A stretch of DNA of 64,000 bases. It comes from an uncultured bacterium. GTDB lineage: Bacteria; Babelota; Babeliae; Babelales; RVW-14. The translations under genes were made by a program, and so were the position numbers. Where the stretch lies: assembly GCA_963759805.1 (NCBI GenBank), contig CAVXAT010000001.1, positions 224,001 to 288,000 on the forward strand, read 5' to 3'. The notes under the pieces are model-generated. The model was not told the origin of the DNA and made no database searches. It saw only the letters and a program-made list of their open reading frames with translations. Of this stretch, positions 1 through 64,000 are shown piece after piece (position 1 is the stretch's first letter; every line of letters starts with the position of its first letter).

Positions 1-2
1 CA

Positions 3-335
3 AATTCGGCAGAGCGGACGGATTATCCAATTTTTACTCAAAAAGTATGCCATGACGTTCTTGATGGACGTGCCTATTGCGGGATTGTAATTTGTGGCTC
101 CGGAATTGGTGTGGCAATTGCAGCAAACAGATTCAAAAAAATCTATGCGGCATTGTGTTGGGATCCGGAGGTTGCCAAACATGCACGTGAGTATGATGGG
201 GCAAATGTTTTGGCCATCCCCGCAAATTTTGTTACGCAGGCACTTGCAATTGATATTATTAATGCATGGACGGGCGCAGAGTTTAAAGGTGGCGTTTATC
301 AAAAAAGGCTTGATATGATTGAGGAGATGAAATGA
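3..335 (+). CDS. rpiB: Ribose-5-phosphate isomerase B, 5'-truncated by the window edge
   Basis: The frame of ORF 111..335 is open from base 3 and reads DYP...ICGSGIGVAIAANR...AREYDGANVL, the RpiB/LacAB motifs. Confidence 0.9.
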   Translation, partial: NSAERTDYPIFTQKVCHDVLDGRAYCGIVICGSGIGVAIAANRFKKIYAALCWDPEVAKHAREYDGANVLAIPANFVTQALAIDIINAWTGAEFKGGVYQKRLDMIEEMK

Positions 336-337
336 AA

Positions 338-3115
338 TCACCCACGCTCTTCGACTTTAACAACAGATCCATTTGCAGTTTTTTCAATAATAAAATGAAC
401 AGGAAAGTTGTCCTTAAATTCGTGTAAGTGTGACACGATGATGATTTTTAAAAAATCTTCCTGAATTGTGTGAATTGCGTTCATAACCCGCATGAGTCCC
501 TCTTCATCCTGTGAACCAAATCCCTCATCTATCACAAGAGTTTGCAGCGCGGTGCCCGCCCTGCGAGCCAAAAGTTTGGAAATCGCAATTCGTAGCGCAA
601 AATCGAAGCGAAAAGCCTCACCGCCCGAGTACATCTCATATGGTCTGATGCCTGCGGCGTCCGAAATTTGAATATCCATGGTTTCCTTGACGCCGCCCTG
701 TTTTAAGTCGCGTAACGATTCGATAAAAATTTGCGCCTGATTATCTGTTAATCTTGATAAAATTCTGTTAGCTTCGGACTCAATTTCCGGAATGGCCTGT
801 TCAATCAGTAGCGCCTGAATTCCGTTTTTTCCAAAGGTGGTTGCAAGAATCTGATAATCGTCGATCTCTTGTTCAATGTTTTTGATCTGTTCGGTTCTAA
901 TTTTAGTATCGTTTTTTAGCTTTTCGATTCGTAGTAAGTCGCTTTCAAGCTTGCCAATTTGCTGCATCAAAGCCTCTTTTTGTTTGAGCTGCTCTGTTAA
1001 TTGATTTTTAAGCTCAGAAAGTAAAATTTCAATTTTCTGTTCGGTCTGTGCATCAACTTTAAGTTGTTCAAGTCTTGTTTGAGTGCTTACAATTTGTGAG
1101 CGTAAATCTTTTAAGTTATTTTTTGTAATATTTAAAAGCATGAGCCGTTGAGGTTGTATTTTGATCTCTTCCTGAACTGTTTTTAGAATTGATTCTAAAT
1201 CTTTGAGTTGTGTTTCAACTGTTTTTATCTGTTCCTGGATCTGCTTGTAATCATCAAGTTTAGATTTTAGATTTTTGATTTTACCGTCTGCATCCGTTAT
1301 TTGAGCTGCAATTTTTTCAAGCTCGGTATCTTTGGCAAAATGCGTTAGGCGTGTAGATTCTTGGACAAGCAGGGCGTCTTTTTCTTTTTCAAGTGCTTTG
1401 GAAGTTTCCAGCTCTTTTTTTTCAAGCTCAGTAATCTCTTTATTTAGATTCTCTAGCTCTTTGTTATATTCGTCTATTCTTTTGGTTAAATCATCCGCTT
1501 TGCTTGCCATCTGCTTGTGCAGGTCAGACTCTTTGCTTAGCCCTTCAATCTGTTTGTGTTGTTCAAGCAGAACTGTTTTAAGTTTTTTTAATAACATGTG
1601 AATTCTGTTTAAACGATGTTCGGCCTGAGCTTGAGATTTTACTATTTTTGTATTTAAAAACTGCTTGCGTTTTGCCGTTAAAATCTGCTCGCAAAAAGGG
1701 CACGACGGATTGTTTAAATCCTGTACGGCTGCTTTTTTATGTTCGAGTTCCCCGCGTTCTTCTTTTATTCTGTTTCCCTTTTCAACCAGTGTTTGGTAAA
1801 AAGCTTTACGTTTTTCAAACTGTGTCGTGAGTCGGGTGAAGATAGCGTCGAAATTCTCTTTGCCCTTTAAATTTTTATTAATTAAAACGAGCTCTTTGCT
1901 AAACCCATCATGCTTGGCTTGAAGATCTTTGGCCTGATGCTTTTTCTGTTTTAAAATCTGCTGCGTTTGAGTAAGTGTAAATTGACTTCGTTCAACTGCC
2001 AGTTTTAACTCATTGAGTTTTTTCTCAAACTCACTTTCAAGCAAAGCCATGCGCTTTTGATAAAGATCTTTTTTTTGTAAAATCAGCTCCTGATACTTTA
2101 ACTCTTCACGTCTTAACTCAAATGACTCTTTCTCTTTTTCAAGTAACACTGCTCTCTGTTTATTTAGAGTTCCTGTGTCGGGGAGTTGCAGGGATCTTGT
2201 GTGTGTCTGTTTCCATTGCACAGCAATATTTTTAAATTCCAGTAACTTTTCCTGTTCTTTGTTTTTAATTTTAATTGACTCATCGAGTAGGGTAGTGTAA
2301 ATATTCTTTTGCTCGGTTATTTTGCTCTTTTGCTCTTGGGTCAGCTGAAGCTGCGAGTTCAGTGCATCTATTTTTTTGCTAGTTTCTAAACTATTTTTAG
2401 CTATGCTATCTAAATTGGCTTTAATTTCAGACTCTTTTGCAAGTTCCGCATCTGCCTGCTCCTGTCCCATGATTAAAAGCTTTTTGTCATCGTTGAATTT
2501 GCGTATCTTATCAAAAGCTATCTGCTGAAGTTTGTCATATTTTGAGAAGCCAAGGATGTTTGCAAGAATCTGTTTACGCTCTTTGGGCGTCTTTTTGGAG
2601 AACTCATTTGATTGGCCCTGACGCAAAAATGCAGAGTTGATAAATGTTTCATAATCAAGCCCAATAACATTCTCTATTTTTACCTGAGTCTGTTTGCCGG
2701 TTTTCTCTGTTAACGAAACGAATTTTTCAAGCTCTGTGTTATAAACTTCAAAATCTAATGCGAGAAATGATTTGCCATGAGATGTGTTGCCACTTGATGT
2801 GCTGCTCTGTGACTGTGTGCCATTGGTTTTGGCAAATTCCCTGCGTACTCGATAAATACTCTGGCCCATTTCAAATTCAAAACTTACTACCATCCGGCTC
2901 TGTCCCAGGCGAAGCAGGCCGTCGTCGGGTTTCATTGCGCCGGAAACCTTTCTGGCCTGTCCCCACAGTGCCCAGGTCATTGCATCGAGCATGGCAGATT
3001 TTCCATTGCCATTTTTCCCGGACAGACATATGAGAGAGTGTTTGGAAAAGTCGATGGTTTGTATTTCATCGCCGTAACTTAAAAAATTTTTCAGGTCAAT
3101 TTTTCTTGGAATCAT
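338..3115 (-). CDS. sbcC: SbcC/Rad50-like SMC-family ATPase
   Basis: Walker A GKNGNGKS, long coiled coil, zinc-hook CPFC, signature YSGGE, Walker B LVIDEGFGSQD. Confidence 0.9.
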   Translation of the reverse strand: MIPRKIDLKNFLSYGDEIQTIDFSKHSLICLSGKNGNGKSAMLDAMTWALWGQARKVSGAMKPDDGLLRLGQSRMVVSFEFEMGQSIYRVRREFAKTNGTQSQSSTSSGNTSHGKSFLALDFEVYNTELEKFVSLTEKTGKQTQVKIENVIGLDYETFINSAFLRQGQSNEFSKKTPKERKQILANILGFSKYDKLQQIAFDKIRKFNDDKKLLIMGQEQADAELAKESEIKANLDSIAKNSLETSKKIDALNSQLQLTQEQKSKITEQKNIYTTLLDESIKIKNKEQEKLLEFKNIAVQWKQTHTRSLQLPDTGTLNKQRAVLLEKEKESFELRREELKYQELILQKKDLYQKRMALLESEFEKKLNELKLAVERSQFTLTQTQQILKQKKHQAKDLQAKHDGFSKELVLINKNLKGKENFDAIFTRLTTQFEKRKAFYQTLVEKGNRIKEERGELEHKKAAVQDLNNPSCPFCEQILTAKRKQFLNTKIVKSQAQAEHRLNRIHMLLKKLKTVLLEQHKQIEGLSKESDLHKQMASKADDLTKRIDEYNKELENLNKEITELEKKELETSKALEKEKDALLVQESTRLTHFAKDTELEKIAAQITDADGKIKNLKSKLDDYKQIQEQIKTVETQLKDLESILKTVQEEIKIQPQRLMLLNITKNNLKDLRSQIVSTQTRLEQLKVDAQTEQKIEILLSELKNQLTEQLKQKEALMQQIGKLESDLLRIEKLKNDTKIRTEQIKNIEQEIDDYQILATTFGKNGIQALLIEQAIPEIESEANRILSRLTDNQAQIFIESLRDLKQGGVKETMDIQISDAAGIRPYEMYSGGEAFRFDFALRIAISKLLARRAGTALQTLVIDEGFGSQDEEGLMRVMNAIHTIQEDFLKIIIVSHLHEFKDNFPVHFIIEKTANGSVVKVEERG

Positions 3116-3199
3116 AAAATTAAAGTTTTCAACATCCCAAAACCGTAGTACTATTGTCCTATCCGAGAGTTTAACCCAAAACCAGAAAGAACGCTATCA

Positions 3200-4315
3200 A
3201 TGTTGATGATAGACAGACGATACTTCCGTTATTTTGATTGGTTTAGTTTTTTTATAACGCTCCTACTGTTGGGGCTAGGGTTGCTGCTGGTTTTCAGTTC
3301 GACATACAGAGCCGAAAAACCCATTTCACTTTTTTTCAAAAAACAGGTTTTCGGTGCGCTGACCGGTTTTGTTATATACTTTTTTTTCTGTATTAAAGAT
3401 CTGCGCAAACTTGCGCGTTGGGGCTTTTGGATTTATATCTGTGTAATGGTTCTGCTGCTTTACACAATTGTTGGCGGATGGATTGGGATGGGCGCTAAGA
3501 GATGGATATCGCTTTATGTCATTCGCTTTCAGCCATCAGAACTTGCCAAGCTTTTTTTCCCATTTTTTATCGCACATTTTCTTGAGGATCTTGAGTTTTT
3601 AAATCCGGTAAAATCTCGATATTTGCCAACGGCCCAATTTTTTGTGCCGCTTGTGGTCCTTATGGTTAGCTTCTGTTTAATTGCAAAACAACCTGACCTT
3701 GGAACGGCTCTTTTGATTCTGTTTTCAGGATTAATTACTTTTTGGTTTATTGGAATTAATCGCGAATTTTTCTTGACCATTGCTCTGATAGGAATGTTAG
3801 GGGCTCCATTTTTTTGGACTATTTTAAAACCGTATCAACAACAGAGAATTTTGGTTTTGTTTGGATATGGTGATGCGCGTAAAGAGAGATATCAGGTGGA
3901 GCAGTCCAAAATTGCAATCGGATCAGGTGGAGTAATTGGAAAGGGGTTACTGCAGGGAACCCAGAATAAGCTTGATTTTTTACCGGAGGATCACACGGAT
4001 TTTATTTTTTCAGTTGTCTGTGAAGAGTTTGGATTTCTCGGTGCAATGTTAATTTTACTACTTTTCTTTTTGATGGTTGCTCGAATTATTTTTATTATTG
4101 CCCACATTCCGCCATTATTTGAGCAGATTATTGGGGTTGGTTTGCTTATTCATATACTACTTTCTGTATGCATAAATCTTGGAATGGTTACTGGTATTTT
4201 GCCTGCAGTTGGGATTCCGCTTCCACTCTTCAGTTCAGGTGTCTCCAATTTATGGATAACCTTGGCCAGTCTTGGGGGATTGAATAACATTGCAATAAGA
4301 CGCTTCTATTACTGA
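3200..4315 (+). CDS. rodA: Rod shape-determining SEDS protein RodA
   Basis: Multi-TM protein with GAKRWI, FQPSELAK, QPDLGT, PEDHTDFIF and GIPLPLFSSG SEDS motifs. Confidence 0.92.
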   Translation: MLMIDRRYFRYFDWFSFFITLLLLGLGLLLVFSSTYRAEKPISLFFKKQVFGALTGFVIYFFFCIKDLRKLARWGFWIYICVMVLLLYTIVGGWIGMGAKRWISLYVIRFQPSELAKLFFPFFIAHFLEDLEFLNPVKSRYLPTAQFFVPLVVLMVSFCLIAKQPDLGTALLILFSGLITFWFIGINREFFLTIALIGMLGAPFFWTILKPYQQQRILVLFGYGDARKERYQVEQSKIAIGSGGVIGKGLLQGTQNKLDFLPEDHTDFIFSVVCEEFGFLGAMLILLLFFLMVARIIFIIAHIPPLFEQIIGVGLLIHILLSVCINLGMVTGILPAVGIPLPLFSSGVSNLWITLASLGGLNNIAIRRFYY

Positions 4316-4435
4316 TTTGTATACTGATTTGTAAAAAATCTTGCATAAAAAAAACTTACACGATATTTTTTCTATAAGTTGCTTCGAAGTAAATTTGTAA
4401 CTATTTAGGTACCCAAAAAATTTAAGTTAAAAGTT

Positions 4436-6040
4436 ATGAAAAAATTACCGATTGGGTTACAGTCATTTGAGAACATAATTACTCAGGATTTTGTTTTTAT
4501 TGATAAAACCGGGTTGCTGTATAATCTTATTACTCAAACTGCCGGAAGAATATTTTTTTCTCGTCCACGACGTTTTGGTAAGTCACTGACTTGTTCAATA
4601 TTAGAAGCAATCTTTCAGGGGCGCAAGAAATTGTTTGAGGGATTAAGTATCAGCAAACTCGATTATGACTGGAAGAAATACCCGATAATCAGAATTGATT
4701 TCAACGGGATGGATCACGAAACTCCAACCGAACTTCGTGTTGCAATTCTTGAATTAATAAATGAGATGGCAGAGCAAAATCAAATAATTATTAAAACCAA
4801 ACTTCTTAAATCTGCTTTTAGGCAATTGATAATTGAACTGGCAAACAAGTTTGGACCTGTTGTTGTTATAATCGATGAATACGACAAGCCAATTTTAGAT
4901 CACATTGATAATAGAGAGATGGCAATCAAAATGCGTGATTTGCTAAAAAGTTTTTATGGTGTGCTCAAAGATAAAGAGGTTGACGCAAATTTACGATTTC
5001 TTTTTATCACGGGTGTAAGCAAATTTTCCAAAGTTTCTATATTTTCTGAGCTCAACAATCTTGAAGATATTTCTATGAGCGAAAAATTTGCAACCTTGTG
5101 CGGCTGCACGCAGCATGAGCTTGAGACGGTGTTCGCTCAGCACATCAAAGCGTTGGCTAAAAAAGAGGGCACGAGCATTGCTGCTATGCTTGATAAGCTC
5201 AAGCTTTGGTACAACGGATTTCAATTTTCCAAGACAGGCCCCAAAATTTACAACCCCTTCTCTCTGCTTAATTGTTTTGCTAACCAAGATTTTTCGAACT
5301 ACTGGTTTACCAGCGGTACACCTTCGTTTTTGATACGACTCATCGAGAAAAAACCATCAATTGTTAACAAATTACCCGAGCTTGAAAGCAGTGAGATTTC
5401 AGTAACGACAATGGACAGATTTTCAGTCGAAACGTATGATGAGAACTTCTTAACCATGCTTGTTCAGTCCGGTTATTTGACGATCTCAAACTACGATGCA
5501 GATAGCAGGACATATAGCTTAAAGTACCCAAACTATGAGATTCGCCTTTCCATGACTGAGCAAATTTTTGAATATACTGCGCATCTGTCACTTGAAACAT
5601 TTGGTCCATTTGTTGGCAGGTTCCACAGAGCCTTGAATAACAATGGCATGGATGCCTTTTGCCAAGCAATGCAGGATCTTTTTATACTTTTGCCACATAA
5701 CGTTGTTATGAATAAAGAAAAATTTTATCATGGTATCTTTCATGCGATTACACGGCTTATTGGAGCGTGCATAGAATCAGAAACTCCGGTACACAGTGGT
5801 TTTGTGGACGCTGTTATCCAAACGGGTCAGCGAGTCTATGTTATTGAATTCAAGAAGGGTAAGACGCCGGATGCCGCGCTCAAACAGATTTGTGACAAAA
5901 AATACTTTATAAAATTTAAAATTGAGAGTGCGAATCCGATAACATTAGTTGGTATTTCGTTTAATAAAACAACCAAGGGGGTTGTTCTTAGATGGAAGAT
6001 TAAGGAGCTTGGACCGAGATGTAAGGGTTCGAGGGTGTGA
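4436..6040 (+). CDS. AAA-ATPase-like protein with C-terminal PD-(D/E)XK nuclease domain
   Basis: KKLPIGLQSF start, SRPRRFGKS, IIDEYDKP, YNPFS, YWFTSGTP; C-terminal VDAVI...VIEFK. Confidence 0.85.
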   Translation: MKKLPIGLQSFENIITQDFVFIDKTGLLYNLITQTAGRIFFSRPRRFGKSLTCSILEAIFQGRKKLFEGLSISKLDYDWKKYPIIRIDFNGMDHETPTELRVAILELINEMAEQNQIIIKTKLLKSAFRQLIIELANKFGPVVVIIDEYDKPILDHIDNREMAIKMRDLLKSFYGVLKDKEVDANLRFLFITGVSKFSKVSIFSELNNLEDISMSEKFATLCGCTQHELETVFAQHIKALAKKEGTSIAAMLDKLKLWYNGFQFSKTGPKIYNPFSLLNCFANQDFSNYWFTSGTPSFLIRLIEKKPSIVNKLPELESSEISVTTMDRFSVETYDENFLTMLVQSGYLTISNYDADSRTYSLKYPNYEIRLSMTEQIFEYTAHLSLETFGPFVGRFHRALNNNGMDAFCQAMQDLFILLPHNVVMNKEKFYHGIFHAITRLIGACIESETPVHSGFVDAVIQTGQRVYVIEFKKGKTPDAALKQICDKKYFIKFKIESANPITLVGISFNKTTKGVVLRWKIKELGPRCKGSRV

Positions 6041-6065
6041 ATAAGATAAAAAAAAGAGAGAAGAG

Positions 6066-8142
6066 ATGGGAATGAAGTTTGTATCCAAAAACCTGACGAT
6101 CTTAACGGCGTTCGTATTTCTTACAGCACTGTTTTTTTCCAATTTATCTGCCGGTAATTTGGGCGGGTCGCCCGGCTATTTTGCATATCAGCCATTCAAT
6201 AACCTTTTCTATAACGCACAGTTTGCCAGAGGCTTTGCCAGAATGACTAATGGTTTTACTGTTGTTCCGCAGATCACAAGTGCTTCGATTGCTTATATGG
6301 ATTTGTGTCTCACTGTCTCGGGGCCGATTGATTTACGTAATGTAAATGAGATTTTCTTAGAATCAGATCTAATTTTGGATAATGGAGTTACATTCTCATC
6401 CGGTGGAGCTATTTATGGTTACGACAGAGCTTTGATTTTAAATGGCGACTTAACAATTCCTGCGAGCGCGATTATTCACATAGGTGATAGAATAATTATT
6501 GATGGCCGAGGGCATAAATTAATCCTGGGTAACGGTTCTCAGCTTTTTGTGGATACAAATGCAACTTTGACGCTAAGGAATTTGATCTTGCTCAATACTC
6601 AAAATAATCCAGGTAATCCACCAGTTTATTGTGCATCATTCGGAAGCAAACTTTGTTTGGATAATGTTGAGCTTGCACTTGCAAATGATTTTTATTTTAG
6701 TATGGGCCAACTTTTTATAAATGATGAAGTTGCCATAACCGGAACATCGGCATTTATTTATACATCGCCAATGCCAAGTTTTATAACTTCTGGGGCAAAA
6801 CTGTACTTTGATGTTGGAACGACGTTTTCAATTGCGCCTGCAACATTTACTGACTGTCCTTTTACAACTTTCCCAACGACAACAACAGATAATTTTATAA
6901 TAATGGCGGATCAAAGTTCACAGCTTTATTTAAATGGTTGTACCCTCTGTACAACAGCAACAGGGTGCAGATTTAGTAAAGGGACTATGCTGTTTGATAA
7001 TAAAGTTAATCTTAACAGTAATTCCGGTATGAGTATTTCGACGGCTAACCAGTTAACTGATGTTACAAGTGGAGGCGTTAGTACTAATGCAACTCCTCAG
7101 ACGGTATCATGGTCTCCTGATGGTAGATATATTGCTACATGTGATTCGGGAACTCAGTCGATGCAGATATTCAGTTTCAATGGAAATCTTTCGCCACATG
7201 CCATTTCGCTGCTTTGGACTGTCTCCGCAGGAGGAAACATATTGTCTCTTTTCTCCGGATGGCGAGTATATTGCAGTGAATACCTCAAATCAATTAGTTA
7301 TATTTTCATTTAATGGGGCTAACAGTATTCCGGAACCGTTTGGTGCTGCCACCATGACGAGTGGTTTCCTAGTTGCATGGTCACCGGATGGCAGATTTAT
7401 TGCCGGAGTTAACTCAGGAAATCTAAATGTGTATAGTTGCAATGGGGGCTTTATAACATCGGTTGCTACTGCTTCCGTTTCAGGTACTATTGTATTATGG
7501 TCACCGGGTGGACAATTTATATCAGTAATGAGTAACTCAGGGGTTATACAAATGTTCAAATTTAACGGCGTTAATGCCTTGACGCCTGTGGGAAACACGA
7601 CGGTTTCAGGAATTACCAATTCTTATGGAGGGGCATGGTCGCCCGATGGAAGGTTTTTAGCTATTTCTAATTATTCTTCACCCGGTAAGCTTCAGATACT
7701 TTCATTTAATGGAAGAGAAGCTCCAACATTGGTGGGCAGTGCTGCGACTACTGCCAACAATGTGCAAGGAATAGGATGGTCGCCTGATGGAAGATTTATA
7801 TCCGTGAGCAGTGATAAAGCCCCTGGCGTAATACAGATATTTGCATTTAACGGATCTAGTACGCCGACTCAGGTTGGGGGAAATATTTCTGTTTCAGGTG
7901 CTAATATTGAGGTTCCATGGTCGCCCGATGGAAAATATATAGCAGTGCTCCAACGTACTAACTCGGTGCTGCAAGTTTTCAAAGTAAACTACTTGGCAAC
8001 CAACCCTAACCCACAGGTGCTCTCCAACTCAATTGTGTTTGGTAACTCGGCCTTGGGTTCAAGTTATGATTTGAATGCAAGAGTTTTGGCAGGATCGCAA
8101 ATTGTGGTGGATGGATTATTAAATGATGATAATGTAAATTAA
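6066..8142 (+). pseudogene. Secreted beta-helix-like/WD40 beta-propeller protein with a frameshift near 7235-7250 (ORFs 6066..7313 and 7060..8142)
   Basis: The N-half matches paralog 8218..10314 in one frame and the WSPDG blades and DDNVN end continue in another. The total span of 2077 bp is one base more than a multiple of three. Confidence 0.8.
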
Positions 8143-8166
8143 GTAATAAGGCTGTTACATATTATG

Positions 8167-8192
8167 GATCCTGAAATAAATTCAGGATGACA
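8167..8192. repeat. Palindromic repeat, type C (GATCCTGAAATAAATTCAGGATGACA)
   Basis: Hairpin ATCCTGAA/TTCAGGAT with a TGACA tail; same family as 45307-45365 and 48657-48683. Confidence 0.8.
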
Positions 8193-8217
8193 GGTACAGC
8201 AAAGAAAAGAGAGCGAA

Positions 8218-10314
8218 ATGAAGTTTGTATCAAAAAACCTGACGATCTTTTTTTTAACGGCGTTCGTATTTCTTATAGCACTGTTTTTTCCCAACTTATC
8301 TGCAGCTAGTCTTGGCGGATCGCCCGGTTATTTTGCATTCCAGCCTTTCAACAATGTTTTTTATGATCAGCAATCTGCTACTGGTGTTGTCAGAATGGAT
8401 AATGGATTTACAGTTGCAAAAGCTGCCAGTGGAATTGGGAATACACATGGATCTTCTGTTTACATGGACACATGCATCTCTGTCTCCGGTGCTATTGATT
8501 TACGCCAAACAAATACCATCTTTCTTCGATCAGATTTAACCCTGGATAATGGAGTTACATTTTCTTCGGGTGGAAATATTTATGGGTATGACAGAGCGCT
8601 GATTTTAAATGGCGACTTAACAATTCCGGCCGGAATTGTTATTCACATAGGCGACAGAATAGTTATTGATGGTCGAGGGCATAAATTAAACCTTGGCAAC
8701 AGCGCACAACTTTTTGTGGATGCAAATGCAACTCTGACTTTGAAAAATTTAGTTTTAGATGGTACTCAAAACCAGCCGGGACATCCAATGGTTCAGTGCG
8801 CAACTCCGGCCAGCAAACTCTGCCTTGATAATTCTGAGATTATACCCGGAGGCGACTTCTGGTTTAATCAAGGCCAACTTTTCATTCACAACGATGTTGC
8901 AGTTACGGGTACGTCGGCGCTTGTGTACAGAACGACAAAGCCTTTGATGATAACCTCAGAAGGTAGACTATTTTTTGATGTTAATACCACTTTTTCAGTT
9001 GCGCCGGCAACATTTACCGACTGTCCATATTCAACTTTTCCAACAACAACAACAAATAATTTTATTTGGATGGCTGATCAAACATCACAGCTTTATTTAA
9101 ATGGTTGTACTCTTTGTACAACAGCAACGGGATGCAGATTTAGGACCGGCACATTACTGTTTGATAATAAAGTAAATCTTAAAAGTAATTCCGGAATGAG
9201 CATTTCGACATCCAATCCGTTAACGGATTTATCAAACGGTGGTGTTACTACGAATACAACACCGCAGCAGGTGGCATGGTCGCCTGATAGCAGATATGTC
9301 GCCACAGAGAATAATGGTGGAACAGCGGGGGTACAAATATTCAGTTTTAATCCAAACATTTCGCCTCAGGCTGTTTCATTGCTTTGGACTATTACGACAG
9401 ACTATGGGAATTTTTCTTTTTCTCCGGATGACAGATTTTTAGCAATTGCCGGAAACAATACTTTACGTCTTTCTATATATTTATTAAACGGGGCTAGCAG
9501 TGCTCCGACACTGCTAGGTAGTGTTCCTATTCTAGCCGGTGGACTGCCGGTATGGTCGCCGGATGGTAGATTTATAGCATTGCCTAGTACAAGTAATGTG
9601 TTAAATGTATACCGATTCAACGGTATATCTCCGGTGCAAGTTGCCACTGTCACCGGTTCAGGTGCCCAGTGGTTATCATGGTCACCTGATGGACAATTTA
9701 TAGCTGAAGTGTCAGTTGGAGGGGTTATTCAGATATTCAAATTTAACGGTATTAACACTTTGACATCGGTGGGGAGCACATCTACAGGTTTTGGTTCTGT
9801 GTATGGAATGTCATGGTCACCGGATGGAAGATTTCTGGCTATTCCAAATAACGCTGCGAATGGACTTGCGGTGTACTTTTTTAATGGGAGAGAAGCCCCG
9901 ACGTTGGTGGGCAGTACTGTGGCTGCAGCAGCCAACGCACAAATAATTTCATGGTCACCGGACGGAAGATTTATAGTTACAAGCAACAGCGCTTCTACTG
10001 TTTTGCAAATATTTTCATTTAATGGCTCCTCTGCGCCAACTCAGGTTGGGGGGAACATTACTATTGCCCATGCTGCTATCGGTGCCGCATGGTCACCGGA
10101 TGGGAATTTTATAGCAGCATTCGAGCGTGCTGCAAACAAGCTGCAGGTTTTTAGAATAAATTATGTTGCGACCAATCCATCACCCCAAAACCTGTCCAAC
10201 TCAACTGTTTTTGGCAACTCAGCGTTGGGATCAAGTTATGATTTAAGCGCTCGACTATTGTCAGAGTCGCAGGGTGTCATTGATGGAATAGTAAATGATG
10301 ATAATGTAAATTAA
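8218..10314 (+). CDS. Secreted beta-helix-like scaffold with an inserted WD40-like beta-propeller
   Basis: Signal peptide, about seven (W/F)SPD(G) blades, conserved C-terminal NSxVFGNSALGSSYDL...DDNVN. Confidence 0.85.
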   Translation: MKFVSKNLTIFFLTAFVFLIALFFPNLSAASLGGSPGYFAFQPFNNVFYDQQSATGVVRMDNGFTVAKAASGIGNTHGSSVYMDTCISVSGAIDLRQTNTIFLRSDLTLDNGVTFSSGGNIYGYDRALILNGDLTIPAGIVIHIGDRIVIDGRGHKLNLGNSAQLFVDANATLTLKNLVLDGTQNQPGHPMVQCATPASKLCLDNSEIIPGGDFWFNQGQLFIHNDVAVTGTSALVYRTTKPLMITSEGRLFFDVNTTFSVAPATFTDCPYSTFPTTTTNNFIWMADQTSQLYLNGCTLCTTATGCRFRTGTLLFDNKVNLKSNSGMSISTSNPLTDLSNGGVTTNTTPQQVAWSPDSRYVATENNGGTAGVQIFSFNPNISPQAVSLLWTITTDYGNFSFSPDDRFLAIAGNNTLRLSIYLLNGASSAPTLLGSVPILAGGLPVWSPDGRFIALPSTSNVLNVYRFNGISPVQVATVTGSGAQWLSWSPDGQFIAEVSVGGVIQIFKFNGINTLTSVGSTSTGFGSVYGMSWSPDGRFLAIPNNAANGLAVYFFNGREAPTLVGSTVAAAANAQIISWSPDGRFIVTSNSASTVLQIFSFNGSSAPTQVGGNITIAHAAIGAAWSPDGNFIAAFERAANKLQVFRINYVATNPSPQNLSNSTVFGNSALGSSYDLSARLLSESQGVIDGIVNDDNVN

Positions 10315-10346
10315 CCCTCCTTCGCTCTAACGTAGCTACGGAGGGC
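10315..10346 (+). repeat. REP-like palindrome, type B (CCCTCCTTCGC...GCTACGGAGGGC)
   Basis: Imperfect hairpin with the CTTCGC-loop-GCTACG core seen at many other sites in the window. Confidence 0.75.
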
Positions 10347-10377
10347 ATAGAAATAAAGTTACGAGATTGGAGAAAGT

Positions 10378-12456
10378 ATGCGTGTGCAGTATAAAATTGT
10401 TTTGGTTACTTGCTTATTAACTATCAATATTTTGGGGCACATCCAATGTGGCAGTCTGCTTGGTCGTGCCGGGGTACTGTACACAACAACGCACAATATT
10501 TTTAAGGATCAACAGAGTGCCATTGGTTTGGTTAGGATGGCAAATGGTTTTACACTTGCACCGGCTGCAGCGCATGGATCCTCTGGTTCTGTTTACATGG
10601 ACACGTGCATCTCCGTCTCCGGTGCAATCGATTTACGTGAAACAAACACAATAATTCTTCTTGCAGATTTAAATCTTGATAACGGGGTTACATTTTCTTC
10701 CGGTGGAAGATTGTATGGTTACGACAGAGAATTAATTCTGAATGGCGATTTAACAATTCCTGCCGGAAAGGTTATTCACACGGGAGGAAGAGTAGTTATT
10801 AATGGCCAAGGGCATACATTAAACCTTGGGGGCAGATCACAGCTTTTTGTTGATACCGGGGCTACGCTGACGCTGAAAAATCTAATTGTGCAAGGTACGC
10901 TGAACAGTCCGGGAAGCCCTGTCATCCAGTGTGCATCTTCCCGAAGCCAACTTTGTTTGGATAATGCTGAGCTTGATCTTCCCAATGATTTTTATTTTAA
11001 TCAAGGCAGCATGTTTGTTCATAATGATGTTGCTGTAACCGGTACGTCAGCATTCTTTTACAGTTCGTGCCAGCCAAGCTTTATAACTTCAGGGGCAAAA
11101 TTGTACTTTGATGTCGGCACAACACTTGATTTTTATCCGAGCACAACCGGAACGCCTTCGCTTTTGGCAAAAGATTTATTGTTTATGTCCGATTCGACAA
11201 GTCAGCTTTATTTAAACGGTTGCACCCTTAAATCAACTTATACCGGATTTCGTTTAACCCAGGGACAATTGTTGTTTGATAATAAAGTATCAATGACAAG
11301 TGCGGCAGCCCTTCGACTCGTCGACTTTTCTACTACTGTCACTAATTGGCAGGCATCATCAAGAGCTGCTTGTGTCGATTGGCACCCTTCGGGAAAGTAC
11401 GTTGCATTTGGTGTTGATAGTGGGCCTGCCGGCTCTATCAGATTTGTAGTTCTAGGGTTTAATGGGACATCCTTTACCCCTATTACTCAAACTGCGACAT
11501 GGTTAATCTTTTGTCTTGGGGCTAGTTGGAGTCCGGATGGAAGATATTTAGCCTGTGCCGGGCAGGATTCATCAAATACCTATGTAAGAGTTTATTCTTT
11601 TAACGGAGCAACTCTTACGCAGGTAGCTTTTGTATCAAGTGGTGGTACTGAGGCCTGGACCGCTCGTTGGAGCCCCGATGGCCGTTATCTTGCGGTTTCT
11701 TCTAATTGGAGCTCAAATCAATTAGCTATTTATGCATTTACAGGAGTTTCTCTTAATTTTGTTACATCAGCGAATGTAGGAGGAATTTCCTTTGGCTCAT
11801 GTTGGAATCCTGATGGACAAACCATTGCTGTAGGTAATGCTGGCAGTGGGCTTGCAATATACAAATTTACGGGGTCGTCATTAGTTTCACTGGATAGTGA
11901 CCCTATTTCTGGTGCTGCTGATACTGTTTGGAGTCCAGATGGAAGATTTCTAGCAACTGCAGCATCGACAGCTGCAGCCCCTATGTTCTGGGTTCATTAC
12001 TTTACCGGTAGCGCATTAGTGCGTGTTGCTTCTTATACAGGCACAACAGGCGCTTCGGGCTACACCGCTTCCTGGGATAAAACCGGACGTTACGTTGCAT
12101 TTTGCGGACAAGATGCAACAACAGCGAATTTTAACGCTATTGTTTTTCAACTTGTGGGGAACACGCTTTCACAAGTTGGCACATTTAAACTTACTAATAG
12201 TTATGCTCGTGGTATTGCATTCAGCCCTGATAACAATTTTTTGGCTATTGCCGGTAATGCTGCCAATTCACCATCATTTGAGGAGGTGCAGATACAGGCA
12301 TTACACTGGAAATATGAGACACAAACTCAGGCACTGTCCAACGCGATTGTTTTTGGCAACTCGGCCTTGGGTGCAAGTTATGATTTGTATGCAAGAGTTT
12401 TGGCAGGGTCGCAGGTTGTCATTGATGGAATATTAAATGATGATAATGTGAATTAG
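10378..12456 (+). CDS. Secreted beta-helix-like scaffold with an inserted WD40-like beta-propeller
   Basis: Same architecture as the upstream paralogs; WHPSG/WSPDG blades; ends DDNVN. Confidence 0.85.
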   Translation: MRVQYKIVLVTCLLTINILGHIQCGSLLGRAGVLYTTTHNIFKDQQSAIGLVRMANGFTLAPAAAHGSSGSVYMDTCISVSGAIDLRETNTIILLADLNLDNGVTFSSGGRLYGYDRELILNGDLTIPAGKVIHTGGRVVINGQGHTLNLGGRSQLFVDTGATLTLKNLIVQGTLNSPGSPVIQCASSRSQLCLDNAELDLPNDFYFNQGSMFVHNDVAVTGTSAFFYSSCQPSFITSGAKLYFDVGTTLDFYPSTTGTPSLLAKDLLFMSDSTSQLYLNGCTLKSTYTGFRLTQGQLLFDNKVSMTSAAALRLVDFSTTVTNWQASSRAACVDWHPSGKYVAFGVDSGPAGSIRFVVLGFNGTSFTPITQTATWLIFCLGASWSPDGRYLACAGQDSSNTYVRVYSFNGATLTQVAFVSSGGTEAWTARWSPDGRYLAVSSNWSSNQLAIYAFTGVSLNFVTSANVGGISFGSCWNPDGQTIAVGNAGSGLAIYKFTGSSLVSLDSDPISGAADTVWSPDGRFLATAASTAAAPMFWVHYFTGSALVRVASYTGTTGASGYTASWDKTGRYVAFCGQDATTANFNAIVFQLVGNTLSQVGTFKLTNSYARGIAFSPDNNFLAIAGNAANSPSFEEVQIQALHWKYETQTQALSNAIVFGNSALGASYDLYARVLAGSQVVIDGILNDDNVN

Positions 12457-12497
12457 TCATAACAACAAAAAAGAGAGAAAGAAAGAGAGAGGGTTTT

Positions 12498-15400
12498 ATG
12501 GAATTAGGATTCAAAAGGATATTAGCTGTTGTAGCAGTTATTGGCGTGTTCTTGCTTAATCCAATGTTTGCAACAGTTTCATTTGATAATATCAATTCGC
12601 AATTTATATTAAAAAACAGCAATTCTGAGATTAGATTAAATCCTGCTGCGGTTCTTGGATGGCAAGATAGCTCTATAATTGCCAACGTTGTAAACGCCGG
12701 CTTGGGCGATTATAATCTACTATTGGATGCCAAAAATATAGGCAACTCAACATATCCAAGTTCAGGGAACATCATAAACTATCCCGGAGTGCCGAACACT
12801 TTGATAGGTTCGAATTGGAACATACAGCCAAACATAATTATTCACGTCACTGCAAATGCCGTTCTTGATGGCAATGGAAACACAATAAATCTTGGTGCCA
12901 ATTCTGAAATTTTTGTTGATGACACTGTGACACTTACGTTGCGAAATGTTGTAATTGATAATACCGAAAATTTTGCCGGCAATCCGCCAATAAAACTTGC
13001 AACGAGCAGGAGCAAGGTTGTTTTTGATAATGCAAGATTAAATTTATCAAATGATTTCTACTTTGATCGTGGTCAGATATTTTTTTACAACGATGTTAAC
13101 GTCACGGGTACTAGTGCAATTATTTATCGCTCTGCAAGTCCAAGTTATATAATGTCGGGTGCAAATCTTAAATTTAATTCTGGGACGACATTGGCCTTCG
13201 CGCCGTCTACAACGGGTGCATCGGGAATTTTGGCAAAAGATTTATTTGTAATGGGTGATGCGACATCAAAGTTGACATTGGATGGAGCATCATTTAAAAC
13301 AACACTGACAGGAATGCGTCTGACCAAAGGACAGTTACTGCTTGGTAATAAAATTACAATGACAAGTGTGGCATCATTACGAGCTACGGGTACAAGTTCC
13401 GTATTTACGCTTCCATCTTACAATGGTGCGCCACTAGCAAGAGCATTCAGTGAAATTGACACGTTGCAGTGGAGCCCTGATGGAAGAATGTTAGCCGCAG
13501 CGGGACATACAAGAGAAAAACCACAGGCCCAGAACGTTGCGGTCTATCTCTTTTCCGGATCAACCACAACAACATTGGCCGCGACTGCCTTTTCCGTGAC
13601 GTCATCAGGTGTGTCGTGGAGTCCTGATGGGCAGTATTTGGCGGCGGGTGGAAAGGTATTCGTACCTACTTCGTTGGGACTTAGTGTATCAACATCGAAT
13701 GTACAAGTTTATTCTATTGTGAATAATACCCTTTCGACAGTTGCGCAGACAAATCTTGGAACAACTCTTGCATCATACGCAGGGCCGGTGAGTTGGAGCC
13801 CTGGCGGTCACTACCTGGCTGTTGGTGGGAACATGCGAGGTTTGACGATCTACCAGTTCAATGGAACTACTCTGAATCAGATTTCAACTGCAACTTCAGG
13901 TTCTGCAAATACAAATGAAGTATTAGGAATTGCTTGGCATCCAAGTGGGAAATATGTTGCGGTTGCTACAAATTTTGTACAGGGAGGGTCAGGTGCAGCC
14001 GGTAGCGTAACCATTTATCAAGTTAATAACGGGGTACTTGTTGCATCTGCATTTGCCGCCAGAAGTTATGGAATCGCTGGATCGGGTGGTTATGCAACAA
14101 GTGTTTCATGGAGTCCGGATGGGAATTTCTTGGCAGCGACGGGAGCAACCTCAGTCTCTGCGGGTGTAATAAATGTTTATACATTTACTCCAGCAACATC
14201 TGCCCTTACAGTAGCTGCAACTTCACCATTTGGAACAATCGCAAGGGTTGTAAAATGGAGTCCTGATGGGAGATTCCTACTGGTAGGAGGAAATAACGGT
14301 ACGGCAGATTTGACATTGTATCTGGAATTTACAGGTTCCGGGTTAGGGATCATACAAACGATCTCTTACGGGAAATCAATTTATACTAGCGACCTGAGTC
14401 CAAACGGTTTATACCTTGCACTTGGTGGTGTCAGTCCTACCGCGGTAGGACCGACCGACGGAGAACTTGAGATAGGCATAGTTGCCTATGGTCAAGAGAC
14501 AACTCTTCAAGCTGTATCAAATTCAATTGTATTTGGTAACTCAGGCTCAGGCTCAAGTTATGATTTGAATTTACAATTACTTTCAGGCGCAAACGTTTCA
14601 GTCGACGGAATAGTTAACTATGATAACGTAAATTCAACATCGATATTTAGTAATAACAATGCAAGTTTTGTGTTAAAAAATAGCAATTCTGAGATTAAAC
14701 TCAGGCCTGCAACGGTTCTTGGCTGGCAGGATAGTTCGATAATTGCCAACGTTGTAAACGCCGGCTTGGGCGATTATAATCTGTTGTTGGATGCCAAAAA
14801 TATAGGCAACTCAACATATCTAAGTTCAGGTAACATAATAAACTATCCCGGAGTGCCGAACACTTTGATAGGTTCGAACTGGAACATACAGCAAAACACA
14901 ATTATTCACGTTACTGCAAATGCCGTTCTTGATGGCAATAACAACACAATAAATCTTGGCGCAAACTCGCAAATTTTTGTTGATGACACTGTAACTTTAA
15001 CGTTGCGAAACGTTATGATCAGCAACAACCAAAATTTTGCAAATAATCCGCCAATAAAACTTGCGACAAGCAGAAGTAAACTTGTTCTTGATAATGCAAG
15101 ATTGAACTTTGTAAATGATTTTTACTTCAACCAGGGCGAACTGTTTTGTTACAACGATGTTAACTTCACGGGAACAAGTTCATTTATTTATCGTTCAACT
15201 GTTCCAAGTCAAATCATGTCTGGAGCAAATCTTAAATTTAATCCAAAGACTACATTCTACTTTGAACCTGCTACAAGCGGTGTGACAGGACTTTTGGCAA
15301 AAGACCTTTTAATGATGGGTGATGCGACATCTAAGTTGACATTGGATGGAGCAACGCTTAAAACAACGCTAACTGGCATGCGTCTGACTCAAGGACAGTT

Positions 15401-18400
15401 GCTGCTTAGTAATAATGTGACTATGACAAGTGCAACGTCATTCAGGGCGACGGGCACAAATGCCGTTCTTACACTTGGTACTGGTATCGCAAACGCATTC
15501 AGCGAAATTGACAATTTGCAGTGGAGTCCTGACGGGAGAAAGTTGGCGGTAGCGGGGCAGACGCGAGCAGTAACATACTCAGCGGGCGTATCTGGTAACC
15601 TTGCAGTGTACCTCTTTTCCGGAACGACAACGTCAACTCTGAGCACTGTAGATTTCTCGGTGACGGCATCTGGGGTTTCATGGAGTCCTGACGGACAGTA
15701 TCTGGCGGCGGGTGGCAAGGTGTATCTGCCGGCATCTTTAGGTCTTTCGGTATCAACATCGAACCTGCAAATTTACTCCGCTGCTAATAACTTTTCTTCA
15801 CCGGTAGTGCAGACAAATCTTGGAACAACCAGAGCCTCATACACTGGACCTGTGAGCTGGAGCCCTGATGGGCGCTATCTGGCAGTTGGTGGCAACATGC
15901 GAAACTTGACGATATACCAGTTTAACGGCAGTGCTTTGAGTCAAGTTTCAGCAACCACTGGCGTATCAGAGGTTCTAGGTATTTCTTGGCATCCAAGCGG
16001 AAAATATATAGCGATTGCTACAAACTCCGCAACGGCAAATAGTATAGCCGTTTATTCTGTTGCTAACGGAGTGCTTGGTGGGTCACCATTATCAACAAAA
16101 AACTATACGGCGGGGTATGGAACAAGTGTTGCATGGAGTCCTGATGGAAACTACTTGGCAACAACAGGGCTGGTTTCGAGTGTCGGTACAATGTATGTTT
16201 ATTCAGTTAATTCAGCGGCTACCACATTGACACAAATTTCAGTTTTATCGTTTGGGACAAGTGCAAGAACGGTAAAGTGGAGCTCGGATGGAAGATTTTT
16301 ACTTGTGGGTGGAAATGATACCGCCTCAAGAGATCTGATACTCTATATAGAATTTCCGTCATTGACTTTCATACAAACAATATCTTTTGGTACATACATT
16401 TATAGTACTGATGTTCATCCAAATGGTCTTTATCTGGCAGCCGGTGGTTATACTACTGCCCCTTCGACACCTTATTATACACTTAATATTGCAAGTATTG
16501 CCTATGGTCAAGAGACGACGCCTCAGGCGATCTCCAATTCGATTGTCTTTGGTAACTCGGCTGCCGGATCAGTATCAGATTTAAGCGTTCAGCTACTTTC
16601 CGGTGCAAACGTCTCAGTCGATGGAATATTGAATTATGATAACACCCTTGGCTACACAATGTTTAGCAACGACAATGCAAGGTTTGTTCTGAAAAACAGC
16701 GCTTCCGAAATTCGCATGACTCCAAACACTGTGGTTGGCTGGAAAAACAGCTCATTAATTGATTCGGTTGCTGGCATTGGGCAGGGTGATTATAACCTAC
16801 TAGCCGACGATGCTAATTTTGATAAAATTTTGCCATTTCAAGGCATCCCAAATACATTGACAAGTCTTGGATGGAACGTTCCTGCCAACACCATAATACA
16901 CATCGACAGCAACACTGTGATTAACGGTAATGGCAATACAATTAACCTTGGCAATAATTCAGAGTTATTTGTTGATGACAATGTGACCTTGACTTTAAGA
17001 AACGTGATTATTAGCAACGCCGAAAATTTTGTAGGAAATCCTGCAATCAAACTTGCATCGAACAGAAGCCAGCTTGTGCTTGATAACTCAACATTAAATA
17101 TTGTTGGTGACTTTTATTTTGATCGCGGTCAACTTTTTGCTTACAACGATGTAAATATAAACGGTACGAGTGCATTTATTTATCGTTCTACAAAACCAAG
17201 TTATATAAAATCAGGTGCAAATCTTAAGTTTAATCCTGGTACGACATTTTCATTTGCGCCATCTACCACCGGTATGCTTGGATTGTTGGCAAAAGATCTA
17301 TTGATAATGAGCGATGCAAGTTCGAAAATTACATTGAATGGAGCAACTCTTAAAACAACATATACCGGATTGCGTTTAACTACAGGGCAGTTGTTACTTG
17401 ATAATAAAGTTTCAATGACGAGCGCTGCTGTTTTGGGGATAACAAGTTTTTACTCCAACATTGTATCATCGCCTAGTTATAATGGCTTCATTTGGTCAGT
17501 TGCATGGAGCCCTGATGGTCGTTATGTTGCATGTGGCGGAGGGACTACAGACAAAGTTAATGTGTATCAGTTTACAGGAACAAGTTTAACGCAAGTAGCA
17601 CAATCTGCATCATACGGCAACACCATTTATTCAGTTGCATGGAGTCCTGATGGTCGTTATGTTGCATGTGGTGGAGCGAATACCAACACGGTTAATGTGT
17701 ATCAGTTTACAGGAACGAGTTTAACACAAGTAGCACAATCTGCCTCATATGTTAATACAATTATATCAGTTGCATGGAGTCCTGATGGTCGTTATGTTGC
17801 ATGTGGAGGAGGGACTAACACGGTTAATGTGTATCAGTTTACAGGAACAAATTTAACGCAAGTTGCACAATCTGCTTCATACGGCGGTAGCATTAGTTCA
17901 GTTGCATGGAGTCCTGATGGTCGTTATGTTGCATGTGGAGGAGGGACTAACACGGTTAATGTGTATCAGTTTACAGGAACAAATTTAACGCAAGTAGCAC
18001 AATCTGCTTCATACGGCGGTATAATTCAGTCAGTTGCATGGAGTCTTGATGGTCGTTATGTTGCATGTGGTGGAGGGACTACCAACAAGATTAACGTGTA
18101 TCAGTTTACAGGAACGAGTTTAACGCAAGTTGCACAATCTGCTTCATACGGCGGTGGCATTATTTCAGTTGCATGGAGTCTTGATGGTCGTTATGTTGCA
18201 TGTGGTGGAGGGACTACCAACAAGATTAACGTGTATCAGTTTACAGGAACGAGTTTAACGCAAGTTGCACAATCTGTTACATACAACGGGCAAATTGAAT
18301 CACTTGCATGGAGTCTTGATGGTCGTTATGTTGCATGTGGTGGACAGAATACCAACACAGTTAATGTGTATCAGCCGCATTATCAAGCAATAGCCACTCC

Positions 18401-21400
18401 CCAAGCAATTTCAAATTCAATCGTGTTTGGTAACTCAGGCTCAGGATCAAGTTATGACTTGAATGTTCAACTACTTTCAGGGGCAAACGTCTCAATCGAC
18501 GGGATTCTAAATTATGACAACACCCAGGGCTACACAATGTTCAGTAATAACAATGCAAGCTTTGTATTAAAAAACAGCAATTCTGAAATTCATATGACCC
18601 CAAACACTGTTGTCGGATGGCAAGACAGCTCTATAATTTCTAACGTCTCAAACGCCGGCTTAGGTGATTACAATTTAATCTCCGATGTGAGTCCAAAAAA
18701 TGCCCAAATTCCAACTAATCTAATAAATTACTCCGGTGTGCCAAATACTTTGGTAGGTTCGAACTGGAACATCCCTGCAAACACAATCGTTCACGTCAGT
18801 AACAATGCAGTGCTTGATGGTAACGGTAACACAATAAGTATTGGTGCCAATTCTGAAATCTTTGTAGATGACACAATAACGTTGACATTGCGTAACGTTG
18901 TAATCAGTAATAATCAGAATTTTGCAAATAATCCGCCGATAGAGCTTGCGACAAGCAGAAGCAAACTTGTTCTTGATAATGCAAGACTGAACTTTGTAAA
19001 TGATTTTTACTTCAACCAGGGCGAACTGTTTTGTTACAACGATGTTAACTTTACGGGAACAAGTTCATTTATTTATCGTTCAACTGTTCCAAGTCAAATC
19101 ATGTCAGGAGCAAATCTTAAATTTAATCCAAAAACTACCTTTTACTTTGAACCTTCCACGAGCGGTACGACCGGACTTTTGGCAAAAGATCTTTTAATGA
19201 TGGGTGATGCGACAAGCAAGATTACACTGGACGGAGCATCGTTGAAAACAACGCTGACCGGCATGCGTCTGACTCAAGGACAGTTGCTGCTTGGTAACAA
19301 TGTTACGATGACAAGTGCAACATCATTCAGGGCCACGGGCACAAATGCCATTCTTACCCTTGGTACCGGTATCGCCAATGCATTCAGAGAAATTGATAAG
19401 TTACAGTGGAGTCCTGACGGAAGAAAACTGGCGGTGGCCGGTCAGACGAGGGAAAAATTACTAGTACAACCAAGTAGCTTATCCGTGTATCTCTTCTCCG
19501 GAACAACGACGTCAACGCTAGCAACTGTCAGCTTTTCAGTGACGGCATCAAGTGTTTCATGGAGTCCTGATGGGCAGTATCTGGCGGCGGGTGGAAAAGT
19601 AAGCATACCGTTATCTTTAACGGTATCAACATCGAACCTACAAATTTACTCTGCTGCTAATAACTTTTCTTCACCGGTAGTGCAGACAAATCTTGGAACG
19701 ACTCGAGCCTCATACACAGGTCCGGTAAACTGGAGTCCTGATGGGCGCTATCTGGCAGTTGGTGGTAATGGGCATGGATTGACGATTTACCAGTTCAATG
19801 GAACTACCCTGAATCAAGTTTCGGCTACGTCTTCAACAGGCCCAGAAGTTTTAGGAATCTCTTGGCATCCAAGTGGAAAATATATTGCTGTTGCAACAAA
19901 TTTCACGGCAGGTGCAGCTGGTGGCATAACGATTTATCCTATTAATAATGGGGTATTGACCACATCTGGTTTACCTTCATCATTTACAAGAACTTATGGA
20001 TCCGCTGGATCCGGTTGTGGAACAAGTGTTTCATGGAGTCCTGATGGAAACTACTTGGCAACAACCGGTCAGGTTACAGGCTTGGCTGGTGGTCCTGGCG
20101 CGATGTATGTTTATGCATTTAATTTGACAGCCCAGTGGACGATGCAAGTCTCAGCGTTACCGTTTGGAACAAGTGCAAGAACGATAAAATGGAGCTCGGA
20201 TGGAAGATTTTTACTTGTGGGTGGTAACGATACTGCATCAAGAGATCTGGTACTCTACATAGAATTTCCGTCATTAACTTTAATAAATATAGTATCTTTT
20301 GGTACGTATATTTATAGCACTGATGTACATCCAAATGGTCTTTATCTGGCAGTCGGTGGTTATACGACCAACCCTTCGAAACCTTATTACACACTTAATA
20401 TTGCAAGTATTGCCTATGGCCAAGAGACGACGCCTCAGGCGATCTCTAACTCAATTGTCTTTGGTAACTCGGCGGCAGGATCAGCATCAGATTTAAGCGT
20501 TCAACTACTTTCCGGTGCAAACGTCTCAGTCGACGGAATAATTAATTATGACAACACCATGGGTTACACAATGTTCAGTAATAACAATGCAAGCTTTGTA
20601 TTAAAAAACAGCAACTCTGAAATTCGCATGCATCCTAATACCGTTATTGGATGGAATGATAGATCCCTTATCAAGAATACAGTTGGAGGTGGGCTTGGTG
20701 ATTATAATCTGGTCTCGTATGCGCCTACTCTGAATAATAATATTGTGAATTATGCAGCAGCTCCTGCCGAACTTGTTTATGATAATAGTAATGCAGTAGT
20801 GGGACTGACGGTAACTGCAAGAACAAATAGTAATGCATTAGTTTATCTGAGAAGAACTACCAGCAATTCAGAAGCATATCTAAGCAGAATGAGCAGCAAC
20901 TCTATTGCATATCTGAGTAGGACGAGTAGTAATTCAATAGCTTATCTGAGTAGAATGACAAGTAATTCGATAGCATGGCTAAGTGGCGTGGAGCGAGGGA
21001 ACAGTAACTTGCTCAGAGTAACGAGTAATGGATTAGTTTATTTGCGAAGGACGACCAGTAATTCAGAAGCATATTTAAGCAGAATGAGCAGTAACTCTAT
21101 TGCATATTTGAGTAGAACGACAAGTAATTCAATAGCTTATCTGAGTAGAATGACAAGTAACTCAATAGCATGGCTCAGCGGTGTGGAGCGAGGGAACAGT
21201 AACTTTCTCAGAATAACAAGTAATGCATTAGTTTATCTAAACAGAACAACAAGTAATTCGATGGCATATTTAAGCAGAATGAGCAGCAACTCGATAGCAT
21301 ATTTAAGTAGGACGAGTAGTAATTCAATAGCTTATCTGAGTAGAATGACAAGTAACTCGATAGCATGGCTAAGTGGCGTGGAGCGAGGGAACAGTAACTT

Positions 21401-24152
21401 TCTCAGAGTAACAAGTAATGCATTAGTTTATCTGAGAAGAACTACCAGTAATTCAGAAGCATATTTAAGCAGAATGAGTAGCAACTCGATAGCATATCTG
21501 AGTAGGACGAGTAGTAATTCAATAGCTTATCTGAGTAGAATGACAAGTAACTCAATAGCATGGCTCAGTGGTGTGGAGCGAGGGAATAGCAACTTGCTCA
21601 GAGTAACGAGTAATGGATTAGTTTATTTGCGAAGGACGACCAGTAATTCAGAAGCATATTTAAGCAGAATGAGCAGTAACTCTATTGCATATTTGAGTAG
21701 GACGAGTAGTAATTCAATAGCTTATCTGAGTAGAATGACAAGTAACTCAATAGCATGGCTCAGCGGTGTGGAGCGAGGAAACAGTAACTTGCTCAGAGTA
21801 ACAAGCAATGCATTAGTTTATCTAAACAGAACAACAAGCAATTCCATGGCATATCTAAGCAGAATGAGCAGCAACTCTATTGCATATTTAAGTAGGACGA
21901 GTAGTAATTCAATAGCTTATTTGAGTAGAATGACAAGTAACTCAATAGCATGGCTGAGTGGAGTCGAACGAGGTAACAGTAACTTGCTCAGAGTAACAAG
22001 CAATGCATTAGTTTATTTACGAAGAACGACAAGTAATTCAGAAGCATATTTAAGCAGAATGAGCAGCAACTCGATAGCATATTTAAGTAGGACGAGTAGT
22101 AATTCAATAGCTTATCTGAGTAGAATGACAAGTAACTCGGTAGCATGGCTCAGCACAAGAGTCAGAACAGATAGTAACGCTTTCTTATATGGCATCAAGA
22201 ATAGCAGTAACTGGATTAACCAATGGGCAACTACTGTTAAGCAGACAAGTAACACTGCAAACTATTTGAGTATGAGAGTTAGAACCGACAGTAATGCGTT
22301 GCTGGCTTTGAATCGTACAACATCGAATGCACTTCTGTTTAGCAATCGAAACAACAGCAACGCAATAATCAAGCTTTGCGTAATCGAGAGAACAAGCTCA
22401 AATGCATTTGCTTACGGAATTAAAAACAACAGTAACTGGATTAACCAGTGGGCAACTACCGTTAAACAGACAAGTAACTCCATGAAATATTGGGCGCCTG
22501 TTGTTAAAGCTAACAGTAACTGGATTAACCAATGGGCAACTACTGTTAAGCAGACAAGTAACACTGCAAACTATTTGAGTATGAGAGTTAGAACCGACAG
22601 TAATGCGTTGCTGGCTTTGAATCGTACAACATCGAATGCACTTCTGTTTAGCAATCGAAACAACTCGAATGCAATCATTAAACTTGGTGTGACTGAGAGA
22701 ACGAACTCCAACGCGTTTGCTTACGGAATCAAGAACAACAGTAACGCTATTATAAAACTGGGTCAGGCAGGAGGCGTTCTGTCTGTTAATAATAGTAATG
22801 CTATCATCAAGCTCGATAGTACCTCCAGAACTAACAGTAATGCATTTGCGTATGAAATTAAGAACAACAGTAACGCTATTATAAAACTGGGTCAGGCAGG
22901 AGGCGCTCTGTCTGTTAATAATAGTAATGCTATCGTCAAGCTCGATAGTACCTCCAGAACTAACAGTAATGCATTTGCGTACGAAATTAAGAACAACAGT
23001 AACGCAATCATAAAACTCAACCAAGGTGGTTCAGTTGCACTGGCAGTCCAAAACAGCAATGCAATCGTATCTTGGATTAAAGGCACAAGTAATGCCGTCA
23101 TTAAGTTAAGCGGTACGGCTCCTGCAGTTCTACCAATTAATAACAGTAATGCAATTATAAAACTTAACGCATCAATGCAAACCATAGATCACGGCCCAAG
23201 CGCCATTCAAATTAGCACCCCTACATACACTATGGCATATGACATTTATCTAAGCGCAGATCATACATTAAATATCGCAAACAGTTGTGTGTTTGATGGC
23301 AACGGACACATGATAAATTTTGCAAAAGATAGTCCAAATATTTTCACAACAGGGTTAGGTAGCACAGTAGTTCTTAACAATGTTGTTCTAAAGAACTTTG
23401 ATGACTCATCAGTGCAACTGGGAGTCGGTGCTACATTAACATTTGGTGACGGTTGCAGAATTGATCTTGCAGATGAACAGGCAATGTCAATGCCATGGAT
23501 ATTCAGTGGGAATTCTGCAATCAATGGTTATGGCAACCCTCTTGATCTTGGTACGCAAAGCATCCAAATTATGCAAAGTGGAGCTTTGACAGTAGAAAAC
23601 ATTATCCTGAGTGGTCTTGTAGGTAACAATGTACGATGCTTAGGTCCAAACGCAAATATTACATTCAAAAATGACACATTACAAACTACAGGCGATTACA
23701 GCTTTACGGCTGGGGCTCTGATATTCCAAGATGAAGTTGAAATCAAGTCTAATAATGAGCTTTCACTTTCAAATGCATTTATTTACGCGTCTGATCAAAC
23801 ATCAACAATAAACAGTTACTCAAGATTGAAATTGGATTATGGCGTGCTTTTCTATTATGGACCAAGTGTTGTGCGTAGAGATTTAATTGCGATGCAAGAT
23901 GTTTCTTCAGAGTTATATTTGAATGGATGCGCATTAGCAACATCATCAGTCGGAATGCGTTTAACAAAAGGAACATTGACCGTTGACAGCGACAACATTT
24001 TAATCGACGTTTTATTTGGAACACCAACAAGTCTTGCTCAAAGTATCTGTTTTGGTGATGGAGTTGCAGCTGATGACTTGGCAATAAACATACTCCCAGG
24101 CGGGCAATTGAATGTAACCAACGGAATACTTGATTATCAGAACGTGAATTAA
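12498..24152 (+). CDS. Giant (3884 aa) secreted adhesin-like protein: four scaffold+WD40 modules, a repeat stalk and a terminal scaffold module
   Basis: Signal peptide; repeated FV/ILKNSxSEI module starts (~12594, 14655, 16671, 18549, 20582); four propellers; SNSIAYLSR repeats; ends YQNVN. Confidence 0.88.
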   Translation: MELGFKRILAVVAVIGVFLLNPMFATVSFDNINSQFILKNSNSEIRLNPAAVLGWQDSSIIANVVNAGLGDYNLLLDAKNIGNSTYPSSGNIINYPGVPNTLIGSNWNIQPNIIIHVTANAVLDGNGNTINLGANSEIFVDDTVTLTLRNVVIDNTENFAGNPPIKLATSRSKVVFDNARLNLSNDFYFDRGQIFFYNDVNVTGTSAIIYRSASPSYIMSGANLKFNSGTTLAFAPSTTGASGILAKDLFVMGDATSKLTLDGASFKTTLTGMRLTKGQLLLGNKITMTSVASLRATGTSSVFTLPSYNGAPLARAFSEIDTLQWSPDGRMLAAAGHTREKPQAQNVAVYLFSGSTTTTLAATAFSVTSSGVSWSPDGQYLAAGGKVFVPTSLGLSVSTSNVQVYSIVNNTLSTVAQTNLGTTLASYAGPVSWSPGGHYLAVGGNMRGLTIYQFNGTTLNQISTATSGSANTNEVLGIAWHPSGKYVAVATNFVQGGSGAAGSVTIYQVNNGVLVASAFAARSYGIAGSGGYATSVSWSPDGNFLAATGATSVSAGVINVYTFTPATSALTVAATSPFGTIARVVKWSPDGRFLLVGGNNGTADLTLYLEFTGSGLGIIQTISYGKSIYTSDLSPNGLYLALGGVSPTAVGPTDGELEIGIVAYGQETTLQAVSNSIVFGNSGSGSSYDLNLQLLSGANVSVDGIVNYDNVNSTSIFSNNNASFVLKNSNSEIKLRPATVLGWQDSSIIANVVNAGLGDYNLLLDAKNIGNSTYLSSGNIINYPGVPNTLIGSNWNIQQNTIIHVTANAVLDGNNNTINLGANSQIFVDDTVTLTLRNVMISNNQNFANNPPIKLATSRSKLVLDNARLNFVNDFYFNQGELFCYNDVNFTGTSSFIYRSTVPSQIMSGANLKFNPKTTFYFEPATSGVTGLLAKDLLMMGDATSKLTLDGATLKTTLTGMRLTQGQLLLSNNVTMTSATSFRATGTNAVLTLGTGIANAFSEIDNLQWSPDGRKLAVAGQTRAVTYSAGVSGNLAVYLFSGTTTSTLSTVDFSVTASGVSWSPDGQYLAAGGKVYLPASLGLSVSTSNLQIYSAANNFSSPVVQTNLGTTRASYTGPVSWSPDGRYLAVGGNMRNLTIYQFNGSALSQVSATTGVSEVLGISWHPSGKYIAIATNSATANSIAVYSVANGVLGGSPLSTKNYTAGYGTSVAWSPDGNYLATTGLVSSVGTMYVYSVNSAATTLTQISVLSFGTSARTVKWSSDGRFLLVGGNDTASRDLILYIEFPSLTFIQTISFGTYIYSTDVHPNGLYLAAGGYTTAPSTPYYTLNIASIAYGQETTPQAISNSIVFGNSAAGSVSDLSVQLLSGANVSVDGILNYDNTLGYTMFSNDNARFVLKNSASEIRMTPNTVVGWKNSSLIDSVAGIGQGDYNLLADDANFDKILPFQGIPNTLTSLGWNVPANTIIHIDSNTVINGNGNTINLGNNSELFVDDNVTLTLRNVIISNAENFVGNPAIKLASNRSQLVLDNSTLNIVGDFYFDRGQLFAYNDVNINGTSAFIYRSTKPSYIKSGANLKFNPGTTFSFAPSTTGMLGLLAKDLLIMSDASSKITLNGATLKTTYTGLRLTTGQLLLDNKVSMTSAAVLGITSFYSNIVSSPSYNGFIWSVAWSPDGRYVACGGGTTDKVNVYQFTGTSLTQVAQSASYGNTIYSVAWSPDGRYVACGGANTNTVNVYQFTGTSLTQVAQSASYVNTIISVAWSPDGRYVACGGGTNTVNVYQFTGTNLTQVAQSASYGGSISSVAWSPDGRYVACGGGTNTVNVYQFTGTNLTQVAQSASYGGIIQSVAWSLDGRYVACGGGTTNKINVYQFTGTSLTQVAQSASYGGGIISVAWSLDGRYVACGGGTTNKINVYQFTGTSLTQVAQSVTYNGQIESLAWSLDGRYVACGGQNTNTVNVYQPHYQAIATPQAISNSIVFGNSGSGSSYDLNVQLLSGANVSIDGILNYDNTQGYTMFSNNNASFVLKNSNSEIHMTPNTVVGWQDSSIISNVSNAGLGDYNLISDVSPKNAQIPTNLINYSGVPNTLVGSNWNIPANTIVHVSNNAVLDGNGNTISIGANSEIFVDDTITLTLRNVVISNNQNFANNPPIELATSRSKLVLDNARLNFVNDFYFNQGELFCYNDVNFTGTSSFIYRSTVPSQIMSGANLKFNPKTTFYFEPSTSGTTGLLAKDLLMMGDATSKITLDGASLKTTLTGMRLTQGQLLLGNNVTMTSATSFRATGTNAILTLGTGIANAFREIDKLQWSPDGRKLAVAGQTREKLLVQPSSLSVYLFSGTTTSTLATVSFSVTASSVSWSPDGQYLAAGGKVSIPLSLTVSTSNLQIYSAANNFSSPVVQTNLGTTRASYTGPVNWSPDGRYLAVGGNGHGLTIYQFNGTTLNQVSATSSTGPEVLGISWHPSGKYIAVATNFTAGAAGGITIYPINNGVLTTSGLPSSFTRTYGSAGSGCGTSVSWSPDGNYLATTGQVTGLAGGPGAMYVYAFNLTAQWTMQVSALPFGTSARTIKWSSDGRFLLVGGNDTASRDLVLYIEFPSLTLINIVSFGTYIYSTDVHPNGLYLAVGGYTTNPSKPYYTLNIASIAYGQETTPQAISNSIVFGNSAAGSASDLSVQLLSGANVSVDGIINYDNTMGYTMFSNNNASFVLKNSNSEIRMHPNTVIGWNDRSLIKNTVGGGLGDYNLVSYAPTLNNNIVNYAAAPAELVYDNSNAVVGLTVTARTNSNALVYLRRTTSNSEAYLSRMSSNSIAYLSRTSSNSIAYLSRMTSNSIAWLSGVERGNSNLLRVTSNGLVYLRRTTSNSEAYLSRMSSNSIAYLSRTTSNSIAYLSRMTSNSIAWLSGVERGNSNFLRITSNALVYLNRTTSNSMAYLSRMSSNSIAYLSRTSSNSIAYLSRMTSNSIAWLSGVERGNSNFLRVTSNALVYLRRTTSNSEAYLSRMSSNSIAYLSRTSSNSIAYLSRMTSNSIAWLSGVERGNSNLLRVTSNGLVYLRRTTSNSEAYLSRMSSNSIAYLSRTSSNSIAYLSRMTSNSIAWLSGVERGNSNLLRVTSNALVYLNRTTSNSMAYLSRMSSNSIAYLSRTSSNSIAYLSRMTSNSIAWLSGVERGNSNLLRVTSNALVYLRRTTSNSEAYLSRMSSNSIAYLSRTSSNSIAYLSRMTSNSVAWLSTRVRTDSNAFLYGIKNSSNWINQWATTVKQTSNTANYLSMRVRTDSNALLALNRTTSNALLFSNRNNSNAIIKLCVIERTSSNAFAYGIKNNSNWINQWATTVKQTSNSMKYWAPVVKANSNWINQWATTVKQTSNTANYLSMRVRTDSNALLALNRTTSNALLFSNRNNSNAIIKLGVTERTNSNAFAYGIKNNSNAIIKLGQAGGVLSVNNSNAIIKLDSTSRTNSNAFAYEIKNNSNAIIKLGQAGGALSVNNSNAIVKLDSTSRTNSNAFAYEIKNNSNAIIKLNQGGSVALAVQNSNAIVSWIKGTSNAVIKLSGTAPAVLPINNSNAIIKLNASMQTIDHGPSAIQISTPTYTMAYDIYLSADHTLNIANSCVFDGNGHMINFAKDSPNIFTTGLGSTVVLNNVVLKNFDDSSVQLGVGATLTFGDGCRIDLADEQAMSMPWIFSGNSAINGYGNPLDLGTQSIQIMQSGALTVENIILSGLVGNNVRCLGPNANITFKNDTLQTTGDYSFTAGALIFQDEVEIKSNNELSLSNAFIYASDQTSTINSYSRLKLDYGVLFYYGPSVVRRDLIAMQDVSSELYLNGCALATSSVGMRLTKGTLTVDSDNILIDVLFGTPTSLAQSICFGDGVAADDLAINILPGGQLNVTNGILDYQNVN
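17478..18375 (+). repeat. Seven near-identical 132-135 bp tandem WD40 blade repeats
   Basis: SVAWS(P/L)DGRYVACGG...VYQFTGT recurs with a 44-45 aa period (e.g. TCAGTTGCATGG at 17496 and 17631). Confidence 0.95.
20826..22190 (+). repeat. 195-bp (65-aa) tandem super-repeat, about 7 copies, built from 33-bp (11-aa) units
   Basis: Unit SNxLVYLxRT-TSNSxAYLSRM-SSNSIAYLSRT-SSNSIAYLSRM-TSNSIAWLSGVERG-NSNxLRV. Related SNAIIKL repeats continue to ~23170. Confidence 0.95.
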
Positions 24153-24175
24153 CAACACGTAAGTTAACGATGACG

Positions 24176-24203
24176 AGCAGTGCCCGCAAAAGCGGGCACT
24201 GCT
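24176..24203 (+). terminator. Perfect 12-bp GC-rich hairpin after the giant gene
   Basis: AGCAGTGCCCGC-AAAA-GCGGGCACTGCT; the U-tail is weak. Confidence 0.6.
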
Positions 24204-24370
24204 TAAGTGATCAGTGCGGGCGGTGATACGAGTTTTGTTGTGTTTAAGCATTAAAAAATGTCGGGGGACTAATTTTATCATTTTAATTGATTTTTCTACT
24301 GATTCCTTGTAATCTCAAGCTTAGCCCTCGAATTTTCAAGAAGTCCTGTTCATTTTCAAGGAGATATATT

Positions 24371-25519
24371 GTGTTTAAAAGAGATCAGTATCTACAAAAA
24401 ATCGAACAAAATTTCCGAGTTCACTCAGTTTGTGCCATCTTAGGCCCGCGTCAAGTTGGAAAGACAACACTTGCGCGAACATTTGTTGAAGAAAAGTTGA
24501 ATGGGGTTGCGCGCTTTTTTGATCTTGAAAGCCCCTTTGACCTGAGTCGCCTTGATAATCCCATGCTTGCACTTTCAGCCGAACCAGAGAAACTTATCGT
24601 TATTGACGAAATTCAGATGCGACCAGAACTTTTTCCCGTTATTCGGGTCTTGGTTGATGATCCAAAGTATAAACATAAACTTCTCATATTGGGTAGCGCA
24701 TCGCGCGATTTAATTAGACAATCATCCGAGACGCTTGCAGGCCGGATTGGCTACATTGAATTGCCCCCCTTTTCTTTAAGCGAAACAAAAAATACCTTGC
24801 AACTTTGGTTACGGGGTGGCTTTCCGCTTTCTTATTTAGCCCAAACAGAGGCTGATAGCTTTTTTTGGCGTCAAAATTATATAAAAACTTTTCTTGAACG
24901 AGACATTCCCTATCTTGGCTTTAACATTCCACCGCAACAAATACGTCGTTTTTGGCTTATGCTTGCCCATTACCATGGCCAAATATTTAATGCAAGCGAG
25001 ATAGCAAGGTCTTTAGGTGTTTCTGATCAAACTACGCGCAAATATCTCGACATTCTGGTGGGAACATTCATGATCCGAGAGTTGACGCCCTGGTATGAAA
25101 ATATTCAAAAAAGGCAGGTGCGTTCACCCAAAATTTATTTTCGCGATAGTGGGATTTTACACGCATTGCTTAACATCAAAGACGTCACAGAGCTTGACGC
25201 TTACCCTCGGCTAGGGGCCTTCTGGGAGGGCTTTGCTCTTGAAGAGGTCATTAGAATTTACGATGCCGGGCCAGAAGAAGCTTTTTTTTGGGCAACCCAT
25301 GCCGATGCTGAGATAGATTTGTTTATTATCAAACATGGAAAACGGTTAGGCTTCGAATTTAAATATGCCGACGTTCCTCGCGTGACAAAGTCCATGCAAA
25401 TTGCTCTATCAGACCTTAAACTTGACCATATAACAGTTGTGTATCCAGGCAAAGAAACTTTTCCATTGGCGGAAAAAATAACAGCCCAAGGGCTTGAAAC
25501 CTTGGTTGATAAAGTTTAA
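24371..25519 (+). CDS. AAA_14-type ATPase with DUF4143-like C-terminal domain
   Basis: GPRQVGKTT, IDEIQ, LGSAS, ETLAGR, RGGFP, PKIYFRDSG, EIDL..FEFK. GTG start at 24371 chosen after an AGGAG RBS. Confidence 0.85.
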   Translation: MFKRDQYLQKIEQNFRVHSVCAILGPRQVGKTTLARTFVEEKLNGVARFFDLESPFDLSRLDNPMLALSAEPEKLIVIDEIQMRPELFPVIRVLVDDPKYKHKLLILGSASRDLIRQSSETLAGRIGYIELPPFSLSETKNTLQLWLRGGFPLSYLAQTEADSFFWRQNYIKTFLERDIPYLGFNIPPQQIRRFWLMLAHYHGQIFNASEIARSLGVSDQTTRKYLDILVGTFMIRELTPWYENIQKRQVRSPKIYFRDSGILHALLNIKDVTELDAYPRLGAFWEGFALEEVIRIYDAGPEEAFFWATHADAEIDLFIIKHGKRLGFEFKYADVPRVTKSMQIALSDLKLDHITVVYPGKETFPLAEKITAQGLETLVDKV

Positions 25520-25576
25520 AGGCATTTACTCTGAATCAAACAATTTCGTAACAAATTGATGTTAATTACTATCGAA

Positions 25577-28378
25577 TTAACTCAACTTAACCAAGTTAAC
25601 AATTTCCTGTTCAAGGGTTGGCAGCTTACCTTGTCCGCCGCCTTGAATAAACTCTTCGTTTCCGCCGCTGCGAATATTAAATTTATTTTTCAATAACTCA
25701 GATAACGCTTTCAAGCTTATTTTATTTTCAGATTTTTTTGATTGATACGCAATGACTGAAAAATTGTCTGAATTACTGGTTTTATTCAAGATAACGTATA
25801 ATCCGGGTTTGTGTTTTTCAAAATCAGTACAGATTGATTTCATCTCTTGGTTAGGCAAGTCTTCAATTTCAAGATAAACAAATGGAACTTTGCCGATAAC
25901 TGTAATTTTATTTTGCCATTCAATAATCTGAGATTTCATTAACTGCTTGCGAAGCTGTTTGATCTGGCTTTGAGATTCAAGATAACGTTCTTGCAGTTTA
26001 TTGACAGCATCATAAACCTCTTCGAATTTTGTTTTAAAATCTTCGCTGAGTTTTTTAACAGTTGTGAAGGACTGCTGAAAAAGTTTGACAGCCTCATGTC
26101 CTGTTACACCGGTAATTCTTCGCACACCGGTTGAAAGGGCGGTTTCGCTTACAATCTTAAAACAACCTATGATTCCGGTGCTTGGGGCATGTACGCCTCC
26201 ACAGAGTTCCGTGGAAAATCCGGGAACCTGGACGACACGAACTTTTTCAGGGTTGTATTTTTCACCGAAGAAAGCCATTGCTCCGGCAGTCTTTGCCTCT
26301 TCCAGTGTTGAGTAGAAAATCTTTGTCTGAATATCTTCTTGAATTTTTTGGTTTACAAGATCTTCAACGGCTTGGATCTGCTCGTGCGTTAATGCTTGCT
26401 GATGTGAAAAATCGAATCTGAATGATTCTGCGCAGACGGATGAACCCGCTTGCTTTATGCCGCTGCCTAAAATTTGGATCAGGGCAGCCTGAAGCAGGTG
26501 TGTGGCGGTGTGATTTTTTACTGTGTTGATTCTTGAGAAGTAATCGACAATGCAGTGTGCGCTGTCGCCGACTTTGATGTCGGAAATTATCTGTGACTCG
26601 CATCCTTCGACAGGCTCCCAGGCTTCGCCCTTAGTGGCTACGCCGGGCACGGCAGGACGATCCTTCGACAGGCTCAGGATGAGCGGCCTGCTTGCCTGGG
26701 CGCCGTAGCTATCCAAGCGAAGGCGGCTCGAACCATCACGCAGTGACGCGCCTGGTTCAGTAGTTAGTGAAACTTTTACGGCAATTGCAGGGTGATTTAC
26801 ATTTCCAAGTTTTTGCAAAGCGAGTACGGGCAGGGCGTGTTCTTTTATTGTCACCCAGCCATTATCTCCAATTTGACCTCCGGACTCAACATAAAATGGG
26901 GATTTATCAGTAATAATCCACGCTGTCTGATCACTGTTTTTCTGTACGAATATTATTTTTGCTTTTGCTTCAAGATCTGTGTACCCAACGAATTCAGTCG
27001 ATGTTCCAGCAGGGATAGCTCCCTCATTAAGCTTTTCATTTTCACCATCATGCTTTTTACCGGATTGCTCACGTTGTTTGTCCATCTCTTTTTCAAAAGC
27101 CTCCATATCCAACGTGAGGTTCTGTTCATGTGCCAAGACTTTTGTTAATTCCGGTGGGAACCCGTAGGTGTCATAAAGTTTAAAAATTTGTTGTCCTGAA
27201 AGAAATAGCTGTCCGTCTTTTTTATTATCTTCAACGTATTTTGTAAAAATATTTTGACCTTGTACTAAGTTGATTGCAAATTTTTCAACTTCGCTATCAA
27301 GTGTTGTAGCGATGAGTTTAGTACCGGCTCCCAACTCGGGATAGACGGGGGACATCTGTTTTATAAATCTTTTTGAGAGTTTAGATAAAAGCTGTTTGTC
27401 GTCAGAAAGTTTTTGTGCAAACATAGCAGCACGACGAATAATTTTGCGTAGAACATAACCGCGACCTTCATTTGATGGCGTGCAGCCGTCTGCAATTAAA
27501 AAGGATGAAGAGCGGACATGGTCGCATAAAACATTGAATGCTGCTTTAATTTTTTCAGGGCTTTGGTTGTAACTGAAATTTGTTATTTTTTCTATCTCAT
27601 CGATGATATCGGCAAAAAGGTCTGTTTCAAATACTGACTCTTTACCCTGAACGACGCAGCATAGACGCTCAAGTCCCATTCCGGTGTCCACACCTGTTTT
27701 GGTCAGCGGCTTTAATTCACCATTTGATTGACGGTCATACTGCATGAACACAAGGTTCCAGATCTCCATAAATCTGTCGCAATCACATCCCGGGGCACAA
27801 TCTTTACTGCCGCAACCGCGTTCTATCCCTTTGTCGATGTATATTTCGGTGCATGGTCCGCATGGACCGGTGTCTCCCATCTGCCAGAAATTATCCTTTT
27901 CGCCAAGTCGTCGGATGCGTGTTGCAGGAAGCCCGACAACTTTATTCCAAATTTCAAAAGCTTGGTCGTCTGTTGTAAAGACGGTGGCATAAAGCTTATC
28001 TTTGGGTAATCCTATCTCTTTTGTTAAGAGTTCCCAGGCAAAGCCGATTGCCTCCTTTTTGAAGTAGTCGCCGAATGAAAAATTTCCGAGCATCTCAAAA
28101 AATGTTAGGTGTCTGGCCGTAAATCCTACATTTTCTAAATCGTTGTGTTTTCCGCCTGCTCGTACACACTTTTGAGAAGATGTAGCTCGGGTATAAGATC
28201 TTTTTTCTTTACCCAAAAAAATATCTTTAAATTGGTTCATGCCTGCGTTGGCAAAAAGAAGTGTTGGATCCTGTGCCGGAATAAGTGATGAACTGGCTAC
28301 AACGGTGTGACCATTTTTTGCAAAAAAATCCAAGTACTTTTTGCGTAATTCGAATGATTTCATTAGACTTCCTATCAA
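25577..28378 (-). CDS. alaS: Alanine--tRNA ligase with an in-frame ~55-aa palindromic-element insertion
   Basis: DPTLLFANAGMNQFK, HLTFFEMLGNFSFGDYFK, NHTATHLL, ELCGGVH editing motifs. Confidence 0.97.
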   Translation of the reverse strand: MIGSLMKSFELRKKYLDFFAKNGHTVVASSSLIPAQDPTLLFANAGMNQFKDIFLGKEKRSYTRATSSQKCVRAGGKHNDLENVGFTARHLTFFEMLGNFSFGDYFKKEAIGFAWELLTKEIGLPKDKLYATVFTTDDQAFEIWNKVVGLPATRIRRLGEKDNFWQMGDTGPCGPCTEIYIDKGIERGCGSKDCAPGCDCDRFMEIWNLVFMQYDRQSNGELKPLTKTGVDTGMGLERLCCVVQGKESVFETDLFADIIDEIEKITNFSYNQSPEKIKAAFNVLCDHVRSSSFLIADGCTPSNEGRGYVLRKIIRRAAMFAQKLSDDKQLLSKLSKRFIKQMSPVYPELGAGTKLIATTLDSEVEKFAINLVQGQNIFTKYVEDNKKDGQLFLSGQQIFKLYDTYGFPPELTKVLAHEQNLTLDMEAFEKEMDKQREQSGKKHDGENEKLNEGAIPAGTSTEFVGYTDLEAKAKIIFVQKNSDQTAWIITDKSPFYVESGGQIGDNGWVTIKEHALPVLALQKLGNVNHPAIAVKVSLTTEPGASLRDGSSRLRLDSYGAQASRPLILSLSKDRPAVPGVATKGEAWEPVEGCESQIISDIKVGDSAHCIVDYFSRINTVKNHTATHLLQAALIQILGSGIKQAGSSVCAESFRFDFSHQQALTHEQIQAVEDLVNQKIQEDIQTKIFYSTLEEAKTAGAMAFFGEKYNPEKVRVVQVPGFSTELCGGVHAPSTGIIGCFKIVSETALSTGVRRITGVTGHEAVKLFQQSFTTVKKLSEDFKTKFEEVYDAVNKLQERYLESQSQIKQLRKQLMKSQIIEWQNKITVIGKVPFVYLEIEDLPNQEMKSICTDFEKHKPGLYVILNKTSNSDNFSVIAYQSKKSENKISLKALSELLKNKFNIRSGGNEEFIQGGGQGKLPTLEQEIVNLVKLS
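26596..26760. repeat. Composite nested palindromic element inside alaS
   Basis: GC-rich ~165 bp, nearly identical to 31743-31908; contains CCTTCGACAGGCTC twice plus two type-B hairpins. Confidence 0.92.
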
Positions 28379-28451
28379 AAAAGTTGGATTAAAAGACGAC
28401 GTCTTAAAACACTAAAATTTCAGTTCAGTTTAACATTTTGTATAAATTACG

Positions 28452-28482
28452 CAAAAAAAAGCCCGCTTTTTTAGCGAGCTTT
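28452..28482 (-). terminator. Rho-independent terminator for the small ORF 28518..28712
   Basis: The minus strand reads AAAGCTCGCT-AAAA-AGCGGGCTTTTTTTT. Confidence 0.65.
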
Positions 28483-28517
28483 AGGGTAGTATAAAACCGT
28501 AATATAAAATTATGGCT

Positions 28518-28712
28518 TCATACCTTTGGGCCTCTTCTTGTTTCTCTTACATTATTCCAGATTCTATCCGGAAAATGTTTTTTAAGATTTGAACTCATTT
28601 TGCTTCTTCCCTTGTTGTCGAAGTCTCGTAATTTTTGTTTTTTACTTCGGGGTTCGAATTTGGTCTCTTCATGCGGATGAAGTTCCGCAAAGCTCTTAAA
28701 TTTTTTAGTCAT
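28518..28712 (-). CDS. Small basic hypothetical protein (64 aa)
   Basis: ATG preceded by AGGGGAG on the minus strand and followed by a terminator. Confidence 0.55.
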   Translation of the reverse strand: MTKKFKSFAELHPHEETKFEPRSKKQKLRDFDNKGRSKMSSNLKKHFPDRIWNNVRETRRGPKV

Positions 28713-28905
28713 AAAAATCTCCCCTTTCTATCTGATTTAGCATTAGAATGCGAATGTTTTAATATATCTTACTAATCTAAAAATACCAAAATATCTTACA
28801 AATAGTCAATAATTTCAAGCATGAGAGTATACTTTTGGGCCAATTTGCTCTGCAGTCCTAGGGTATGGGCCTTGCAAATTATCGCAAAAATATGCAATTC
28901 TATCC

Positions 28906-28934
28906 TTGCAAGAGTTGGATTTTGTTTGTATAAT
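28906..28934 (+). promoter_or_regulatory. Sigma70 promoter for the tRNA-Ile/tRNA-Ala pair
   Basis: TTGCAA-17 bp-TATAAT, about 40 bp upstream of tRNA-Ile. Confidence 0.75.
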
Positions 28935-28975
28935 TCTGTGTAATCTATGAAATTTAAGTGATTTTTATGGTTTTT

Positions 28976-29049
28976 GGGCCTGTAGCTCAGGTGGCTAGAG
29001 CATCCCGCTGATAACGGGAAGGTCAGTCGTTCAAGTCGACTCAGGCCCA
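28976..29049 (+). tRNA. tRNA-Ile(GAT)
   Basis: Cloverleaf: GGGCCTG/CAGGCCC acceptor, TCCCG-CTGATAA-CGGGA anticodon arm, GTTCAAGT T-loop; CCA not encoded. Confidence 0.95.
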
Positions 29050-29071
29050 CTCTTCTAAAATTGAAATTCTT

Positions 29072-29144
29072 GGGGGTATAGCTCAGTTGGTAGAGCATCC
29101 GCTTTGCAAGCGGAGGGTCTGCGGTTCGAATCCGCATACCTCCA
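29072..29144 (+). tRNA. tRNA-Ala(TGC)
   Basis: GGGGGTA/TACCTCC acceptor with G3:U70, TCCGC-TTTGCAA-GCGGA anticodon arm. Confidence 0.95.
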
Positions 29145-29222
29145 CTCCTCTTCGCCCTTGAAGGGCTACGATGAGCACGGCCAGTCTTCGCTGCTTCGCA
29201 GCTTCCGCCGTCGCATAAAGCT
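29145..29222 (+). repeat. Left part of a nested REP-like cluster interrupted by IS110
   Basis: Type-B hairpins; the last one (TCCGCCGTCGCATAAAGCT) is completed by ATGGCGGACAAG at 30431. Confidence 0.85.
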
Positions 29223-29289
29223 TGTATGTTAGAAATCTATTAAATAAATAAGAATTTTATTAACTTTATTCCAGAGTTATTTTTTTTAA

Positions 29290-29446
29290 TATCGATTGTT
29301 CAAGGAAGTTGATAGATCTCGTGCTCGAGCTGATCATAAGGGATCGTGCCATAGTTTGAGACTATCAACTTACATTAAACAACCTCGAACAATCACTTGA
29401 GACGTATTGGGTACGATCTCGCATGTTTACAAGCCAGAGGTAATCG
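29290..29446 (+). ncRNA. IS110 bridge RNA (target-binding and donor-binding loops); ends approximate
   Basis: A 10-bp stem 29306-29315/29362-29371 encloses GCTCGAGCT and GCCATAG. Stem ACCTC/GAGGT encloses ACAATCACT and TACAAG, which match the element's own ends. Confidence 0.85.
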
Positions 29447-29448
29447 TT

Positions 29449-30384
29449 ATGGTATCAAATATATATGTAGGCGTCGATATTTCTAAAAACAGCTTAGATA
29501 TTTGCATTTATCCTGAAAAAACACTCTTAAAAATAGACAACACAGAAGCTGCGATACAGGGTTTCATTAAAAAAATAGCCCAGCAAGATATTGCACAAAT
29601 AGCATGTGAAGCAACAGGAGGATATGAAAAGCTGCTTGCAACGCTGCTAAAAAAGAATGGCTACAACCTTTGGATTATTGATCCGAGGCGAATAAGGGGT
29701 TTTATTGTTTCAACTGGATGCAAAAGCAAAAACGATAAAATTGATGCACGAAAAATTGCTGAATTTTGTTCTAAAAATACGCGTGGCTATTCGACGGTTG
29801 AAAAAACTGAGAATCAAGCCAAATTGCAAGCTCTCGTTAATCGTAAAAACGATCTTACCAAGTTTTTGGCTGCGGAAAAAACAAGATTAAAGCAACCTTC
29901 ACATGCAATGAGTTTACCGAGCATTAAACGTTTGATTAAAATTTTTACCGCAGAAATCAAGACGGTAGATACGCAAATATCTGGCTTACTCAAAAACGAT
30001 AGCGAACTTGGTCAAAAAGCTGAGATTTTAGAATCTATACCTGGAATTGGAATTGCCTCTGCAGCTCTTCTTTTATCACATGTTCCAGAGCTTGGAACAA
30101 TAAGTAACAATAAAATATCGGCTCTTGTTGGTGTGTGTCCATATGACAATGAAAGCGGTAAATTCAAGGGTAAGAGAAGAATTCGGGGAGGACGGATGAC
30201 CCCGAGAAATCAGATTTACATGTGCGCATTAACAACCATTAAACATAACCTAATTCTTAAAGCCTTTTATGATCGCTTGATAAAAAATCAAAAACCGTTC
30301 AAAGTGGCCATAGTTGCCGTTATGCGCAAACTAATTATTCTTGCCAATTCGCTGTTAAAAAGAGGCGAGTTATGTAAAGTTTAA
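29449..30384 (+). CDS. IS110-family DEDD recombinase/transposase (311 aa)
   Basis: GVDISK, CEATG, KNDKIDA (DEDD), SIPGIG, NESGK (Tnp serine), AIVAVMRKL. ATG at 29449 follows GAGG. Confidence 0.95.
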   Translation: MVSNIYVGVDISKNSLDICIYPEKTLLKIDNTEAAIQGFIKKIAQQDIAQIACEATGGYEKLLATLLKKNGYNLWIIDPRRIRGFIVSTGCKSKNDKIDARKIAEFCSKNTRGYSTVEKTENQAKLQALVNRKNDLTKFLAAEKTRLKQPSHAMSLPSIKRLIKIFTAEIKTVDTQISGLLKNDSELGQKAEILESIPGIGIASAALLLSHVPELGTISNNKISALVGVCPYDNESGKFKGKRRIRGGRMTPRNQIYMCALTTIKHNLILKAFYDRLIKNQKPFKVAIVAVMRKLIILANSLLKRGELCKV

Positions 30385-30430
30385 TTTTCGAAAATTTTTA
30401 AAAAAAGTTTTGACTTTTAACACAATCACT

Positions 30431-30513
30431 ATGGCGGACAAGTCGCCGGCACAGCAGGATGAGCGCTCATGGTGAGCCTGTCGAACCATGGCGAACAAGT
30501 CGTCTGGCAAGCC
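30431..30513 (+). repeat. Right part of the nested REP-like cluster
   Basis: ATGGCGGACAAGT-CGCCGGCACAGC-AGGATGAGCG-CTCATGGTGAGCCTGTCGAACCATGG..., made of type-A and type-B pieces. Confidence 0.8.
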
Positions 30514-30685
30514 AAATAAGTTATAAAAAATCACATTTAATTAAACTATTCTATTCTTCGCTTGTTCTATGATAAATTACATATTATTGGGTGTAATTTA
30601 CAGTGGAATTTTGGCTCTAAAATAATTTTTGATCCTGTCGTTTTTGATGTTAAAAAATCTATTTCTAAAAAAAGGGGAGATTTTT

Positions 30686-31273
30686 GTGGATTACCGATCA
30701 ATTTTTAACACATGGTGTTTTGTATTTTTGGCTTCAATGTTTACTCCAAATGTTATTCATTCTATGAATGGCTCATCTGTAGTGGCATCCGGTGTTAAAG
30801 AGGTGGTCCATTTTGCGGGTGAGTTTGAGCAGGTTGTGGATAGTTGTATTGGTTTGGATGAGTGTGAAGCGAATGTTGAGGTAGGCTTTCCTGTTAGCAA
30901 CCCTCAGCTGATTGAAATTGGCGTTAAATCTTTAATTCAGTTATCAAAAAATACATCCCAGGAAGCGAAAAGGATGTGTTTAGCCATTGCCGCAACGGTG
31001 ACAAAAGGGATTGAAAAAAATTACGAATCAAATATTCTATACGAACCAAATGTTGTAGATGTAAGGGATATTATCCAAAAAAATCGTGATAGAATTCTTC
31101 AACAAGATCTTGAGAAAATGGATCCAGAATTACGGCAGATATTTAATTCTTGTTTAGATAGACATGATTTAAAAATACAGCGCTTTGCTATTCGTAATGA
31201 TTGTAATACGTGCGTTGTGGTAGTACTTATTTCGTTTATATTCTTATTTATGGTACAACAGATTTATTTGTAA
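30686..31273 (+). CDS. Hypothetical protein with signal-like N-terminus and C-terminal TM helix
   Basis: GTG after AGGGGAG; hydrophobic ends. Confidence 0.6.
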   Translation: MDYRSIFNTWCFVFLASMFTPNVIHSMNGSSVVASGVKEVVHFAGEFEQVVDSCIGLDECEANVEVGFPVSNPQLIEIGVKSLIQLSKNTSQEAKRMCLAIAATVTKGIEKNYESNILYEPNVVDVRDIIQKNRDRILQQDLEKMDPELRQIFNSCLDRHDLKIQRFAIRNDCNTCVVVVLISFIFLFMVQQIYL

Positions 31274-31308
31274 TATGTTACTGAAATTGATATTCTAAAA
31301 AAATTAGT

Positions 31309-31381
31309 GGGGATGTAGCTCAGTTGGTAGAGCATCTGCCTCGCACGTAGAAGGTCAGCGGTTCGAATCCGCTCATCTCCA
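31309..31381 (+). tRNA. tRNA-Ala(CGC)
   Basis: GGGGATG/CATCTCC acceptor with G3:U70; TCTGC-CTCGCAC-GTAGA anticodon arm. Confidence 0.93.
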
Positions 31382-31474
31382 CCCTTCGCTTTCGCCCTAA
31401 AGGGCTCCTAGCTTCCAGCCTTCGTTAAAACTACGGCGGGCACGGCAAGACGGGTCGCAAGCCAGTCTTCGCTC
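31382..31474 (+). repeat. REP-like type-B cluster directly after tRNA-Ala(CGC)
   Basis: TTCGCCCTAAAGGGCT, CCAGCCTTCGTTAAAACTACGGCGGGCACGGC, CCAGTCTTCGCT. Confidence 0.8.
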
Positions 31475-31487
31475 AATTCGTGCCACT

Positions 31488-31740
31488 CTAATTTTTTGGG
31501 GCTACTTTTTTCTGCAACTCTTCCCATTCTTCGTACAGTTTTTCGATTTGGGATTTCACTTCATTGATTCGTTGGGATGTTCTGTCAAAATCCGGTGTTC
31601 CAAAATCCAGAAATTCAAAGCTTTGATTAAGGGTTACGAGTTGTTTTTCAAGCGTCTCAATTTTGCGTTCAAGACTAGCTATCTGTTTTTTAGATTCGTA
31701 CCATTCTTTGCTGCTAATTGTTGGATTAGTATCTCTTCTG
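31488..31740 (-). pseudogene. Out-of-frame C-terminal coiled-coil domain of the ABC-F gene
   Basis: An open frame absent from the ORF track reads ...KKQIASLERKIETLEKQL...KSQIEKLYEEWEELQKKVAPKN*, typical of the ABC-F/Uup CTD. Confidence 0.75.
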
Positions 31741-33522
31741 AAACTCGCATCCTTCGACAGGCTCCCAGGCTTCGCCCTTCGTGGCTACGCCGGGCACCGC
31801 AGGACGATCCTTCGACAGGCTCAGGATGAGCGGCTTGTTTGCCTGGGCGCCGAAGCCTTGGCGAAGGCGGCTCGAACCATCACCCCTTGGTGACGCGCCG
31901 GGTTTCAGAAGCAGTTCGGTGTGTTTTTTGTGATACAGGAAAGATTCGTAATTTCCCGGGTAGTTAATGACTCCTTGTGGCATTAGTTCTAAAACTCTGC
32001 TGGCAAGGCCGTCTACAAACGTTCTATCATGTGAAACAAATAAAATAGTTCCGGGATACTGATTTAATGCTTTTAATAAAATCTCTTTTGTCTGAAGGTC
32101 AAGGTGGTTAGTCGGTTCATCAAGAACCAGAAAGTTGGCATCCAGAAGTAGCGTTTTTACCATTGCTACTCGGTTTTTTTCTCCGCCGCTGAGCACCGAT
32201 ATCCTCTTTTCAACATCATCGCCTGAGAACAGAAATGCACCAAGCAAACCGCGTACGTGTGATCGCATTTCCGACGTTGTGCATATGCTCTCCACCTCTT
32301 CCAAAATTGTTCTATTTTTATCAAGCGTTAACTCTTGATCCTGTTCAAAAAAAGCCATCTCAACGTTGTGTCCAAACTTTAGCGTACCACCCTCCAGGGG
32401 ATATTTCCCTGCAATTAAATTCAACAGGGTGGTTTTGCCCTTTCCATTTGCAGCTACCAGCGCTACTTTATCACCGCGCATAATATCAAACGAAACGTTT
32501 GCGAATAACTCAGTAGAATCAAACGTTTTTTTTAGATTGCTAACTTTGAGTACGATATCACCCGAGCGTTTAATATTTGAAAAATTAAGTTTAATCGTAG
32601 GAGGTTTGGGTTCAACTTGAATAAGCTCAATTTTTTCAAGAGCTTTGAGCATGCTTTGTGCCATGCTTGCCTTTGTGGCCTTGGCTTTAAAACGATTAAT
32701 CGTCTCCATCGTCTTTTTAATATGTCTTTGTTGAGCTTCATACTGAGCCTGCAAAACTGCATCATCATTAGCCTTTTGCTCCAGATATTTTGTATAATTA
32801 CCACGATAAATTTTTAAATTTCCTCGATCGATATCAAAAATATACTGGCAGAGGTGATCCAGAAAATAGCGATCGTGACTTATAAGAATAAAACCAAAAT
32901 TGGCGTATTTTAAAAAATCCAAAAACCAGTCTTTTGCAACGATATCAAGGTGGTTTGTAGGCTCGTCAAGAAGATAGAAATCTGCTTTTTGTAGAAGTAA
33001 TTTTGCAAGTACAATTCGCATTTTCCAACCAACGCTGAGCTCGCTGACCGGCTTGCCAATTTTTTCTGATGGAAATCCAAGCATAGACAGCATCTTTTTT
33101 GTTTCAACTACGCACTGGTCAAAGTCGTGCTCAGATAACTCTTTTTGTAAAAAAGCAAAGCGTTCAAGTTTCTCAGGGGTGTGTGCCGATTCATGCTCAA
33201 ACTCAGAGTTGAGTAAATCAAATTCAAGCTTCAAATCTACTAAATTACCAAATGTTGTTAGTGTTTCTTCAATAACAGATCTATTGGAGACTAGGACGAC
33301 TTCTTGCGGGAAATAGGCAATTTTAACTCGTTTCTCAATCAGAATGGTTCCGCTGTCAATTCCTTGCTGTCTGCTCAAAACTTTGAGTAGTGTTGATTTT
33401 CCACTTCCATTTCTACCGACAAGCCCGATTCTTTGGTTTTTTTCAATAGAGAAAGAGAGATCTTTAAATAACTCACGTTGTCCAAATTCAAGGCAGATAT
33501 TAGAGGCTGTTATCATCTTCAA
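31726..33522 (-). CDS. ABC-F family ATPase (Uup/YheS/YdiF-like), ending just after a palindromic insertion
   Basis: Two ABC domains (GRNGSGKS, LSVGW, LLDEPTNHLD; AANGKGKT, LSGGE, LDEPTNHLD), YRGNY linker. Confidence 0.92.
   Translation of the reverse strand: MKMITASNICLEFGQRELFKDLSFSIEKNQRIGLVGRNGSGKSTLLKVLSRQQGIDSGTILIEKRVKIAYFPQEVVLVSNRSVIEETLTTFGNLVDLKLEFDLLNSEFEHESAHTPEKLERFAFLQKELSEHDFDQCVVETKKMLSMLGFPSEKIGKPVSELSVGWKMRIVLAKLLLQKADFYLLDEPTNHLDIVAKDWFLDFLKYANFGFILISHDRYFLDHLCQYIFDIDRGNLKIYRGNYTKYLEQKANDDAVLQAQYEAQQRHIKKTMETINRFKAKATKASMAQSMLKALEKIELIQVEPKPPTIKLNFSNIKRSGDIVLKVSNLKKTFDSTELFANVSFDIMRGDKVALVAANGKGKTTLLNLIAGKYPLEGGTLKFGHNVEMAFFEQDQELTLDKNRTILEEVESICTTSEMRSHVRGLLGAFLFSGDDVEKRISVLSGGEKNRVAMVKTLLLDANFLVLDEPTNHLDLQTKEILLKALNQYPGTILFVSHDRTFVDGLASRVLELMPQGVINYPGNYESFLYHKKHTELLLKPGASPRGDGSSRLRQGFGAQANKPLILSLSKDRPAVPGVATKGEAWEPVEGCEFQKRY
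31743..31908. repeat. Composite nested palindromic element, second copy
   Basis: Near-identical to 26596-26760; bracketed by the inverted repeat CTTCTGAAAC (31735-31744)/GTTTCAGAAG (31902-31911). Confidence 0.92.
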
Positions 33523-34894
33523 TTTTCCCGAAATTTCCGCGTAATTTTCTTATGTAAATTAGAGCAATTATTGCTGTTGCTACAAAAAATGAGGAGTAAA
33601 CCAGAGTGAATTTTATGATGATACTCTGAATTTGTGAATGGCTTATTAACCATGATACAGGAACAAAAAATAATAAACAGATGAGGAATCTTCCCCACAT
33701 GACGGTTTTAACATTTCCGGCTCCACGTAGAGCGCCGGCAAGTACGACCTGTAATCCGTCAAAGATGGCCATAAAATTTATGAATGGAAAAGCGATAACT
33801 GCAAAATTAGTAAATTTGTTTTTGGGGTCAAATAAATTTATAAAGTAATGAGACCCAATGGTTAAAATTATCAAAACGGGAATAAAGGTTAAGGCTGTTA
33901 CTATCAGTAATTTTTTAATGTTAGCAATTGCCCCATTAGTATCTTTTGCCCCAAGTCTGTTACTTACAAGAAATGTTATTATTTGAGCTGATGCCATGAC
34001 CGGTAAAAATGAAAACATACTTAAGCTTCTTATTACATTGTATGAAACAATGGCATATTTACCCATTGGGGTTATCATTGTCACAAGCCAGATGTGGGAC
34101 AGTGACATTGTGGTTTTATCAATAACGATTGGCCAACTCATTGATATTATTTGGATAATCTTTTTTATATCAAAAAATGACTTTAAAAAATTAGGGAAGT
34201 ATTTTCGGTAATTATTATTAAATAAAACGTAGAGTATGGCAATCAGACTCATTGCCGTGTACTGAATTATGCTTGCAATTGCTGATCCGGTTAAGCCGTA
34301 CGCGCAAAATCCGAATTTACCAAAAACTAGTGAATAATCAAAAAAGATGAATATTCCTATTCCCACGAGATTGAGTATCATCGGAATGTGTGTGTTTTTG
34401 ACAGCTCGCATGAATCCCATAAAAACCATTACGGAAAAGATAAGAACTATTCCCAACGATTTTAACTGCAAGAAGGGTATTCCAACATTTGTCATTTTGT
34501 CCGAAACCCCTAACCATCCAAAGATGCTTTTGGCTCCGAACAGTATTAGAATAAATTGCGAAATACCAAGAATAAAAGTGATCCAGAATGTGTTATAAAA
34601 GTATTCGCCGCATTTGTGAAAATCGCCACTTCCATTGAATCGCCCAATAAAGGCTATTGAGGCAACCGGAACGGCTTCTGCAAGTTTTGTCAGCGTTATC
34701 AGGATGTTGGTTGCCATTCCTAGGGCCCCAAATGTGGTTACAGACCTAAGGTTGGCAATAATGAAAGAGTCGATAATGGAGGGTACAACAAGCAAAATCG
34801 AGATGGAGACTATCTCCGGAAGCCAGTACAGAATGATATCTTTGTATGAGTCGCCTTTATAGAAGTCGCCCTTAATTGTATTCATAAGTCCCAA
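33500..34894 (-). CDS. MATE-family efflux transporter
   Basis: About 12 TM segments, two-fold internal repeat, RAVKNTHIPM and GALRGAG motifs. Confidence 0.85.
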   Translation of the reverse strand: MGLMNTIKGDFYKGDSYKDIILYWLPEIVSISILLVVPSIIDSFIIANLRSVTTFGALGMATNILITLTKLAEAVPVASIAFIGRFNGSGDFHKCGEYFYNTFWITFILGISQFILILFGAKSIFGWLGVSDKMTNVGIPFLQLKSLGIVLIFSVMVFMGFMRAVKNTHIPMILNLVGIGIFIFFDYSLVFGKFGFCAYGLTGSAIASIIQYTAMSLIAILYVLFNNNYRKYFPNFLKSFFDIKKIIQIISMSWPIVIDKTTMSLSHIWLVTMITPMGKYAIVSYNVIRSLSMFSFLPVMASAQIITFLVSNRLGAKDTNGAIANIKKLLIVTALTFIPVLIILTIGSHYFINLFDPKNKFTNFAVIAFPFINFMAIFDGLQVVLAGALRGAGNVKTVMWGRFLICLLFFVPVSWLISHSQIQSIIIKFTLVYSSFFVATAIIALIYIRKLRGNFGKIEDDNSL

Positions 34895-34974
34895 GTACCC
34901 CCAATTTAATGCCGGTTTTAATGACGATCTTTAATCATAGCATCAATATTTACAAAGGAAAAGGCTTTTGTCCG

Positions 34975-36036
34975 CTATTTTTCGATTTTTACAACCCCAT
35001 GATCATCTTTGATCTCTAATTTGGTCCCAAATTCAGCGCTCAATTTTTTCATATGGTTTAGAATTTTCTGAGCCAAATCGTTTTTGGCTAAATTTACCTG
35101 CATTTCGGAAATATAAACAGGAATTAGCTCGATTCTCTGGATTCCATCTTTTGTTATTTTTGCCTGAAATAAAAAAGAGTGATCATTGTGTTGATCCGGA
35201 TAAATCATGTAATCATCAATAAAATCTCCGGCGCTGTATATAATTACTTTGCCGTTATAAACTTCAATCCCATGGAATAGATGTGCGCTGTGGCCGTGAA
35301 TTAAATCTGCACCGCAGTCAATTATTTTATGTGCAAACTCAACCATATTTTTTTCCGGGCGTTCAATTTTGTTTGGGCCCCAATGTATTGAAACGATTAA
35401 GACGTCAACCTGGTTGCGTACTGATTTTATGTCGTGTTCTAATTTTTCAATTTGTCCGATTCTGGCATAATTTATGCCGGCTTTTTCGGAAGTTGCTGCC
35501 CAGTCCGGTTCATTGTCCGTGTATCCAATTACACCTACTTTTATTCCATTTTTCTCAAGAATTTGAATTTTGCGAGCTTGGTTAATATCTTGTCCTGCTC
35601 CGACATGCTTGATTTTTTTACTATCAAGTACTTGAGTTGTCTCCAGGAAACCTTCTTCGTTAAAATCAAGAATGTGGTTGTTTGCAATATTTACAAGACT
35701 GATATTTGCTTCAACTAAAGTCTGAACGTTATCCGGATCAAGTTTGAAATTAAAGACTTTAAAAACACGCTTTTCGCTTTTGGTTATTGTTGTTTCAAGA
35801 TTGATAATATTAAAATCATTTTTCTTTAATAGTGGAAGAATATCTCCCCAAGGATGTGCATATCCATGAGTGGTAATTGACTGATTTACTAGTCGTCCAA
35901 GCATGACATCGCCCGTCAGGCCTATGACGATAGATTTCTGTTCATGTAGTCTGTTGAGAATAAGATATGCGCTGGCAATAAGAAATGTTCCCCAGAACAG
36001 TAATTTGCTTTTTTTCATAAACTGACCTTTTTTCAT
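34975..36036 (-). CDS. CapA/PgsA-family metallophosphatase-fold protein
   Basis: GDVMLGR, NLETT, ANNHILD, SIHWG, GHSAH, YSAGDF. Confidence 0.88.
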   Translation of the reverse strand: MKKGQFMKKSKLLFWGTFLIASAYLILNRLHEQKSIVIGLTGDVMLGRLVNQSITTHGYAHPWGDILPLLKKNDFNIINLETTITKSEKRVFKVFNFKLDPDNVQTLVEANISLVNIANNHILDFNEEGFLETTQVLDSKKIKHVGAGQDINQARKIQILEKNGIKVGVIGYTDNEPDWAATSEKAGINYARIGQIEKLEHDIKSVRNQVDVLIVSIHWGPNKIERPEKNMVEFAHKIIDCGADLIHGHSAHLFHGIEVYNGKVIIYSAGDFIDDYMIYPDQHNDHSFLFQAKITKDGIQRIELIPVYISEMQVNLAKNDLAQKILNHMKKLSAEFGTKLEIKDDHGVVKIEK

Positions 36037-36199
36037 AAACTAACCCTTGTAAATTTAAATTAACCCCTGTGAATTATTGCTACAGTTAAAGATTTTTTGC
36101 TAAACAGGTTTGTTTTTGCTAACATTCTTTAGCTTAGCCTTTAGCTTAGCATGAAAATATTGTTTTAAAATACTGTTTTAAAAATTGAAGGGGCCACTA

Positions 36200-36751
36200 A
36201 TGGCAAGTTTTAACCGTGTTATTATGATGGGCAATTTGACAAGAGATCCTGAGTATAAACAACTTTCTTCCGGGCAAGCTGTTTGTCGTTTGGGATTGGC
36301 ATCAAATCGTCAGTTTAAAAATAAACAGACAGGAGCGATGGTTCAAGAGGTCTGTTTTGTCGATGTTGATGTATGGGGTCCTCAGGCTGAAGTTTGCAAG
36401 CAGTATCTGCAAAAGGGGCGTCCGGTTTTGATTGAGGGTCGGTTGAAACTTGATACCTGGCAGGATCAAGAAGGGGCCAAACGCAGCAAGCATTCAATTG
36501 TTGCGGATAGAGTAACATTTTTGGGCGGAGCATCAGCTCAGGAATCTGACGAGACGGATTTTAATGTTGCTGCAACTGATCCGATTACTCCTGCAAAATC
36601 TGAAGCTAAACCTGAAGCTGAATCTAAGCCTGAAGCCGAAAATGAAAAAAAGCCTAGCACTAGAAAAGCTAAGACTATTTCGTCTGAGGCTTCGACCGGA
36701 GAGGTTGCACTCAAGGACGAGGCGCCATTCGAGAATGATTTGCCATTTTGA
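36200..36751 (+). CDS. ssb: Single-stranded DNA-binding protein
   Basis: FNRVIMMGNLTRDPE, KGRPVLIEGRL, acidic tail NDLPF. Confidence 0.96.
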   Translation: MASFNRVIMMGNLTRDPEYKQLSSGQAVCRLGLASNRQFKNKQTGAMVQEVCFVDVDVWGPQAEVCKQYLQKGRPVLIEGRLKLDTWQDQEGAKRSKHSIVADRVTFLGGASAQESDETDFNVAATDPITPAKSEAKPEAESKPEAENEKKPSTRKAKTISSEASTGEVALKDEAPFENDLPF

Positions 36752-36753
36752 TT

Positions 36754-36815
36754 AGTTAGCTTATTGATTTTAAATTAATTTACGCCGGAGGAAGTAGTAA
36801 AAGCCTTGGCGTTTT
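36754..36815 (+). repeat. Intergenic repeat/terminator-like hairpin, copy 1 of 3
   Basis: 39 bp identical to 39106-39144. Confidence 0.85.
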
Positions 36816-36841
36816 CTTTCTTAATTTTGTTTGGGAGCATT

Positions 36842-39094
36842 ATGAATATTTATTTTAGAAAAAACAGAGCATTGATTTCAAAAGTATTGCTGATAATTTT
36901 TGGTGCGAATTTTGGATTATCTTTTTTAGCCGCTGAGACGCAAGCATCTGGGGTACAAACATCCAGCGGGGTACAGACATCAAGCGCTGTGGATAATCGA
37001 CAAACCGTTTATTCGAAAATTTCGGATATGCATATGCCTTCTGTAAAAATGGAGGATTCTAAAGAGCAATCTGAAATGAAAAAAAAACAGGAGGAGAACG
37101 ATAAAGCTTATAATGAGATGCTGACCAATGCAAAGTTTAAAGAGATTAAAATTCCTGCAGTTGGGGATATTGAAAAGCTAAGATTGATATATCAGCTTTT
37201 TCATGGGCGCAGTTTGCAGCTCAATGATGTTATTGGTTGTAGTCGTCCGGTTCTTAATGACAATGTTTTTACCGATTTGCAGATCTACTGTGGTTCGATG
37301 ACCGATTTAAAGCACCATGTTTTTGGGGTTATTGATAATACAGTTACAAGTTTTGGTAAAGTTGAGTTACAACGCTTTTTATATCAAAGGTCTGATTCTG
37401 TTGAACAACTTAAATATGAAATTAAGAATAGGCAGGATATTGTAAAATACCTGGTTGAAAATCCATTTTTGTGCGACAAAATTGAAAAGCAGCTTAAAAT
37501 TGTTAAGCAGGGTGAGACGGATATGCTCTGGTTTTGGAAGGCGTTGGAATTTTCAATCCAAAAATATACTGAGCAGTATTATTTTAAGGGATTTTTGTCC
37601 GGATTAAATGAATCCACAGGGCCTCTTGAACTCCAATCTCTTATGACTACAGTTGTTGCTCCTGCAGACGTAGCTCTTATGGATGCTTTTATGGTAGGAG
37701 TTGGCGCAATTGTGTTGTATAAAGCTTCAAGAGTAGAAAACCTTTGGGCTATGGGTGGGGCAGTTGCCTACTCTGGCCTTTTACTTTTTGGCTCTTATAT
37801 GATGACAAGTATGATTCTTGGATTGGTTCAAACTTTCAATGGCATAACAAATGATATTCAGGATAAGCTGGCAAGTACGGCAAGAATAACGCAAGCTTCT
37901 GCAGCGCTTGCAAAAATTCTAGCTTCTGATGCCAAAATGCCAGTGCTTTGGGATAATTTCAAGAAACTGCAAACAAGTGCGATGCAGGCTCAAGATGGTC
38001 GTGATTTACAAGATCTGTTAAAAAAATTACAGGCAGGAACATTTAAAAGCGAACCTTCATATTTTTCGAACAAAGGGCGAGTGCTGGCGACTTGTAAAAA
38101 GATGTTGCGCTTGAAAGACAATTTTATCAATTCGATTAAGGCCATCGGCGAACTTGATGCATATCTCTCGATTGCAAAGCTCTATTTAAAACATGTAAAC
38201 AATTCTAATGCAAAATACTGCTTTCCTGAAATTATTGAATCAGACAGGCCGTATGTTAATGTAAGCAGAATGTGGCATCCATTTCTTAATCCTGACAAAG
38301 TTGTTACTAATGATATTGAACTTGGACAGGATCAGGCTCAACGAGACTCGTCTCAAAATGTTATTTTGACAGGTCCGAATGCTGCGGGTAAATCAACATT
38401 CTTAAAGGCTTTCACAGTCTCATTAATTTTGGCACAGTCTTTTGGTATAGCTCCTGCCAGTGCAATGAGATTTACCCCATTCATTAAAATCAATACTTAT
38501 TTAAATATATCAGATGAAGAGGGTAGGGAGTCGTTGTTTCAGGCCGAAATGCGACGAGCTCAAGAGCTACTTCGTTCAATCAAGGGGTTGAAAAAAGGTG
38601 AATTTAGCTTTGTTATTATGGATGAAATTTTCACTGGCACAAATCCAAAAGAAGGAACTGCGGGTGCATATGGGGTGGCAAAGAGCGTGTCTAAATATCT
38701 ACAATCAATCTGTATTGTTGCAACACACTTCAAGAAACTTACAGAACTTGAAGAGGATACGAATGGAAGATTTAAGAATTACAAAGTCTATGTAAATAAA
38801 TCTGATACGGGTGATATTGATTATCCTTATAAAGTTGTGCCTGGAATTTCAGATCAAACAATAGCGTTACTGTTATTGGAGAAACAGGGCTTTGATCGAG
38901 AGATTTTGGATGAGGCTTATAAAGCGTTTAATGATGATGAATATGTTCTTGATAGCGTGAAGGGTGAACCTGCTAAACTGGTTCGTGTAGTTGATTTAGG
39001 GGCTGAAGCTGGTGAATATGTTCTTGATAGCGTGAAGGGTGAACCTGCCAAATTGGTTCGTGTAGTTGATTTAGGGGCTGAAGCTGCAGCGTGA
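36842..39094 (+). CDS. MutS-like ATPase (core + ATPase domains only) with signal-like N-terminus and two TM segments
   Basis: LTGPNAAGKST, SLFQAEM, MDEIFTGTN, VATHF; no mismatch-binding domain; duplicated 25-aa C-terminal peptide. Confidence 0.85.
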   Translation: MNIYFRKNRALISKVLLIIFGANFGLSFLAAETQASGVQTSSGVQTSSAVDNRQTVYSKISDMHMPSVKMEDSKEQSEMKKKQEENDKAYNEMLTNAKFKEIKIPAVGDIEKLRLIYQLFHGRSLQLNDVIGCSRPVLNDNVFTDLQIYCGSMTDLKHHVFGVIDNTVTSFGKVELQRFLYQRSDSVEQLKYEIKNRQDIVKYLVENPFLCDKIEKQLKIVKQGETDMLWFWKALEFSIQKYTEQYYFKGFLSGLNESTGPLELQSLMTTVVAPADVALMDAFMVGVGAIVLYKASRVENLWAMGGAVAYSGLLLFGSYMMTSMILGLVQTFNGITNDIQDKLASTARITQASAALAKILASDAKMPVLWDNFKKLQTSAMQAQDGRDLQDLLKKLQAGTFKSEPSYFSNKGRVLATCKKMLRLKDNFINSIKAIGELDAYLSIAKLYLKHVNNSNAKYCFPEIIESDRPYVNVSRMWHPFLNPDKVVTNDIELGQDQAQRDSSQNVILTGPNAAGKSTFLKAFTVSLILAQSFGIAPASAMRFTPFIKINTYLNISDEEGRESLFQAEMRRAQELLRSIKGLKKGEFSFVIMDEIFTGTNPKEGTAGAYGVAKSVSKYLQSICIVATHFKKLTELEEDTNGRFKNYKVYVNKSDTGDIDYPYKVVPGISDQTIALLLLEKQGFDREILDEAYKAFNDDEYVLDSVKGEPAKLVRVVDLGAEAGEYVLDSVKGEPAKLVRVVDLGAEAAA
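38939..39085 (+). repeat. 75-bp tandem duplication encoding EYVLDSVKGEPAKLVRVVDLGAEA
   Basis: Copies start at 38939 and 39014; a third copy is at 42011. Confidence 0.95.
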
Positions 39095-39105
39095 TAGATA
39101 ATAAA

Positions 39106-39168
39106 AGTTAGCTTATTGATTTTAAATTAATTTACGCCGGAGGAGTTAGTAAAATCCTCCGGCATTTT
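39106..39168 (+). terminator. Intergenic repeat/terminator, copy 2 of 3
   Basis: GCCGGAGGA...TCCTCCGGC hairpin followed by ATTTT. Confidence 0.8.
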
Positions 39169-39207
39169 AATTGGTTTTTTTATTGCGAGCTTTTTTGTAA
39201 TAGGTGT

Positions 39208-40428
39208 GTGATGAGAAATACTTTTGAGCGTTGGTTTTTTAGATTAGCGTTGCTGTCTTTTTTATTACTAAATTCTTTGTGCTTAAACGGCATGGCTTCG
39301 AGTGCTGGTACTGAGCAGCAACAAATCCCAGCAGACCAAAAAGAAGAGTTATCTGAGCTCAATAAAGAGTTTGGGACTGTAGCTGCTGAGTTTGACAAAG
39401 AGCTTCCAGCATTACAGTCATTAAGAGAAGAGTTTAGTAAATTTTTAGATGATGTAGATTTGAATGATTCTGGATGGTTTAAGGATTTTAGAAACAAAGT
39501 ATTGTATGAATTGCCGACAGAAGGCTCTTTTACTATGGGCATTTATGGTGAAGATGTTTTACATTTACTGTTTTTAATTGCATATGTCTTTGTTGATAAG
39601 ATTTTTTTTGATAATGTGAAAAAGTATTATTTCCAAATGGTTTCTAGTAATTTCAAAGAAAAACGAGAATTGTTGCGATCTTGTTATAATGAAATTTCCG
39701 GCTTGGAGACAAAGAAATTCTTAGAAAATTCAAAATTAAAACAAAAATTCATAAAAGATTGTTGTTCTAGTTTGAATATCGATCGAGGCCTTGATTATAG
39801 GCTGTTCTCTAACATTTTTATTAATCTGTTTTTTAAAGAGATAGTTAAGTTCTTTGAACATCAGGTATTTCCCTTCGGCAATACAGGATTCTTTGCACTT
39901 TTAAGAAAGGAAAAAAAGAATGCGGAACGCCATGTTGTTTCTCTTTATCCGTTTATTGAATTCTATTTGAAGCCGTATTTTTTTGGAATAACTCCGTTTG
40001 TAGAAGATAAAATGCCTGTGGTGAGGGGCTTTTTGCTTCGACTGGTTGGATGGGATTATAAAATTTTATCGTCGTATGGTTTTGATTTGTGCAAACGAAC
40101 TATGGTTTTAGGGATATTTTTGAAGAGATTAACCGTGTGGTATCAAAACTTATTTAAAGTCTATCTTGATAAAAATATGGAACTATTTTTAAAGATTTTA
40201 TCAGATTTAAATGCGACAAGTGCAACGGATGATGAGCATTTCAAGGCAGCGGAAACAGAACTTAAGGATTTTATTACAAAGGGCTTTGAGTGCTCTTTTA
40301 AAACATGGTTTGATTATAAAAATAGCTGCTGTGCTAACTTTGGTCTGCTATTTGAAACGGTGCTATTATTGCCGGCTATTTGTAAGGGTGGAAAATTAAT
40401 TTACGATAATTATGCTGCGAAAGGTTAA
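39208..40428 (+). CDS. Hypothetical protein with signal peptide
   Basis: 406-aa ORF, hydrophobic N-terminus, overlaps the next gene. Confidence 0.7.
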   Translation: MMRNTFERWFFRLALLSFLLLNSLCLNGMASSAGTEQQQIPADQKEELSELNKEFGTVAAEFDKELPALQSLREEFSKFLDDVDLNDSGWFKDFRNKVLYELPTEGSFTMGIYGEDVLHLLFLIAYVFVDKIFFDNVKKYYFQMVSSNFKEKRELLRSCYNEISGLETKKFLENSKLKQKFIKDCCSSLNIDRGLDYRLFSNIFINLFFKEIVKFFEHQVFPFGNTGFFALLRKEKKNAERHVVSLYPFIEFYLKPYFFGITPFVEDKMPVVRGFLLRLVGWDYKILSSYGFDLCKRTMVLGIFLKRLTVWYQNLFKVYLDKNMELFLKILSDLNATSATDDEHFKAAETELKDFITKGFECSFKTWFDYKNSCCANFGLLFETVLLLPAICKGGKLIYDNYAAKG

Positions 40429-42091
40429 GTATATGGATTTTGTAAGTAAGTGGAGAGAGCGCTTAGGTTGTAGTGGATATTTTAAGATTTTGATATTTGG
40501 CTTAGGGTTTACGTGTTTAAATAACGCTTATGCAATGCAAGGTGGGCATGGAATTCAAGATGCGAAGTGGTTACAGGATTTAGCTAAGGAAATGGAGAGA
40601 GCGGGAGAGAATTTTGCCAGGGAGAGAGAGGATCACAAGCGAGAGAATGCACATCAAGAAGAATGGTTAGTTGATGAGATACGAAATTTGAAAGCGAATG
40701 GTGTTGACGATAGTGATCCACGAATAAAGCAGGCAGAGAGAAGAATCGGAGAATTAGCTCAGGAAAAACAGACGCAAGATAAGATTGGTGATTTCGGGCT
40801 AGATGTTGTAAAGGGAGTTTGGGGCGCTGTTTTGGGGGATTATAACAAAGAGCAACGTATTGAAGAGGTGCAGAGAAAAGCATTGGCGGATGGTTTTATG
40901 AATAATAAAGGAGCAAGAGAGCGCCTGCAAGCGCTTATGGACCGGATGAAGGATCCAGAGCAGTTATTAAAGTTTGCTATTTTTGCTGCCGGTGTAACAC
41001 TCGGCGTTGTTGGTGTTTATTACGTGGTCAAATTATTTTATCAGTATGTTGAAGCCAGAATGGGCAAACCAAATCTTGTTAGAGAGTCTTCAATTCATGG
41101 ATTTAAACAGGCATTGAAGAAATTCGTGATTTCGATTTTCAGCGGCGAACAGGATCTTGAAGCTGTTCTGAGTGATATTATTTTATCACCTGACATTCAG
41201 GAGAAAGTTTACTTGTTGGCAGATGACACGAAGAACACAAAAGAGTTTAATTTGCCATACCAAAACGTTTTATTTTACGGTCCTCCGGGAACAGGTAAAA
41301 CAGAGTTTGCAAAAATTCTTTCAAGATATTCAGATATGGATTATGCAGTACTTTCGGGCGCCGATTTTAGTCAGTTTAAAAACGGAGAAGGCATTACAGA
41401 GTTGCATAAGTTATTTGAATGGGCAAATAAGAGTAAGCGCGGTTTGATTATTTTTATAGATGAGGCGGATGCCTGTTTTAGAGATCGTGCAACGCTTGAT
41501 AAGGATGGTGTCAATCTTGTTAACGCTTTCTTGTCTCATACGGGATCAAGCTCTGATAAATTTATGATTATTCTTGCTACAAATTATGAAAATGAGCTTG
41601 ATGCAGCGGTTAGAAGCCGTATTCACAAAAAGGTTCCATTCCTATTACCGGCACTTGAAGAACGCTTTAAAATTTTTAAGTTAAAACTTACAAAGTATGT
41701 TCTTAACGATAAGCGTGCTTATTACAAAGAGGGTGTTTGGGTTGAAGAACATCTTGAAGTTGAGGCTGCAGTGGATGATGCATTCTGGAGAGAGATCTCT
41801 ACGCGAACTGAAGGCTTTTCTGGCCGTGACATAGACCAAGCGATTGGTGAAATTAGATTGCGTGCGTATCGTTCAGGCGCTAATCTTGTGACAAAAGAGA
41901 TTGTCGAAACCGTTATTAAAGATAAAATTGCTCAGATAAAGAAAGATAAAGAGTCAACAGAGTATCAAAAGCAGAAGTTTGAGCATATGTTTAATATTCA
42001 TAAGAATGATGAATATGTTCTTGATAGCGTTAAAGGCGAACCTGCTAAATTAGTCCGTGTATCTGATTTGCCAGCTGATGCTCTTGCTTAA
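40412..42091 (+). CDS. ATAD3-like AAA+ ATPase
   Basis: Coiled coil, TM helix, YVEARMGKPNLVRESS, NVLFYGPPGTGKT, MDYA, LHKLFEWA..SKRGL.IFIDEADA, NAFL..TG..S.KFM. Confidence 0.85.
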   Translation: MLRKVKYMDFVSKWRERLGCSGYFKILIFGLGFTCLNNAYAMQGGHGIQDAKWLQDLAKEMERAGENFAREREDHKRENAHQEEWLVDEIRNLKANGVDDSDPRIKQAERRIGELAQEKQTQDKIGDFGLDVVKGVWGAVLGDYNKEQRIEEVQRKALADGFMNNKGARERLQALMDRMKDPEQLLKFAIFAAGVTLGVVGVYYVVKLFYQYVEARMGKPNLVRESSIHGFKQALKKFVISIFSGEQDLEAVLSDIILSPDIQEKVYLLADDTKNTKEFNLPYQNVLFYGPPGTGKTEFAKILSRYSDMDYAVLSGADFSQFKNGEGITELHKLFEWANKSKRGLIIFIDEADACFRDRATLDKDGVNLVNAFLSHTGSSSDKFMIILATNYENELDAAVRSRIHKKVPFLLPALEERFKIFKLKLTKYVLNDKRAYYKEGVWVEEHLEVEAAVDDAFWREISTRTEGFSGRDIDQAIGEIRLRAYRSGANLVTKEIVETVIKDKIAQIKKDKESTEYQKQKFEHMFNIHKNDEYVLDSVKGEPAKLVRVSDLPADALA

Positions 42092-42111
42092 GAAAGAACG
42101 AAAGTTGGTTT

Positions 42112-42165
42112 GTTAGTTTTAAATTAATTTGCACCGGCGGAAGTAATAAAATCCGCCGGTTTTTT
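42112..42165 (+). terminator. Intergenic repeat/terminator, copy 3 of 3
   Basis: ACCGGCGGA...TCCGCCGGT followed by a T-run; shares TTTTAAATTAATTT with copies 1 and 2. Confidence 0.8.
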
Positions 42166-42175
42166 ACACTTTATA

Positions 42176-42222
42176 CCGCTCGTCCTGAGTGATTTGCGTA
42201 GCAAATCGTATCGAAGGATGCG
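42176..42222 (+). repeat. 47-bp palindromic repeat (type A), left arm flanking the GIY-YIG gene
   Basis: Exact reverse complement of 42599-42645. Confidence 0.95.
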
Positions 42223-42296
42223 AGTTGTCACTCAGCATGAGCGGAATCGTATCGACGGATGAAGCGGCGTCAACGCAGTGCACTGATGGGAGAGAT

Positions 42297-42590
42297 ATGG
42301 AATATTTTTATGTCTATATTTTAAAATGCAGCGATGGATCTTACTATACTGGGCACACCGACAACATTGAAGCACGTATATCTCAGCATCAACAAGGCTT
42401 GATAAAAAGTTGTTATACTGCAACCCGGTTACCGGTAATTGTTGTTTTTGTTCAAACATTTGGAAGCAGGAATGAAGCATTTATTGCTGAACGCAAAATA
42501 AAGGGTTGGTCGAAATCCAAAAAAGAGGCTTTAATAAGGGGGGATTGGGGATTGATTTCATTTTTATCAAAAAAAATATTTTTAAAATAA
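42297..42590 (+). CDS. Small stand-alone GIY-YIG nuclease (UPF0213/YhbQ-like, 97 aa)
   Basis: FYVYILKCSDGSYYTGHT, R..QH, YT..RLPV, EA..AERKIKGWS..KKEALI; ATG after GGGAGAG. Confidence 0.9.
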   Translation: MEYFYVYILKCSDGSYYTGHTDNIEARISQHQQGLIKSCYTATRLPVIVVFVQTFGSRNEAFIAERKIKGWSKSKKEALIRGDWGLISFLSKKIFLK

Positions 42591-42598
42591 ATGTTGGC

Positions 42599-42645
42599 CG
42601 CATCCTTCGATACGATTTGCTACGCAAATCACTCAGGACGAGCGG
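42599..42645 (-). repeat. 47-bp palindromic repeat (type A), right arm flanking the GIY-YIG gene
   Basis: CGCATCCTTCGATACGATTTGCTACGCAAATCACTCAGGACGAGCGG. Confidence 0.95.
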
Positions 42646-42767
42646 CCAGTGATGGTATGTCGGGATGGGTAGTCAAAAAATTTGCGAATTCCAGGTTGGT
42701 GCAAATCCCAGATTAGGTGGAAAAAATCTATGTCTGACTGTTATAACGAACGTGCACGCTTAGGGCT

Positions 42768-42800
42768 TTTAAAAAAATTAGGGCCGCAACTCGCGGCCCT
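42768..42800 (-). terminator. dnaK terminator
   Basis: AGGGCCGC-GAGTT-GCGGCCCT then AATTTTTTT on the minus strand. Confidence 0.7.
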
Positions 42801-42840
42801 TTGAAACGATTACTTCAGAATATTTATTTTCTTAGTTTGC

Positions 42841-44772
42841 TTACTTCTTTTCTTCGAAGTCTGTGTCGATTGGTTTGTCATTTGGGTTACTGTTCTCGCC
42901 GGATTTATTGTCATCGGTGCTTTGGTTACCGGAAGTTTGTTGCCCTTCGGGGCCAGCCTGTTGCTGCTTCTCTTTGTATAAAATTTCGGCAATTTTGTAC
43001 GATGCTTGAATCAGATCATCAGCTGCTTTTGCAAGTGCTTGTGCATCATTCTCATTTTCTTTAAGCGCTTTTTTAGCAGTTTCAATTGCAGCTTCGACAC
43101 TGTTTACTTCAGCGATTGGAAGTTTGTCTTTGTTCTCTTTGATTGTCTTTTCGATCTGCATGATTGTACTGTCCAGATGATTGCGCTTGTCGACAACTTC
43201 GCGTTGTTTTTTGTCATCTTCCGCATGTAGTTGTGATTCTTTTACCAGCTTATCAATCTCTTCTTTGGAAAGACCTGAGGATGATGTTATTGTGATGTTT
43301 TGTTCCTTGCCGGTTCCAATATCTTTTGCCGATACGTGAACTATACCATTTGCATCGATGTCGAATGTTACTTCGATTTGTGGCATGCCGCGTGGGGCTG
43401 AAGGGATTCCATCTAATCTGAATCTACCTAGCGTTTTATTATCTTTGGCAAATTCTCTTTCGCCTTGTAGAACATGGATGTCAACAGCAGTTTGATTATC
43501 TTCAGCTGTTGAGAAAGTTTGTGATTTTTTTGTTGGAATAGTAGTGTTACGTTCAATGATTTTTGTTGATACGCCGCCCATTGTTTCAATACCAAGTGAG
43601 AGGGGGGTTACATCGAGCAACAGCACGTCCGTTACATCTCCGCCCAGAACGCCGCCTTGAATTGCAGCTCCGACAGAGACAACTTCATCGGGGTTTACAG
43701 ATTTATTTGGCTCTTTGCTAAAGAAATCTTTAATCATAGATTGTACTTTGGGGATTCGGGTTGAACCACCAACCAATATTACCTCTTGAATTTCTTTGGT
43801 TGTAAGCCCTGCGTCAGCGAGTGCCTTTTTGCATGGTTCGAAGAGCTTGTTGAAAATATCTTGGCAAAGATTTTCAAATTTTGCTCTGGACAATTTGAGT
43901 GTCAAATGTTTTGGGCCGGTTGCATCTGCGGTGATATATGGAAGATTGATTTCAGTTTCAGTTGTAGAAGATAGCTCGATTTTGGCTTTTTCGGCAGCCT
44001 CTTTTAGTCGTTGTAGTGCAAGTTTGTCTTTTTTTAAATCGATACCATTTTCTTTTTTAAATTCATCTACTAAGAAATTTATAATTTTTTCATCGATATT
44101 GTCACCACCGAGCATTGTGTCGCCATTTGTGGATTTAACTTCGACTACTCCATCGCCAACTTCTAATACTGATATATCAAATGTTCCTCCACCGAAGTCA
44201 AAAACTGCAATTGTTTCGTTTGTTTTTTTATCCATCCCGTAGGCGAGTGCTGCGGCAGTTGGTTCGTTGATGATTCGTTTTACGTCTAGGCCCGCGATTT
44301 TACCGGCATCTTTGGTCGCTTGACGTTGTGCGTCATTGAAGTATGCGGGAACGGTGATAACTGCAGAGACAATTTTTTCGCCCAGATAATCCTCGGCCGC
44401 TTGTTTTAATTTCTGCAGAACGGCTGAAGATATTTCTTGTGGTGAAAGCTGCTTGCCTTGAATTTCGATTGCAACGTCGCCATTACTGGCTTCAACCATC
44501 TTATATGGGACAAGATGCTTTTCCTCGCTGGTTAAACTTGAAAATTTGCGGCCAATGAATCTTTTGGCAGAATAAATTGTGTTTTCTGGGTTTGTTATTG
44601 CTTGACGCTTTGCAATTGCGCCGACTAAACGTTGTCCGTCTTTTGTGAATGCAACGATGGATGGGGTTGTGTTGGCACCCTCCTGGTTTGGGATGACTTT
44701 GAAAGTTCCCGCTTCCATTACTGATACAACCGAGTTAGTTGTACCTAGATCTATTCCTATAATTTTTGCCAT
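42841..44772 (-). CDS. dnaK: Chaperone DnaK (Hsp70)
   Basis: [34 protein letters not shown]. Confidence 0.98.
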
Positions 44773-45306
44773 TTGTTTATCCTTATTTAATCAAGATTCA
44801 ATCAAGATTTTAGTTTTAAATCTAATAAATTCTCATGTCTATGTCTTATTTTTTCATACTAAGCTTATTTTAGTCACTTAATGAAGGTAAGTCAAGTAAA
44901 ATATTAGAAAATCTTAGCGTAACACACTAAGATTTTTGGTCCGGTTTGGGTGGGGGGCATGTCAATGTCGTGTAAATAAATATTATGTAAAAGAAGGGGG
45001 TGCGCCCAGGCTGGCAGGTGAGTGCGACGAGCACTTTTTGCGATTTGCGCGATTCGGCACTCCGTCTCACCCCGCCAGCCAATTACATGGGGGCTTGGGG
45101 GGATTTACGTGGGCATTTTTCGTGGGGGAAATTACGGGGGTATTTTGTGGGGATTTTCGTGGGTGTTTTTATGAGGCTGGTGGGGTTCGCCTCCGTGCGA
45201 ATGCGTGGGATAAACCATGGGGGAATATTAATGTGTAATATTTATATTGGAGGAGTGGGTATGAGGGTAAGTGAGTATGAGCATATAGGAATATTATTGA
45301 TCCATG

Positions 45307-45392
45307 GATCCTGAATCAAGTTCCCGGCCTTCGCACAAGGCTACGGCGGACGCAGCAGGATGACAAAACTCAGGATGACAAAACTGAGGATG
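45307..45392. repeat. Type-C palindrome interrupted by a 33-bp type-B element, followed by short AAAACTCAGGATG repeats
   Basis: GATCCTGAATCAAGTTC[45324-45356]AGGATGACA. Confidence 0.85.
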
Positions 45393-45856
45393 GGATATTT
45401 ATATTCAGGATACATGATAAATGACAACAATAGCTGTACATGTGTTATATCAAGATAAAGACAATAAGCTGTGCATGCGTTCTACATACATACGTTCTAA
45501 TTGCATTAGAGGGAGGGTGCAGACATAACTAAAAAAGGAGCGTGCTAGATGGTGCGTAGATTGAGCTAGGTTGCGTACACATTTATATATATGCATGTGC
45601 ATGTATATACACGCGCGCGTATATATTACCAATCGCACGATAACATGTAAAACTTAGGCTTAAAAACCCCAAACGATCTTAATTAATAAATTAAACTTAT
45701 CAAAACTAAATTAACTCAAAAGTTTCAAATTAAAATTTTTAATGGTTGCTGAAAAACTTAAATACAGAGAACACCAAAAAAGGGAAAAGCGCGACGTTGT
45801 AAAAAAAGGCGTATATTTTTTTTGCACTTAATTGTGTTGAGGATTATTTGGGATAT

Positions 45857-47254
45857 TTAAAGTATAAAAAAAGCGAGTAATGCAATCGCTATTGATAATA
45901 CTAAGTAACGTGGGTTTGCATGAAATTTAGGTTTAATCTTCCATATGGAGTAAGCGTTTATTGATACCATGGCAAAGCTTAGCATCTTTATACTTATAAT
46001 TCCAAGTAAGATCGTTGAAAGTGTCTGACAGTGTTTTGAATAACTAATGAAAATATAGAAAATTGTGAACTCTAAGGCTTTGTAGCAAAAAAGCCTAAAA
46101 GACTTCTCTTCCATGACGTAAAATTGCTCATAAAGTGATGTTACAAAATCTATTATTTGAATAGTTAAGAAAAGTAGGGCCAATCCTATTGTTGCGGTGC
46201 TTAAATTTGAACAGTTAGCATAACGAAGTATTTTGGAGTGGTTTATAAAGAGAATAATTATAAGTGGACCAAGCAGTGTTGAAAGCTTTCGAGTTATTAG
46301 CTCAAATGCATGTTGTTTTTCATGCGGGGAGCTATTTTTTAGATTGGCAAGAATAGCATTACCCAGATATCCAACTGAAATTTTAAACATTGATTGAATG
46401 AAGTGTGCAATGACGGCAGCCAGATAAAAAAGTCCTGCATACTCAAACCCAAACTTTAAAGCGAAAAATGGTGTAAGGAAGTTTGATGTGAAAACTTCGC
46501 GACTTAGACGTAGAAGATAATTAAAAACTTTTGCATTAATAATTCTGTTTTTAATCTTAACCGGCAAGCTTACCTCTGCTGAGGGAAGGTTTTTATATAT
46601 CTTATAAAATAAAGAAGAAAATATGATTGTTACCATTAATGAATCAACTATATGAAAAACTAATATACTTTTTAAAGTAATAGGTAAATTAAATAGAATA
46701 TATGGAATCCAGATCAAAGTTAAATAAAATAAAAATGAAGCCACATCAATAAAAACGGTCTTTTTGCACTCAAGGCTTGTGTAGAGAAAAAGACGTAAAA
46801 ATGATCTGATTGATTCGAGTACAATGGTCGATAATATTGCAATAAGTGTTAAAGTATCGATACTTGGAGCTCTATAAAACACTAAAAATATGGAGGCAGT
46901 TACTGCTGTTAATAAAAGCAGTGGAATATGGGGCAATAAATAAAATCTAAAAAGAAGACGCTTAAAGTTTTGCTTGCTTTTAATAAATAGATGAAAGAAT
47001 GGAAGAATTGAAGTGCTGGCTCCAAAGTCTGCAAACTTTGTTACAAGATAGATAAATGATAAAGTGCTTGCAATAAGCCCGTACTCTCTAGGCATTAAGT
47101 AATAAGTTAAAAGTATATTATGGACTGTTTTAGAAGTTTCATAAATGATGCTTCCCGTGACAGCCCAGCGGAAACCCTTGTGGAATCGTGCTTCAAGCAA
47201 ATTTAATTCATTGGGGGAGGGAAAGTATTCTATATTTTTATGAGTCATAAACAA
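45857..47254 (-). CDS. Multi-TM membrane protein, Wzx/MOP flippase-like
   Basis: 465 aa, about 12 hydrophobic segments, L.PREYGL...ADFGAS near the N-terminus. Confidence 0.65.
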   Translation of the reverse strand: MFMTHKNIEYFPSPNELNLLEARFHKGFRWAVTGSIIYETSKTVHNILLTYYLMPREYGLIASTLSFIYLVTKFADFGASTSILPFFHLFIKSKQNFKRLLFRFYLLPHIPLLLLTAVTASIFLVFYRAPSIDTLTLIAILSTIVLESIRSFLRLFLYTSLECKKTVFIDVASFLFYLTLIWIPYILFNLPITLKSILVFHIVDSLMVTIIFSSLFYKIYKNLPSAEVSLPVKIKNRIINAKVFNYLLRLSREVFTSNFLTPFFALKFGFEYAGLFYLAAVIAHFIQSMFKISVGYLGNAILANLKNSSPHEKQHAFELITRKLSTLLGPLIIILFINHSKILRYANCSNLSTATIGLALLFLTIQIIDFVTSLYEQFYVMEEKSFRLFCYKALEFTIFYIFISYSKHCQTLSTILLGIISIKMLSFAMVSINAYSIWKIKPKFHANPRYLVLSIAIALLAFFIL

Positions 47255-47258
47255 CCTT

Positions 47259-47314
47259 CTTGTCCGTCGACTTGTCCTCCGACCTGTCCGTCGTAGCTCG
47301 GAGAGCGAAGTCGG
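47259..47314 (-). repeat. Type-B REP-like element with repeated GGACAAG tails
   Basis: The minus strand reads TCCGACTTCGCTCTCCGAGCTACGACGGACAGGTCGGAGGACAAGTCGACGGACAAG. Confidence 0.75.
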
Positions 47315-47739
47315 AAAAAATCCTTTTCAGTCAAATTACTATAACAAGGCTTTTGCGTTTTGTAAGCGCTTTATTGATAAAAATACTAAATACTTAATTT
47401 TAGTGTTGATTTTATGTATTTTAAATATGGTGCAATTAAATGAGGGTTAGGGGGGAAGGATTTGGGGGTTGCGCATTGGGATAATAAACAGCGCAACCTC
47501 TATTTCTTTTCTTTGGATTTCTTCAAAAGTCCTAAGGGGGAATAAACGGAAGTACCATAAGATGTATGTTTGCTATTAGAAATTGAAACACATGTTATTA
47601 CATTTACTTTTCTATGCAGCTTGTAAGATAATTATTTTTTCTGTTATAATCATTTTATCTGTGGTCTGTGATTTACGTGTGGCGGGGAAAGTTTTCAGCA
47701 GACAAGAGTTTGTCGGAGACAATAGTCTGAGGGAATATC

Positions 47740-48297
47740 ATGTTTGAGCCCAATGATAAGGTTATTTATCCAGGACATGGCGTTGCAAATGTTGATGGTG
47801 TTATCGAGAAAAACGTTGCTGGTTCAAGTGTAAAATTTATTAAACTCTCTTTCATATATAAGGATATGACCATTTTGGTTCCAGTTTATAATGCTGATTC
47901 TATTGGTCTACGATATATTAGTTCGCAAACAACCATCGATCAGGCATTAAAAGAACTCAAGAAGGAACCGGAGAAGAAGTTTGAGGGGATTGATTTTACT
48001 CCCAGCGGTTGGAATAGAAGGAATAAGGATTATCAGCTGAAAATTCAAGGAGGAAAACTTCTTGATGTTATCAGAATATATCGCGATTTGATGTATATTG
48101 CTCAACAAAAAGAGTTGTCATTCGGCGAAAGAATGCTCTTACAATCAATAGAAGATCTTTTAGCCCAGGAAATTCAATCCGGAAGAAACATTTGTCGCGA
48201 AGAGGTTATCCAAGAATTACGTTGTCACTTCAAGCAGTTATTGAATGTTCCGACATACTCAAAACTTAATGTAAAAAATGGTGTTCAGGCTGCTTAA
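47740..48297 (+). CDS. carD: CarD/CdnL-family transcription factor
   Basis: FEPNDKVIYPGHGV, GLRY, WNRR, RDL, LSFGER. Confidence 0.9.
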   Translation: MFEPNDKVIYPGHGVANVDGVIEKNVAGSSVKFIKLSFIYKDMTILVPVYNADSIGLRYISSQTTIDQALKELKKEPEKKFEGIDFTPSGWNRRNKDYQLKIQGGKLLDVIRIYRDLMYIAQQKELSFGERMLLQSIEDLLAQEIQSGRNICREEVIQELRCHFKQLLNVPTYSKLNVKNGVQAA

Positions 48298-48314
48298 AAT
48301 ATTGCAGGCTATGC

Positions 48315-49316
48315 ATGCACTCTAATCTTAGGGCTTTGATAATCACTGGCCCAACAGCATCAGGTAAAACACAACTTTCAGAGATGATTGCCTCCAAACG
48401 TTCATGCGAAATAATTAATGCCGATGTGGGACAATTTTACAAGCCACTTTCAATTGGAACGGCAAAGCCCGATCTGGCCAATGTTCCATACAAACACCAT
48501 TTATTTGACTTACTTGATAAATCTCAAGATTTAAGTGTTGTGAAATATCGAAAGCTTGTTATCGACTTGGTAAAAGATATCTGCGGACGGGGCAAAATTC
48601 CAGTTATTGTTGGCGGTTCTCTTTTTTATATCAAGTCGCTGTTTTTCCCGCCTCTTTGTCATCCTGAACTTGATTCAGGATCTATCCAAACTCTTGCTCC
48701 TTTAAATATTGATAATCTAAGTAAAAGTCAGCAATGGGAGTTGTTACGCCAAATTGACCCGGAAAGAGCTGCAATGCTTCATCCAAACGATAGTTATAGG
48801 ATTGGGCGAGCATTGGCAATCTGGAAGAAAACGGGAACAGTACCGTCAGCATATAACCCTTTGTTTGATCCAGCATTTAACGCATTAATTGTTTATATAA
48901 AGCCCGATCTTACAACATTAAAAGATCGTATTTACTTGCGAACATCTTTAATGATAAATCCTGAAGATCGGCCAGGGTGGATTGATGAGGCTCAGGGTTT
49001 GGTTGGGACAGAATGGGAAGAATTTTTAAAAACCAAAAATCTAATCGGGTACACCGAAATTTTTGACTGGATCAAGGCCGGCAAAAAACAGGCTGAGCTT
49101 CCTGCTTTGATTGAGCGAATTCAAACTCAGACTATCCAATATTCCAAACGCCAAAAAACTTTTTGGAAAAGTTTTGAGCGTAAAATTTTGCAGGCATTTT
49201 CAGAATCAGACTTTTTAGTTCAAACGAAGTTTGTTCAGATGACGTCTGTCGGTTTGCCGGACGACCAAATTTTGAATCAAGTTTTAACGGCATGGGATAA
49301 CTTTTCAAATAACTAA
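48315..49316 (+). CDS. miaA: tRNA dimethylallyltransferase with a 9-aa palindromic insertion
   Basis: GPTASGKT, INAD, IGTAKP, VGGSLFY, HPND..R, YSKRQ.TF. Confidence 0.92.
   Translation: MHSNLRALIITGPTASGKTQLSEMIASKRSCEIINADVGQFYKPLSIGTAKPDLANVPYKHHLFDLLDKSQDLSVVKYRKLVIDLVKDICGRGKIPVIVGGSLFYIKSLFFPPLCHPELDSGSIQTLAPLNIDNLSKSQQWELLRQIDPERAAMLHPNDSYRIGRALAIWKKTGTVPSAYNPLFDPAFNALIVYIKPDLTTLKDRIYLRTSLMINPEDRPGWIDEAQGLVGTEWEEFLKTKNLIGYTEIFDWIKAGKKQAELPALIERIQTQTIQYSKRQKTFWKSFERKILQAFSESDFLVQTKFVQMTSVGLPDDQILNQVLTAWDNFSNN
48657..48683 (+). repeat. Type-C palindrome in frame in miaA (CHPELDSGS)
   Basis: TGTCATCCTGAACTTGATTCAGGATCT. Confidence 0.88.
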
Positions 49317-49589
49317 TTCAATTTATTAAATTAATTTAAAATAGAAAACTTACAGTATTGGGGTAATTTAGTGCCATATTTATGCCAATAATTTACTGGA
49401 CAGAATCCAAAAACGTTGCTTAAAATTGATTTTTATTTGAGTTGCCTTCTGGGTTCGATCTGGACGTTGTTTTAAAGGGGCATTTATTGCAGTAAAATTT
49501 TTTGAAGACCAAATTATGGCTTGATGTTAAATTTGATGCTAAAGTGATTATCCAAAAACAAATTAAGTTAATAAGTTAAAGGGAATCTA

Positions 49590-50279
49590 ATGAGTTTCTT
49601 AAATTATTTGATCACGGCAGTTATTCTTACTTTTGTAATTGTTGCTTTTGTTATTTATATAAGATCTGACTTTCGTAAAGATGAAAAAATTTCATTGCCG
49701 GCACCAATATTTGATGGAAAAATTTCCGTTGAAAAGGCTATCAAAACAAGGCGTTCAATCAGATCATACAAACAGGATAATCTTACCTTAGCGCAGGTGA
49801 GCCAGTTGCTTTGGGCAGCTCAAGGCATAACTAGTGATGATGGTTTTAGAACAGCCCCATCAGCCGGAGCAACATATCCACTTGAAATTTATCTTGTTGC
49901 AGGCAAGGTTACGGATCTTGCATCCGGAGTTTATAAATATCTAAACAAAGATCATGTACTTGTAAAAATTAGTGATGGAGATAAGCGTGCAGAGTTAAGT
50001 GATGCAGCGCTATCTCAAGAGTGGATTAAAGAGGCGCCAGCTGCAATTGTTGTTTGCGGAATTTATGAGAGAACATCTAAAAAATATGGCGAAAATGCCC
50101 CAAAGTATGTTCATATGGAGGTGGGGTGTGTTGCGCAAAATGTTTACCTGCAAGCTACAGCCATGGGGTTGGGAACGGTCTTTGTAGGTGCGGTTGAAGA
50201 GGGAAAAATTGCTCCCGTTTTGCATCTGGATAAAAATGAACATGCGTTTGGTATTTTGCCTGTGGGGGTTATAAATTAA
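49590..50279 (+). CDS. SagB/ThcOx-like nitroreductase-family protein with N-terminal TM
   Basis: RRSIRSY, LLWAAQG, RTAPSAGATYPLE, QNVYLQA. Confidence 0.85.
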   Translation: MSFLNYLITAVILTFVIVAFVIYIRSDFRKDEKISLPAPIFDGKISVEKAIKTRRSIRSYKQDNLTLAQVSQLLWAAQGITSDDGFRTAPSAGATYPLEIYLVAGKVTDLASGVYKYLNKDHVLVKISDGDKRAELSDAALSQEWIKEAPAAIVVCGIYERTSKKYGENAPKYVHMEVGCVAQNVYLQATAMGLGTVFVGAVEEGKIAPVLHLDKNEHAFGILPVGVIN

Positions 50280-50461
50280 ATTTAGATTTAAGTTAAGCCA
50301 ATTTTTATCGTTTACATAAGGGTTTTGTATCCCCAGAAAACTCTGGGGGTAAATATTTGGTATTGGAAAAAACGTTGTTATCCTGTAAACTCTGTTATTG
50401 AAAGTTGTTGTAATTAAGAAATTTAGTATTACTAAAACGTAAGGACAGAAAGGCTTTTTCG

Positions 50462-52423
50462 ATGATTTATATATTTAGAAAAGAGATGAAAAAATGGCAC
50501 ACAGTTTTATGGGTCGTTTTTGCTGCATTGGCGCTTGGTAGCGGGTTTGGGATGTTTATCAGCAGAAGGGGAGGGGATGAAACTGTAATTGGGAGTGTAG
50601 ATGGTAAAAAGATTTATTTTAATGATTATAGGCGAGCTCTCAAACGGATTATGGCTCCATATATGCAGCTTTATGGAATGTCAGAAGATAAACTCCTAAA
50701 TTTACTGGGCCAATTTGGTAATCTGGATGAGATGGCTTTTAATATCTGCGCTGAAGACAAATTAATTAATAGCATTCAACGAAAATTTAAAATTTATATT
50801 GATAAAGAGACGCTTAACTCAAAATTAGTTGAATCTATTCCCGAAAATGTTCTTGATGAGAATGGCAAAGTAAATATTGAGATGTATCATAATTATCTAA
50901 AGATGCTTTCAACGACCTCTGTCGAATACGAAAAGTCAAAAGCATCTGAATTTAAAAACGAAGTTGTGAAACTCTTAATCTCAAATTCCTATACTCAACC
51001 AGATTTTTTTACAAAAGAGATTTTTGAACAAGAGTATGTTAAGAAAAATTTTGAAATAGCAGAGTTTACGCAGGACCATTTTTTAGCCCAGGCAAAGAAA
51101 ACTACTCCGGATGCAAAAAGTCTGGAGGATTTTTATGCTCAAAACAAAGAAGCCTACAGAATACCCGAAAAGTATAGGGCTAAGTACTGGGAGCTCAGCC
51201 TAGACAGTTATGAAAAGGCTATTGAGATTGATGATCAATCAATTAAAAGTTTTTATGAAAAAAATAAGAGTTCTATGTTCAGAATAGCTCCAAAGGTTAA
51301 GGTTCGTAAAATTTTGATAAAAAAAAGTAAAGGGGCAAAAGATAAGGAAAGCGGCTACAAAACGGCCGAGGGGATACATCAGAAGACCAAGCAGGCTCCG
51401 GAAAAATTTGCCGAGCTTGCAAGGCAGTACTCGCAAGATGTGTCTACAGCTAAAAATGGCGGGCTTGTTGATTTCTTCAGCAAGGGTAAATATGATTCTG
51501 CTTTTGAAGTTGCTGCGTTTAAGTTAAAAGAGCCAAATCAGATCTCTGATATCGTTGTAACTAAAGATGGATATGAAATTATTCAGTTGGTAGAACGAAT
51601 TAAGGCTGTTGAAAAACCGCTGGAGAGCGTCAAAAGTGAGATTGTAAATTCGCTGCGTAGTAAGCGTGCTGTCGCGATTTTGCAAGGTGAGTTGGGAATC
51701 ATGATGCATAAAGCCAGAGAGGATGCAACTGCTCTTGATAGTTTTGCAAAAGCACATTCATTGCAAGCGAAGGAAACTGATTGGTTGGCAGAAAAGGATA
51801 TTACGGATGCAGACATTATGGGCCAAATCTCCCAAAGATTGTTTTCAACAAAGAAGCAAGAAAGAGCGATGGGACACTTCAAGACAACCGGAAATTACGT
51901 AATTTACAAATTAATTGATACTCAGAAGAGTTATGTGCCTGATTTTGTGGCCGTTAAAGATACCGTCCTGAAAAATTATTATAAAAATCAGGCTACTCAG
52001 TTGCAACGCAAGGCTGTTAGCCAAATCAAGATGGATATTCTTAATTCGCAAACAACTTTAAAAGATGCGGCTACACGTATCGGTATTAAGGTTATAGAAA
52101 CCGGACTAATCCAAAAGGGTGATACAGTAAAAGGATTTGATGAGAAGATGCCACTTATGAGCAAACTGTTTGTCCTTACCGATAAAAAACAGGTTTTACA
52201 GGACATGTATGAAAATGACTACTATTTAGTTACGCTAAAAGACGTGCAGCACGATGATGAGCAACGCTTTGAGGATAAAAAAGAGGATATTAAAAATAAA
52301 GAAAAATTAAAAGAGGCTAGAAAGCATACAAACGCCTTTATTGCATCATTACTAAGAAATGCTAAAATAGATATGGATAGAAAAGTACTAAGTTTACACA
52401 AAAACCACTCGAAAGACGCTTAA
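50462..52423 (+). CDS. PpiD/SurA-like membrane-anchored parvulin PPIase
   Basis: N-terminal [13 protein letters not shown]...GGLVDFF...FEVAAF...ISDIV.T.DGYEII. Confidence 0.85.
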
Positions 52424-53490
52424 TGTCAAAAGAAGTATCAACAACCAAAGAAGCACATAATTCGGCTTTGATGAAAATTTCTCCTGAAAAATTTAAGTCG
52501 TTAGAATCGACCTTTGCTCAGATTGATAAAGAGTTTGGAAATGGCTCTGTAATGTTGTTGGGCCAAAAAACAGATACAAAAATTGAAGTTATTTCAACCG
52601 GTTCTATTTTGATTGATTCTGCTCTTGGAGTTGGAGGTCTTCCCAAGGGTAGAATAGTTGAAATTTTTGGGCCTGAATCTTCGGGTAAATCAACCCTTGC
52701 TCTGCACTCAATCGCTCAGGTACAGAAAAATGGCGGTGTTTGCGCCTATATCGACGCTGAACATGCAATGGATCCATCCTACGCTACAAAGGTTGGGGTC
52801 AATGTTAATGAATTGATCATTTCTCAGCCAGATTTTGGCGAGCAGGCTCTTGAAATTACAGAGATGCTGGTCAGATCCAATGCCGTAGATTTGATTGTAG
52901 TAGATTCTGTTGCCGCATTGGTTCCAAAAGCCGAGCTAGAAGGTGACATGGGTGATTCGCATATGGGGTTACAGGCCAGACTTATGTCACAGGCGCTGCG
53001 AAAACTCACAGCCGTTGTACACAAGTCAAAAACTGTTTTGATTTTTATAAATCAGATCAGAAGTAAAATTAATCACGGTATGCCATCATTTGGACCAACT
53101 GAGACAACAACCGGTGGAAATGCCTTAAAATTTTACTGTTCGATTAGAATTGATATTAGAAAAATTGCAACATTAAAAAAAGGTGATGTAGCGTTTGGAA
53201 ACAGGGTTTCCGTTAAGATCGTAAAAAATAAGGTTGCTCCTCCTTTTAAAAAGGTTGAAGTTGATCTAGTTTTTGGAGAGGGTATCAGCGTTGAATTGGA
53301 AATCTTGGATACGGCTCTACATTTTGGGATTATAAAACAGGGCGGCGCCTGGTTCACATATGAAAATGAACGACTGGGGCAAGGGCGTGAAAACTGTGTT
53401 AAAAAAATCAAGGAGGATAAGAAGTTGCTGGATGCTTTGTTAATTGCAGTAAGAGAAAAAATTGATAGTCAGGGATTTGTTTGTGAATAA
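52423..53490 (+). CDS. recA: Recombinase RecA
   Basis: [43 protein letters not shown]. Confidence 0.98.
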
Positions 53491-54037
53491 ATTTAAAGAT
53501 AATAATCAAGATTTACAGAGCAAGTACCGAGTAAATGAGGGTATAAAAGCCGATACGGTTATGGTAATTGGCGGAAATGGTGAGAATTTAGGGGCCATGT
53601 CCAAGCGTCAGGCTTTGTCTGTCGCCGAAGCCGAAGGTATGGATCTTGTGCAGGTGGGGGAAAAGGATTCAGTAGTAATCGCTAGAGTAATGAATTTTGG
53701 TAAATTTATTTATGAGAAGAAAAAACAGATGGGTGAGGCTAAGAAGCATCAAAAGGTTATTCTGATCAAAGAGATTAAGATTCGTCCAAGCATTGATGAT
53801 CAGGATTACAGAACAAAGCTGAATAAGGCCGAGGGCTTTTTTAAAGACGGTAATAAAGTTAAATTTACCCTACAGTTCAAGGGGCGCGAGGTGCCAAAAA
53901 TGGATGAATTTGGCAGCAAGCTCTTTGCAAGAATTTCCCAGGATTTGGCGGCCAAAAACATCGGAATCCTTGTAGAAGAAAAAGACAGCAGGGGTGGCGT
54001 GATTTGGTCCAAAATTTACTTTCTTAAAGAGAAGTAA
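53483..54037 (+). CDS. infC: Translation initiation factor IF-3 (start uncertain; GTG at 53483 chosen)
   Basis: [25 protein letters not shown]...DY, F.GRE. Confidence 0.92.
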
Positions 54038-54045
54038 ATTTTACC

Positions 54046-54074
54046 CTGGCATTTTTGAATTTATATGTTAAAAT
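54046..54074 (+). promoter_or_regulatory. Candidate sigma70 promoter for rpmI-rplT
   Basis: CTGGCA-17 bp-TAAAAT with a TGn extended -10. Confidence 0.45.
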
Positions 54075-54146
54075 GACTTATAAACTAGTGTTGTTTTAAA
54101 TTATAGAACTTTTCAAATTGTAAATTAGAATTAAAGGGATTTATTA

Positions 54147-54341
54147 ATGCCTAAAATGAAAACTAATTCATCGTGTAAAAAGCGTTTTGTTAAAAATTGT
54201 AAAGGTAAGATTAAGAGGTCTCGCGCCTATAAGAGGCACCATTCATGGGCAAAAGGAACTAAAAAAGTTCGTGAACTGCGTTCAGGAGTGTTTTTTGAAA
54301 CAACTCAAAATAGAAAAATTTCAAAAGCGATGCCTTATTAG
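54147..54341 (+). CDS. rpmI: 50S ribosomal protein L35
   Basis: MPKMKT..S.KKRF; lies between infC and rplT. Confidence 0.93.
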   Translation: MPKMKTNSSCKKRFVKNCKGKIKRSRAYKRHHSWAKGTKKVRELRSGVFFETTQNRKISKAMPY

Positions 54342-54385
54342 TTTTGTTGATATTTATTTTTCATAACCTGAAATTGAGGTTTTAA

Positions 54386-54733
54386 ATGAGTAGAGTTAAA
54401 CGTGGTGTAATTACCAAGAAAAGACATAAAAAAGTTTTGAAACGAGCCAAAGGTTTTTGGGGGCAACGTAAAAACGTATTCAGACGTGCGCAAGAAACCG
54501 TACTTCGTGCAATGCATTTTGCATTCGTTGGTCGCAAACTGAAAAAACGTGATTACAGAGGGCTATTTATTACAAGAATTGGTGCCGCTTGTAAATCTCA
54601 AGGCATAAGTTACAGCGTTTTTATGGGTAAGTTAAAAAATCTTAACATTCAGCTTAACAGAAAGATGCTAAGTCAGTTGGCAATTTGGGAGCCAAAAGCA
54701 TTCGCAGAATTAGCTGCAATGGCCAAAAAATAA
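54386..54733 (+). CDS. rplT: 50S ribosomal protein L20
   Basis: MSRVKRG, AKGFWG, RKLKKRDYR.L.I.RI, LNRKMLS.LA. Confidence 0.96.
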   Translation: MSRVKRGVITKKRHKKVLKRAKGFWGQRKNVFRRAQETVLRAMHFAFVGRKLKKRDYRGLFITRIGAACKSQGISYSVFMGKLKNLNIQLNRKMLSQLAIWEPKAFAELAAMAKK

Positions 54734-54829
54734 AAAAAAATCAAATATGTTGAAATTTTTTCAACCAGCTTATTATTATAAGTTGTGTTGTTTTATGCTT
54801 AGTTTTGTGAGAAAAAGAGGAAGCGAGAT

Positions 54830-55078
54830 ATGAAGTGCTTGGAAGAGCTTGAAAGTAGGGTTCTTCATCTTATCCAGATAAATGCAGAATTAAAAATCAA
54901 GATTGATGAACTCGTTCGTGAAAATGAAGGGTTGAAGGGACAGGTTCATCAATTTGAAGAATCTCTTTTGCGTGAGCAAAGAGCTTTCGCAACCCTAGAA
55001 GATGAAAAAGTAGCTATCAGAAATGTTGTTGAAGGTCTATTGAATACAATTAACACTCTTGAGAGTTCTTCTAACTAG
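54830..55078 (+). CDS. ZapB-like coiled-coil protein
   Basis: Short all-coiled-coil protein directly upstream of zapA. Confidence 0.6.
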   Translation: MKCLEELESRVLHLIQINAELKIKIDELVRENEGLKGQVHQFEESLLREQRAFATLEDEKVAIRNVVEGLLNTINTLESSSN

Positions 55079-55090
55079 AAGTTTAATAGC

Positions 55091-55366
55091 ATGGATAAAC
55101 AGAAAAATTTGAAAATATCAATTCTTGGAAAAAGTTATCTCATCAACACCGATGAGACGCAGGAAGATGTTTTTGCAGCAGCGCATTTGGTTGATAGCAT
55201 GCTTAAAGAGAGTGCCTCAAAAGGTCTTGTAGCCGATGACAGCAAAGTGGCAGTTATTGTTGCCTTGCAGCTGGCTACAGAACTCAATAAGGCCCTTGGC
55301 AAACTCAGCGGGTTTGAAAGCAAAGTTGAACAGTTGAACGATTTGTTACAAATCGAACGACATTAA
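55091..55366 (+). CDS. zapA: Cell division protein ZapA
   Basis: ISILGKSY.I, AA.LVD..L, VAVIVALQLA.EL. Confidence 0.85.
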   Translation: MDKQKNLKISILGKSYLINTDETQEDVFAAAHLVDSMLKESASKGLVADDSKVAVIVALQLATELNKALGKLSGFESKVEQLNDLLQIERH

Positions 55367-55486
55367 GCTTTTTGTTTTGTAGCTATCAATTTTTTGTGCA
55401 ATCCCTTTGCCTGTCCTCTATTCTCACAAAGTTTTATAAGTTTTTTGTTTTTGTTTTAATCTAGCTTTTGAGATGGGGATAATAAG

Positions 55487-57046
55487 ATGTTTTTGATGTT
55501 CGAACTAAGTCTTCTTGGAGCAGGGTTTGTTCTGGGATTTCTTTCTTTATTAATCTACTTTATTGCTCAGAAAAATAAACTTTTTCAGACGCATCAAAGT
55601 GTACAAAATATGCTTCAAACAGCAAGAGATCAAATTGAAAAGGATCGTCGTGAAGCAACGCTTGATCTTAAAAACGAGCTCCATAAAAAACGATCTGAGT
55701 TTGATATTGATGTAAAGAAGGGCAAAATTGAGCTACAGCAGCTTCAGGCTAAGTACCAAAAAAAGGAGGATGCGCTGGACCAAAGAGAGGCTGTTCTTGA
55801 TGATCTACGCCGTGATTTACAGCAGAAGGAACGTGATCTTTCGCGTAGATTAGACTCTTTTGCTATTGATGAAGTCAAAATTAAAAAGCTTTATGAAGAT
55901 CTTGTTCTAAAACTTGAAAAAATTAGCGGAATGAAACAGGATGAGGCCAAAAAGGTACTGTTTGAGTCCTTAGAACGCGAAGTCAAGATTGCAAGTCAAA
56001 AATGGGTTTCCAAAATTGAAACTGATGCCAGGGAGTTGGCAAAGGATAAATCAGTTGAAATTTTGACAAGTGCAATGCAACGATATCTAGCCGACACCGT
56101 AACATTACACACCTCAAGTGTTATAAATCTTCCAAACGATGAAATGAAAGGCCGCATAATAGGTAAAGAGGGTCGCAACATCAAGGCTCTTGAGATGGCA
56201 ACCGGAATGGAGTTTGTGATTGGTGACACCCCTGAGGTAATTACAATTTCCGGTTTTAATCCCATTCGCCGTGAGGTTGCAAAACGTGCTCTAAATAAAC
56301 TTATTATCGATGGTCGTATTAATCCCAGCAGAATCGAAGAGACGGTTGCTAAGTGCGAAGAAGAGCTTGACCAAGCTGTTACGGAAATTGGGCAAACTAC
56401 CGTTCTTGAATTTGGGTTGAGAGGAATCAACACGGAGATATCAAAGCAGCTTGGACGTCTCTATTTTAGAACAAGTTATACTCAAAATAACTTGGTACAT
56501 AGTAAAGAAGTTGCTTATTTTTCAAAAATGATTGCTTCAGAACTTGGACTTGATCCTGAAATTGCGGCAAGAGCCGGTCTATTACATGATATAGGTAAAG
56601 CCGTTTCCGCAGAGGTTGAAGGAACCCACGCAGTTGTTGGTGCCAATTTTGCAAAAGAGTATGGCGAAGACCCAATTATTGTAAATGCAATTGCAAGTCA
56701 TCATGAGGAAGTCCCATCAAGCAACCCATATGGAATTATTATACACATTGCAGATGCAATCTCTGCCTCAAGACCCGGTGCGCGAAAAGAGACTTTGTCT
56801 ACTTATATCAAGCGTTTAGAGTCGTTGGAAGAGATGGCCGCAACATTTGAAGGGGTTAAAAAGGCCTATGCGTTGCAAGCCGGTCGCGAAATTCGCGTAA
56901 TAGTTGATGAAGACCGACTCGATGATGAAAGAGCTGCAGTTTTGGCTAGTGACCTTGCTAAAAAAATTGAAACTGATTTAGCCTTCCCCGGCGAAATAAA
57001 GGTTAATGTTATTCGCGAAAAACGCTTTATTGTTGCCGCAAGGTAA
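55487..57046 (+). CDS. rny: Ribonuclease Y
   Basis: N-terminal TM, coiled coil, KH (MKGRIIGKEGRNI), HD (LLHDIGKA), SASRPGAR. Confidence 0.96.
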   Translation: MFLMFELSLLGAGFVLGFLSLLIYFIAQKNKLFQTHQSVQNMLQTARDQIEKDRREATLDLKNELHKKRSEFDIDVKKGKIELQQLQAKYQKKEDALDQREAVLDDLRRDLQQKERDLSRRLDSFAIDEVKIKKLYEDLVLKLEKISGMKQDEAKKVLFESLEREVKIASQKWVSKIETDARELAKDKSVEILTSAMQRYLADTVTLHTSSVINLPNDEMKGRIIGKEGRNIKALEMATGMEFVIGDTPEVITISGFNPIRREVAKRALNKLIIDGRINPSRIEETVAKCEEELDQAVTEIGQTTVLEFGLRGINTEISKQLGRLYFRTSYTQNNLVHSKEVAYFSKMIASELGLDPEIAARAGLLHDIGKAVSAEVEGTHAVVGANFAKEYGEDPIIVNAIASHHEEVPSSNPYGIIIHIADAISASRPGARKETLSTYIKRLESLEEMAATFEGVKKAYALQAGREIRVIVDEDRLDDERAAVLASDLAKKIETDLAFPGEIKVNVIREKRFIVAAR

Positions 57047-57050
57047 TGTG

Positions 57051-57893
57051 ATGAACAAAATATTAAAGTTTCTTTTTATTGGCGATGTAATCGGTCAACC
57101 CGGCTTGATGATGTTTCAAAAGTGGGTGCCCAAACTCAAAGAGCAGTACTCCATAGATGCTATAGTTGTGAATGGTGAGAATTCTGCAAAAAATGGACGC
57201 GGGATCACATTGAAAAATGTTGATTTTTTCAAGCATAATGGGGCATCGGTTATAACAACCGGTAATCATGTATGGGAAAATAGGGAATTTTACAACACCT
57301 TAAATTTAAGAGATGATGTTATTCGCCCTGCAAATTATCCGCCGGGCTGTCCAGGAAAAGGGTTTACGTTTTTTGAATTAGATGGTCATACAGTTGCTGT
57401 TATAAATTTGCACGGGAGAGTCTTTGTCAGAGACCATTTGGACTGTCCGTTCAGAACTGTTGACTCTCTTTTAACATTTATACAAACAAAAACCAACATA
57501 ATTTTTGTTGATTTTCATGCTGAGGCTACATCTGAAAAGAAGGCAATGGGGATCTATCTTGACGGAAGAGTGTCAGGTATTTTTGGAACGCATACACACA
57601 TCCAAACTGCAGATACGCAAATTCTTCCAAAAGGGAGTGCATATATTACCGATATTGGCAGCAGTGGGGCAAGGAATTCCGTTATTGGAATGCAAGCTGA
57701 TGGCATCTTGAAAAAGTTTTTGTTTTTTCAAAAAATGGGTTCAATTACAGTTGAAGATGTTGGTCCATTTGAATTAGGCGGAATCGTTGTTAATGTTGAT
57801 GCCGCTTCAGGAAGAGCTTTGTTTGTCGAACGTGTAAATATAATTGATGAAGAATTATATAAAAGTGTGGCGAGTGATAAAAAAGAGAACTGA
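57051..57893 (+). CDS. ymdB: YmdB-family metallophosphoesterase
   Basis: FIGDVIG, NGENSA, TTGNH, RPANYP, DFHAEATSEK, GTHTH. Confidence 0.92.
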   Translation: MNKILKFLFIGDVIGQPGLMMFQKWVPKLKEQYSIDAIVVNGENSAKNGRGITLKNVDFFKHNGASVITTGNHVWENREFYNTLNLRDDVIRPANYPPGCPGKGFTFFELDGHTVAVINLHGRVFVRDHLDCPFRTVDSLLTFIQTKTNIIFVDFHAEATSEKKAMGIYLDGRVSGIFGTHTHIQTADTQILPKGSAYITDIGSSGARNSVIGMQADGILKKFLFFQKMGSITVEDVGPFELGGIVVNVDAASGRALFVERVNIIDEELYKSVASDKKEN

Positions 57894-58930
57894 TGTTATT
57901 TTTCTTTTTTTTAAATCGTTTTTTTAAACAATTTGCTATTGTTTTCTTTATTATCACGGTAGTGCTGGGTGTGAGCAATCTTGTTTTGCGAATTCAAATG
58001 ATCTCAACACCAACGGGATTACTGCAAATTTTTCTTGTTATGCTGCCGCTTATGGCCATATACGCAGTACCGATTTCGGCCGGAGTTGCAGTTCAGATAG
58101 TAGTTGGGCAGCTTTTGGTTGAAGATGAGCTTGTTATCCTTAAATTTTTTAAATCGGCATACAATGCCCTATGCCTATCAGTTGTGGCTTTTGCTCTTAT
58201 ACTTACAATTTTTTACACTCCACTTGTTTTCGAATTTGCGCCGCGTAGTTATTTAATTGGAAAACAGATTATTATTGAATTGGCGAAAAAACAGTTTTAC
58301 AACTTGGAACCACAAAAGTTTCACTCTCCATACCCGGGGTTTACATTTTTCTTTAAAGATAGGCGTTATGAAGATGGTGTGCCCAAATTTAACACAATTT
58401 TTTTAGCATTCAGTAATAAACAGAATGAGCAGTTTATTTTTACGGCAAGAGAGGGTTTTTTTAGAGATAATAATGTTTTTTTACTTGATGGATCTGTCTG
58501 TACTATAAGTGCCGACAAGCGGTATTCTGCAGTATTTAAAGAATCAAATATCAATACTGACAAGTTGCTGAATCTTGAAAAGGACAATAAATCTCTAAAT
58601 GTTCTCAAATTTTGGAACGTGGCCCAATTATTTGAAAAGCTACGGCAGGATATAGAGGTTTTGTGGGAATTTTTAAAAAGAGTAGCTCAGATACTGTGGC
58701 TCTTCCTTTTCCCAATTTTAGGGATTTTTTTTATTTTTAGGTTTGGTGGCAAAAAAAGCAACTTACTGGTTGCCATCACAACAAGCGGATTGCTTTTTTT
58801 TGCTTCATATATATCAATTGCCGTTGCCCAGGCCCTGAGTGCTTATTTTATGTTATCAATGCTTATACTGTTTGGCCCGTTAATTGCCGCTGTCACAGTA
58901 AGTATTTTTTATGTTTTTTGTAAGAAATAA
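57893..58930 (+). CDS. LptF/LptG-family permease
   Basis: 3 TM + periplasmic beta-domain (TAREG) + 3 TM layout. Confidence 0.7.
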   Translation: MLFFFFLNRFFKQFAIVFFIITVVLGVSNLVLRIQMISTPTGLLQIFLVMLPLMAIYAVPISAGVAVQIVVGQLLVEDELVILKFFKSAYNALCLSVVAFALILTIFYTPLVFEFAPRSYLIGKQIIIELAKKQFYNLEPQKFHSPYPGFTFFFKDRRYEDGVPKFNTIFLAFSNKQNEQFIFTAREGFFRDNNVFLLDGSVCTISADKRYSAVFKESNINTDKLLNLEKDNKSLNVLKFWNVAQLFEKLRQDIEVLWEFLKRVAQILWLFLFPILGIFFIFRFGGKKSNLLVAITTSGLLFFASYISIAVAQALSAYFMLSMLILFGPLIAAVTVSIFYVFCKK

Positions 58931-58965
58931 AAATAATAAAAAAATAATAAATAAAAGGGAGTAAA

Positions 58966-59874
58966 ATGTTTTTAGTAGTGCTTATGTACTCAATTTTGGC
59001 TTTAACTTTTGTTTTTGCAAAAAAGACATTGGCGTATGCCCATCCATTTTTTCTTATCGGTTTTAGAATGATTTTGGCCGGAACAATTTTGCTTTTATAC
59101 CAGCGTTTTTTTAGCAAAACGAGCTTTTCAATTAATAAAAGCGATTACTGGTTATTCTTCAAAGTTGCCCTATTTCATATCTATTTTTCATTTATCTTTG
59201 AGTTCTGGTCCATGCAGTATCTTTCCGCCTTAAAAATAACAATTATATACTCAGCAACGCCCTTTGTTGCGGCAATACTGTCATATATTTTATTAAAAGA
59301 ACGTCTTTCGTGGCAAAAAATCTTAGGCATAATTATCGGACTTGGAGGCTTAGCCCCAATTTTGGCCTTGCAGGCTGGCAATGGTGGTACCACAACGCAA
59401 GGTGCGTATGTTTCATTGCCTGAGTGTGTTCTATTTTTAGCCGTTATTTCAGGAGCATACGCTTGGTTTTTGGTTAAAGAGCTTATGAATAAAGGTTATG
59501 GGCTTGGTATGATTAACGGTGTTGCAATGTTGATAGGAGGCGTTCTTAGCCTTTTTACAGCCGGAATTTTTGAAGGTTTTTCTAGTCCGGTCTCAAACTG
59601 GCCAATGTTTTTAGCCTGGCTTTCATTACTAATCTTAGCTGCCAACATTATAGTTTACAACTTCTATGGCTGGCTTTTACGTTATTACTCAATTACATTT
59701 GTTACTTTTGCCGGATTTCTTTCTCCAACATTTGGAACTGTTTATGAATGGCTGTTTTTTGGCGGAAAAATAACCTGGCACCATTTTGCATCATTAGCAC
59801 TGGTTGCACTAGGATTATATATTTTTCATAGAGAAGAGTTGTCTGCAAAAGATTTTGGGATTTCATCCCGTTGA
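58966..59874 (+). CDS. DMT/EamA-family transporter
   Basis: About 10 TM segments, FRMILAG, LLKERL. Confidence 0.85.
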   Translation: MFLVVLMYSILALTFVFAKKTLAYAHPFFLIGFRMILAGTILLLYQRFFSKTSFSINKSDYWLFFKVALFHIYFSFIFEFWSMQYLSALKITIIYSATPFVAAILSYILLKERLSWQKILGIIIGLGGLAPILALQAGNGGTTTQGAYVSLPECVLFLAVISGAYAWFLVKELMNKGYGLGMINGVAMLIGGVLSLFTAGIFEGFSSPVSNWPMFLAWLSLLILAANIIVYNFYGWLLRYYSITFVTFAGFLSPTFGTVYEWLFFGGKITWHHFASLALVALGLYIFHREELSAKDFGISSR

Positions 59875-59910
59875 GATGCAATCTCGTTGAGCCTTCAGCT
59901 CGGTGAGCTT

Positions 59911-60498
59911 TCATCTAATTCCAAGATTTTGCTTAATTATTTTGATTATATCGCTGGCAGCATCATCTAAGTTATTATTTTGCACGTGGTAGTTAAAATT
60001 TTTTTCTTTGGCTTCGCGTTCTATTTCATGTAAGGCAATTTCTAGCCGTTTTTGGACCACCTCCGGTAAGTCGGTTTTGCGTTTCTCAAGACGTTTTTGT
60101 AGCTCTTCGACACTAGAAACTGTTATCCATATTGTTACTGCATCTGGAATTATGTTTTTCTTAAAGTTATTTGCTCCATCTATATCAGTAATTATTATAA
60201 ATGATTTACCATTTTTCATGTCTTGGATGATAGACATAGGCGAACCATAGTAATAATCGGCATACTTTGTCGTTTCAAGGAAAAAACCTTGCCTTTCCCT
60301 TTTTAAAAATTCTTTTTGCGAAAGGAAATAGTAATCAACACCGTCTATCTCCCTGGGCCTTGGGGGACGGGTGGTGAATGTTATGACTCTTTCGATTGGG
60401 ATAGGTGGATTTAATTTTGAAATTACATTTGTTACGACAGATGTTTTGCCCGCTCCAGATGGGGCTGCAACAATGAATAATCGGCCTTCTTTTAACAT
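59911..60498 (-). CDS. gmk: Guanylate kinase
   Basis: APSGAGKTS, TTRPPR.REIDGVDYYF, YYGSP. Confidence 0.95.
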   Translation of the reverse strand: MLKEGRLFIVAAPSGAGKTSVVTNVISKLNPPIPIERVITFTTRPPRPREIDGVDYYFLSQKEFLKRERQGFFLETTKYADYYYGSPMSIIQDMKNGKSFIIITDIDGANNFKKNIIPDAVTIWITVSSVEELQKRLEKRKTDLPEVVQKRLEIALHEIEREAKEKNFNYHVQNNNLDDAASDIIKIIKQNLGIR

Positions 60499-60672
60499 AA
60501 AATCCTTTTTTGCTTAATCTTGTGTTTAAATTTAAAGTCTAATTCTAACTTTGTTTATTGTATAAAATGAATAATTAATAAATAAACTTGATATTTTAAC
60601 GTTAGAATCTATAATTTCCTAGCAAAGTTTTAAATTATTTCATGAGTAGAATGGCTTGCTTTAAGGAATAAT

Positions 60673-62391
60673 GTGTTTAAATATATTTTTAAAATAGCAG
60701 TGTGGACTACTGTTTTAAGTTCCAGTTTTTTGTTTGCATTTAATAAATCAAATAAAGAGATTCGTGTGGAGGATTTGCATATTTTTAATATTTTTAATAA
60801 TGCAAAAGTTGTTTTAATGGAGGATCTTGCGGCTGCAAGTCATTCGACTGAAAGTCATTCGACTGTAGGTCCTTCGACCGTAGCCCAAAAACCTTCTGAG
60901 ACAAAGCCATTTGAAAAGATGTCCTTGGATTTGGTAAAAAAAGAGATTGAATTGCTAAAAGAGATTATACAGGGGTTTAACAATGGACTTCTGCTCCTTG
61001 TTGAGTATAAATTTGTCAGTGTATGCAATTTTTTTAGGCAGCTTGATGCCATTGAACCTAGGAACATCAGGGCATTTAAACGCAAAGTAACCAAATTTGA
61101 TAATTTTATTCAGGATTATAGTTTGAAAAAAAAGAGCATGTTGGATAAGGATGAAGTTGAATTATGTGAAAAAATTTTAAACTTCAATCAAATTTTATTA
61201 ACATGCTTTTTGCGGTATGACTTTTATAATATTGATACGGTTGACAGGGTCATAGATGCCTGTTTTTTCAGGCCGGTTGAAATTATGGGTGAGTACCCAC
61301 TCGCAACCTCTGTCGTCATAGTTGTTTTATCCATTTTATTTTTTCGCTACTGTGTTTATCCTTATTTTAATAATTTTTATAATTGTGACGAAAATGGTCC
61401 GGTGGAAGATAATGGGCAGTTAAAAAAAATTGATCCAAAGAGCGTTGCCTTAGATGAGGAGCATCCAACATTAGAGAACAAAAATAGGCAAATTGATGTT
61501 GCCCAGATTAAAGTTTTTCCGCAAAACGGTAGGATGTGTGGAGCGCATGCAGCCTTTAGGTTGATAGCTTTTCATGAAAGTCATGGAGATGTAGTGCAGG
61601 CGTACAGAATTGCCAATGATGCCAAAAGATTTAATGAATGTTGTAGCCATTGGTCTGAGATTACAGGTGTAAGCAGTTTAAATGATCTTCATTCACGTCA
61701 TCTGGATACTATAATAAAAGATTATAATGTAGCCCATACGGATAATCCAATTCCTGCGGATGATTATATGATTATTGATGATAGCAAGGGGGTTCGTGAT
61801 CCTTCATCAGGGTTCTTTGCGGAAACTTATGGAATTGACGATGAGGTGGATAGCTTAGGTGTAGTGCCAGGTAAGAGGACAAGATTGAACGCGGGACGTA
61901 CGCAGTATGTTATTATTAACACAGCAGAAAATGGCGTTCCGTCAGAATTCGGGGAGCATAAAGATTCGGACAAGGCTGAACAGATGCAAGATAAAAAAGA
62001 TGAGGGCCCAAAGGACAAAGAAAAGCCCAAAGAAGGGACAGATCAAAAGCCTAAAGACGGCCAACAGTATAAAGAACAATCCAAAGAAGGTACGGTGCCG
62101 CAGCCGGAAACCGAACAATCATGGTTTGGGCAGCTGATGGATTTTATTTTTGGAAAAAACAGTGATGGTTCCGGAAATAGTGGCAGTGCAGGGAAAAATG
62201 CATCTACTGCCAAAAGAAGTAAAAAATGGTATAGGACTTCTTATGGACACTGGCTGCCATTTATGTTTGTGCCTGACCCCGGTGTCAAAGATGGGGTTAG
62301 GGTTATAATGGCCGATTCAATGGGAAATCCTGATCGAACAAGAGATCCTATTTTGACTGGATTACACAGAATGTTGGTTCACGGTTCATAA
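60673..62391 (+). CDS. Secreted/membrane hypothetical protein with a Josephin/papain-like C-terminal domain
   Basis: Signal-like N-terminus, central TM, QNGRMCGAHA...YVIIN...GHW...ADS. Confidence 0.6.
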   Translation: MFKYIFKIAVWTTVLSSSFLFAFNKSNKEIRVEDLHIFNIFNNAKVVLMEDLAAASHSTESHSTVGPSTVAQKPSETKPFEKMSLDLVKKEIELLKEIIQGFNNGLLLLVEYKFVSVCNFFRQLDAIEPRNIRAFKRKVTKFDNFIQDYSLKKKSMLDKDEVELCEKILNFNQILLTCFLRYDFYNIDTVDRVIDACFFRPVEIMGEYPLATSVVIVVLSILFFRYCVYPYFNNFYNCDENGPVEDNGQLKKIDPKSVALDEEHPTLENKNRQIDVAQIKVFPQNGRMCGAHAAFRLIAFHESHGDVVQAYRIANDAKRFNECCSHWSEITGVSSLNDLHSRHLDTIIKDYNVAHTDNPIPADDYMIIDDSKGVRDPSSGFFAETYGIDDEVDSLGVVPGKRTRLNAGRTQYVIINTAENGVPSEFGEHKDSDKAEQMQDKKDEGPKDKEKPKEGTDQKPKDGQQYKEQSKEGTVPQPETEQSWFGQLMDFIFGKNSDGSGNSGSAGKNASTAKRSKKWYRTSYGHWLPFMFVPDPGVKDGVRVIMADSMGNPDRTRDPILTGLHRMLVHGS

Positions 62392-62455
62392 AAACTTGCT
62401 ATACTTTGAACAAGAAGAAAATTTTAAGTTGGCCTGAAAAGAAATAGGTTGAAAA

Positions 62456-63916
62456 ATGAATAAGTTACCGGATATTAATAAGGATTTTACTCAGTGGTAT
62501 CAGGAGGTTATTTATCAAGCAGAGTTAGTTGACCAGAGCGAAGTTAAAGGGTGCTTTGTTTTCCGTCCATACAGTTTTGCAATTTGGGAAAACATTCAAT
62601 CAGAACTTAATAAAAAAATTAAAGAGACGGGCACGCAAAATGCGTATTTTCCGCTTTTTATTCCGGAATCATTTATAAAGCGTGAGGCAAAACATGTTGA
62701 GGGTTTTTCTCCCGAATTAGCTGTTGTTACAATTGCAGGGGGCGAAAAGTTGGAAGAGCCTTTGGTCGTACGTCCAACATCTGAAACTATTATTTATTCA
62801 ATGTTTTCCCGTTGGATAAAGTCATGGCGCGATCTGCCTTTAAAGATAAATCAGTGGGCCAACGTAGTTCGTTGGGAGATGCGAACAAGGCCATTTATTC
62901 GAAGCACCGAATTTTTGTGGCAGGAGGGGCATACTGCACACTATTCGCATGAAGAGGCTGAGCAGATGGCGGCACAGGCTTTAGATGCCTATCAAGATAT
63001 TTATGAAAATTATTTGGCTATTCCTGTTATTCGTGGGCAAAAATCAGAGTCAGAAAAATTTGCCGGCGGTGAAAAAACTTACTCGCTTGAAGGGATGATG
63101 CAGGACGGCAAAGCATTGCAGTTGTGCACATCACACATTTTGGCACAATCATTTCCGGAGGCTTTTGGAGTAAAATTTCAAGACAAAGATGGTACAATGA
63201 AAACCCCATACTGTACCAGTTGGGGATTTACCACAAGATCGATTGGTGCCATGATTATGGTCCATGGCGATCAAAACGGATTGATTATTCCTCCAAGAAT
63301 TGCACCTGTTCAGTGTGTTATTATCCCAATCTATAAAACTGATGCAGAGAAAGCTTCTGTTTTACAAAAAGCAGAGCAGATTAAGTCTCGACTTGATTCT
63401 AACGGTTTTAGGGTTGTTCTTGATGCTGACGAAAATAAAACGCCGGGTTCAAAATTTTATGAATGGGAACTCAAAGGTGTTCCTGTTCGAATTGAAATTG
63501 GGCCAAAGGATTTGGAAAAAAATCAGGCAGTTTTTGTTAATCGCGTTGAACAAGACCCAGCCTTCGCCAAGGCTTCGGCGGGCAAGCGCAAATTGAAAGA
63601 GTTCGTGCCGCTTGATTCCGTAGACGTTGCATTAAAACGAATGCTTGATTCTATTCATCAGCAGATGTTTGATCGAGCAAAAAAATTTAGATCGGAACAT
63701 TTTTATGAAGCTGAAAAATTAAAAGACTTTGGGCCCGAGCTTGATGTAAAAAATGGATTTTATAAAGTAGGGTGGTGTGGTTCCCCGGATTGTGAGGGGG
63801 AATTAAAGCAGTTTAAATCGTCGATTCGCTGCCTTTTAGAAAAAAAAGAACATGATACTTGCTTTCATTGTCAAAAATCTAGTAATTTCGAAGTCGTAGT
63901 TGCAAAGGCTTACTAA
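62456..63916 (+). CDS. proS: Proline--tRNA ligase (archaeal/eukaryotic type) with a 10-aa palindromic insertion
   Basis: HVEGFSPE, RPTSET, QWANVVRWE, EFLWQEGHT, TSWG.TTR, C-terminal zinc domain and AKAY. Confidence 0.97.
   Translation: MNKLPDINKDFTQWYQEVIYQAELVDQSEVKGCFVFRPYSFAIWENIQSELNKKIKETGTQNAYFPLFIPESFIKREAKHVEGFSPELAVVTIAGGEKLEEPLVVRPTSETIIYSMFSRWIKSWRDLPLKINQWANVVRWEMRTRPFIRSTEFLWQEGHTAHYSHEEAEQMAAQALDAYQDIYENYLAIPVIRGQKSESEKFAGGEKTYSLEGMMQDGKALQLCTSHILAQSFPEAFGVKFQDKDGTMKTPYCTSWGFTTRSIGAMIMVHGDQNGLIIPPRIAPVQCVIIPIYKTDAEKASVLQKAEQIKSRLDSNGFRVVLDADENKTPGSKFYEWELKGVPVRIEIGPKDLEKNQAVFVNRVEQDPAFAKASAGKRKLKEFVPLDSVDVALKRMLDSIHQQMFDRAKKFRSEHFYEAEKLKDFGPELDVKNGFYKVGWCGSPDCEGELKQFKSSIRCLLEKKEHDTCFHCQKSSNFEVVVAKAY
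63557..63586 (+). repeat. Type-B REP-like element in frame in proS (PAFAKASAGK)
   Basis: CCAGCCTTCGCCAAGGCTTCGGCGGGCAAG, 30 bp. Confidence 0.88.
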
Positions 63917-64000
63917 ACCTGTACTAGTTTTTTTACGTGAAACTTAGAGGGGTAAAGGTATCATGCAAGATCAAAGTGGTGCGATAGATTATTATGCCAA

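Follow-up and report, generated by a model that had tools for sequence, protein, structure and literature searches.

The window analysed here (the whole stretch of 64,000 nucleotides, from an uncultured bacterium of the Babeliales) carries, downstream of tRNA-Ile and tRNA-Ala, a mobile element for which a preliminary description proposed a readable bridge RNA directed against a REP-like hairpin of the host. This locus raises the question of whether such an element, one of whose guides matches its site only in part, is indeed an IS621-type bridge recombinase element, and of how its target would be found. Our analysis indicates that the element is real, was correctly read and belongs to the known IS621 bridge-RNA kind. 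We conclude, with a probability of about 0.92, that it is a bridge recombinase element of the IS110 group (IS621 type) whose host belongs to the Babeliales (Dependentiae), and that it has transposed recently.

The element occupies positions 29221-30430 of the window (1210 bp, both CT cores included), with a left end of 226 nt, which contains the RNA, and a right end of 44 nt (Table 1). The span first given, 29221-30437, was right for the left end but not for the right end, as its last 7 bp are target and the element stops at 30430. In the host genome (1.50 Mb, 21 contigs), a search revealed three near-identical copies with identical ends and differing left flanks (CATAAAG in the window, CTCATGG on contig C1, GCTAAAG on contig C2), the sequence being otherwise equal save for one 1-bp deletion. 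Copy 2, on the minus strand of C1 at about 2776-3995 (near 2.8-4.0 kb), is frameshifted by one missing base (window equivalent 30185), which truncates its recombinase to 249 aa; this copy could still be movable in trans. Copy 3 is located on C2 near 1-1.2 kb and has lost its right flank at the contig end. The right target is thus readable in two of the three copies, and in both of them the right flank is ATGGCGG.

The proposed empty target could be reconstructed by paralogy, as empty versions of all three sites are present within the genome: C11:19530 and C4:113361 for the CATAAAG type of the window, C13:6492, C16:5493 and C16:8731 for the CTCATGG type of C1, and C1:22843, C8:3654 and C4:5495 for the GCTAAAG type of C2. 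The CT core occurs once in these empty sites, and the ends are set by CT in 3/3 copies. Also, a metagenomic relative, L002 (80% aa identity), starts and stops at the same junctions. Since the three copies and L002 share their ends, the boundaries do not depend on the window site alone. The recombinase found no match in three genomes of the same genus, two of which (G002 and G003) carry other sequence after tRNA-Ala, so that no orthologous empty site was found. The tRNA-Ile(GAT) and tRNA-Ala(TGC) pair itself (28976-29145) has protein-coding frames on both sides; tRNA-Ile/tRNA-Ala pairs are usually found in rRNA spacers. A further tRNA-Ala(CGC) lies at 31308-31384, and a 3884-aa ORF at 12498-24152 (plus strand) contains WD40-like repeats as well as a long tandem array of S/N-rich repeats.

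Table 1. Positions of the element's features and of its target in the window.
Feature	Position	Strand	Basis
5' arm GCCGTCGC of the interrupted host REP-like hairpin	29207-29214	+	pairs with G-core-right target in the folded empty site
Left target, positions 1-7, mostly hairpin loop	29214-29220	+	copy comparison
Left CT core	29221-29222	+	common to 3/3 copies
Right donor TGTAT (29223-29227), overlapping the -10-like hexamer TATGTT (29225-29230)	29223-29230	+	joined-end reading
Predicted bridge RNA; putative start placed from the -10 box	29237-29445	+	folding, alignment of left ends
Target-binding loop: outer stem 29306-15/29362-71, helix 29317-20/29358-61, inner hairpin 29332-35/29342-45	29306-29371	+	folding, covariation
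Left target guide GCTCGAGCT, 9 nt ending in CT	29323-29331	+	RNA-rule parsing
Right target guide GCCATAG, 7/7 complementary to core and right target	29348-29354	+	script check
Target-loop handshake bases UU; U29355 complementary to donor position 7 (A)	29355-29356	+	covariation
Donor-binding loop: stem 29382-86/29437-41, inner hairpin 29399-29406/29412-29420	29382-29441	+	covariation, folding
Left donor guide ACAATCACT, 9/9 to left donor and core	29389-29397	+	script check, shuffles
Right donor guide TACAAG, 6 contiguous pairs with core and right donor	29428-29433	+	script check
Donor-loop handshake bases CC; C29434 complementary to target position 7	29434-29435	+	target 7 = G in 3/3 copies
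IS110 recombinase, 311 aa; D10, E54, D96, D99, S236	29449-30384	+	domain, PDB and alignment matches
-35-like hexamer TTGACT; once the ends are joined, 17 bp separate it from the -10-like hexamer	30410-30415	+	joined-end reading
Left donor ACAATCA	30422-30428	+	copy comparison
Right CT core	30429-30430	+	sequence reading, copy comparison
Right target ATGGC (30431-30435), part of the host hairpin's 3' arm	30431-30437	+	copy comparison

The recombinase is of the DEDD/serine type, with domains PF01548 and PF02371 in a profile search and a score of 194.5 bits against NF033542 (cutoff 140). Its PDB matches were solely ISCro4 and IS621 (phmmer, E about 1e-34), and its residues D10, E54, D96, D99 and S236 align with D11, E60, D102, D105 and S241 of IS621, the published catalytic residues (PMC11208158). 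These five residues are invariant in 65/65 aligned sequences, namely the query and 64 picked among the 120 homologues listed. Among these homologues, the closest named relatives belong to Candidatus Babeliales/Dependentiae genomes. By contrast with the earlier view of the protein as a compact ortholog, its 311 aa are no special trait: the usual length in the clade is about 313 aa, and the published IS110 range is 300-460 aa (PMC11208160). Catalysis by this protein would follow the IS621 model.

The left end was predicted to fold into a target-binding and a donor-binding internal loop, each with an inner hairpin, as in IS621-type RNAs, whose layout has been described (PMC11208160). The inner hairpin of the target loop can be read directly as GATC/GATC, and the guide segments and stems were all recovered by script at the positions first reported, including ACCTC at 29382 and GAGGT at 29437. 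Region 29270-29450 folds with z = -3.72 (0/200 shuffles equally good); the target loop by itself gave z = -3.94 and the donor loop by itself z = -1.37 (19/200). The AT-rich 5' part of the RNA, which is poorly conserved, showed no significant hairpin (z = +0.59). When the two-loop structure was placed on 12 aligned left ends, 95.9% of the cells were paired and both sides had changed in 10 of the 31 pairs, compared with 3.3 in shuffles (0/500) and 2-3 when the structure was slid, with a bias in favour of the structure, which was written from the window, one of the 12 sequences. The proposal of two IS621-type guide loops is thus upheld by folding, with covarying stems. At gathering score, Rfam returned tRNAs only and nothing in the left end; the Rfam copy used returned no match to a bridge RNA family.

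Together, the guide words are more than chance would yield in such a left end. Among 5000 dinucleotide shuffles of the 226 nt, the 9-nt donor word occurred in 6, the 6-nt right-donor word in 350 and the 7-nt right-target word in 12, while all three together occurred in none. Most relatives have a one-base linker between the left target guide and the inner hairpin, which is missing here. The first 8 nt of the left guide are palindromic, which we take as chance since L001 and L002 have no such palindrome. A shifted guide register with GC as the core-pairing bases was also considered, and by eye it fits none of the three sites. The handshake base had been missed in the preliminary description.

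Related elements were then used to follow guides and targets together. A single protein query found 0 loci on genome contigs, and an alignment query found 55, duplicate loci being counted once. We inspected 35 loci, of which 27, with the two other copies of the host, make 29 copies of 17 elements that are 39-100% identical in protein. The eight loci left out are partial (L028, L007, L080), without recognisable ends (L074, L077) or have an apparent non-CT core (L078, L085, L090). These last three are copies of a distant relative (38% aa) that seems to have another core at its junctions. The set analysed does not include 33 loci on viral contigs, which are 23-35% identical, or the best plasmid relatives, which are about 38% identical. 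The right-end motif had 0 matches on viral contigs. Guides were placed by an RNA rule blind to the target (CT adjoining the inner hairpin and AG following it), and core positions were unscored; the end and guide patterns were written after the sequences had been seen, and a second rule was needed to parse L001 and L025.

In this set, the left guide matched its own left target at 5.09 of 7 positions against 2.29 when shuffled (15 elements, 0/100,000), the right guide matched its own right target at 3.73 of 5 against 1.77 (16 elements, 0/100,000), and the donor-loop handshake base was complementary to target position 7 in 28/28 copies with a known flank (16 elements, 1/100,000), as C:G, G:C and U:A pairs; the related elements are not independent, so these shuffle counts overstate significance and are not true probabilities. 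The target-loop handshake base was complementary to donor position 7 in 15/16 elements, and the left donor guide matched its own donor at 7/7 positions in 15/16 elements, across five donor variants. The match fraction of the left guide is 0.36 at position 1 and climbs to 1.0 at position 7 (15 elements). The right guide fits poorly (2/5) in three related elements (L026, L076, L079). In L026, the right target guide is that of the window element, and the right flank does not match this guide; the flank duplicates a segment located about 80 bp upstream of the left end, possibly through a rearrangement adjoining the element. The left junction of L021 shows an 18-bp tandem duplication of the core and the start of the left end.

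The three left flanks of the host copies all belong to one GC-rich hairpin repeat whose 5' and 3' arms are fixed and whose loop varies. The two-arm pattern identified 60 empty repeat copies in the genome, 29 of them with an ATGGC arm, and 0 in each of five shuffled genomes. The repeat is not purely extragenic, as 6 of the 29 ATGGC-type and 9 of the 19 ACGGC-type copies are well inside frames of at least 200 codons. The genome contains 68 empty G-CT-ATGGC sites. Because only 29 of these are in the repeat family, the three insertions into repeats are by themselves no proof that the hairpin is recognized. Folding of 47-nt reconstructed targets was no better than shuffles for most elements, with z = -1.2 and +0.2 for the two complete sites of this host.

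The same repeat family is found in genes. The alanyl-tRNA synthetase gene alaS (25577-28378) contains an in-frame mosaic of it at 26585-26764 (minus strand), which adds about 51 aa and is absent in G002 and G003, where the flanking segments abut. This insert resembles Rickettsia palindromic elements. A second copy of the insert (89% identical, about 31737-31904, minus strand) constitutes the last 55 or so codons of an ABC-F ORF (31726-33522). In the genome, 14 of the 24 places matching the alaS insert are at least 120 bp inside frames of at least 200 codons.

The IS621-type bridge RNA, the CT core, the REP-like target and the long right target guide, which is complementary at 7/7 positions, were all borne out; the left target guide fits less well. 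At the window site, this guide makes 3 Watson-Crick pairs and one rG:dT wobble over the 7 non-core positions, exactly as first counted; it makes 1/7 at copy 2 and 5/7 at copy 3, each with one wobble. Such poor fit is below the clade mean and is not unique (3 in E021, 2 in E024, 1 in one E013 copy). In register, the occupied sites fit the left guide no better than empty repeats do (p = 0.23). The left guide had been described as tolerant. This is supported by the three left flanks used with one identical guide and by relatives that keep the right guide while the left one differs, but the trait is not novel. The ISPpu10 element of Pseudomonas putida, which inserts at a REP hairpin, already combines a tolerant left guide with a strict right guide (10.64898/2026.03.19.712850), and Durrant et al. 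had already noted that right guides can be long in nature (PMC11208160). The data are compatible with three readings of the left guide: ordinary tolerance of distal mismatches, bulged pairing, and one-arm pairing, in which a hairpin gate may or may not take part.

The left guide may be nearly dispensable beyond position 7, in which case the core and the right guide would pair as one arm (a half-match), perhaps with help from the hairpin as in ISPpu10; we would place this reading just under even odds. It would account for the single left-guide match at copy 2, and one-arm recombination has been shown for IS621 (10.64898/2026.08.31.748434). Moreover, L001 and L002 share the right guide of the window element and have different left guides, and contigs of runs X2, X3 and X4 carry substitutions and indels within 29322-29333 and none at 29348-29354 among the rows listed. 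One of the five E013 copies (L014) lies outside the repeat, with 1/7 left matches and 4/5 right matches plus a wobble, and is a candidate for a natural half-match. However, the strong covariation of left guide and left target over 15 elements implies that the left guide is under selection in the clade, and the window guide does fit one common loop variant of the genome (5/7 and a wobble). The form of this reading in which the hairpin assists is further weakened by the folding of the targets and by the share of empty G-CT-ATGGC sites that belong to the repeat family, both given above.

Alternatively, the left guide would pair with longer loop variants by looping out one DNA base, which we consider unlikely. 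If one DNA bulge is allowed, the three occupied sites all reach 5/7 and a wobble (5.5), the top class, a score also reached by 10 of the 29 empty ATGGC-type sites (mean 4.0), and two other clearly linker-less elements gain as well (E011 by 1, E021 by 2). Nevertheless, this comparison is post hoc, on three sites, with p = 0.058, and any poor match rises by about 1.2 on average (from 2.8 to 4.0). Linker-bearing elements also gain in three cases (L014, L017, L005), whereas there is no gain for E022 and E024 remains at 2.5. A literature search on bulging in IS110 bridge RNAs found no precedent. Another reading, in which the guide-like matches are accidental or relics and the repeat is found by the protein alone, as the poor left-guide fit of the window element might suggest, is highly improbable. 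It is largely refuted by the covariation of guides, donors and handshake bases, seen among elements with protein identities as low as 39%, besides the absence of the three guide words together from the shuffles.

For the bridge recombinase element proper, the ends, the copies and the target family, as well as the covariation within the RNA, of guides with targets and of handshake bases, are all read from sequence. Transcription, the circle, catalysis and the manner in which left-guide mismatches are tolerated are what we infer from them and from IS621. By analogy with IS621, the element would exit as a circle joined at the CT core. Contigs of relatives from four sequencing runs contained no piece spanning the element, and no end-to-end joint was listed among them, a result that speaks neither for nor against a circle. 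The joined ends read TTGACT-N17-TATGTT, a sigma-70-like arrangement by consensus match only, to which a promoter scan of the linear element is blind; the joined ends of relatives are similarly arranged, with a degenerate -35 in L021. The circle junction, as a putative promoter on the IS621 model, would drive transcription of the left end into the bridge RNA, whose donor loop would pair with the element's own junction (9 + 6 nt) and whose target loop would pair with the GC-rich hairpin repeat of the host. Specificity would lie chiefly in G-CT-ATGGC (position 7 together with the core and the 7-nt right guide); the distal left guide would pair best with the GCTAAAG loop variant, mismatches being tolerated at the others. 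The handshake pairs U29355-donor A7 and C29434-target G7 would form only after strand exchange and would favour insertion. With the published numbering, the Watson-Crick handshake pairs rise from one to two on strand exchange in copies 1 and 3, and from none to three in copy 2. In IS621, these pairs number one before and three after (PMC13626964), and the change is thus in the same direction.

This element shares with IS621 of E. coli and ISCro4/IS622 (PMC11208160, PMC11208158, 10.1101/2025.05.14.653916; PDB 8WT6, 9T56) the DEDD and serine recombinase, a long left and a short right end, the CT core, a putative promoter at the joined ends, two guide loops with inner hairpins, handshake bases that follow the position 7 rule (PMC11208158), a REP-type target and a wobble in the left target guide. 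Its protein is distant, as the E value above indicates, and measures 311 aa against 328 residues in the IS621 PDB chain. Its right target guide has a natural length of 7 nt, compared with 4 nt in IS621, its left-guide fit is much poorer, the linker base after the left guide is absent, and the 5' stem-loop of the consensus bridge RNA finds no support in the folding. Donor, target and host phylum also differ. With ISPpu10, it has in common a hairpin REP target, the CT core, and a left guide tolerant at its distal part with a strict right guide. The stem is arranged differently: in ISPpu10, the 5' extension pairs with the left target, whereas in the present element the partners of the 5' arm are position 7, the core and the right target, and the left target stays in the loop. 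IS1111 elements belong to the same recombinase family but have their RNA in a long right end and 7-17 bp sub-terminal inverted repeats (PMC11208160). Here, the RNA is in the 226-nt left end, opposite a right end of 44 nt, and the junction is flanked by short imperfect inverted repeats only, which sets the element outside IS1111.

We found no literature on IS110 elements in Dependentiae or on palindromic repeats of Babeliales. In the readable supplements of PMC11208160, the terms Dependentiae, Babeliales and TM6 gave 0 matches, and three of the four matches of the donor word were examined and proved unrelated; the element or its clade may be present in ISfinder or in preprint supplements. Orthologue mining of bridge recombinases has become routine (10.1101/2025.05.14.653916), and the known mechanism is unchanged by this element. 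A more particular scenario, which we regard as doubtful, is that a Babeliales lineage tracks a repeat of variable loop length by keeping its 7-nt right guide fixed, while the linker-less left guide bulges out one DNA base or yields to the target hairpin. If true, a left guide assisted in this way by a bulge or a hairpin would amount to natural reading of targets with tolerance of indels, of which our searches revealed no description in IS110 elements.

Our data add a clade of bridge recombinases of about 313 aa from Dependentiae, in which the donor is almost invariant and the target loops are naturally varied. The 17 tabulated elements constitute matched sets of guides, targets and handshake bases, useful for the screening of orthologs, and mismatch rules could be tested on them as on a natural data set. 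The window element itself is a good test case for poor left-guide matches, which are a source of off-target insertion in bridge editing.

Follow-up and report, generated by a model that had tools for sequence, protein, structure and literature searches.

Small GIY-YIG nuclease genes enclosed by inverted, tagged hairpins: a candidate nuclease-repeat pair beside Ssn

Background

The closest described counterpart of the locus reported here is Ssn, a group of GIY-YIG nucleases of the cd10448 clade whose genes lie between inverted SRM/NTS hairpins (Chenal et al. 2025, PMC11893778). According to the accessible text of that paper, SsnA cuts only single-stranded DNA, a few nucleotides upstream of the tagged NTS hairpin, and Ssn recognizes its single-stranded target by both sequence and structure. 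An IS-like layout and an IS-like origin were proposed for Ssn by its authors, and the role shown for SsnA in N. meningitidis is the limiting of transformation, not the movement of repeats. An earlier note on the present DNA had treated a GIY-YIG gene within inverted hairpins as a possibly undescribed type of mobile unit; in principle this is not new, since both the layout and its IS-like reading appear in the same accessible text (PMC11893778).

Like Ssn, the present locus consists of a single-domain GIY-YIG gene of ~95 codons inside inverted, tagged hairpins that are dispersed in the genome. Its repeat, termed here motif A, differs from SRM in its tag (CG(C/T)TC versus HGTC), in a stem with tandem GA and in a loop that is often replaced by nested hairpins.

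Two other repeat systems are comparable. The CGTC-tagged REPs carry the tags CGTC, TGTC or CCTC and a CCA tail, and no transposase is reported for them in the accessible text of Di Nocera et al. 2013 (PMC3733652). They have in common with motif A that they are tagged hairpins, occur in inverted pairs and lack a RAYT. Their stem of 8-9 bp and loop of 4-5 nt compare with eight stem positions, two of them G.A, and a 5-nt loop in minimal motif A, and the arms of the present locus contain a 22-nt hairpin insert. Judged by that text, motif A differs in its tag, in the lack of a CCA tail and in a stem interrupted by GA. In the REPtron/RAYT-REPIN systems, as here, an enzyme gene lies inside inverted genome repeats, with gene-less inverted pairs elsewhere, but the enzyme of the present system is a GIY-YIG hydrolase and not an HUH/Y1 transposase, there is no GTAG tag and no RAYT was found. 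A literature search, which covered few subscription papers, returned no description of motif A or of the gene clade (clade A) that accompanies it, and a keyword search of 14 Ssn supplements (PMC11893778) for cd10456, UPF0213, cd10449 and YhbQ gave 0 matches.

Results and discussion

The 470-bp unit and its nested repeats

The window, i.e., the whole 64,000-nt stretch of DNA that was analyzed, belongs to a genome of 1.50 Mb with ~37% GC and an estimated completeness of 88.7%. The features of the locus are as follows.

42133..42165, plus strand: terminator-like hairpin and T run, 3' of the AAA ATPase gene (context, outside the unit; direct reading)
42176..42222, plus strand: left arm, motif A, tag outward (direct reading and inverted-pair search)
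42177-42181, 42182-42185 and 42186-42189: tag CGCTC, arm GTCC and core TGAG of the left arm
42190-42211, 42212-42215 and 42216-42219: loop insert, core CGAA and arm GGAT of the left arm
42229..42244, minus strand: orphan 5' half (tag, arm ATGC, TGAG) of the middle nested motif-A copy
42245..42267, plus strand: orphan 3' half of the outermost nested motif-A copy
42297..42590, plus strand: GIY-YIG gene, 97 aa, single domain, clade A (UPF0213-like)
42599..42645, minus strand: right arm, motif A, tag outward, exact inverse of the left arm

The perfect inverted pair described in the earlier note is present as stated, with 47-bp arms (42176-42222 and 42599-42645) that are 100% complementary across a spacing of 376 nt; the eight other inverted pairs in 41500-43500 (12-24 nt) are all imperfect. 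Also confirmed was the internal hairpin GATTTGC-GTA-GCAAATC, which occupies 42191-42207 inside the left-arm loop insert. The unit begins 11 nt beyond the terminator-like hairpin (which a hairpin search with a loop limit of 8 nt did not list) and is bordered by the AAA ATPase gene with that hairpin on one side and by the 3' end of a convergent dnaK-like gene, so labeled from reading the sequence, on the other. A promoter scan gave three sites versus 1.9 expected, an uninformative difference, and no target duplication was visible at the unit ends on direct reading of the locus.

In the paralog of the unit on contig C9 (88% identical) and at a further locus (L012), three nested motif-A copies precede the gene. 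At 42176-42645 the innermost copy alone is whole and the two outer ones are reduced to orphan halves; the 3' half of the middle copy, absent here, is present in both. The partial copy noticed earlier at 42245-42261 does exist, as a 17-nt match, but not as an isolated degenerate repeat: it and 42229-42244 are what remains of two outer nested copies, one half of each, and both copies are complete in the C9 paralog and L012. Moreover, the left loop of the unit equals its right loop and not the loop type of the paralogs. We infer that the left end of the unit was reset at the inner tag and that the right arm served as the template for the left one, which would explain the perfect 47-bp match. Beyond the right arm (42599..42645), similarity to the C9 paralog and L012 stops within 0-3 nt. 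At another locus, L316, the inverted symmetry continues for ~20 nt beyond either tag, so that the unit there is part of a longer palindrome.

The GIY-YIG protein

The 97-aa ORF at 42297-42590, previously read as a GIY-YIG protein, indeed matches Pfam PF01541 (E 6.9e-17), and GGGAGAG lies just 5' of its ATG. Its predicted structure has a pLDDT of 90.5, and residues Y7, Y17, G19, R27, H31 and E65 are invariant across 42 homologs, such that the protein resembles Ssn in being a small, single-domain GIY-YIG protein with intact catalytic residues. The best matches, by both sequence and fold, are the UPF0213 proteins BH0048 of B. halodurans (1ZG2), EF2693 of E. faecalis (1YWL) and B. subtilis YazA (59 bits by BLAST); Slx1, to which the protein had initially been likened, comes behind them. 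A search of NCBIfam assigned no family to the protein, and clade A may correspond to the CDD label cd10456 (UPF0213). The closest named homolog locus is that of a Candidatus Babeliales MAG (82% identity). With a clade-A profile, 116 sequences were retrieved at E up to 1e-30 among 1.84 billion representatives clustered at 50% identity; a search of viral contigs gave 10 pattern matches with no relative among them, and a search of E. coli genomes for distant DNA similarity gave no match.

A longer, GTG-initiated ORF of 133 aa (start at 42189) was rejected as the gene model: it passes through the repeat, and most homologs start at the matching Met.

The hairpin repeat

Motif A begins with the 5' tag CG(C/T)TC, followed by a 4-nt arm; two YGAR segments, which form a tandem-GA core, then enclose a variable loop, and the complementary arm closes the hairpin. 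The minimal form of the motif is ATCC-TGAA-CTTGT-TGAA-GGAT. The conserved portion is the tag, arm and GA part, and the GATTTGC hairpin proved to be a swappable loop insert. The loop measures 5 nt in 99 of 222 copies and 4-63 nt in the others, where it is frequently a nested hairpin. Covariation was assessed on these 222 gene-proximal copies, scored without a pairing requirement, against 1000 partner shuffles. Arm positions 2-4 pair in 195, 192 and 195 of the copies (shuffle means of 137, 130 and 143), and these positions, as well as both pairs enclosing the GA/GA core, exceed all 1000 shuffles, in a set that includes non-independent kin and at least one locus present in both input sets. Two-sided swaps occur (C-G/G-C, T-A/C-G and G-C/A-T); position 1 of the arm shows no covariation (168 versus 171). 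The hairpin fold is therefore conserved, and its GA/GA core may form sheared pairs. In both arms the calculated folding energy is somewhat lower for the tagged strand (-9.3 and -15.4 kcal/mol) than for the opposite strand (-8.6 and -13.1 kcal/mol, respectively). At 60 of 84 loci the left and right copies agree in tag, arm and core (7.7 when shuffled), and at 31 of the 84 they agree in the loop as well (1.6 when shuffled).

The genome contains 89 motif-A matches, compared to 3, 1 and 0 in three dinucleotide simulations, and only two SRM matches. Members of the repeat family had been reported inside alaS, inside an ABC-F gene and beside the transposase-like ORF at 29407-30384, which the earlier note labels IS110, and all three were recovered:

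26602..26685, minus strand: composite with a dispersed motif-A copy, in the alaS reading frame
30464..30489, plus strand: dispersed motif-A copy (arm ATGG), 3' of the 29407-30384 ORF
31749..31832, minus strand: composite with a dispersed motif-A copy, in an ABC-F-like reading frame

Both composites are in frame and add similar peptide inserts to the encoded proteins. In some motif-A copies a second type of hairpin is inserted within the TGAG core. In sphingomonad genomes there are inverted motif-A pairs that lack the gene, again with their tags outward.

Three nuclease clades and their flanking repeats

The genome contains six PF01541 matches: two of clade A, one of clade B, two of clade C (one truncated at a contig end, the other short) and a 606-aa frame taken to be UvrC. 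For comparison, 149 loci were drawn from the best 150 of 522 PF01541 matches in 151 genomes of the phylum, chosen by Pfam score and not by their flanks; together with five loci of the genome itself, this best-150-of-522 set comprises 83 clade-A, 24 clade-B and 47 clade-C genes. We added 80 named clade-A loci (one frameshifted locus was dropped) and 80 metagenome relatives of the clade-B paralog. The named clade-A hosts include Pseudomonadota, Chloroflexota, Myxococcota and Nitrospirota. In quick trees each clade falls on one side of a branch, with SH-aLRT values of 88, 93 and 99 for A, B and C (86, 96 and 99 in a second tree). Ssn was anchored by proxy, with GIY-YIG genes from 10 NTS-rich genomes replacing the Neisseria protein itself; the NTS-flanked genes among them (L407, on both sides, L409 and L411) fall in clade B.

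Flanking repeats were counted within 300 nt on each side, excluding loci with <150 nt of flank on either side. Motif A is found near 60 of 77 clade-A genes of the phylum set (best 150 of 522), at 45 of them on both sides with tags outward, and near 65 of the 72 named cross-phylum clade-A genes (both sides in 32), related genomes not being independent in these counts; the pattern was derived from clade-A flanks, and its frequency in that clade is therefore partly circular. By the same count it occurs near 1 of 23 Ssn-type clade-B genes of the phylum set (best 150 of 522), 0 of 70 from metagenomes and 2 of 44 clade-C genes; shuffled flanks yield 0-0.4 loci. The published SRM pattern is distributed in the opposite manner, near 0/77 and 1/72 clade-A genes (1 of 149 overall), 6/23 and 29/70 clade-B genes and 0/44 clade-C genes, and none was found in 42101-42700. 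A relaxed clade-B pattern, with a shuffle background of 2-7 loci, was left out of these main counts. With the pattern used, 17 of 77 and 7 of 72 clade-A genes have no motif A within 300 nt; in some of these the repeat lies inside the tail of a read-through ORF, and in others, e.g., L406, there is none. Two expectations of the earlier note are thereby borne out: homologs are bracketed by the repeat, as inverted, tag-outward motif-A copies around clade-A genes, and the type of repeat tracks the nuclease clade, motif A accompanying clade A and SRM clade B.

The clade-B paralog of the genome, L003 (G000:C1:132827-133285), is an Ssn-type gene whose perfect inverted arms, each of 37 bp, belong to a second repeat family (TGTCATCCTGAA...TTCAGGATCC). 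This family has 71 half-site matches in the genome and is mostly missed by the strict SRM pattern. Clade C consists of ~80-aa GIY-YIG genes, those of the genome being at C18:49169 and C5:3782 (L004 and L005). In the best-150-of-522 set with the genome's own loci, a tRNA gene lies at most 450 nt upstream of 34 of 47 clade-C genes, versus 0 of 83 in clade A and 0 of 24 in clade B, and 22 of 47 clade-C loci carry a GC-rich hairpin of their own upstream of the gene; clade C is possibly a third nuclease-repeat pair.

Distribution, possible mobility and proposed mechanism

A clade-A gene (E<=1e-22) is present in 50 of the 151 phylum genomes, in 1-5 copies per genome at unrelated sites. The median number of motif-A matches is 48 in genomes with the gene and 1 in those without, counts in which some overlapping matches are scored twice and for which the reversed control gives 0-4. 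At least 20 matches are found in 37 of the 50 genomes with a clade-A gene and in 9 of the 101 without a detected one; these nine, which reach 80 matches, are all drafts, and loss of the gene is possible. In every family (10/10) and every genus (10/10) that includes genomes of both kinds, counts are higher where the gene is present. Repeat abundance thus tracks the presence of the clade-A gene, and the pairing of gene and repeat holds at the level of both clade and genome.

Where close copies occupy different sites, the shared sequence mostly begins at or a few nucleotides from the tag and extends from tag to tag, so that the ends of the unit lie at the tags; the exceptions among close pairs have longer common flanks (local duplications) or align poorly. 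In the dnaK loci of 29 relatives there is no GIY-YIG gene within ~1.5 kb of the 3' part of dnaK. They do not provide a clean empty site, as they also have no AAA gene beside dnaK, and AAA matches in genomes of the same genus are only 36-44% identical, with no syntenic relative retaining both neighbors. Among the sequencing runs listed there are five of DNA, with small shares, and none of RNA, and no contig from them spans the unit. A check for a RAYT, as called for in the earlier note, found none in this 89%-complete genome (best RAYT model score of 34 bits versus a cut-off of 80). Of five Y1 matches, the four that were scanned fit the IS200 model and none reaches the RAYT cut-off, and there is no motif A within 4 kb of any of the five Y1 transposase genes.

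Our preferred reading, to which we assign a probability of roughly 0.6, is that a clade-A gene and its own hairpin constitute a unit, that the protein binds and nicks the hairpin in single-stranded DNA, and that the unit and its gene-less copies could spread in this manner. By analogy, the 97-aa protein would work like Ssn: it would bind the tagged motif-A strand when single-stranded, read the tag and the GA-containing stem, and nick just 5' of the tag, single-strand binding and cut position being carried over from SsnA. This part of the proposal we consider quite probable. As the two outward-facing tags lie on opposite strands, nicks of this kind would define each end of the unit. Nicks on both strands, combined with host repair or template switching, might then copy and homogenize the arms, which is the least certain step; the odds that nicking drives copying seem to us about even. 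We know of no strand-transfer activity for a lone GIY-YIG domain, and host enzymes would therefore have to do the joining. Clade A and motif A are likely to represent a second candidate nuclease-repeat pair beside Ssn.

Alternatively, the protein may be a cognate single-strand nuclease and not a mover, i.e., a domesticated filter on incoming DNA or an enzyme that clears hairpins at forks, the repeats being spread by recombination or by riding on IS-derived miniature elements. We regard this as unlikely. Filtering is the role demonstrated for SsnA in N. meningitidis in the accessible text (PMC11893778), and repeat-rich genomes with no detected clade-A gene exist, but the few copies at unrelated sites, in only a third of the genomes (50/151), look mobile and not like a fixed host gene, and the ends at tags and the matched arms look like those of a moving unit.

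Relationship to Ssn and UPF0213

Rather less probable is that clade A is a divergent member of Ssn for which the SRM pattern is too narrow. The size, layout and tag-outward orientation are the same, and minimal motif A closely resembles the Ssn-type repeat of the genome (ATCCTGAA-loop-TTCAGGAT), from which only two stem bases, the tag and the tail set it apart. A topology test does not reject clades A and B as sister groups (p-AU 0.60), and the strict SRM pattern misses many clade-B loci (29 of 70 matched). On the other hand, clade A and the Ssn-type clade B form long, separate branches. The 97-aa protein scores 33-37 bits against the NTS-flanked proteins (versus 97-112 bits for L003), lower than against YazA; the corresponding BLAST E values, 1e-5 to 5e-4 at a nominal database size of 1e6, lie outside the E<1e-10 to SsnA used in the paper's accessible text (PMC11893778), the NTS-flanked proteins standing in for SsnA. 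The spacing from the first to the second tyrosine is 10 in the 97-aa protein and 11 in L003 and in SsnA (Y6, Y17). Judged by clade and SRM flanks, with proxy proteins, the 97-aa gene thus appears not to be an Ssn gene. Common descent of the clade-A and clade-B systems is nevertheless plausible, given the closeness of minimal motif A to the clade-B repeat and the A+B clade that is not rejected.

Very improbable, in our view, is that the hairpins are RNA elements (terminators, stabilizers or autoregulatory sites) or landed by chance around a UPF0213 repair gene: G-T pairs and tandem GA form in RNA too, the repeats are abundant and the nearest solved relatives are UPF0213 proteins, but the right arm has its tagged strand antisense to the mRNA, motif A does not flank the clade-B and clade-C genes of the same genomes, the UPF0213/YazA-like loci outside clade A belong to another branch and have motif A at 0 of 10 (L391, L402-L405, L408, L410, L418, L420 and L421), yazA itself lies between genes of a housekeeping operon, and none of the seven Rfam matches in 41900-43000 reaches the gathering score.

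Returning to the reading of a nuclease paired with its own hairpin, a broader version can be offered tentatively, and we hold it to be possible rather than probable: small GIY-YIG nucleases might constitute a general class of repeat mobilizers parallel to the RAYTs, with at least two clades (Ssn and A) and possibly a tRNA-linked third, each with its own tagged single-stranded hairpin, and the 470-bp tag-to-tag unit might be an autonomous mobile element whose nuclease has no known transposase fold.

A very common repeat is hereby paired with a candidate enzyme, motif A reaching ~200 pattern matches in genomes of 1-1.7 Mb and inserting in frame into genes. The question of what spreads non-GTAG REPs becomes testable with the 97-aa protein and an oligonucleotide of ~30 nt. 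If the proposal is correct, site-specific single-strand nucleases would extend beyond cd10448, with a different target recognized via a tandem-GA stem, and the freely replaceable loop would suit single-stranded DNA tools. One genome that harbors both nuclease-repeat pairs provides a natural test of orthogonality.

Additional observations in the window

The MutS-like ORF at 36806-39094 and the AAA ATPase at 40412-42091 end in the same peptide of ~25 aa (EYVLDSVKGEPAKLVRV...), which is doubled in the MutS-like ORF and is perhaps a shared C-terminal tag. At 12498-24152, an ORF of 3884 aa contains WD40-like repeats and long serine/asparagine-rich tandem repeats, labels that derive from reading the sequence.
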